Part shown: positions 1 through 38,370 of the stretch, piece after piece
Numbering within the stretch: the first letter of the stretch is position 1
Layout of the letters: each line of letters begins with the position of its first letter
Assembly (NCBI GenBank): GCA_000934665.2
Contig: KZ538974.1
Span: 1 to 38,370, forward strand
Origin: Catajapyx aquilonaris
Lineage: Eukaryota
Length of the DNA: 38,370 nt
Reading direction: 5' to 3'
Notes under the pieces: model-generated
The model's database searches: none
Told to the model about the DNA's origin: nothing
The model's input: only the letters and a program-made list of their open reading frames with translations
Translations under genes and position numbers: made by a program

Positions 1-539
1 ACCCAAACCGTCCTTTCCTCGGAGGGCGTTTTCAGACTAGGATTCGGGTGGCTGGCAGAGGTAGATGCCTGTGGGGGCGCGCCAGCGCCAAATTACCCGG
101 ATGGCGGAGACTTTTATATTACACTACCGTATCGTATACCGTATCGTGTTTGTGTCAGGGGGCTGTCACGGGGCTGGTCACAGGGATCGGAGGGGGAAAC
201 CTATGTGAAAAAAACGGAGTTGCAGTGTGGTGGTGATTTTATTAACTGTGGCCGCCATGACAGTGTAGTGGAGGGAAAAACAAAGGGTCTTTCGGCTTCA
301 GGTTGATGGGGCTAGCGGCATTGGGTTAAGCGGTCTACTTTCTGTGCGTCATTGCCCTCACCCACCCTCACCACCTAAAAACCGTGCCCTCTATGCCGAC
401 TATGCGCCTCTATGCCATATAGGTTGTTTTTTTTCACGCCACCTAAAGCTCAACCCACACACTGTACTACACCCTCACATTTAAAACCCGCCTTCCTACC
501 ACTGCTTCCGAGAAAACCAGCCAGATTCTTCACGCCTCC

Positions 540-728
540 CGCATGACGTCATCCACCCCACCCNCCCCCCCCCCCCTCTCTGAATATCCATCACCCGTGC
601 TACCTTCAGCACAGTGATGGCCGCCCTTCTATTGGTCAGAGTGGCTCATTGCTGCAGCGGAAGATCCAACCCTACTAGAACGTTGCCGGAATCACAGATG
701 TCCGAAGGAGTCCGAGTCTGAGGTCAGT
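540..728 (+). promoter_or_regulatory. Candidate promoter and non-coding first exon of USP2
   Basis: CRE palindrome TGACGTCA at 544-551, reverse CCAAT (ATTGG) at 631-635, CpG-rich context and donor-like GAG|gtcagt at 722/723. The exon at 7226 starts with an acceptor, so an upstream exon is needed. Confidence 0.3.
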
Positions 729-1215
729 CCTTTTCTTAGGGTATGGTCAGGGGCAACTTCTCCAACTCCTTGAGAGTGACCCGCCCTTCGTGAGTTGTGC
801 CCGTGGGCGTATTTTAAAAGGAAGCGACAGAAATCCGGAATATTGACTCACCTGTCCTGCGGTATTATTATTATTACTATTGACGCGTGGGTATGTAGGT
901 CACGTTATCAGTAGGTCAAAAGGACAGAGATAAGATAATGTGTGTCAGTTTTAAATTCGGCCGGAATTAGACACTGCAAACAACCGGTTTCAGGCACACG
1001 TCATCACGCGAGCCGACGCGCGCAAGTGCCTCGAAATAATTTTTGACATAATTTTTGACATTTGCGATGTGATTTAAACCTCGGTTCCATCATGTGCACG
1101 TACCCTACATATTAGCTGTAGAGAGGTGGCCAAAAAATATGCCGGTCCATTTGGAGTCACGGGCAGAAATAAACGTTGCAAAAATGGAACACATACCTCC
1201 CCCCCCCCCCCCCCC

Positions 1216-1325
1216 NNNNNNNNNNNNNNNNNNNNNNNNNNNNNNNNNNNNNNNNNNNNNNNNNNNNNNNNNNNNNNNNNNNNNNNNNNNNNNNNNNNNN
1301 NNNNNNNNNNNNNNNNNNNNNNNNN
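1216..1325. other. Assembly gap (110 N) between a poly-C and a poly-G run
   Basis: N run flanked by homopolymers; single Ns also interrupt other G/C runs in the window. Confidence 0.98.
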
Positions 1326-4300
1326 GGGGGGGGGGGGGGCACGTTGTGTTGGAATTTCTGCATGGGATGAAGCGGCTGCGTAGCACAGGTGAATTTTATT
1401 CATTGCGTAAGGATTGCGTGAGAGGGGAAATAAAACGTGGGGGCGATTAATATGATGAAAGGACTTGACCTTGGCCTTGATAAGGGTTCCGCATAAAAAT
1501 GGCAGCCTCGCGGTTTTTGATGGGTATGACCTTGGGGCAAGGCTTGACGGTTTCTGCATGAGCCGTTCAGAACAATCGATTCAGCAACAATGCCCACGAC
1601 AATATGCTTTTTCTGTCATATTCCAACAAGTGAAGGTGTAGCTCAAATTGTGCGGATTTTGAACATTTTAAAAAGTATACGGTGCAGCTTGGTATTGCTT
1701 AATCTTGCAGAGAGTCTGGCACATTGAGGAAGCTGCAAGGGGCCCACTAGGCACAGTATTGCTAATTAATATTAATCGTGTTTTAATTAATCCAATAGTA
1801 CCGACAGAAAATGGATGATGAACAACTTAGCCTAGCAACAATAGTGGAACCCATCCAGCTTCCTGGGTTGGCTGTATATGAACCAGGTCCAGTTTTATTG
1901 GTGTTGCCTATATGTGACCGCATTGATTGTTAGGTCAAACGTTGCCAACATAGACACAAATTGACCATCTGATTGCATGTCAGCACTGATTATATCTGTT
2001 GGTACATCAAATTCTTTGGTGAAAACAACCTGTCACCACATATCCGCTGAAAGGGGTAGTCAGCCGTGAAGCAGGTGATGAACTTCCAAGTAATGCCAAT
2101 ATAAATCAATCATGCTGACAAAATTTAAGTGATCAACTCCATGGATTGGAAATATTGTTCCTGTGCACAATGTAAATGCCCCCAATGCCATTAATTCTGA
2201 AATTGCCCACGAGCCAACTGACAACCAATCCCACGCACCTTCAACATGTCCAGAATTTGCGAACATAGGCCCTGAAACGTGATCCGAACATGCCTGGATG
2301 CCTTGGTGTTTTTTTTTTTTTTTTTCAAGTTCTATTTCTGGGTGCCCGGCAGCACTCGATGGCTTATAGGAAAAGCAGGGCGTGTGTAGTGTGTAGTCTA
2401 GTGAGGTGAGGAAGAGACATTTTCCGAGCGTCGACCTTACCTGTCCCACTTTTAGAAACCTAGGCACATCCCAATTTGCGTAACCCGCCAAAATATTTTT
2501 CCCCCATGGTGAATTTATTCAACACAAAGTGCATTCGCTAATTACGGGCAGTTGGGTGCGTGACATGCAGGGCGGGGCTTGTTTTTTTAAAGAGACGAGT
2601 GGGTGAAAGGTCGATGGTATGGCTGCTGCCATGTACATGCGTCCTCGCTCCACATCTAGGTAGAAAAAGCCTGTCGAAGGCTGTCTATTTCGGTAGGGGA
2701 ACCCGTTACTATCGGAGTGGAGGCGTACCGACCAAAAATTTTGGTGCATGCTTGTGATCAAGTCATTTGGGGGCTGCTATATTAAGAACTGCATTCTTGG
2801 AGAGTAGGTCAAAGTGCGTGGAAATGGGTGCTGCGAACTAGGTTTGTGCCACAGAAAACTGTGACCGTCCGTATATTCTCGCGACTGTTTGGGCGTTGGA
2901 AATATTCTGTGAGCAAATGCGGGATGACATGTTTTGCGAAAAGAGTAATTATGTAATCAGTTTGTTTCAACACGTCGACTTTTCGCAAACATGTTGACTA
3001 TTTTCTGGCATGTCAGTTTGTTAATATAGGGTGTTCTAAGTGACAGGAGCCATTAGCTGTTTTGTGGCAATTATTTGATGAAGCTCAAAATGGAATTTAA
3101 AGACAGTTGACATCTGATGTCAAGGACTGCAGGCCAGATATGTAGTGACCAGTTAGGACGATGATTTTCGGCCCTATAACAAAATATTGATAACTAATGG
3201 GAATATTGGAAGGAGTGTCTGCACTGGCTGCAAACATGTCGAGCCCACCTAGTAGCAAAATTGCGAATCAGAAGGCTGCAAAATCAAGGTGGAGCTGGGC
3301 TGCGACACCAACGACAAGTTTCAGATCCAGTGTGCCACTTCCCATGATATTGCATGCAAACAGAGCTGTTTAGACAGGCGTTTCGAGGTATACCCCCGTA
3401 CAAGGGAACCAAACCGATTAGTGGTGGGGACACAAATTGTCTCAGACATATACCTTATGAATTATTTAGAAGAAGAAAAAATATAAGTTTACATGTGAAG
3501 AATGGGCCATGTGTCACATACCGACACACTAGTCATTTCCCAATCTTTTGTGGGTGCCATCGCGGTAAGGAGTCGGGAGTTACGTAATATCAAGGGGTGC
3601 AATCCGATAGTTGGGAGGGGAGTAGAGAGGGTTACGTTGGCTGGACTTGGAAGTTGGAAGGGCTGTGTTTTGCATGTGCTGGACGGATTTGCACCAACTC
3701 AGATGAAGGCGCGTGTGGTTTGTTGTTGCTTTTTTATTGTAGCGCATGACCTTTCTGACTAATAACCTGCCTGCCCCATTTAAGGCAATGGGGGGAGTGG
3801 TGTCACGCGATGCGTTACGATACTTTCCGTGGGGGGGGGGGGGGNGAGTGTACTGTACATCATTGAGTATGTATGGGACGGCCCTTGGCACTCTTGTTGA
3901 TCCGGTACTCCTGATGCGGTAGGCAACCAATAGTTGCATTTCCTGAATTTGACAGGAAATTACAGTATTTATTTTACGTTATTTACCTACTTACGTGACA
4001 TGATTTCACTCTCATGGGAGTTTTTTTCTATAGTGTTACCGGTACGTATTGCATTTTTTTACTAGTACGGTGTTGCTGCATTGCGTCCATAATAAGATTC
4101 ATGCAGGATTATTATTATTACTGTATTATTGTTGTTGTTGTTTAGCACGTGTGTAATCACGGAGGAGGTTAGGTGTGTCAATGATATTTGCACCTTATCC
4201 CCGGGAGAAGAGCTCAATATGATGTCGAGAGAGTAGCTCCACTATACCGCACTCGCATGCACGTATACGAGAGTGTAGAGCGGTCAAGGCCACACCAAGT

Positions 4301-4369
4301 TGGCAGGATCAATTTATCGGCGCGTGGGCAGATGAATGGCATAGAGTGAACAACATGGCGACCCCCAAA

Positions 4370-4480
4370 ATAGTTCGCCCCTCACGCGAGCCTGCAAACT
4401 TGACGTCACCACCCCGCTGGACCAATAGGGAGGCGCGAAGTGTGACGTAACGACTAGGGGGGAGGGGGGAGGGGGTGATG
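4370..4480. promoter_or_regulatory. CpG-rich motif cluster (CRE 4401-4408, CCAAT 4422-4426, second CRE-like TGACGTAA, G-tracts)
   Basis: Motifs read directly from the sequence; function is inferred. Confidence 0.3.
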
Positions 4481-7225
4481 ATGTCAGAACAAAGTATGGG
4501 CGTGCTATCGAACCGATCAAAATATTGCGGATATAGCCTCAACAACAGAAGAGAGGAATCGAGATGAATATTATTATTAGCCTCCGGTTAACATTGGCAA
4601 CTTGCAGGCTAGCGGGTGCCCGTGGGCGGGGAAGCAGTGGGCCGGGCGAAATGATCGATACTCTGGGAAGCTAGGTCACCGGCTTGAAGGACACCCGTAG
4701 TGTCCCCAGCATAACGGACACCGGTATTTCGCAGGGGATCAGAGCCGCTGCAAAGTACAACACCTTGCGCGTCATTTTGCACGCGCGTTTGCAGCAGTTT
4801 GCTCCTTACGAAACGTGGACCGGGTCCAAACATTGCCAAAGCAGGGTTGAAACAAGGTCAAGGGCGACATGACGGTGCACGTCGGTGTCAAATATATTGT
4901 GACCTTCAACCCGTGGCATGTCCTGCCCTGCCAAAGGTCGCTGGGAGAATTGGGCCGGCGGCTGGGGGAAATCGATTGTCTGCAGAAGCCATGATTTTTA
5001 GGAGAGCTTGCGTCTGACGGAGGTCTTTTTATAGAAGGTGACAAGTCAGACAAAAAGACGGTGGCGAAAGTGCTCTGCCTGACTTTGAATTGGGATGAGA
5101 GCAGGTTGAACAGCCCAACAATAGCACTGCTTTCCCTGGAAAAAGACCTTCGAGACATGTTGTTACGTCCTGGAGACGTGCAGGAAACTAGGATGAATCT
5201 ATATATAGGACACTGGGGGGGGGGGGGGGNGGGGGGGGGGATGGAGGACGCGGGACGACGACTTCAGCTACACCCGACGTTATTTGCGCAGAATGCCATC
5301 ATTCTGGAAGTCAATACTTACGTAATTGTGGCGTTGTAATGTGTGGAGTCCCATATGGCGCTGCGGTTTATCGTGTAATGCGATTAGTATATAGGGCCTT
5401 GTAAAAAGTGGGTAATCGTGAGGTTGGAAATCATGAAATGTCCCAAATGTTCCAGGGCGAATGTGTTTCTTGCAGGCGTATTGATTGAGGCGGAATTGCA
5501 TGTGATCAGGTAACATGTCGACGACTGGCCCAAGGGCTGGCGAAAAGGCCAGTAGTTACATGCATGAGAGAGACAGAAATGGCGAAGTTGAAGGCCCGAA
5601 ATAAACTGGTAGAAAGTAAATATAAAACTGATTTTGTGCAGTGATGGAATAGAGGCGGGAAGTCTGTGAACTAAGGGTGGGGGGAAAAAATGTTACCGAA
5701 GAAATGTCCAGGCCTCACCTGTAGTAGTGTTAAATACCTGCCGCATCCGTACAAGTGCATGAATACTAAATTAATTGCTGGTCGTGTTACATTGCCACAA
5801 TAGCGGATACACTCTCGGTGTAATAAAATCGATATAATGTTGCTCGGTTCTACGAAATGAGGCCAGCTTCCAGCCTGGTGGAATTCCACCAAGCAAGTGA
5901 TATAATTTGTTTTGCCCAATTACTGTTTTGAAGGTAGTAGCGAATCGAGTTACTCGGGTGTCGTTTTATTCCAGACCAAGCCAGATCAAATTGATGACTT
6001 TCCACTCTGAACTGCTTGGTACATATACGTACGGCAAGTCTACTGACTTTGAATATGCGGCGGCAGATTCCGGCTGAATTTTCCGCAATAGGCAGGTTTC
6101 CACGATACTCAGGGTCCGCTTTAGACATGTCTCACTGTACTACAGGGTGACCCAAAAGTATGGACACATAGATAATTGTATGCATTGTTGGTTGCCAGTT
6201 GTCAACCAATAATACAATTGAAGAATGGTCATGCACAAGGCTGTAAGTGCCAAAAATGAGAAAATCGACTTTATCACTGCTCTATGTCCCATGGACAATG
6301 CTGTGAAAAATACTCAGTCCAAGCTCCTAGCCTGACCTTGTCATCTGCCAGAAATGTTTAAAGATGACAATGTTATATCTCCACCATGCAATTCGGAAGA
6401 AAGAAATGCAATTATCTCGAAACTGTTTTTTTTTTGGCACTTGTGCATGTCCACTCCTCAATTACATATATGTCCAGATTTTTAGGTCGCCCTGGTTACT
6501 TGCACCGAATCTTGGATTTAATTTTGACCGCATCTGCACTGTTCAGAGAGAAACAACCACTAAAAATTGTACAGCGGCTTTGTAAAAGACAGCACTAGTG
6601 TTGTGCCATCCCCTAAATTATTATCAGTGATTTTCCGCGAATAATCAAATCGATGTTTTAAATTTCAATGTATTCCTGTAGTGGGCCTCGAGGGATCACT
6701 CGAACAATCGTTGAAAAGCTGGACCTGACCAGCAATAATTTAAAAAAATTATAGGTCTAGTATCTGCTCGTCTATTGATAGGTATAACTAAGTGGTCGTT
6801 TTGGAGCGATTCCATCCAGCAATATTCAACGACCCCTGAACCACTTTGGTGAGCGGTCTGCGAGCCAGCCGTTGCATCATCATTGGTGGGGTTCTTCTCA
6901 TAGGCAGGACGTCCCTATGATTGCAATGCATGTAACTCATTTGCCATAACTGGGAGCTGAGAAGGACTCATTAGGACGTTCTGAAGAGCAGGACAAAGGC
7001 AATGTTAATTAGCAAGGTGGTGCTTTGGGAGGCAGAGGTTGATGTAATATTGCTGGTCCGAGTGTTTTCCTTTCGAGAGGGTGCAACACTCCTGTGGCTC
7101 CACCACGCCCTCGCTGGTCTAAATTTACGCAAGGGGTCGGGTGCCAAAGAGAGGGTTTGGTTGTAGATGGAGCTCCCTGAGGTATCAGTCTGACGAAAAC
7201 GTTTCTTCCTCCGTTGCACCCGCAG

Positions 7226-7755
7226 ATTCAGTGAGGCTGTGGAGTGCCAATGCCACGTGTTGGAGCCGACCAGGTGAATCGGTTGGCGGCCACACGTAAG
7301 TGAATCAAAAGGATCATCATAGCTATCCGAGGCGGCGGCAGAGGTGCCAAAAGGATGCCCGTACCGGCGTCTCCTTCGTCCAGTAGGAGGGAGTGCCTGT
7401 CGTACTCCCTGTCCTCGTACTCCAGCAGCTACCGTCCGGCAAGTCTGGACCGATCGTACACCTCCCGAGCGTACAGCAGCTATGGGAGCCACAAGGATTC
7501 GACAGCCACCGGGTCCAGCAGCAGCTCCAGTTACAGCACCTACCACAGCATGTCCCGACCACCCAGGCCCACTGTGGACAGGGGCAAAGGGGATACTCTG
7601 GGGGAGACTCGTGGGTCAAGGTTCACTAGCAAGTACCTTAGCACCAGCTCGCAAAGTTCTCCATCCAGGACCACGTATTCCTCCCGTATTGGGAGTGACC
7701 TAGCTGAATCCATCCTGAGGAAGGAAGCAACCGCTTCGGCGCTACGAGCCTCCAG
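7226..7755 (+). CDS. USP2: USP2 first coding exon (acceptor before 7226, ATG 7355, Ser/Tyr/Arg-rich [14 protein letters not shown]..., phase-2 donor)
   Basis: Pyrimidine tract ttcttcctccgttgcacccgcag ends at 7225. ORF 7355 runs to CAG|gtaggt at 7755/7756. The 401 coding nt leave AG, which the next exon's G completes. Confidence 0.75.
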
Positions 7756-10700
7756 GTAGGTGTCTGGTGTCTTGTATGGCCTTCGGTTGTGGATGGCCTT
7801 TCTCGGAGATGCTCCGGTTGCCCGGTATCGCTGCCCGGTTTGTGGTGGCCGTAATGTGGGTACGATTGGAGCAGTGCGTCGGACTGGGTGTGAACGCGTT
7901 ATTTTTAAAATTCGTGAATGAGGACTGCAGCTAGTCGATCTCGAGTCTGTATAAATATATATCATATGTAATAAAATTGGGGGCTAATTAGGTTTGATAC
8001 CCGGCAATTGTTAGGAGAAGATGCGGTATAAGGAAATTCAGCGTGTAGTTATTGTTTTATTGCCATTATGTTGCAAAAATTGCTCTCTCAGGCGCTGTCT
8101 CAGGAGGCACAGAGTGTATAAGTTGCAATCTAGCAACACAATATTCAAGTACTCTTGAAATATCGGCAAAACCTACGGCCAGCAGTGTTTTGTGATAGAC
8201 TTTTTCCTGAACCCTCTGGACGCGCTAATTCTGCATAGCATAATGGAAAATTCCATAAAATTATGGCCACCATAAGTCGAGTACAGATATCAGTGTCCTT
8301 AATCGGTCTACTAAAAGATCCAGAAGGAAACCATATGTTTCTGAGAAACTCATCTCGTGACATTCTCAGTCAATTATTATGGGAGCTGACAATGTGCACA
8401 AAGGTGGTACTGATGTGCCACCCGGATCTCTTGGGCAATTAGTTTGTTGCAAAACTGCCATAGGTGTAGGTCGTAGATAGATATCCGGTAAGCAGGAGCC
8501 ATTATAACCAGAGATAGACGACACAAACAACGTGTAGCAATGCTGAGTTGGCGGTATTACGCAAGCAAACAAGCATGCTGAGGTCCTGTATCTCCAGGTC
8601 GCAGTAAAATGTGGACTTCGCAGTTCTCTCCACCATGGCAGGGAGTTCAGAAGCGGGGAGATCTTATTTTAAATTCCTGGGATGCAACGTGTTACACAAT
8701 GGTGTTTTGAGAATGCGCTATATATGCATTGTAAACTTGACAATATTTCTGATGAGTATAGGCGTTCATAGTGCTGCTTGTATAGCCATCCTGCTCACAC
8801 TTGTATGCCGAGAATAATGGAGTTTCATAAGCGAAGCTGTCATATTGGTAGAAAATGTAAATATAAATGTTCTTCACGGTATGACAGGTCGTCGTGTACA
8901 AATGATGTCATGATCCAGTTCACTGTGTACTCACTACTTCATAGTTCATAGTTCTCATAAGCAGAAAGTTGTATGTGCCAGGACTTGAACTAATTATGGC
9001 AGTGAAATGAGCTGCATTGCCTTTGAAAAATCCGACTTAAATATTCTACGATATCGACTCCCAGATTTCCTTTAATTCAATTTTTAAACATGCATTCTGC
9101 ACTTTAATTTTGAGTCAGTTATATACCCATCGAACAGCATTTGCATATATTGGGAGATTTGATACTTCACAGCATTAATTTTTTTTATCAAATTACATAT
9201 GCATCTAGATGTGACTTTGTTTATCCTGATTCGTGTATACATAATATTGTACATTGATTCACAGAATACACAATTTGCTGGAGGCATGTCTTCAACATGC
9301 ACCATTTTTCGATGTTTTTTATTTTAAATGCTGAATTATATGTTCAATACATTTTTCAGTGCAGTGCAGTAGCTATATTGTACAACATGGTCTGGTCCAC
9401 CTTAGCAAGTATCGATATAGGCCTACAACTTTTAATATTTTTATTTTTATTACATAAATCACATTGTTATTCTCGACCTTTCCATACAGTTTATGGCTTG
9501 CTGATTGTACAGAAATCCCACAAGTAATCCTACACAGTACGTGGCGTTTCTCTTGCTTGACCATTCTCAACTTCATGTGCAAGGTAAACAGCAGCTGGAT
9601 TCTTGAACGGATCCAGCAAGTAATACGTATCTGCTGCACAAGGCAGCTGCAAATTATTGTTGTTGCTATTGTTGCCATTAACAACGTAGCCTACACCAGT
9701 ACACCATACATATTATTGTACTGTACATCACCCCAAGGAGTGTAGTAATTTTCATAGGTAGCCCTAAATATCTAACTTTAAGGTAAATAGGACCATCAAA
9801 AAAAGCCTTTGAAACCATTCAGTGGACAACAGTGTAGGCGACCATTGACGTTATACATTATACAGGGTGATCCGAAAGTATGAATAAGTAGGTAATTGTA
9901 TTGTTGGTTGGCAATAATTGCCAACCAACAATACGATACAATTACGATAACTGTGTCCAGATTTGGGAAGCGAAACGCCCGACATTCTCATCCTAAGAAT
10001 GTGTTGTTGCTAGCGCCATATGGTGGGATATTATCGCCACCATTTGAACCGTGCCATGGAATTACCCCACAAAAATGTGAGTATTCATAACTGTGAGCAT
10101 AAAAAGCGAGACATAAAGGTGTGACGTGACCATGAGAATAATGATGTTGGCTACCCTGTATTGTGCGTTGTTGACTGACAACAATTAGGCCACTGAGTGA
10201 ATATCCAGTTTCAAAATGAAACAGTCGTCGATTCTAGGGACTCCAGCCGTCGACGAGATTCCGGCTACGGCAGTTCACTGACCAGCACATATTCAGATCG
10301 CTCGTCTAGCCGCTACTCGACCTCACCTTGGAAGGAGACATCTACCACCGCAAGCACCATGAATGGCACTAGCAGCACCCGTTCCAAGTTGTCCCACGAC
10401 GCAGACGGAGAGAGTTCATCGCCCACAGGCAGCCGCTTCCTCCGTCGTACCAGTGGAACAACCGACACACGCTCGTCCTCCTCGTCGCCATCACGTCTGC
10501 TGGGAGTGAACCGTCGAGGATTGGACAACAGAAGGACCAGCAACGAGGTAACTAGCAACGGCGAACCTCCTAGTCAGCAGAAGAGCGGCGCATCAGCCGC
10601 GGGGTCGCCGTCGCCCGAGCCCAGCGAGGATGCCAACGGAAACCGATTGCCAGTTTCCGAGCTCCGGCGCCTCTTCGACACCAACGCCAACTGCAACGGG

Positions 10701-13700
10701 GCGTCGGGCAGGGCGGCCCCGTCCACTTCTAACCGATCCTCCCCGTCCATGACCCTAGCCAGCCCCGAGCACCGGGGGGAAGAAGCTGCGGACGACGAGG
10801 ATGACGACGACGACGACGAGGCCTCCACAGCCGCGGCGGCCGCTGCTGACGACTCGGCCGCCGAAGAGGCTGAGGAGGATAAGCAGACCAGAAACGGGAC
10901 TAGGTCTTCGTCCTCGTCGTCGTCGTCCTCCTCCTGCTCGTCCTCAGATTCCCCGACACCAACGGCGTCTGGGGCGCGCCGTGATGTGTCATGGACCACT
11001 CCTAACGATTCTCACAGAAGCCGGAGCCGCAGCAGCGGTACCGGCACATCCTCACCTACCCCTTCCAATTCTTCCTTTCCTTCCCAGGCGGGTAGCCCTC
11101 TAACAACCCGACGCACCAGCCGTAACGCCACCACCAACGGCGTCAACACCGACGCCAATGTGAGTAATACCGCTTGCTCTTGTTCCTCTGTCTCTTTTCT
11201 CTCTCTTTAACTGGTACGTCAACACGGGTCGGGTTCATTTGGTTGGCGCCTCTGGCCAACACAACCTCGGATGCCAATGAAATGAACCGCGGACCACTCC
11301 GATTCCTACATGCTTGGCCATACCGACTCTTCGCTGCCTTGGCCTGCCAGGAAATGTATCAATGTCACATTGTTCCCGTTCCGATTGACACACGTTAGAT
11401 GCATGCTTGCAGGGTTGTCGCACCCAGGGTCCATATACGAGGAAACTCCCCAAGCGTCGTCCATGCACCCGATCGGCATGAGACAATTGGGGGTTGCGTG
11501 TAAGAGCACATTGGAAAGCTTTGTCCGCGTACCCCCAAGGAGACTGGGAGGGTACAGCGGCGTCGGAGGGAGTATCCGCCGTCGGCACCAGTTGCGCTAT
11601 TCTTAGCCTCTCCCCATTTAGTTCCCGGCATCTGAAAAAAGCCTTGAGACCGTCCATGGTATTGGGCCGTGGAAGGAAGGGGTCATGTTATTCGGTGTCG
11701 CCTGCTGGTGCTGGATGCTGCACTGTGGCGCATGCCGCCTGAGCACCAAGCACCCGCCGTCGACGGCACTGAATAAACCCGGATGGCTCGAGCTGGCCCA
11801 TTTCCTCTGGCAAATCTGGCTCCTAGTCGCTCTGGCCTTTTGGTCACTCTATCTGCTCTCCATACTGCTGGGGCACCTGGTGCCCAAGGTAAGAAGGGGG
11901 ACCCCCAGCGCCGGGAGTACATTTCGCGAATATGGTTATTTTTAGAGGTGGGGAGGGTGGGGGTGTATGCCAGGGTGTAATGCGGCGGAGAATAAAAAGG
12001 AGGGGGAAAATAAGAGCGTCCGTGGATTATAATTAGAGCTCCGGTTTTTGTATCGCGCGCGGTGCATTTCGGGCGCCATGTTTTTGCAGACTAAATCGAG
12101 GGATGAGGAGATCGGGGTGGAAGCGTGTGCATCAGGTTTCAAGTGGTTATGCCGGCTCGTACACTGTGTGTACTGTTCCGGGGGTTAGCATATCAGCGAT
12201 TTTTCCCACATTTTCAATGGACCGCCAAGAGTTGGTAAAAGGCTAAATTAACTGCGGTTAGCACCTGCATCAGCTGGGTCTTTGGCGATTAGTGTGGTTG
12301 CGGTTGGGGGTTTCCAACGCGACACAAGTACAAGGCCCGTGTGAACCCGGTTTTCGTAGAATCCGAATTATCATCCTATTCCTTCTCCCTTTTTCCTAGA
12401 CGTCCCTCCTAGCATCCCAGCCTCCCCATGCTTCAGAGGCGTCCCAGACTTTCCGGATTTCCCGGATTCCTAGACCTCAAGAGGCTACCCGGACTTCCCG
12501 GATTTCTAGGCCTCCCGACGCTACTCGGACTTCCCATGCTTCAGAGGCTTCCAAGACTGCCCGGAATACCCAGACTTCCCGGATTCCTAGGCCTCCCGAA
12601 GCTACCCGGACTGTCCGGAATCCCATGACTTCCTGGAAAACCCAGGCTTCCCAGATTCCTAGGCCTCCCGAAGCTACCCGGACTGTCCGGAATCCCATGA
12701 CTTCCTGGAAAACCCAGGCTTCCCGGATTCCTAGGCCTCCCGAAGCTACCCGGACTGTCCGGAATACCATGACTTCCTGGAAAACCCAGTCTTCCCGGAT
12801 TCCTAGGCCTCCCGAAGCTACCCGGACTGTCCGGAATCCCATGACTTCCTGGAAAACCCAGGCTTCCCGGATTTCCAGGCATCCCGAAGCTACCGGGACT
12901 GTCCGGAATCCCATGACTTCCTGGAAAACCCAGGCTTCCCGGATTTCTAGGCCTCCCGACGCTACCCGAACTTCCCATGCTTCAGAGGCTTCCCAGGCTT
13001 CCCGGATTCCTAGGCCTCCTGACGCTACCCGGACTCCCCATGCTTCAGAGGCTTCCAACACTGCCCGGAACACCCAGACTTTTCGGGTTCCTAGGGCTCC
13101 TGAGGCTCTCCAGACTTCCCATGCTTCAGAGGCTTCCCAGACTGCCCGGAATATCCAGACGTTCCGGGTTCCTAGGTTTCCCGCGGATATGCAGACTTCT
13201 CACGCTTCAGAGGATTCCCAGACTGCCCGGAATACCCAGACTTTTCGGGTTCCTAGGCCTCCTGAGGCTCTCCAGACTTCCCATGCTTCAGAGGCGACAC
13301 AGGCTGCCCGGAATATCCAGACGTTCCGGGTTCCTAGGTTTCCCGTGGATATCTGGACTTCCCATGCTGCAGAGACTTCCCAGACTGTCCGGAATACCGA
13401 GACTTTTCGGGTTCCTAGGCCTCCTGAGGCTCTCCAGACCTCCCATGCTTCAGAGGCTTCCCAGACTGTCCGGGATACCGAGACTTTTCGGTTTCCTGGG
13501 TCTCCCGATGCTACCTGGACTTCCCACAAGTCCAAGCCATCCCCGACTTTCCTGACCTTCGAGGCATCCCGGACTTCACACATATCCGATGCATCCCGGA
13601 CTTGCCAGACCTCTGAACCAGCCTCGACTTCCAGTATTTCCCAGAAATCCGAGTTTCCCCTGACCGATGATGCTCACCTGAATTTCACAACCGGCCATAA

Positions 13701-16700
13701 GTCCGTACTCTTTGAGAAACTGGTACCTGGCGCAGGCGGTTCAGACAGAACAAGAGGCGCAAACGGCACAATCACCAAACTGAGGACCGAAGTAAGTTGC
13801 AGCTCTTGAATACCATGTAAACAATTACATTGTGTAGCGTGCGTTGTTGATTAGTACGCGGGCGTTGTCTGCAGCTGCACGGTGCGGTGTGTAAATGAGG
13901 TTTAGGGAGGCGTCTCTCAGGTCTGCTGATTGCGGTAAACATGTGAACACAAGTCAGCGCCAATCCATTTCCAGCCCATTTCACCCGCAGCCAGGCATGA
14001 CTGTACTACTGTACAGTCGCGAGCAAAAAGATGCGGACCGGGGTCAACGCGTTCGCTGTATACCGCCGGTGATGTCTCAACGCCAATGTTATTGTCCATT
14101 ACTTATATTCACGGTGAAGAAGAGACATCACCGGTTTTACAGCGAACTCGTTGAAGATCATGATGCTGCTCTGTCCCAGTCTTGTTGCTCGTGATAGTGC
14201 ATGCACTCATTCATACCAATGTAGTCTAATGTGTTTGTTTTAAGGAGTAGATTTGTACTCGCATGAATCTAGGTGAACACGCAATACTGATTCCGATCGT
14301 TCGCCATTATTCATCATTAAATTTTTTAAACATGAGACAAGGTGGAGAGTTCATCAAGGAACACCTGGCGCGGTAGTTGGGCTACTAAATTGTGCATATG
14401 ATTTTACTTGGATCTGACCCACTTATCGCCGAGTCAGTCGGGGGATATCAGGCATTAGGATACGAGTTGATATGGCGGTCAAGGAATGTGCTCGCCGCAT
14501 AGTTTTATAACTGGGTAGGTTTGTTGACAAGGGCAACGATCCGTACTGTTATGTCACTTTTGATAAAAAGCTTGTACGGCGCTTATGTCATCTCCCCAGT
14601 ATCGCGAGTAGTCTTGCGGCATGTCTGCAGGGCCGTATCTGTGAGTGGGTCAGCTTGAGCCAAAGGGCAAGTGAAGACTTGGAGCGCGGTTTAATAATCT
14701 GAGATTTTGCGGTAGTCACCTGGTACACCTGGTTAGTAGTATGGTTCTTGCTTCATGCCCGCAATCGGGTTAATTGCAGCGTCCTCCTCGGAATAATGAA
14801 TCGGACAGGGCCGTGTAGACAACACAACGAAAAAGTGTGCTGACAAGGTGATGCGAGACGAGGTGACCTAGAATGGCTGGTTGGGGGTAAAAAGGAAGGA
14901 GGTCATCGCCTTGTTCCAACCTCGACTGGCCGATATGTAGCATATAGGCAACCTTGGTGTCTGAACAAGGCCAGTTCTTAGGAATCGGCCTTCTTTTTAC
15001 GTGTGTGTCGGAAGAAATGGGAGCGAGGAGAGCCTTGGTAGCCTCCGAAGAGACTTGGCCTAGATGAGTTGGGGGGTCGGTATTTCCGGGCGAAAAAGGT
15101 CAGGATTTTGTGCTGCACGGCGAATACGGTACCGAACGTCGCAAAATTCCGAGGAAGTAGCAATCACACAGTAGCGTGCCGGACAGTATCTTCTCATGAT
15201 CATTTTTTGGGCCGTTTATTGCGTAACGCGGTGGGGTAGAGGTCGTGGGAAAGTCGTCGTAGGCTTCATTTGCAGGGGTTTTTTTCCCTCTCTCTCCTTG
15301 AATATTGCATAGCGTAATTTTTTTCTGTCGGATATGCAGTAATAATGACGTCAGCGTAGGAAAGCTTGTAATCTACCTTGGAATGCATCTTATTTCCTGG
15401 TTCTATTCGGAGTGAACGTGTCTTCAGATAGATTTCCTAGAACGGGGGATGCATTTATGTTTTTTTATTAGTCGTGCTGTAGCAGAGCGCGGAATGCAAA
15501 GTCGATAGCGAATTCACGACCTTGAGGCGACCTTCGTTCCGCCTCCGAAAGGCTCGGTATTTTAACGTGCGCGTAATGTCTGTCGCTTTTTTTTTTTCTT
15601 CTTTTTTCCGGAGGCGACGGTTCATTATTATGCAATAATGTAAGAGCTGACGAGGGGTGTGACCCTTGTTGACCTTTTTTTCGCGTCCATAAATCATTAT
15701 GGGGAGCTTTTGTCGGGGGGGGGGGGGGGTTGGTGTATAATTTAGAGACTCCCATGGTCCTGCAGGATGCCAGACAAATGCTCTTCCAAATTGCATTATG
15801 GCTTTATTATTATGTATACAACCAGGGAAATGGTTGTCAGTCACAGGCGACTAATAAAACGGTGTAAGTGGGAGACGGCTAAATCAATAGTGGCGCTTGA
15901 AATAACACCTGCAGATACTCCGTATTTATGAGATCGTGGTGACGTCATCGTCGGCACTCTATTGCTCCCTAGGTACTTACTGTATATACATGGGTGGTCC
16001 ATAAATGGTATACCGAGGAATAGGGTCGATGTCAAATTATTGCAACAACCATTACTTATCCAGCTGATACTAAATCTGATATCAAATATATTACGCCATA
16101 GGCTCGGATGGGGGGGGGGGNGGGCGTAAAAAAACAAGCCACGTGATTGATCTGAGTGATTCTCGCAGCGATTCCTCCATCCCCAAAATACACAAAAAAA
16201 GAGAGGTTACATAACCTCCAGTCCATATAGTGAATAAATCGCGACCGGAAGGGCCTGCGCCTTATAACAAGTGGATGTAGCAATCTGGGATATGCGGAAT
16301 GGACACATCCTCCTGGTCTGATGATATGCGTGCACTTGTTCGATGCGTCTGCAGATCCATGGGCGGGGGAGGCGGGATGAAGGCCTGGGTAGTGGGGCAT
16401 GGGGGCGGTGGGGTAGGTTTGACGCACGAAGAGATCGCTCTCAAGGCCGGCACAAGCGCCGGCTCTCAGTCAGTGGGCAGGTGAGAACGCGGTAGGATCG
16501 AGCTGTGCGGCACTATATATGTTTTTTTGTATGTAGAGAATAAAATTGGGTGGAAGGATCGATTTTTGGAAAAGGCGCGCAGGCCGGGCAGTGTTGGAAA
16601 TAACTGCGGTGCGAGGCGGCGGCAAGTATGAATCTGAAGCTTAGGTTGCCGCAGAACAGGAGGAAACGAGCGGTTCTGCAGCAGTTGATCATACAGGTAT

Positions 16701-19700
16701 GATGCGGGCCACCTGTTCGGGTGTCGGGACCGGAAACGTGTATCGGAGAGGGGATGCACGGCTGATGACAGTTTTTTTCCAGCTCATGCGCATGGTTACA
16801 TAATACGTTTTTTTTTTGGCACCGTGTGACACTTTTTTGGTTGGCTTGTCGCTCCCGTCTGCTCATCATGTGTGCGTGCAACAAGTGGCTTTTTGGGGTT
16901 AGTGGTAGGATGAAGGTGGCTGATTAACAGCTGATATTGGTGGGGAATACATTGCTGTTACGTCATAAGTGCTCGAAGAATTGTGAAACGGTGTTGTCAG
17001 GGGTTATTTGCAAACAGTTCTGATTTGCGCCTGACCAATAGTATTGTAATTAAAATGGGATTTCAAATTGCGGTTTTGTCTTGGTCATAGCGTGTCAAAT
17101 TTTAATCTATTGTAAGTTGTTAATTGATAAGCAATAAGCAAAAATGAGTGAACCTTGATTTGGTGCAATCCGCTCTAAATCAGATATTTTCAGTTGTTGG
17201 CGAATTAAGAATTTAGTTTAGGACTGGCATTGTTGCTGATAGTTTTACATAAAACACTTGTTGCACTCACATGTTATTTCACTACACTCTTAAGTTGTCA
17301 AAAAAAGGGGGGGGGAGGGGGGGAAACGTGGCCATTTATTGCTTATTTCATCTTGCTGCTTTGGTTTTCTAACAAACAAAAAAAACAATTAAATAACAGT
17401 GACAGTTTGCCACTACGAGTTTTCTAGTGCATGACTAATTAACTTGAGACAGACCAGGACCCGGCCATATCAAAGAGCAAGAGAGAGAGAGAGAAAAAAA
17501 AAAGTGCGATGGCAGTGGTCGTTATCAGGTACATTCCAATTCAAGAGGCATGGTTTAATTAGTTTGTTTTTGTTATGATGGTCGAGATGGAAAATGGCCT
17601 GCGTGATTGTCAAGGTAGGCAGAGTGTAGATTTGCCAGGTGTCATTAGGACACGTTTTGGAGATATGCTATTGGGAAAGTGTTTCATTGTTGTGAAACGG
17701 CAATAACGTAACAAACAATATGATAAATTTCAAAGATGTTCATATGACTGTATGATATATGGAAGCTTCTGTTCCAATGAGATGCCATGATATCAGCCAT
17801 GTTAAAGACATTAATAAATATGTACTGTAAAAGATTAAATTCAGTTGAAAATATATTAGTGTAGTAATTTGTGTCTTGCCGATATGTTGTGCAGGTTATG
17901 TATAAATTCAAGCCCACTTAATGTGATAGTTGACAAGAATAATTCATTTAGTATATAAATACGAACAACAACCAGTTTTCAAAGGTTAACGCCTTTCACC
18001 ATGATTGGGCAGAAATGTAGGTGTCGATTATTTAGTCAGACTGACATGAAAAACGTTGGATTTGGAAGCAATTAAAATGATTTCATGTGAAGTGTGGAGT
18101 TGGTGCATTGTACAGGGTGCGGAAATTTAATCTACCTTCGCTTTGGGGGATGGCAGAGGGCTTCCAGACGATCATTTTAAATATAGAAATGGGTCTCCGA
18201 ATCATAGTTACTGAGATAATTAGCATTAAATAAAAAGTGCATTATCTCAGCTTATAGGTATCGGATACTGCTTACAACACTTCCATCACCTAGGGCATTC
18301 CCTGCTGCACCTAACATGATCGTAAATTAAAATTAAATAACATGGTAACACCTTAAATTTAAATAAAAAAAGGCAAGGTCGCGTGGAGGGACGCATATGT
18401 GCCAGGATATTTTATACCTTGTGCTTTAAGTACATTATCTCGGTAACTATGTGTCAGAGACCCATGTTGCATATTCTCAAAGTGATCGCCTAGAAACCCC
18501 CAATCATATCCCAAAGCGACGGTAGATTAAATTTCAGCACCTTGTATATCTGCAAATGACAGTTCTCAAAGGTCACATTAGGTGGGTCACAGTGTTTTTG
18601 AGATAGCATTCGTTTCCAGGTGACACTGTAATACTGTGGTAATGTTTAGAATAGGCTGCTTGATTTTAATGTGTGCATATTGAAGGTAGTGTTGTTGTCA
18701 AATTTTTCTTTTTTTTACTTGCATTTAAGTGTACTCTGGATGTTCATAAATGGAGTAGACTATATTTTGGGTGCTTTTTTTTACTGAATGTTGTGAATTT
18801 TGACGTTCAGTGTTTTTTTTGCACGCCCTGGAACTGTTACTTCTTGGTTCATTGAATTAAAAATGACATGTGGGCTAAAAAAAGTTGTGACAAAGCAGCA
18901 AGAGAAAGGTTGGAATTTTGTTTGCTGACAGATACATGCACACGCAGCAGCACATTGGTATTTACCTGGATTTTGACACTTTTGCACTGCCAATGGGATC
19001 TCAACTTGGTTTGTGCATCTATGCATATGTACTAATTTTGTTGCTTTTTTATATTTAGGATAGCGATGTGATACCAACATCGCCTCAGATACTGCGGCGC
19101 TATCGCCATGATTCAGCTATCAATGAGCGAGGGGGACTTGTTGGCCTCCGAAACATTGGAAACACAGTGAGTTTGTTAGCGAGCATTTGTTTTTGCCGCA
19201 GGCACTTGTAAAACTCCTCATTTATTGTATCATTTATGTTGCAGTGCTTTATGAATTCAGTAATTCAGTGCCTGAGCAACACCAAACCCCTTCTTGAGTA
19301 TATGCTACGTGACAACTATCTCTCCGATATCAACACCACCGTATCCAGTATGAAGGGCGCACTCATAAAAGGTGAGGAACAGGGATTGTTGTAAATGGTA
19401 AAAATATAATCAAGAAGTGACCAATCAAGTCCCACTTCACTAATATTAATGCATTATGGAAATTCATTGAAGTTGATGGAAATAACTAAGTTGTGGGGTG
19501 TGATAGTTTCAGGCTCTTAAAAGGATGGTGACACCATGCATGCCATGGTTTGTAGGAAAGTGGCTTACTAGATTGATTAGATCCTTTCTCATAGTAATGC
19601 TACCAGTTTTTCCATGTATGCCCATTCCAGCTACTTTTGAGTCAGATGTGTTGGAATAGCCATTGAAGGAGGTTCTCCTTCCCCTTCTATAATGTTGGGA

Positions 19701-22700
19701 ATTTAATTTTTGTACTATAGGTGTACAGTGCCTGCCTCCTCCCCTCTCCTCCCCAACGTTTTCAGCCCCCAAGCCCAAAACTGATCTGAACTCATGGCTC
19801 CCTGCCACCACAACCTTCACTGATATTAGCAACAGTGCCAGGAATTGTCATGATTTGCAGATATGCAACCTAGTTGCACAAGCATTTTTTAGATCACTGT
19901 TCATTTTGTGAAGACAATCATGATCATTATGAATGAGCAGTTCTGAATGTGTTTCTAAAATAGGAGAATTTGGAAGTTAAAGTAAAATGTGCCCTAAATG
20001 CATAACATAAATAGGTTACATAATCAGAGAATTAATTTTGTCATGCATTAATATGAAAAAAATAACTCTCCCTTGAACATTACTGCAAGGTTGTGCAAGT
20101 TTAATAGAGTAGTGCTTAAAAATGAAAACTATGGTGCAATATAGAGTATTCAATCTCAAGTGAGGAAGCATTGAAATCTAGTGTATCATTTGATGGATTC
20201 ATGAGATAATTGCTGGGGAAATTATGAGGAGAACTAGGTATTTGTCTTTTGTCTGCTTTTTGTGGAGGTTCAGATTGAAGTTCACAACATTTCAAGCTTA
20301 CAAGGGAAGGTCACGGGGTGAAAATGACGGATCTTGATGAAATTGATCATGCTAATACAGGACAATATATGATACCCAAAAATGAAATATTTCGTGCGGA
20401 ACCCCATATTTGCAAAAGTTATGACGTCTTAAATTTCCAAAAATAATACATTTTCATACTCCATGGGATTACATTAGCGATCACATATAATGACATTGAA
20501 GTGTGCAATCAGTTTTTAGACCTTTTCTCATCGGAAAAAAGTCATACGGAACGGCTCTGGCCGGCCGTCCGTCCATCCGTCTCTGGACAGGTATCAAGGC
20601 CTAAACCGTAAGAGATAGCGACAAACGGTTTTCATATTCGGATTGAGCGTGACCAAAATAGGTTTCATGGTCAACTTCTGGTGACCCGCCACTTCCGGTC
20701 TTCCGGGTTCACTCTATCCGCACAAGGCTTGTCTACTTTACGGGCGGGTTATCATTGGATTTCAAAGTAGGTTTCCGTGTATTCCTGACCGTGTTTTTCG
20801 GGGATTTACTCCGGGTTTTACCTGACTCTCTGGCACAGGGGCTGTGAAATTTATTCCTGACGTTGGACATGTTTGCAATGAGCGTCATCGGCCGCCATGA
20901 TGTTATCGCCCAAGCAGATACTGGAATCGATATGTTGCCTAGGTTACGATATATCGATTCACATGCTCCCTGAAAGAATGAGAAAAGGTCTAGAAACTGA
21001 TTACACCCTTCAATGTCATTATATGTGGTGGCTAATGTAATCCCATGGAGTATGAAAATGTATTATTTTTGGAACTTTAAGACGTCATAACTTTTGCAAA
21101 TATGGGGTTCCGCACGAAATACTTCATTTTTGGGTATCATATATTGTCCTGTATTAGCATGATCAATTTCATCAAGATCCGTCATTATCACCCCGTGACC
21201 TTCCCTTGTTAGTTTGTGCAAAACTGACTGAAGGCATGCAAGTAGCTTTCTAATGAATGGGAAGAGGTCTTGAGGGAACCTTAAGATGTAACATTTTGTA
21301 CAATTTGTTCATTGTGAAGCAACATTTTTGCTGGAAGGGATTACAATTTCATCTCATTTTTCACAGCATTTGGAGATATGATTCGAGAACTCTGGAATGG
21401 GGAGGAGCGTGGTATGGTGAACACAACCTCTTTTAAGAGTCAAATACAGAGGTTTGCCCCTCGCTTTATGGGCTACAGTCAGCAAGATGCCCAGGAGTTC
21501 CTCCGCTACCTGCTCGAGGGTCTACATGAAGATGTGAATCGTGTAGTTTCCAAGCCACGTCCTCTTGCAGGGGACATAGATGACCGCCTCTCCGACTCAC
21601 AAAAGGCTATTGAAGCCTGGAAGCGGTACCTCCGCTTTGATGACTCCAAAGTGGTGGATATATTTGTTGGGCAGCTTAAGAGTACCCTGCGTTGTACATC
21701 CTGTGGACACTGTTCTGTGACTTTTGATCCCTTTTGGGATCTATCACTGTCTATCCCCAATCGGTCCAGTCAGATTAGATTGGCTCAGTGCTTTGATCTG
21801 TTTGCCAAGGAAGAGGTGCTAGACGGAGATGAAAAACCAGTGAGTATAATACCACCATTATGAAATGCCATTTTGCATACTGTCGAGGATAAAATATATT
21901 GTTAAAGTGCGCTCTATAGTTAAGGTTAATCTAACAATAATACCTTCAGAAAAGGCACATACTCAGGTGCATCATCTCTCCCTTATGCCATATATGATTT
22001 TCTTTTGAAAAAAACTTCTTCACTGACCAGTGTTTAACTGGTGTTTGTTGTGATAAGGATAGAAAGAAACACTTGTCCTTCATATGCATAAAACCATTTT
22101 AATCATTATTATTCATTTCCTTGTATATTGCATCCATGGGAAAATTGCTTACATTGTAAACAGATGACCCCGTATGCAGTTGTTTGAAGGGCTATTGCAG
22201 TTGATTTGCAAGTGTGGCTCACAAACTAATTTTGAATCTTGCAGTGCAATTTGTTTTTATCACATCTGAATGGTAAACCTAGGGCAAGTGGTCAAAGTTG
22301 GCTGGGATGCACTACCTGCTGAAAGGGGCTCATCAAGAGAGGGCGCAGTTGGTGCAGCCACTGGGATCCCACATGGATCCAGACATCCGTTCACTGTCAC
22401 TTCAACGGGCCTGGAAAAGAATTATGTACAGCTAACTCATTCTCTCCCAGCAAGGGTGCCTGAGTCAGGGAGTGGGAAGTGTTGCCAGTTGAAGCCAAAA
22501 TAATGTCTTTCCTGTCACTTAACCCTGGCGAGAGTTACTTGCAAAATGTTCGTCCTCCGGTGATTTTTTGTGTCTTTTTGTGACCATGTCACATTTTTTG
22601 TTAAAAATGGGAAATATAGCAAATTTGTGGGACAGTCTTGGGTTGATTCATTCTGCATTTAGTTCACATTTTTTGAGAAAATAGTACGATCAGAAAAAAA

Positions 22701-25700
22701 TTAACTATGCACTGATGTGTAGTTGGGCCAATATGTCGCTGCTTTGAGAGCCCGCAGTCAGATCGAATCGGAGGGTTATATCTTTATTATTTATTTATTT
22801 TTTGAAGTCACGGGAGGGTTGGCTTTATTTTAGAATAACTGTTCATGAATGTACGTGTTCATGAATCACTACTGATAAACTCAGGTCCCCCTCTGGAAAG
22901 CAAGAACCCTCCGGAGAGTGAATCATTCTTGGAATGCAGTCTTAAGGCCGGTTGCACCAGTCGCGGTATATGGAACGGTATATGGAAGAACCCTGCACCG
23001 CGGGTACACGGTATATGCCATGAAAAACCGCGGGTTTATTCCATAGCGTTGCACTGGTCCAGATAAACGGGGGGTTTTCGGTAGAATGCTGGCCCATGAG
23101 AGACGTAAGCGGGCAAAAATTTTGGAGAGCGCTGATTGGATCGCAGCACCCGTGACGCAATTCGTGACGTCATGGAAGTATGGCTATTCGACTAGTATCT
23201 ACGGCAACCATGTGGCAGGGTTGCCACCTGGTGTCACACAGTACACAAAATCCCAAGCACCAGTCCGCAACCACGACAACACCATAAACCCGCGGTATAA
23301 GCAACTTGTGCTGCAGGATCGGCGGGTAGATGGATCCGGCGGTAAATGGGAGGGATAACGGGCCGTTTTAGAACAACCGTAGGTGGCGCAACACTTCTCG
23401 CGGTATACCGGAGTCAAAACCCGCCGTTTTCCATATACCGTGACTGGTGCAACCGGTCCTTAGCTGCAACTACACACCGGTGCCTAATTTACTTTTCCCT
23501 GATCATGCTATTTGCTCAAAAATTTTAAACTAAATGCAATTTCCTGTGAGAGGAATCAAATGAAGATGTTCTCAAAGGTGAAGCTCAAATGTGCTATATT
23601 TTCCATGTTATAGCAAAAAAAAGTGGCCTTGGTCACAAAAAGATGCCACATCACCATCCGAGGGTTAATGTGTGATTACCTGACTAGTTAGCAGAAGGAG
23701 GCTGCTTAGCCAACTTTGACCTTTTTTCTGAGCCTTACTATATTCGCTTTCGCATTATTGTAATCGAGGTTTTTAGATCCCTACTTGCCAATTGACTGCA
23801 GTGTTCCTGTAAGTTAGAGTAGTGTCTCTGTCCCCGAAACACGAAATTCATTTTTTGTGACTTGTCATTTTTGATATGGCCTCTTAATACAAGGGCAAAT
23901 TTATAAGGCACCAGAAGTTTTTTCGAGCCACGTTTAATCTCCATAACAAATGTTTTGCAGGTGACAGCAAGGTACAGTGCTGGCCATATATCGAAGCAAT
24001 CGCCAGCGACACTTTTCCGAAGCGGCAGAAGAAGGAATCTGGCTCGCCCGGCTTGTAGCATGCTTATCTTTGATTCCTTCTTCTGCCGCTTCGGAAAAAT
24101 GTCGCTGGCGGTTGCCTCGATATATGGCCAGCACTGTACACTCTTTGGCTATTTTTAAACATATGAATCGTTTCTGTTGATGCGTTGGCCCCACTATGGC
24201 ACAAGGTTAAAGATTCCACGTTCATAGACCTCCTTTTTTTACCACAAGGCCTTTTTTTCAAGGGGACAATCACAGAGATGTCTTCTCGACCCTCAGTAAA
24301 CAGCTTACACCATCTTGATGTGTTGCTATGGTCCAGGCAGGTGTTCCCATACACTTCTGGGTGGGGTTTTGCCTTTCTCCCACGAAAAGCACAGCAGCTT
24401 ATTGCACAGTACGGGTGGACGATGCTAACACATTTGCCATCTCTGCTTGCTCATTTTGCTGGCTTGTTTTCTTTTGATGCACTAGTGGGCACCCTCATGG
24501 AGATCTGAGACCATGGACCTGTCCTTACACCAAGTGACTTTTGTCCCTTTGTCCCATTGAAAAAAAAAAGGAAAAAACATAGGTCTATGAACGTGGAATC
24601 TTTAACCTTGAGCCATGGTGGTACCAATCCATCAACAGGAACGATTCATATGTTGAAATATATCCAAAGATTGTCCCTTACCGTCACCTAGAAAACATTT
24701 GTTATTGGCATTAAACTTGGCTCGAAAAAATTATTGTGTGTTACATATCTATTTGCCCTCGTATATCTGCTAAATATTTGGTGACTAAGAGGATATATTA
24801 TGAACAGGATAAATTGTGGTAAATTATTTCACGTGCTACTTACATTTAAAAGTACAGTGGGACCCACTTATTTGGACCACATCGGGGCCATGGCATTTTG
24901 GCCCAATAAAGCGGGGGTTCGATTAATTGGGGTTCATGTGAAACAACAGGAAAAAACCGCAAAAAATTAGACTGCACTACCAGCTTTAATCCTATTGCTC
25001 AACAAGTGAAGGTAAAATCGATGTATGAAAGTGACTGTGTCATGCAAGTGTCATGCAAGTGCAAAGTACTGTACTGTACAGTAATTTTAGTGTTCACTCC
25101 GCTGTAAAAAATTGTCTAGTAACAACTGTCGGGTTCTTGTTTTTGACTTCATGTTAACAAAGTCCACGGAGGTGTCAAGTGCAATCACAGGACCGCCGTC
25201 ATTCCCTACTTGCAAAAAAATTCGTCAGTAGTATAGCATTATAGCAACGAAACTGGTCCGACTAACCGGGGAAATCGCCAGCTATGCGGGGAAAATTACA
25301 TTGTGGTATTGATTTGATTCCGGTCTTGGTGATTCGGTCCAAAAATGCAGGGGGCCCGATAAACTGGGCCACCAATAAAGTGGGTCGCACTGTATTAGTA
25401 TTTTCATCCCACCTGACCTAGCGGTCTGGATTAAGGCGGCGATAAAGAAAATTAGGACTTCTTCGAGTTCCAACTCTGGCCGAAAGGGGAGAGAGTGGAT
25501 CCCACCCTCCCTACACAAAAGAAAGGTCGCGTTTGCGGTTGACCATTCCTTCTAGGCACAATAAAAACCGTGAAAATTAGGGTTCCCCCACCTTCTAGTA
25601 GTTCTCAAATCAGTCAAATTTTGACAAAATTATTATTTGCCGAAAGGTTATAGCTATTTATATAAAAATCGGCTTCACGGGTCCGGAGCACCTCATTTTT

Positions 25701-28700
25701 GGGTGCTTGTTACGACATCACTTAAAATTTTACGACGGCGTAATTTACTCACGAATGCAAATGACTTTTTACAATACTACATTAAGAATATGGGAAAAGT
25801 ACATCACACGTGTAAGAGAGAGGTCAGTTACACTTACACCAAAAAAAAAATCGGTTCTGCTGTTGTTAGTTAGCGAGAACTTTACTCCTAAATTCTCTTT
25901 ATCCCCCCCTTAACCCTGAGTGTTAAGAGACAAGAAAAAAAGAAGGCTGCACGAAAATAACAAAATTCATAATGAACTGTCTACCTAAATACACTCTTGT
26001 TGAATAAGGCATTTGTTATGTTGATGCTTTACCTATTTTGATGTGATTAATAATGGACACAGATCCCATTGAGCTGCCTTGATAGCATTTACCAAAAGTT
26101 TGGATTTTTAGGTCTTTTGTGGGGAGCAAAATATAGCAATTAGGCTGAAGTTATTTCTTTCTTGAGTCTTGATTGAAAATAATTTTTACAAATATTAGAT
26201 AATATTCATAAACACATATTGATAAGGGTTTACTCAATGTGGCATTCTATTTGCTAAAATTGAACTTTTGTGAGAAAAAGACTAATGGCAGTTTCATCCA
26301 ACTGGTTGTACTGCTGGAATAAGTAATCCCTTGATAGTGTGCGTTTCTGAATACAGTAGACTCAGGATATAACAGACTTCAAGGGCCAGGGGAAGTTATA
26401 CCCAAATACACAGGCCATGTATGGAAGCAGCCCCCGGACACTTATACTACATTCTGATGTTATCGCCTGCAGAGGCATTTTGCAGGGGCTGCTCACCTGA
26501 GAGCGCCATGAGACATTTCAGAGCCCAGGTAAGTATAGCGACCCTACCGGATTAGGCTGAACTTTATAGGTACAAATGGGAAGCGCTACATGTGGGCCGA
26601 AAATGGCCGCCGGCGACCATGTTGGGTCCCCCAATGTAGCGCTTCCCTTTTGTACCTATAAAGTTCAGCCTAGTCCGGTAGGGTCGCCACTTACCTGGGC
26701 TCTGAAATGTCTCATGGCACTCTCAGGTGAGCACCTTCTGCAAAACGCCCTGGCAGGGGGTGGGTGTGAGTGACCAGACCTGAGTATTCTTAGATCATGT
26801 ATGGAAGTATGGCAGGACCAGCCTTTCAAGTCTGCTAACTGAGAATCTGTTATAGCTGAAGCTGTTATATCTGGACTCAACTGGATTACCTATTCACTGT
26901 ATCATTATAGAACCATGAAAGGACCCCTTTCATGATTTGAATATGCTCTGTGAATGAGTAATTTTTAGTGGAAGTTGTTCCATACGGTAATAGATGAAAG
27001 AGTGAAACTGAATTTATCAATATCTGTTTTCGGAGTTGTGAAAACTTGTGAAACTTGTGAATTTGCAGTTTCCTCATGTGTGAAAGGGTCACAGAAAGTG
27101 CGGGGAACTTCATAATTTAGGAACAACTTCTACTGAAAATTATCAATAAACAGACAAATTAATTCTTCATGGTATCCTTTACCCTCTTTTTTATGTATCT
27201 ATGCTGATTACTTTTAAATAAGCTTTAGGCCCCTAGTCTGATGACCCCGGGTAAGCTATCCCGCGGGCAATCACCATGGCAACATATGTAAAAGGATAGC
27301 AGTAAACAACCCCAGGGGGCAAGCTACCCGGGGTCACCAGACTATATACCTTAAAATGATTACCAAGTTACTGTGTTTGTATTATCGTGGTTGCATTCCT
27401 TGCTGTTAATTACAGTTGTTTGTTGTATTCCAGACTTGTTCTCAATGCCAGGTGAGACGCAAGTGCACAAAGAGCTTCTCGATTCACAAGTTCCCCAAGA
27501 TTCTCGTACTTCGTATCCTTTTGTGATGTTAAACAGGAATGGCATTTTTCATTTCGAAGGATTTGAGGAAGTTATGGAATTGTGTGCAAAAATAATTGTT
27601 TTATTTCATATGGCAGATTGCCATAATCACAGGTTTTCATAATGTCATTGATATTGTTGCATCTTGTGGCATGGATGTTCATAATAATTGACAAGATGCT
27701 AAAAAGGTATTGGATGGAAGGGCAATGACATGTGGAAGTAATCAAACATTTGGGTTCCAACTTTGGCCTATGTGCTACGTCCTGCGGTGAGTCACTTTAG
27801 GTGTGTAGGATGGAGCGTCTTCTGCACGGTCACAGTAACAAGACCTTATGAGAAGGATATTTTAAAAGCATCACAGAGTTCTCATTCACATTATTTCCAC
27901 CCTGCATAGCACACAAGTTATCCATTACAACTTGCCTCTAGTAGAAGGTAGTGTTTTGGTGGTGCAGGCAGATTATGGAACTTTGTGAACTCTTGGTGTT
28001 CTTTTCCTTAACTTCTCCCACCAGACCTCAAACGCTTTTCCCCAAATGAGCGCTACAGGGGCAAGCTCAACACAACTGTGGACTTCCCCCTAACAGGCCT
28101 TGACCTGAGTCCATATGCAGCCACAAGGAGCCAGGGCTGCATGTACGACTTGTACGGCATGGCAAACCACTCCGGTACTACGTACTCTGGTCATTATACA
28201 GCTTACTGCAAGCACCCCTACTCAAATGAGTGGCATGAATACAATGATGCCAGGTAGGTTCAGCAGATAGAATTGAACAGTTGAACATTCCCAGTAATAG
28301 GGTAAAGATGGTTTCATATGTTGTCACTGCATTACATTTTTTAAATTTATTTATTTTTATTTATTTTTATTTTTAAATACCCTGTGCTAGGGCCGAAAGG
28401 CCCTATCAGGGGGGTGGGAATACTACCATATTTGGAACCATGTGTATAATTTACAATTATTTAGTTGGTCCACGATTAGGATAAGTAGGAGGGGATGTGC
28501 AAAGTGCAAGTGTAATGTCGTAGCTTGGTCATTTTGTGAACTCCCCCGGGTGGATTAGTCGAGCAGAAATTTCCACCCGAGACAAAGCCAGAGATGGCCC
28601 AACTCTGCACGAGATGAAGGGGGGAACCCCGGGTTGGGTTCGAACCCGTGACCTTAACATCCGTGGGCGCGTGCGTTACCGCAGCCTTTGCTGTGATGGA

Positions 28701-31700
28701 TTTTGATAGTGGGAGGAAACGGGAGAACCCCGAGAAAACCCACGCAAACACGGAGAGAACCCATCGAAACTCTATCCACATAAGCATCCTCTGTCCGATC
28801 CGGGGATCGAAACTTGGGACCTTAGAGGTGGAAGGCTGTGGCTCTAACTACTTCGCCACCGTGCCGCCCTTATTTTCTTGCCAAAATTTGTAGTAGGAGT
28901 GATATTAATGAAAAACAATATGCTCCAATATTTATCATTTTAACTCATTGTGGTCCTTTTGACTGTAAAATACCGAAAAAAATCATATACAGGGTGTGCC
29001 AGAATAAAAATTACATTGCAATTAACTTTCGAAATTTAATTAAGTTTAAAGTCACTATATGTTGTTACTATGTTTACATAATAATACTAAAACACTGTAT
29101 TATGAGAAATTCCTAAGAGTCCAGACTTACGGGACACCCTGTTATGATACCGCAGGAGGGGGTATGATTAGCTCACGCTGGGTGGCGGAATAACTGATTA
29201 TCATATGCCATGGTAGATGAGCCCCCTTCCACGAGGTGGTAGGAGCAGTTTGAGCCTCAAACTGCGTCATTTCTGTCTAAACTTGAGCGCACCCAGTTCA
29301 AAAACCAGCAGGACATCATATGATGTCCTTAGGCCTCAAAGGGTTAAGTTCACATCAATCCTAATTTACAATTATTAGAAGTGGTATACTTTTCCTAAGT
29401 ATATGGTGCATGCACATAACACCAAGAGCATAAGTGTGAGACACAATCTTGAAATTATTTTGGGAATATGGGATTATTACCATATTACCTCACTTCCTCA
29501 CTTAATTGCGGCATGCCAGCGTAGGCGAGGTTGACCAGTTTTTCGAAATGCTCGATCTGGTGGCTATACCGGCATTCCAGTCTGGGAGGTATGCCGGTAT
29601 AAGGCGAGGTTTTCTTACGATCTCTATAAAAATTATTATTACTCGAAGGAATGCATTACACCATGTTCTACAGTACGGATACAGCCCAGGACACTTCTAT
29701 CAGCTGACACATCCCATAAGATCGTTTGTTAAGTTCAAATTTTACAGCAACATTTTCAATTAAAAGAGCAAGGCTGCTAGAAGGGAAGCATACCTACCAG
29801 GATATTTCATACGTTTGGTTTGGATTTTATCTGAGTTGACGAGGCTTCTCAGACAAATTGATACCACTACGCAAAGAGATCCTCTGATTATCAACAAGAT
29901 CTGCGACCACTGAACTATTGATAGCAAAATGAAGGACTGAAGGAATTTGCTTTGATCCTTTTCAGATCCTTTGTCATGTTTAGGGGGGTTCCCCTCTCAG
30001 AGCAGGCTGACAGTCGGATTGGTCACTCTCTATGCCCTGTGCAACAGATGAACTCGAATTCTCACAGCCCTGTACTCGTACATTTTTCACCGTAACATTA
30101 TGTTAGTACAATATCAGATGCATTCCAAAATATTTGACAAGGATCAAAATTATGGAAATCTGCCGCGGGTATTGCGGCATGCTGGTCACCCCCGGTTATA
30201 CCGCCAATACCGGCATGGTGGTTGACCTCGTTTTATACCAGCATGCCGCAATAAGTGAGGTAATACGGTATAAGGAATGTAATAATTCAATCATGGAATA
30301 ATTACATACATGCAATGGAAGAGCAAAAATGCCCAAAATGTCACTTCCAGTCGTCTGTGTTCAATCAGGGCCACCTAGAGACAAGGCCGGGGCGCGGGAA
30401 CGGGTGGATCGCTGTGACGTCACGATTGGGGGCTAGCTTTTCCATAAGCGGGCTATGGCGGGAGCACGTTTTTGTACACATTTCAGCGAATTTCGTCATA
30501 CCAATGCATCGGAGGCCCATGACACCCTCTAATTGATGTCAGGGAAATAATGTGGAGATTCCAACGACACCAAATTCGATTTAGTATGTGTGCAATGTGT
30601 CTGCATATTCGGCGATATATAAGACGAAGGATGTCAGGCATGAGGAAGAAGTGCAGGAATAATTAATAACAATGGGGTTTTAAATTATAAAGTATTAATG
30701 TTAATATTATTTCATATTTCCTATTTTGCGGAAAGAGTCCAAACGTAACATGCAAGTTATACTCATAAGCATTGAAACAAAATTAGCACATTACACAACA
30801 TAATACCATTTAGCTCTTGATAATTACATACAGTACATACACAACACTTGTAGACCAATTGTACAACAATTTTGTAGACCAGTGTTATCTAAATCAGAGT
30901 GGATAATTTCGAGGGAATAAGTGATTGACATCTGGACGAAGGACAGCTGGGTTCTCCCCCACCATTTACTACTGTCAAACAAAAACATGTGCGATTTTTT
31001 CACATCGTTGGAATCACCAAATCATTCCCCAGATATCAATTAGAGGGTGTTATGATCCTCCGATGCATTGGCATGAAAATAATAGAGAAAACGTGTACAA
31101 AAATGTGCTCCCGCCATAGTCCGCTTACGGAGGAGCTCGCCCCCTAGCGTGACGTCATGATTCCGGCGCCCGGGCCTTGTCTCTAGGTGGCCCTGGTTCA
31201 ATAGTGAATGCAGCAGCCAAGTGAATGTTGGGGAGTGGGAGGGGTACCTTCACATGGTCAATCATGGATCTCACAGTCCAGCCAGCCATACAACATCTAG
31301 GTCATTATCAAAACCAGTCTATCAACATCAGTACGAATCCTTCAGAAAACATGAAATTCCGATTGAGTGAGTATTTTCATGGTCCAGCGGTGACCTTCCT
31401 CAATGGAAGATGGACCTGAGGTGAAAATATTCCATATATTGGAAATAGGAATTTAGCTTTGAGTTGATGCCTGTAACAAGGAATTAACACATTTTGACAA
31501 CATGAGACAGCCTGGTTTTGATAATGACCTTCTCATATATTTATTAGCTAATCTACATTGTCCAAGGACAAAATAGTGTGATCATTTGACAATTTGGTAC
31601 TTTTTTTCAACTTCCATTTGCATCAAATTCAACACATTATGTGCATTGGTTGCAGCTATGTGACATATTGCTTTCTTTAGATTGAAAGGATATGGAGCAA

Positions 31701-32007
31701 TTGCACAGACCAATCATGTTAGTAGAGTATTTTTATGGGAGATCTGTTGCTCAGTAATGATGTGCATTTACTATTAACCTGTCAAAACTAATAACAGATA
31801 CCGCAGTTCAGGGTAGTTCGACAAACTCCCATCACTTAGCTACTGATTATTATTGCTACTTCAATGTTGTAGAGTTCCACCAGCACTGACAATATTAATT
31901 TAATTTTTTTTACTTCCAGGGTTAGCAGCCTCTCACCGAGGAATGTGGTTACCAGCGAGGCATACCTCCTTTTTTATGAGCTAGTAGGGCACAGCTCACA
32001 CCTGTGA
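7355..32007 (+). CDS. USP2: Ubiquitin carboxyl-terminal hydrolase 2-like deubiquitinase (peptidase C19), whole spliced CDS, about 808 aa from 8 core exons
   Basis: Joined exons give the Cys box [29 protein letters not shown], the finger-domain CxxC pairs (CTSC, CSQC), ILVLHLKRF, the His box [20 protein letters not shown] and a terminal AYLLFYEL. All introns are GT-AG with matching phases. An uninterrupted catalytic domain behind a long low-complexity N-terminus fits the USP2/USP21 clade. Confidence 0.9.
9863..9970. mobile_element. Degenerate palindromic Tc1/mariner-type MITE; related end fragment at about 6143-6220
   Basis: TACAGGGTGA(T/C)CC(G/A)AAAGTATG at both 6141 and 9861; internal hairpin GTATTGTTGGTTGGCAAT/ATTGCCAACCAACAATAC. 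Confidence 0.6.
10238..11159 (+). CDS. USP2: USP2 coding exon 2, disordered Ser/Thr/Arg-rich region with acidic and poly-Ser tracts
   Basis: Acceptor attctag|G gives the phase required by the previous exon. The sequence is GC-rich and open (track ORF 10197-11210). Donor AAT|gtgagt at 11159/11160 is phase 0. Confidence 0.8.
11622..11888 (+). CDS. Candidate alternative exon (phase 0-0, 89 codons; or first exon from ATG 11685) encoding a transmembrane-like helix
   Basis: Acceptor cctctccccatttag|TTC, open frame FPASEK...[35 protein letters not shown], donor AAG|gtaaga falling on a codon boundary. Confidence 0.5.
12400..13791 (+). CDS. Candidate cassette exon (phase 0-0, 464 codons) largely encoded by a minisatellite
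   Basis: Strong acceptor ccttctccctttttcctag|ACG, in frame with track ORF 12625-13809 and free of stops. Consensus donor GAA|gtaagt at 13791/13792 falls on a codon boundary. Confidence 0.65.
12420..13620. repeat. GC-rich compound minisatellite with 72-bp and 81-bp units built from degenerate 9-bp subunits
   Basis: ATGACTTCCTGGAAAACCCAG recurs at 12625, 12697, 12769, 12841 and 12913 (72-bp period). Downstream units translate as [31 protein letters not shown] 27-mers. Confidence 0.95.
16343..16480 (+). CDS. Candidate alternative first coding exon (46 codons, Arg/Gly-rich) for a short USP2 isoform
   Basis: ATG 16343 opens [14 protein letters not shown]...KRRLSVSGQ, ending at CAG|gtgaga in phase 0 and compatible with exon 19059. 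It lies in a GC/CpG-rich patch with upstream CRE and E-box motifs. Confidence 0.45.
18113..18544. mobile_element. Tc1/mariner-type MITE with long imperfect TIRs
   Basis: TA|CAGGGTGCGGAAATTTAATCTACC...GGTAGATTAAATTTCAGCACCTTG|TA; imperfect complementarity extends about 110 bp. Confidence 0.85.
19059..19166 (+). CDS. USP2: USP2 exon: [10 protein letters not shown]...[12 protein letters not shown] (first half of Cys box)
   Basis: Branch-like tactaat near 19030, acceptor tttag|GAT, donor ACA|gtgagt. Too short to appear in the ORF track. Confidence 0.93.
19245..19371 (+). CDS. USP2: USP2 exon: [13 protein letters not shown]...MKGALIK (catalytic Cys is the first codon)
   Basis: Acceptor ttgcag|TGC after a 78-bp intron; donor G|gtgagg is phase 1. 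Confidence 0.95.
20300..21209. mobile_element. Non-autonomous DNA transposon with near-perfect TIRs of about 230 bp, superfamily unassigned
   Basis: ACAAGGGAAGGTCACGGGGTGA...TCACCCCGTGACCTTCCCTTGT; arms about 20300-20531 and 20978-21209. Confidence 0.92.
21367..21839 (+). CDS. USP2: USP2 exon: (A)FGDMIRELW...[12 protein letters not shown]...CTSC...[10 protein letters not shown]
   Basis: Acceptor tttttcacag|CA; matches track ORF 21378-21863; donor CCA|gtgagt is phase 0. Confidence 0.97.
22523..23664. mobile_element. piggyBac-like non-autonomous element
   Basis: TTAA|CCCT...AGGG|TTAA, with asymmetrically spaced subterminal inverted repeats (TCTTTTTGTGACCA / TGGTCACAAAAAGA). Confidence 0.75.
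22945..23459. mobile_element. PIF/Harbinger-like MITE nested in the piggyBac-like element
   Basis: TTA|AGGCCGGTTGCACCAGTCGCGGTATATGGAA...TTCCATATACCGTGACTGGTGCAACCGGTCC|TTA. Confidence 0.85.
23890..24761. mobile_element. Rearranged mariner-derived element with transposase remnants
   Basis: TA|CAAGGGCAAAT...ATTTGCCCTCG|TA. The minus strand encodes [24 protein letters not shown] (mariner N-terminal HTH-like). The plus strand encodes [32 protein letters not shown] (YSPDLAPSD-like) and [12 protein letters not shown]...YVEI (C-terminus-like). Confidence 0.85.
23975..24136. mobile_element. 162-bp palindromic Tc1-like MITE nested in the left arm of the mariner remnant
   Basis: TA|CAGTGCTGGCCATATATCGA...TCGATATATGGCCAGCACTG|TA with arms of about 65 bp. 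Confidence 0.88.
24855..25392. mobile_element. pogo/Tigger-like MITE
   Basis: TA|CAGTGGGACCCACTTATTTGG...CCAATAAAGTGGGTCGCACTG|TA. Confidence 0.75.
25411..25481 (+). mobile_element. Possible degenerate tRNA-derived SINE head
   Basis: A-box-like TAGCGGTCTGGATTAAGGCG and B-box-like GAGTTCCAACTC at tRNA-like spacing. Confidence 0.25.
26354..26883. mobile_element. pogo/Tigger-like MITE containing a palindrome of about 290 bp (26466-26757)
   Basis: TA|CAGTAGACTCAGGATATAACAG...CTGTTATATCTGGACTCAACTG (right TA not conserved). Internal arms such as GAGACATTTCAGAGCCCAGGTAAGT / ACTTACCTGGGCTCTGAAATGTCTC. Confidence 0.75.
27228..27350. mobile_element. 123-bp Harbinger-like mini-MITE
   Basis: TTA flanks on both sides; TAGTCTGATGACCCCGGGTA / TACCCGGGGTCACCAGACTA inverted repeat. 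Confidence 0.65.
27434..27512 (+). CDS. USP2: USP2 exon: [26 protein letters not shown](H)
   Basis: Acceptor ttgtattccag|ACT; carries the second CxxC; ends at the U12-type donor C|GTATCCTTT in phase 1. Confidence 0.95.
27513..28024 (+). other. U12-type (minor spliceosome) GT-AG intron, 512 bp
   Basis: 5' site GTATCCTTTT; branch sequence TTTTCCTTAAC at 28002-28012, 12 nt before the intron end; splicing restores the conserved LVLH-LKRF motif. Confidence 0.92.
28025..28253 (+). CDS. USP2: USP2 exon: (H)[14 protein letters not shown]...[29 protein letters not shown](R), His box
   Basis: Open frame with the catalytic His and the ND motif; donor AG|gtaggt is phase 2. Confidence 0.97.
28346..28685 (-). 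mobile_element. Second tRNA-like SINE head plus LINE-like 3' tail (stem-loop and (TAAA)n)
   Basis: Minus strand has the B box GGTTCGAACCC near 28636-28646, hairpin TAGGGCC-4nt-GGCCCTA at 28388-28405, then an A-rich TAAA tail at 28346-28374. Confidence 0.5.
28700..28869 (-). mobile_element. tRNA-derived SINE with a V-domain-like core
   Basis: Minus strand starts GGGCGGCACGGTGGCGAAGTAGTTAG (A box), then GTTTCGATCCCC (B-box-like), then GTTCTCTCCGTGTTTGCGTGGGTTTTCTCGGGGTTCTCCCGTTTCCTCCCAC, which resembles the V-SINE central domain as I recall it. Confidence 0.75.
28990..29141. mobile_element. Short degenerate Tc1/mariner-type MITE
   Basis: TA|CAGGGTGTGCC...GGGACACCCTG. Confidence 0.5.
29480..30268. 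mobile_element. pogo/Tigger-like MITE, copy 1 of a family present twice
   Basis: TA|CCATATTACCTCAC...GTGAGGTAATACGG|TA; shares both ends and internal sequence with 36157-36705. Confidence 0.85.
30366..31195. mobile_element. MITE with TIRs of about 200 bp and 7-bp TSD GTTCAAT (P-element-like)
   Basis: GTTCAAT|CAGGGCCACCTAGAGACAAGGCC...GGCCTTGTCTCTAGGTGGCCCTG|GTTCAAT. Confidence 0.88.
31920..32007 (+). CDS. USP2: USP2 last coding exon: [28 protein letters not shown]
   Basis: Acceptor ttttttacttccag|G; terminal AYLLFY motif; TGA at 32005-32007. Confidence 0.95.
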
Positions 32008-33362
32008 AGTGCTTGATACTCCCGGATGCGTTCCTGCCACGGTTTTGTTGACATCACATCTTTGCATTCATTTTCGACCCTCTTAGAGCAAAAAGCAAAA
32101 AAAGACTCTAACAGCCTGGCAAGGATTTATTTTTTTGAATCATTTTTTTACCCTAAGCTAAGGAAAAGTTATATAAAAAATAGCACCAAAGACTGTTGCA
32201 GTCAGCTATTTAAAAAAATACACGTGAACAGATTTACAGATTAATATGTCATCTTGGGTTTTACTGATCATGACATGAAGAGTCTCACACTCATTACATG
32301 CTCTACATACACTACATGTGGAATGCCTCGTCGCTTTTTATCATTATTATTATTATTAAGATGTATTGCAGCTTTCGTCCCTGCCTACAAATCCTTCCCT
32401 CAAAATAGCTACTGTGTAGCTACATTTTTAGTGTATCTCATAAAATCGCCTTTTTCGTTGTGTACAAGGGAGATTTTCTTAGGGTGTAGGGGGGTTGCCA
32501 GCCATGACAGGCTAAATCTATATCCCATTGCCCAGTGAAAGAAATCTCGCTCCCTCATATTCAGCTGTGATCTGTGCAGCTGAGGAAGGAGGCTGGGTGG
32601 GGATTGGTTGAGTGGGTAGCGGGGGATTAGGGAACTACTGCACTTCTAAGAAAAATCTTCCTTCACATGTGTAGCTTTTTTTATTAGGAGTACAGTAATC
32701 CTGTTTTACTGGTGTATAGTCAGGGGACAAAGTATGAGATTTAAATGACAGCTCAATTTGGATTTAAGACCACCATTCCAATATTTGGAAGTGAAGACAG
32801 TTTAATTTTTTGTAGCATTAGAAAAGATTAACAGTCATAAAAGAAAGAAAAAACTTAACACTGGTAACTTCAGAATGGCTGGCCATTCGTTGAGGATTAC
32901 TGTAACTGTTATGTTTTTCTTCTAATGTAACATTGAAGAATGCTGGTGGTGAGGAGGTTAGTGTTACGTCCATTTTTAGGATTGCAGTGCCATAGATGAA
33001 GAGAAATCAAGTCCAGTGCGATTCAAATCATGTCTGGTGCCTATAAGATTTTTTTTCCTCTCTAAGTATACCACACCTTCCCCCAACCCGTCATCACCTA
33101 ATGTTTACTGTACTAGCGTTTAATGGACAGAGAGAAGGGATAGATGTGTAATTATTGTACACAAAGTACACAATGTGTAAAATACTTGCAAAATATATAT
33201 ATATCTATATATATACCAATATTAATATATTTCTTAAAATGCACCTAGTTTGACAGAAAACTTGGGCTGTTGACTCAACATTAAAAAAAAAGTGTGCAGG
33301 TGCTTTTGTTGCACTATATTGAAGAATTTTATATAGGTGTTACTCTGTTGTTATACAAGTCA

Positions 33363-33368
33363 AATAAA
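33363..33368 (+). terminator. Probable polyadenylation signal (3' UTR of about 1.4 kb)
   Basis: AATAAA followed by T/GT-rich sequence near 33397-33410, at the end of an AT-rich UTR-like stretch. Confidence 0.5.
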
Positions 33369-34740
33369 CATACAGGTGGATTAGACACTAATAACATTTT
33401 TGTTATATTAATAGGATGCATGTGAATAGCATGGAGTCATTCCCGGGAAAGTTTTAAACCAAGCTTGACTGTGCATGTGTGACTGCTGTAACTGGAAAAT
33501 GACCTAATATTTTTTTTGCAATGAATTGGTACAGACAGCGGAAGGATTTTCATATCGGCTGACCGGATTTGGGAGGGGTACGCTGTACCCACATAACCCA
33601 TGACCTAACTTTCCTTCCTGGCGGATACAGACCTATTTTCAGCAGATACAAGCCTAGGAAAGTAGGTAAAAGTGCTGTGTCAGCCTATATGAATGTGTAG
33701 CCCAGACAGCATAACTGGATTTTGCAACTGCAGGGTGGGCGGAAAGTTTCTCCCCTCTTATGAATGAGCACTGACAATAAATTAAACAAAATACATTCAA
33801 TTTTACATCTTCAAATTGATCTGGATAGGTTTGTGGACATTTCTGCACAGTTTCAGTATTTTGTGTGCCACCCATTATTTTCAAGGCACATCTGAACATG
33901 CAGAAAAATACTGCTTGCGAGCATGGCAGCTTCCTCATGGGTAATCCCCCCTTTCCTCTTACACATTTTCGATGAGCTGCTCCCTGTTTCTTGGCCTGAG
34001 CTCTTTGAATGTACTATTTTGCAGCCTTGCCCACAGATGCTCGATATTGTTGCACACAAAACAGTGGCACACTTTAGACACAGAACTAGATTTCATGTAA
34101 CACACAAAAACGTGTCGGGGAAATTTCGTCAATGCGTTTTGTGTCAAATGACACAAAACTGTGTGCCATTTCACATGACACACTGCATATCACAATTCTG
34201 TTCTCTCCAAAGACATGCCAGAACGTAGTGTCACGAAAGATGGAAGGATGACACATATGTGTGTTGCAAGGCACACATTTTGTACTTTCTGCGGCAGTGT
34301 ATGTGCCATACAACTCGTACTTTCGGTTCGTATTTGAGATGACACGTTTTTGTTGTGTCCAAAAGTTTTCTGTGTAGTGGTAGGCTCGCAGAGACTGCAT
34401 TCTTCCTACGCCAATGTTTATAGTGCAGCTTATTGACAACACCACTTCTGATTTTGTGAGGGGTTAAGAAATGAACTTGGGGGGAAATGGTGGGTGGGAA
34501 TGTGGAGCGGAAGGGACTAGTAGTATTTAGTAATTTAGTATAGTAGTAGTGTATAGTTTAGTATTAGTAGTAGTGTAGCATTTAGAACTCCATAACTGAT
34601 CACAACAACACAATGAGTGAACTAACAGTAAGGGGAGGAGGGGAGATACTTTCTGTCCACCATGTACTGTACATGGTGTTCCTAGTATGAGGGCCACTTT
34701 AGTTATGGGAGTGTTCCCTCGAAACTGCTGTTTATTTTTA

Positions 34741-34807
<67 letters not shown>
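34741..34807. repeat. (TAT)n microsatellite, about 22 units
   Basis: Perfect trinucleotide run. Confidence 0.98.
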
Positions 34808-35372
34808 TTGCTTGTTGGAAAAACACACTAAATCCCCGCAGTATTATATTCTTGGTCCCTCTATCTATATGATAACAATGACTAAAAACGACCCTGACAC
34901 TTTGAATACCAGGTGTGTGTTCCAAATTTTTTTGACACTTAAAAGAGCTAGCTCATGCATCACATCTTATTATGTAATTTTCCACACTACTGTTACAGAA
35001 ATTACTTGGTGACTTGGTATACAGGAAGTTGCAAAATTGACACACTTCCTCTTGGATTGAGAATCCATGTCACTCTAATTCATTTAGGTAACTTTGGGTC
35101 AATTTCAATAATCATATTAAGTTCAGGTTCTTTAAACATGGTGGTAAGATACTTTGTTATCCTGAGCATTAAGCAACCCCTCCCTTCCTCCCCCAAATAC
35201 CCCATTGCATGGGTTGCTTGATGCCACACTTGATGCACAGGATTATCCCTAGCACCAGTGTGTGTAATGAAATGAAATATCTCCATAATGAAGTTAAAAT
35301 CACTACAATCAACCATGGCCATTTTGACATGGAGTATTGCAAAGAACTTTGGTGTGAGAGGACATACCTGGT

Positions 35373-35480
35373 GTCCAACAAGAATTGTCGCAGCGGCAGC
35401 GCACGAACTACAGTCTCTCGTGTCCCTGTGCTCGTAGATTGTTAGTTCGTGCGCTGCCGCTGCGACAATTCTTGTTGGAC
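35373..35480. repeat. Perfect 38-bp inverted repeat with 32-bp spacer
   Basis: GTCCAACAAGAATTGTCGCAGCGGCAGCGCACGAACTA at 35373-35410 and its exact reverse complement at 35443-35480. Confidence 0.95.
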
Positions 35481-36156
35481 TGATAGTACACTAATTTTGC
35501 AACATCTTGTAGATGCACTATAAGAAACCTGGTTATAGGGTAAGTATTGCAGGTGTGAAGTGTCACCAAGATGGCAGTATTGTGTTTTATTGTAGCTGCA
35601 ATAATTCACATTGGTGCATGCTGATGATGAAACTACACAGCTCATGGCTGCTCTTAATGAAAACTACAAGTATTCCTATGATAGTTTTGTAAATTGCAGC
35701 ATTGCAGGATTATCTTTTCTGGTTCACAATGTCCTCCCAGAAACATCTATGCATGATAGAAACCATCCTGAACTTACCGATGCTGTAAAGAAACATTCCT
35801 ACAATAGGGCAGAAAGTATACTTTTGTACACAGTTTTCAGGTTTGTCAGGGTTATGAACATGGTGACCACAGAATTTTTATTTTGCCTTTGGGAGCATAC
35901 CGAAGTTGCTCCACAGAGATTACAGCTCTGCTTGGATGATAGGTTATTGCAGTGTTGTGGTGTAAGGCAGGAGTTGGCTGCTATGTGGAGAAGAGGCAGG
36001 ATTGTCAGATGGACAAAGAAAGTAGAGGAGAAGGACCATTGCATGTGAGACCATTGATGGGGCTGTGTTGTGTGCTTTAGTATGTAGTGTACTGTTCTTA
36101 AAGGATATTTTCTGAGTAAAACACTCATAAAATATCCTTAAGAACAGTACATACTA

Positions 36157-36705
36157 CTGTATTACCTCATAAAGCGGCATGCCGGTGTAGGCGAGGTCGA
36201 CCAGTTTTTAGAAATGCATGATCTGGTGGTTATACCGGCATGCCTGTATATGGCGAGGTTTTCACATAATTTTCATTATCCTTTCTGAAGTTGACATTTG
36301 CCTGAAAATCGAAATTCACGTAAAGGATGTACCGAAAAGGCACATTTTCCGAATAGGGTACCTGTATCATATAATATATTACTTGTATTGTTTTCAGTTG
36401 CAGTGTCTGGCAAAAATCTCAATTTAAACAGTATTTTGGAGCAGGGGGTTCCCTTGTCAAAGCAGGCGGATGATGGGATTGGTCACACACACTACATTTT
36501 TTATATGCACTGTGCAACAGAACTTGCACATTCTCACAGACTGTACACTCGCCCATTTTCATTGTAACATTATTTTAGTACGGTACCAGAAGCATTCCAA
36601 AAAATTTGTCAAGGATCAAATTACGGAAATCTATACCTCAGTTATTGCGGCATGCTGGTCGACCTTGTTTTATACTGGCATGTCGCTTTATGAGAGGTAA
36701 TACGG
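36157..36705. mobile_element. pogo/Tigger-like MITE, copy 2
   Basis: TA|CTGTATTACCTCATAAAGCGGCATGCC...GGCATGTCGCTTTATGAGAGGTAATACGG|TA. Confidence 0.85.
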
Positions 36706-37642
36706 TACCTTTACAGCACACAACACTATCTCTTGCTATCACTACAACTCTAGAAGCACTCATATATTGCAGCTGTCCCCAAAAGTCTGTAGCCCAAGCC
36801 ATTGTCTCCTAAGTCACAGCTATCTTGTAATCATTACAAGTTGAATTTGGCATGTTTTACTCCAAGGCACAAATAAATTGGTCACAACGGGGTTGCATGG
36901 CAAGGAGAAGGGCAAATCTGCTCCAATGACTTGTCCATGCAATTTTTGTTGTGATGACCTGTACAACTACAGGTACCATAGAATGGGGAGACTTATTTGG
37001 ACGCCTGGCATGAAATCTGATGCTTACATTTTTCTTTGCTTGGGTCAGTGTGGACACTTATTGGGAGTCCAAAAAAGCTGTTTGTCAAGGGTGTTGGACA
37101 GAATGGGTTTGTGAGCTGCAGAGTACAACATGAGCAAGCCAGATGCACATTGAGAGTACTTCGTACACACTCTCTTTCCCCGACTCAAAAATGACATACT
37201 GTAGGGTACATTAGGCTATAATAAGCTGCAAGAAGAAGAGCGCGCCCAGGTGTCATATTTTTTTCTGGACTTTGATAGCTACGAACGCAGGAAGGTAGGT
37301 GATGAGCTCCAGAAACAAGAATAAGAACTGCACGTACAATATATAAGAGATGAAAATGCTGGTTGGGAAAAAAGAGAGGGCTAGTTAACGCCTCATGCGT
37401 GCATTATATTACTTAAATTGTGATCTCTGCAAATTTGTCATGATTGGTGTATTTATTCAAACTAATTAATTGCTCGGGTAAACAACCCAACTGTAAACGT
37501 TTATCCCATATATGTCTATAAAAATGATGATGGCTTATTAGATGAAGCTGATGAAACTGGGAATTAGAAGACACTGCCCCACCTGACCGTTTGTGCCCAG
37601 ACATGTGTACCACAGTAGACTATATGGTTCATAAAAGTATAT

Positions 37643-38037
37643 GGTACGACTCTATATGGACGAAATGTTTATCCTATATTCTGAACCCCTGGGTCGCCAG
37701 CATGTTTTTAGGGGTCATGAGGAATTCCGAGAAAAGAGAAACAAAATAAAATCAAAAAAAAGAGAGGAAAAAATAATCAAAGGAAAGTAGGAAAATTTTA
37801 GGGGGGGGGGGGNAATATTGAGGGGGGGGGGGGGAATTTACATCAAATCTACGTAAACATTGCACCTGGTTGAACATTTTGGTAAGTAAATATTTTATTT
37901 AAAAATCGGGATGGGTCACATATATACACGAGTGACCAGAGGTCAAGAGAGGCGTTGTCCATATAGGGTTTCGTCGCATTAAGGTTGGGAATAATGCTGG
38001 ACAATCAGGATAAACATTTCGTCCATAGAGTCGTACC
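37643..38037. mobile_element. MITE with GG...CC termini and AT flanks (ISL2EU-like)
   Basis: AT|GGTACGACTCTATATGGACGAAATGTTTATCCT...AGGATAAACATTTCGTCCATAGAGTCGTACC|AT. Confidence 0.75.
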
Positions 38038-38370
38038 ATTCTTCATGAGCGAGACTGTACAGTACAGTACGTAAGTAGGCCTACTATACTATTACTGTCT
38101 CGGTGCCTCCTCACAAGTCACAATAAGTGCACCATAGAGTTGTATGATAGCTACACTATTTCCTACTCTACACGCAGTAGCAGTGAATAAATCACTGCTA
38201 CGTGATTTCGGTCGTAATCGTCTTTTGCGGAGACGGGATATGTGTCAGACTAAACAAGAGATAGGGCAAATCTCCACCAGAGTGCAGGTGGCTGAAGCCG
38301 ATAGTGTCACCTGGCGACCCACTCAGAACTACATGGTCAGTCTCGTTGGCAGAGCTCTCTGGCGGCCACC

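Follow-up and report, generated by a model that had tools for sequence, protein, structure and literature searches.

The USP2 gene of the window

The window (the whole stretch analysed, 38,370 nucleotides of contig KZ538974.1 from the Catajapyx aquilonaris assembly GCA_000934665.2) carries an arthropod USP2 gene on its + strand. Two downstream + strand frames match the Pfam UCH family (PF00443, peptidase C19) with E-values of 3.5e-22 and 7.5e-20, and the closest database relatives of the catalytic exon at 21.3 kb are insect and crustacean USP2 proteins with up to 76% identity. Among the best 120 matches of this exon, nearly every entry is an arthropod protein named USP2, USP2-like or USP21-like or else an unnamed model, and none bears the name USP19 or USP30. 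Searching the window by tblastn with eight arthropod USP2 proteins places catalytic exons at about 19.06, 21.35, 27.43, 28.0 and 31.9 kb, with five aligned blocks for most of the eight queries. The exons of the gene are as follows:

7355..7755, + strand: USP2 long-form exon 1, with ATG at 7355 and an MPVP start as in other arthropod USP2
10238..11159, + strand: USP2 long-form exon 2, a Ser-rich linker, with a phase-0 donor at 11159 and an internal alternative donor at 10547 that is also in use
19059..19166, + strand: first common (catalytic) exon, with a phase-0 acceptor, beginning DSDVIPTS and ending in the 11 residues that start the Cys box
19245..19371, + strand: common catalytic exon (CFMNSV...), from tblastn and reading of the boundaries
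21367..21839, + strand: common catalytic exon (Pfam UCH, E 3.5e-22; tblastn)
27434..27512, + strand: common catalytic exon, from tblastn and reading of the boundaries
28025..28253, + strand: common catalytic exon (Pfam UCH, E 7.5e-20; tblastn)
31920..32007, + strand: last coding exon including the stop codon, from tblastn and reading of the boundaries

When joined, the long-form exons encode an intact protein of 808 residues, or one of 604 residues if donor 10547 is used. The exon at 19059 begins (DSD) 25 residues ahead of the Cys box and is separated from the donor of exon 2 at 11159 by an intron of 7.9 kb (intron 2), both of whose splice sites are in phase 0.

The long forms can be followed in contigs from run X1, a single run whose kind is unrecorded and which contains 0.44 of the sampled words; the run search gave none that is recorded as RNA. 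These contigs derive from RNA, as they are spliced, one of them joining 7755 to 10238 over a GT..AG intron. Two X1 contigs end their match at 11160 and 10548, respectively, and then run on with the same 29 letters, for which the window has a single match, at 19060-19088. In this sample, then, each of the two exon 2 donors is joined straight to 19059, which yields the 808- and 604-residue forms.

A stop-free stretch encoding a putative membrane helix in intron 2

Between donor 11159 and exon 19059, on the coding strand and within the transcription unit, lies the stretch under study, whose features are:

11622..11888, + strand: flagged frame of 89 codons (267 nt) without a stop, running from the AG at 11620-21 to the donor AAG/gtaaga
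11685..11888, + strand: proposed alternative first coding exon of 68 codons, from an ATG to a phase-0 donor
11802..11873, + strand: hydrophobic segment of 24 residues (FLWQIW...SILLG), a predicted transmembrane helix (19-residue Kyte-Doolittle peak 2.38)
11889..11894, + strand: donor gtaaga of the proposed exon, with 8 of 9 positions matching MAG/GTRAGT

The initial annotation had described this stretch as 89 stop-free codons bounded by a pyrimidine-rich acceptor and an AAG/gtaaga donor, and the description holds: pyrimidines occupy 14 of the 17 positions from -20 to -4 of the acceptor at 11620-21, and the 8 of 9 matches of the donor fall within the range of the real donors of the USP2 gene (7 to 8 of 9, omitting a mis-set row at 19372 that scored 4). 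Its account of the encoded peptide, with 24 uncharged, mostly hydrophobic residues following a Cys/Trp-rich stretch of 12 residues, is equally accurate, and the 19-residue Kyte-Doolittle maximum of the peptide (2.38) is well above the customary cut-off of 1.6. Two hydrophobic segments fall within 11685-11888: its N-terminus is the Cys/Trp-rich one, and the main helix follows towards its end. The ATG at 11685 is in frame with the 89 codons, and a start there, joined to the common exons, would yield a protein of 435 residues with no internal stop, while use of the whole stretch as a cassette would yield 897 residues. The frame itself continues beyond the donor as far as a stop codon at 11943-45.

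Two further signals lie close by. A second AG is present at 11605-06, 14 nt upstream of the acceptor, and its use would include an in-frame TAG (11619-21). The ATG at 11685 is itself preceded by an out-of-frame one at 11656, which would hinder translation of a form beginning with this exon only if transcription starts upstream of 11656.

The composition of the stretch is weak support for coding. The flagged frame has a GC content of 0.72 at the third codon position, against 0.60 and 0.46 for its two alternative frames and 0.68-0.70 for exons 1 and 2. Codon-usage log-odds, for which 826 codons of the gene served as the training set, give the candidate an unremarkable -0.2 per codon (rank 47 of 124), and the measure was rejected as a discriminator, as the true catalytic exons also span -0.18 to 0.24. 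The ratio of observed to expected CpG lies at about 0.7-1.2 between 1 and 17 kb, and beyond 17 kb most values are 0.05-0.6, with a few 500-nt bins near 1; with no peak particular to 11.2-11.7 kb, it is uninformative on an internal promoter.

Short forms of USP2 with an N-terminal helix occur in other arthropods

An initial scan of USP2 proteins upstream of the Cys box revealed a hydrophobic peak above 2.0 in 8 of 116. In an enlarged set, a hydrophobic helix (19-residue peak of at least 1.9) precedes the Cys box in 10 of 163 arthropod USP2 proteins, a fraction that reflects enrichment and not prevalence because the set was partly gathered with a profile of six helix-bearing N-termini. If short forms are defined by a Cys box within the first 200 residues, eight of 28 have an N-terminal helix with peaks of 2.4-2.9, and the remaining 20 peak at 1.28 or below; the fly short forms within the sample have no N-terminal helix. 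The ten carriers come from two weevils, a longhorn beetle, a louse, a planthopper, a mayfly, an ant and a crayfish, together with two proteins from run assemblies. The crayfish form is a doubtful member, with a repetitive N-terminus. Anchor forms are P0095 of the planthopper (annotated in RefSeq as isoform X2), P0067 and P0068 of the weevils, P0028 of the louse and P0008 of the mayfly, and P0010 and P0138 are anchor forms predicted from run assemblies. The last two are unbroken frames of 427 and 418 residues on contigs of 3230 and 1470 nt, respectively, and frames of this length on such short contigs suggest that they originate from spliced mRNA.

In the RNA-informed homologues, namely the RefSeq isoform and both proteins from run assemblies, the helix is N-terminal; it is internal in the ant and the longhorn beetle, both of which are ab initio models. 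In the longhorn beetle a Met is found 22 residues before the conserved Trp of the helix, and the hydrophobic stretch begins about 13 residues after this Met, suggesting that the model is a merged one.

Pairs of anchor and long forms from one species or from closely related ones indicate where the two kinds of N-terminus meet the common part. In both weevils the anchor and long forms become identical at a string starting DVS, 59-61 residues before the Cys box. In a termite-like pair the common part, as read from the sequences, starts with DTS at 27 residues before the Cys box; the exact-match walk for this pair halts 22 residues before the Cys box, at a single substitution. The start of the shared part in these comparable pairs indicates that the anchor exon of other arthropods is joined to the equivalent of exon 19059.

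On the evidence of these sequences the same anchor architecture is present in other arthropods: a single helix of 19-29 residues, containing Trp and rich in Leu, is followed by a linker and the USP core, with a join to the common part at an exon that starts about 25-60 residues before the Cys box. Like these short forms, the candidate has a start codon and a hydrophobic helix and would have a phase-0 join and a full USP core, and its predicted 435 residues fall within the 418-466 residues of six of the eight N-terminal forms (the other two being the mayfly form with 543 and the crayfish form with 519). The charges flanking its helix (0 N-terminally, +1 C-terminally) predict the same direction as in most of the homologues, with the catalytic domain cytosolic. 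The candidate differs in the placement of its helix, which lies later and nearer to the Cys box, with 43 residues before it and 29 between it and the Cys box, compared with 0-36 and 56-162 in most homologues; the doubtful crayfish form has 69 residues before the helix and 38 from helix to Cys box. It also has an additional hydrophobic, Cys/Trp-rich N-terminus; among the other forms a similar first segment is seen in that of the louse alone, and these two share a layout of hydrophobic N-terminus, polar spacer and helix.

The candidate peptide has no detectable homologues

The likeness to the anchor forms is one of architecture, and no significant sequence similarity accompanies it. A phmmer search with the 89-residue peptide against 1.84 billion representatives gave no match at E ≤ 0.001, and no Pfam family matched the peptide above threshold. 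A helix-hairpin-helix match was discarded as sub-threshold (E 0.037; 14.3 bits, where the cut-off is 24). As for the known anchors, a word-indexed search with residues 1-60 of P0010 returned P0010 alone.

When aligned on the Trp, the helices of the other species have a loose pattern in common, with two Leu at +3/+4 and often Tyr-Gly/Ser-Phe. A profile of nine anchor helices, compared with 1033 six-frame ORFs, ranked the flagged frame fifth (E 0.36) with composition correction off; with the correction on, the frame was not among the top 12. The top match of this profile, an intronic frame at 17209-17424 with no ATG and 13 aligned residues, was dismissed as noise. A position-specific permutation test of the candidate resulted in p-values of about 0.10 when the whole peptide was shuffled and 0.013-0.024 when the core was shuffled, and in leave-out trials five of the nine true members reached p < 0.001 and the other four gave 0.026-0.27 when the whole peptide was shuffled. 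On this test the candidate ranks with the weakest true members, a resemblance that is not convincing.

The combination of features is rare and lies where an anchor exon would be expected

Each feature of the flagged stretch is ordinary when taken alone. The window holds 62 stop-free stretches of at least 89 codons outside exons, and six of 125 stop-free non-exon stretches of at least 70 codons have a hydrophobicity peak of at least 2.0. Both strands of the 1.2 kb around the flagged stretch have several open frames, and intron 2 has 231 in-phase, stop-free AG..GT segments of at least 150 nt, many of them from a minisatellite, compared with about 60 in shuffles. The stretch could accordingly be a chance pseudo-exon, a pyrimidine- and GC-rich piece of intron 2 that is fortuitously stop-free, rich in Leu, Phe and Trp, and ends in a consensus-like but unused GT. 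The plentiful open frames fit this explanation, as do the lack of homologues, the non-significant profile and permutation tests, the unremarkable codon usage and the X1 contigs that connect exon 2 straight to 19059.

The combination of the features is a different matter. We searched for units of an ATG, a helix no more than 200 codons away with a peak of at least 2.0, and a GT in the same frame that matches at least 7 of the 9 consensus positions, and this combination occurs a single time across both strands of the 38-kb window (76.7 kb), with its donor at 11888. In block-shuffled introns (300 shuffles per threshold set) it arises in 2.3%, 1% and 0% of cases as the thresholds are tightened, percentages that are indicative only, as the thresholds were set when the homologues and the candidate were already known. 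Within the 19 kb upstream of 19059 there is no other good ATG-helix-donor candidate than 11685-11888. What makes the coincidence hard to ascribe to chance is that this rare unit sits in the very gene, intron and phase in which unrelated evidence, namely the anchor first exons of other arthropods, predicts such an exon. Nor was the position selected for when the stretch was flagged, since USP2 was then taken to be a soluble enzyme. We therefore consider a pseudo-exon somewhat unlikely.

A cassette exon is disfavoured

The initial annotation had proposed a splice-controlled, membrane-tethered isoform made either by inclusion of the stretch as a cassette or by a start at ATG 11685. In the cassette version, a minority of the long transcripts would include 11622-11888, spliced in after 11159 and before 19059, and the 89 added residues, with their two hydrophobic segments, would give the 897-residue form. 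Phase 0 at both ends would keep the frame intact, the acceptor is rich in pyrimidines, and 11622-11888 is the only AG..GT unit of the intron in which both sites are so good, although by thresholds chosen post hoc. An internal helix is, moreover, what the two ab initio models of the longhorn beetle and the ant display. Against these models stand the RNA-informed homologues, all with an N-terminal helix, and the signs of merging in the longhorn beetle, where a Met shortly precedes the helix. In addition, the competing AG upstream of the acceptor would introduce a stop, and the X1 contigs leaving either donor of exon 2 skip the stretch and go on with the first 29 bases after 19059, so that it is not a constitutive cassette. 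It is the cassette part of the earlier proposal that is disfavoured here, and we regard even rare inclusion as improbable; the start at ATG 11685 is the part that gains, from the arthropod anchor forms, the join point, the phase and the size of the product.

The X1 contigs represent long-form transcripts. The junction 11888-19059 is not found among them, and as contigs of the sole usable run, which contain long forms only and drop rare variants, they are silent on a second start site. The segment 11316-12390 is without cover in X1, which counts neither for nor against an exon. A nested, separate small gene running from ATG 11685 to the stop at 11943-45 and encoding an 87-residue membrane peptide unrelated to USP2 would make use of the frame that extends past the donor to 11945, but with no homologue, no Pfam family above threshold and no positive evidence in its favour it is very improbable.

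A probable alternative first exon encoding a membrane anchor

Our preferred reading is that 11685-11888 is probably an alternative first exon of USP2 that encodes a membrane anchor. In such a model an internal start site in the large intron before the catalytic exons would drive transcription of 11685-11888, and splicing of the donor at 11888 to the acceptor at 19059 would preserve phase 0. A short isoform of 435 residues would result, in which a single transmembrane helix comes after about 43 N-terminal residues and is connected by a short linker to the entire USP catalytic core. Serving as a signal-anchor that is not cleaved off, the helix would hold the catalytic domain at the cytosolic face of a membrane, and promoter choice, not cassette splicing, would decide between the tethered short form and the soluble long forms of 808 and 604 residues. 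That the exon is transcribed and spliced in this species, and that its helix inserts into the membrane with this topology, we infer from the arrangement of the gene and from the homologues.

If this is correct, it bears on how the enzyme is investigated. Work on USP2 treats this deubiquitinase as soluble or peripherally associated, with isoforms distinguished by their N-termini alone. Membrane substrates of USP2 (receptors, channels, and immune adaptors such as Imd in flies) would then possibly be under the control of an isoform that has not been assayed, and knock-downs of 'all isoforms' would mix two enzymes with different locations. For annotation, a fast-evolving anchor exon of this kind can be missed by homology search, and its architecture, position and phase can reveal it.

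Comparison with known systems

USP30 and USP19 each have a single helix that anchors the USP catalytic domain to an organelle membrane on its cytosolic side; the helix is N-terminal in USP30 and C-terminal in USP19. Unlike the candidate, these enzymes belong to other USP subfamilies and their anchors are constitutive rather than isoform-specific, so that they are functional analogues only.

USP2 itself was described as soluble by the initial annotation, in agreement with the available parts of two reviews (PMC7865608 and PMC5723915). According to the accessible text of the first of these, the USP2 isoforms have the same catalytic core and differ in N-terminal extensions that are believed to determine localisation and partners; it also describes a peroxisomal signal at the C-terminus (PMC7865608). 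The available portions of these reviews and of a study of mouse intestine (PMC4710524) contain no mention of a transmembrane USP2 isoform, and a full-text literature search found no paper on transmembrane USP2 in arthropods. The class of anchored USP2 isoforms, present in database models and assembled transcripts, thus appears to be undiscussed in print, possibly because the fly short forms, at least those sampled, are without the helix.

A parallel within USP2 is the mammalian isoform USP2-45 (USP2b), in which, as proposed for the candidate, an alternative first exon swaps the N-terminus on an identical catalytic core. In the accessible part of the mouse study USP2-45 is reported in membrane fractions of the intestine, with its 49 N-terminal residues proposed as the cause (PMC4710524). 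It is unlike the candidate in that no transmembrane helix is described for it in the passages considered and that its membrane association is attributed to partners. We see an even chance that insects, and perhaps pancrustaceans, have an ancestral membrane-anchored short USP2 isoform, made from an internal promoter. Its first exon would evolve rapidly, and the window would hold a new, very divergent copy of it. In that ancestral view the Trp/Leu-rich signal-anchor helix would be the only conserved property of the exon, and the isoform, by which USP2 activity would be brought to a membrane, would be the arthropod counterpart of the membrane-associated mammalian USP2-45.

Exon 2 donors and intron 1

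The following features of the USP2 gene are considered here (forward-strand numbering):
10238-11159, + strand: exon 2 of USP2, coding for a Ser-rich linker
9350-9595, + strand: unspliced contig within intron 1
11622-11888, + strand: stop-free frame with the candidate membrane-anchor first exon (from ATG 11685)
12453-13526: minisatellite
17209-17424, + strand: second intronic frame with a hydrophobic translation

The contigs of run X1, a sequencing run of unrecorded kind that is taken as RNA-derived as its contigs are spliced, demonstrate that both donors of exon 2 (10547/10548 and 11159/11160) are in use, with the 10547 to 19059 and 11159 to 19059 junctions each present. The inner donor, 10547, takes out 204 codons of the Ser/Asp/Glu-rich linker, resulting in 604 rather than 808 residues, and the two forms are similar in contig depth (14.4 and 9.8). 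The run X1 contig within intron 1 (247 nt, depth 2.2) lies in AT-rich sequence and may represent pre-mRNA, a repeat or a further exon.

Sequence surrounding the candidate anchor exon

The minisatellite begins 0.5 kb downstream of the candidate anchor exon and has periods of 72, 81 and 162, each a multiple of 9. On each strand more than one reading frame stays open across it, among them a + strand frame of 469 codons (12400-13809), and this inflates open-frame counts for the 7.9-kb intron.

A profile built from nine anchor helices of other arthropod USP2 forms found its best match among 1033 six-frame ORFs in the frame at 17209-17424 (E 0.17; 0.014 without composition correction). As this match spans only 13 residues, and the frame has no ATG and none of the good splice sites looked for, we rejected it as noise.

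CpG observed/expected is ∼0.7-1.2 in the 5' half (positions 1-17000) and mostly 0.05-0.6 in the 3' half (17000-38370), where a few 500-nt bins are near 1, a contrast that would be expected if methylation of the gene body were confined to the part with the catalytic exons. At 1216-1325 the assembly has a gap of 110 N, with a C-rich run on one side and a G-rich run on the other, and five further single N are scattered at 564, 3845, 5230, 16121 and 37813.

Short USP2 forms of flies and a moth

The N-terminal helix was not found in the sampled short USP2 forms of flies or in the single moth short form (P0145, P0144, P0137, P0142, P0135, P0130 and P0126). The hydrophobicity peaks (Kyte-Doolittle 19-residue maximum) of P0145, P0137 and P0126 are ≤0.28, and P0144, P0142, P0135 and P0130 were judged only by their absence from the list of peaks ≥1.8. 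Diptera and Lepidoptera may have lost the anchor exon, or it may have escaped annotation there, and this could explain the absence of studies on it.

What the first reader, a model, noticed from the sequence alone, without database searches (positions are those of the whole stretch)
11160..19058. Modular phase-0 exon hub that could swap the N-terminus of a deubiquitinase
Seen: the upstream donor (11159) and the acceptor of the first catalytic exon (19059) are both phase 0. Three independent open frames in between (11622-11888, 12400-13791, 16343-16480) each end at a good GT donor exactly on a codon boundary. Known: mammalian USP2 makes long and short isoforms (USP2-69, USP2-45) by joining alternative N-terminal exons to a shared catalytic core. 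Inference: this locus could yield a soluble form of about 808 aa, a membrane-anchored form, a repeat-extended form of about 1272 aa and a short basic form of about 413 aa.
Basis: partly seen in the sequence, partly recalled or inferred. Interest (0 to 1): 0.75.

Follow-up and report, generated by a model that had tools for sequence, protein, structure and literature searches.

The report
Membrane-anchor exon for insect USP2
One large intron of this insect-type USP2 deubiquitinase gene holds alternative front-end exons, one of which codes for a membrane anchor like a USP2 form present in database records of several insect groups, so the same enzyme is probably sent either to membranes or to the cell interior depending on which front end is used.

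Summary
The splice geometry is as described. The gene is a single-copy hexapod-type USP2. Of 235 YAG sites in the intron, 12400, 19059 and 11622 have the three strongest pyrimidine tracts. 11888 and 16480 are the only donors matching consensus at 6/7 or better. The hub is conserved in relatives: 8 of 209 USP2 N-termini carry a transmembrane stretch (mayfly, louse, planthopper, beetles, termite-like and bee-like records; none of 47 Diptera-named), and 6 of 8 join the core at the same residue as soluble forms. Exon A (11622/11685-11888) is probably this membrane-anchor exon, by position and architecture; sequence homology was not shown. Exon B (464 codons) is probably a real lineage-specific cassette, although its repeats show no synonymous bias. 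Exon C is uncertain: weak start, out-of-frame upstream ATGs, but two D-boxes and an E-box flank it. No RNA run was listed, so no junction is shown in this species. Alternative USP2 N-termini are known in mammals; five paper searches found no N-anchored insect form. Verdict: new variant of a known kind.

The parts
7355..7755 (+). First coding exon of the long forms (MPVPASPSS..., Ser-rich); phase-2 donor CAG|GTAGGT; acceptor at 7226
   Evidence: relatives start MPV...
10238..10547 (+). The acceptor at 10238 is weak and uncertain
   Evidence: in 18 of 31 clean-insertion pairs among relatives the insert begins with Val (GTN), as here (pairs not independent, mostly beetles)
10548..11159 (+). Exon 3 extension (acidic/Ser-rich, with conserved [10 protein letters not shown] motif at 10650), ending at phase-0 donor AAT|GTGAGT
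   Evidence: motif found in 35 relatives; the block is present in some isoforms of relatives and skipped in others
11622..11888 (+). Exon A: acceptor AG|11622, in-frame ATGs 11685 and 11715, donor AAG|GTAAGA; candidate membrane-anchor N-terminus (435 or 425 aa with core)
   Evidence: single copy in genome
11814..11870 (+). Predicted transmembrane helix (Kyte-Doolittle 19-residue mean 2.38)
   Evidence: 12 of 828 six-frame ORFs in the window reach 2.2
12400..13791 (+). Exon B: 464-codon Thr/Ser/Arg/Pro/Ala-rich cassette built of 24- and 27-aa tandem repeats; strongest acceptor in the intron (19/20 pyrimidines); donor GAA|GTAAGT
   Evidence: only one of six frames without stops; single copy
16140..16145 (.). 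E-box CACGTG upstream of exon C (not enriched in the window)
16206..16215 (.). D-box/PAR-bZIP-type site GTTACATAAC upstream of exon C (consensus recalled)
16343..16480 (+). Exon C: 46-codon Arg/Gly-rich candidate short first exon, donor CAG|GTGAGA (413 aa with core); uncertain
16795..16804 (.). Second D-box-type site GTTACATAAT downstream of exon C (TTACGTCA also at 16958)
19059..19166 (+). First shared core exon (hub acceptor, phase 0), ending just before the catalytic Cys codon
19245..32009 (+). Remaining core exons 19245-19371, 21367-21839, 27434-27512, 28025-28253, 31920-32009; 367-aa USP domain with Cys box, His box and C-terminal SHL (PTS1-like)

Best explanation
The intron before the first catalytic exon is the gene's N-terminus selector, as in other insects. 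Every upstream donor is phase 0, so any of them can join the 367-aa core at 19059. Long soluble forms come from the upstream start, with a choice of donor at 10547 (604 aa) or 11159 (808 aa). Exon A supplies a short N-terminus with one transmembrane helix, read from ATG 11685 or 11715 in a transcript that starts within the intron (possibly through a short untranslated leader using the acceptor at 11622). It anchors the enzyme in an organelle or ER-derived membrane with the catalytic domain in the cytosol (435 aa). Exon B is an optional, lineage-specific disordered spacer that can be added after exon A (899 aa, a long tether) or after exon 3 (1068 or 1272 aa). Exon C may be a further short first exon, less certain. 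Shown: splice signals, frames, and the hub and TM forms in relatives' proteins. Inferred: use of each junction here, orthology of exon A, topology, target membrane, and any promoter.
For: Top three acceptors of 235 are 12400, 19059 and 11622, all in frame. Only two donors reach 6/7 in 7.9 kb, and both close an ATG-led phase-0 frame; 0 of 21 control donors in the window have one of 46 codons or more. Donor+ATG+TM occurs in 0.2% of shuffles and at 0 of 121 background donors. 8 of 209 relatives have a TM N-terminus; these segments are homologous to each other (7 of 8 pass leave-one-out at 2/300 or fewer); 6 of 8 share the exact core junction with soluble forms (5, Lycorma by eye). In the one model that chains the TM segment internally (P0072) it lies between the last soluble block and the core, the order seen here. 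More basic residues follow the helix than precede it in 7 of 8 relatives and in exon A. Exons A and B are single-copy. Mammalian USP2 isoforms share a core and differ at the 5' end (PMC7865608, PMC5723915, passages).
Against: Exon A does not match the relatives' TM profile beyond composition (score -0.3 bits; 189 of 1000 TM-only shuffles as good). It ranks first of 828 ORFs only with the composition correction off (E 0.068) and is not in the top 12 with it on. Pairwise tests are marginal (4 of 9 under 5%, uncorrected, in differing registers). Direct searches with exon A found nothing. Its charge bias is weak (4+/3- after the helix). An out-of-frame ATG at 11656 precedes the in-frame start. The good in-frame acceptor at 11622 also fits a cassette after exon 3. 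Exon B repeats show dN/dS about 1.08 in the proposed frame (11 synonymous, 32 non-synonymous) and no homologue. Most TM relatives are genome-annotation models; only one is a RefSeq isoform and two are short Logan contigs.
Confidence: 0.68

Rival explanations
1. Exon A is an internal cassette: 11159 (or 10547) splices to 11622 in frame, giving an 897-aa protein with a hydrophobic helix about 500 residues in, rather than an N-terminal anchor.
For: The acceptor at 11622 is among the three strongest of 235 and in frame with the 11159 donor. One beetle gene model carries the TM segment internally (P0072). No start-site data exist here.
Against: 7 of 8 TM relatives have the helix starting at residue 3-40; P0072 is a 'hypothetical protein' model. 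A long unsignalled N-terminus would be expected to leave the catalytic side in a lumen (general topology knowledge). In-frame ATG 11685 has a purine at -3.
Confidence: 0.13
2. Only the conserved soluble options (10547 and 11159 to 19059) are used. A, B and C are intronic frames: a chance hydrophobic stretch, an expanded 9n-periodic minisatellite and a G-rich stretch.
For: No homologue for A, B or C in direct searches; profile test negative for A; no synonymous bias in B; C matches an 8-10% background rate; the 11160-13791 region is GC-rich (0.51-0.59), which lowers stop frequency.
Against: Joint placement of the best acceptors and donors exactly at the frame ends; shuffles that keep local composition give A's pattern 0.2% of the time; relatives need a TM exon joined at this very junction; B is C-rich like the gene's exons and unlike its introns.
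Confidence: 0.12
3. Exon C marks a real, clock- or bZIP-driven internal promoter, but its coding role is doubtful: either a short basic USP2 (like mouse USP2-45) or a leader whose upstream ATGs limit translation. This is a sub-hypothesis that can hold together with the best explanation.
For: Two D-box-type 10-mers within 15800-17000 against 0.048 expected from 200 kb of background (P about 0.001, window chosen after seeing them); E-box at 16140; 6/7 donor. Mouse USP2-45 has its own promoter with an E-box and is repressed by E4BP4 (PMC3487853, passages). Beetle relatives have short first exons on the same junction, one of them basic (P0226, P0229, P0232).
Against: ATG 16343 has T at -3; out-of-frame ATGs at 16299, 16321 and 16326 lie just upstream, and the 16326 frame runs through the donor out of phase. 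No sequence similarity to any relative's N-terminus. D-boxes are enriched across the whole locus (6 sites against 1.5 expected), not only at C.
Confidence: 0.4

Closest known systems
Mammalian USP2 isoforms (USP2-69/USP2a, USP2-45/USP2b)
   Same: One catalytic core, different 5' exons and N-termini (PMC7865608, PMC5723915, passages); C-terminal PTS1 (PMC3487853, passages; here SHL); short isoform on its own clock-controlled promoter may parallel exon C.
   Different: No transmembrane isoform is mentioned in the passages read. [quoted passage not shown] Here there are more donors, a TM exon and a repeat cassette. Whether the mammalian junction is the same intron position is recalled, not verified (one search found nothing).
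Annotated insect USP2 isoforms with a hydrophobic N-terminus (Cloeon CAB3368745.1, Pediculus XP_002432627.1, Rhynchophorus KAF7282109.1, Lycorma XP_075219029.1, Dendroctonus A0AAR5Q555; unnamed P0008, P0122)
   Same: Short N-terminus, one hydrophobic helix, basic residues after it, joined to the first core exon at the junction used by soluble forms.
   Different: Exon A is not detectably similar in sequence, has a 43-residue Cys/Trp-rich lead and only six residues between helix and junction, and is followed by a repeat exon not seen in relatives.
USP19 (cytosolic and ER-anchored isoforms)
   Same: One deubiquitinase gene giving a soluble and a membrane-anchored isoform, with location deciding function (PMC4755399, passage).
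   Different: USP19's anchor is a C-terminal tail; here it is N-terminal, and the enzyme is USP2.
USP30 (mitochondrial, N-terminal anchor; anchor position recalled)
   Same: An N-terminal helix that holds a USP domain on an organelle surface.
   Different: A separate gene with a constitutive anchor (recalled); here the anchor is one optional exon.

Membership tests
USP2 (peptidase C19) | USP domain with Cys box, His box and Asn/Asp | tested here: met
   GNTCFMN, GHYTAY and YNDARV in the 367-aa core; Pfam UCH E 8.8e-21 for one exon
USP2 (peptidase C19) | Closer to USP2 than to USP21, USP8 or USP15 | tested here: met
   PDB bits 188 (USP2), 137 (USP21), 133 (USP15), 111 (USP8); 81-82% identity to hemimetabolous insect USP2; next-best match in the genome 40%
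USP2 (peptidase C19) | C-terminal PTS1 | tested here: met
   Ends SHL; consensus from PMC7865608 passage; 105 of 213 relatives match, 0 of 47 Diptera-named. Import itself not tested
USP2 alternative N-terminus system | Several 5' exons that can join one shared core exon in frame | tested here: met
   Five phase-0 donors upstream of acceptor 19059; same pattern in relatives' proteins
USP2 alternative N-terminus system | Transcripts carrying the alternative junctions in this species | not testable with these tools
   No RNA holder listed
USP2 alternative N-terminus system | Separate, clock-controlled promoter for a short isoform | tested here: inconclusive
   D-box and E-box motifs around exon C; start context poor
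Insect TM-anchored USP2 isoform | One hydrophobic helix near the N-terminus, basic residues after it | tested here: met
   KD19 2.38, starting at residue 44 or 34 depending on the Met; 4+/3- downstream
Insect TM-anchored USP2 isoform | Joins the first core exon in phase 0, lying between the soluble block and the core | tested here: met
   (splice signals and gene order; not transcripts)
Insect TM-anchored USP2 isoform | Sequence homology to the TM exon of other insects | tested here: inconclusive
   Profile test negative (189/1000); pairwise marginal (4 of 9 under 5%)
USP19-type anchored isoform | C-terminal tail anchor | tested here: not met
   The helix is N-terminal; the C-terminus is SHL
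Transposon-derived or dispersed repeat | Other copies in the genome | tested here: not met
   Exon A, B and C regions each match only themselves (the search skips very common words)

The most novel reading that the evidence does not exclude
Most insects outside Diptera use promoter and splice choice in this one intron to route a single USP2 core to different places: an ancestral N-terminal membrane anchor (exon A, here with an optional 464-aa repeat tether) that holds the enzyme on an organelle surface and overrides the C-terminal peroxisomal signal, long soluble forms, and a short D-box/E-box-driven form that cycles with the clock. Flies lost both the anchor and the peroxisomal signal, so Drosophila work on Usp2 could not see this.
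Probability: 0.3. Interest if true: 0.72.

Novelty: new variant of a known kind. Interest (0 to 1): 0.5.

Why it matters
Few deubiquitinases carry their own membrane anchor, and location largely sets their substrates (PMC4755399, passages). An optional N-terminal anchor on USP2, present in records from about six insect lineages but in none of 47 Diptera-named proteins seen here, would mean that the fly is a poor model for insect USP2. It gives a direct test: tag the TM and soluble forms in a beetle or bee cell line and see where they go. Mouse USP2-45 acts at membranes without a described anchor (PMC4710524), so insects may have reached the same end by an integral helix. The forms are already in public annotations but, in the searches run, unremarked.

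Tried and rejected
RNA evidence: no RNA holder listed for 10200-19400; none was listed, which is not evidence either way, and read laying was therefore not run. Direct homologue searches with exon A: nothing (22 candidates, none at E<=10, 0 hits, no usable hit). Exon B: Pfam only a sub-threshold Plasmodium_HRP match; Atlas hits all under 0.9; phmmer against relatives' N-termini not significant. Synonymous-site test on exon B repeats: no support, and a different frame scored better (P 0.055) but has stops. A crustacean record with a short basic N-terminus (P0110) looked like an exon C analogue but is a fragment of a longer form (P0244): rejected. Transposon origin of A, B or C: rejected; the inverted-repeat elements lie elsewhere, the only one inside this intron at 18111-18546. 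CRE sites: several lie in inverted-repeat elements, so I give them no weight. E-boxes are not enriched. The tree is the quick version (the careful search did not finish); the window row sits next to Odonata at 85% SH-aLRT with no starred group, so placement is unresolved. A paper search to verify the human exon boundary found nothing. Earlier scan findings: none shown. No structure or complex prediction was run, because the spliced forms cannot be given as references.
Full report
The gene. The window is a whole contig (G000:C1982) of a 286-Mb genome. It holds one USP2 gene on the + strand. The core exons are 19059-19166, 19245-19371, 21367-21839, 27434-27512, 28025-28253 and 31920-32009, all with AG/GT ends. 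They give 367 aa with Cys box, His box and a C-terminal SHL. The best solved relative is USP2 (188 bits against 137 for USP21), and the gene is single-copy (next match 40%). The core is 81-82% identical to cockroach, termite, damselfly and katydid USP2, with no close kin; the quick tree does not place it firmly.

The observation. Every coordinate holds. Of 235 YAG sites in the intron, the three with the most pyrimidines in the 20 bases upstream are 12400 (19), 19059 (16, the known core acceptor) and 11622 (16). Only two donors in 7.9 kb match the recalled consensus at 6 of 7 positions, 11888 and 16480, and each closes an ATG-led phase-0 frame (68 and 46 codons). None of 21 such donors in control parts of the window has one of 46 codons or more. 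In 200 kb of other contigs, 12 of 121 do, real exons included, and 0 of 121 carry a hydrophobic stretch. In 1000 block shuffles, the donor+ATG+hydrophobic pattern arose in 0.2%, a 46-codon ATG frame in 8%. The 13791 donor scores 5/7. The lengths 808, 1272 and 413 aa reproduce, but the first two depend on a weak acceptor at 10238 (9/20).

The hub in relatives. No RNA run was listed, so I used proteins. A search with the largest core exon listed 120 of 1858 hits; a second with the N-terminal region of one hit listed 120 of 126. Together these gave 224 proteins, 209 with at least 19 residues before the Cys box. Within a species, different N-termini join one identical first core residue: termite, mayfly, weevil and bark beetle, planthopper and bee. 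In 18 of 31 clean-insertion pairs the inserted block begins with Val, as expected if an internal phase-0 GT donor is read through (pairs not independent, mostly beetles). The same pattern is here at 10547 (GAG|GTAACT...SNE|V...), followed by the [10 protein letters not shown] motif found in 35 relatives.

The membrane form. 8 of 209 N-termini have a 19-residue hydropathy mean of 1.6 or more (actual values 2.2-2.9): Cloeon, Pediculus, Lycorma, Rhynchophorus, Dendroctonus, Exocentrus and two unnamed Logan records that group with termite and bee. In 7 of 8 the helix starts at residue 3-40. Six of 8 share the exact core junction with soluble forms (five, Lycorma by eye); Pediculus and Exocentrus had no same-species partner. 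The segments are homologous to one another: 7 of 8 pass a leave-one-out profile test at 2/300 shuffles or fewer. One is a RefSeq isoform, two are short Logan contigs, the rest are genome annotation models whose transcript support I could not see. None of the 47 Diptera-named proteins has such a segment, and none of them ends in a PTS1-like tripeptide, whereas 105 of 213 proteins overall do (Diptera list compiled by hand; the sample is limited to 234-748 aa and to listed hits).

Is exon A that exon? By place and build, yes: it lies between the soluble block and the core, has one helix (11814-11870, mean 2.38), more basic residues after than before it, and a phase-0 donor six codons later. By sequence, not shown: it scores -0.3 bits on the relatives' profile and 189 of 1000 shuffles of its own helix do as well; it ranks first of 828 window ORFs only with the composition correction off. 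Pairwise tests are marginal (4 of 9 under 5%, uncorrected), and three direct searches were blank. An out-of-frame ATG at 11656 precedes the in-frame ones at 11685 and 11715. The strong acceptor at 11622 means exon A is probably entered from an upstream exon: either an untranslated leader (a GTAAGA lies at 11500) or exon 3 in frame. I put a membrane-anchored product at about 0.7.

Exon B. It is built of 24- and 27-aa repeats, is single-copy, is C-rich like the gene's exons, and only one of six frames is free of stops. That frame begins exactly at the best acceptor of the intron and ends six codons past a GTAAGT donor. Against: variation among repeat copies shows no synonymous bias (11 synonymous, 32 non-synonymous, ratio 1.08), and nothing like it was found elsewhere. 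This fits a young, disordered spacer where length matters more than sequence (inference). Its nearest upstream donor is exon A's, so an 899-aa anchor-tether-enzyme form is as likely as the 1272-aa form. About 0.65 that it is spliced in.

Exon C. Its frame alone is ordinary. Its ATG has T at -3 and three out-of-frame ATGs lie within 45 bases upstream. In favour: two D-box-type 10-mers (16206, 16795; consensus recalled) flank it, against 0.048 expected in 1.2 kb (P about 0.001, window chosen after the fact), with an E-box at 16140. The locus as a whole has 6 such sites against 1.5 expected. Mouse USP2-45 has its own promoter, activated by Bmal1/Clock and repressed by E4BP4 (PMC3487853, passages). 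Beetles have short first exons on the same junction. About 0.4.

How it works. Shown: in-frame splice geometry here, and alternative N-termini including a TM form in relatives' records. Inferred: start-site and donor choice give long soluble forms (604, 808 aa, with or without exon B), an N-anchored form with the catalytic domain in the cytosol (435 or 899 aa), and perhaps a short cycling form (413 aa). All end in SHL. Mouse USP2 is imported into peroxisomes by its PTS1 (PMC3487853, passages), so an anchor would keep the enzyme on a membrane surface instead. Which membrane is unknown.

What is known. Mammalian USP2 isoforms share a core and differ in 5' exons (PMC7865608; PMC5723915; passages). 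USP2-45 is clock-controlled and found in membrane fractions (PMC4710524, passages). USP19 has soluble and tail-anchored isoforms (PMC4755399, passage). Five searches showed no paper on a transmembrane insect USP2; I read listings, plus passages of PMC4140012, PMC3427330, PMC5642568 and PMC4617714, which did not mention one. The library lacks most subscription papers and I opened no supplements, where domain tables might note it. USP30's N-terminal anchor is recalled.

Verdict. The hub is real and is the USP2 theme known from mammals. The new part is an N-terminal membrane-anchor option, present in records from about six insect lineages and probably here, with a lineage-specific repeat cassette beside it. 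New variant of a known kind; interest 0.5.

Noticed in passing
window 10547: Extra phase-0 donor inside exon 3 (GAG|GTAACT), matching the internal donor pattern of many insect USP2 isoform pairs; gives a 604-aa form.
   Followed up: yes
window 31998-32009: The protein ends in SHL, a PTS1-like signal shared by 105 of 213 relatives but by 0 of 47 Diptera-named proteins, which also lack the TM form in this sample.
   Followed up: partly
window 2948, 3579, 16206, 16795, 20015, 34969: Six D-box-type 10-mers in the locus against about 1.5 expected from genome background; two lie upstream of the long-form exons and two flank exon C.
   Followed up: partly
window 7226-7300: A GTAAGT at about 7296 lies inside exon 2, upstream of the MPV start, after a short ATG-led frame; possibly another alternative donor or a leader ORF.
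   Followed up: no
window 18111-18546, 20293-21216, 22270-23741, 23918-24730, 26466-26757, 30360-31201, 35373-35480: Several inverted-repeat (MITE-like) elements in the introns and 3' region; some carry TGACGTCA in their arms.
   Followed up: no
window 26528: A perfect CAG|GTAAGT donor with a 36-codon ATG frame lies in one arm of an intronic inverted repeat; it is the one control hit with an ATG frame of 30 codons or more.
   Followed up: no
window 27512: The donor of core exon 27434-27512 is a weak TTC|GTATCC, paired with the next acceptor at 28025; a possible minor-spliceosome intron (recalled consensus, not tested).
   Followed up: no
P0226, P0232, P0229: Weevil and bark beetle share a conserved 7-residue first exon on the hub junction, and bark beetle has a short basic one; no sequence match in this window.
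   Followed up: partly
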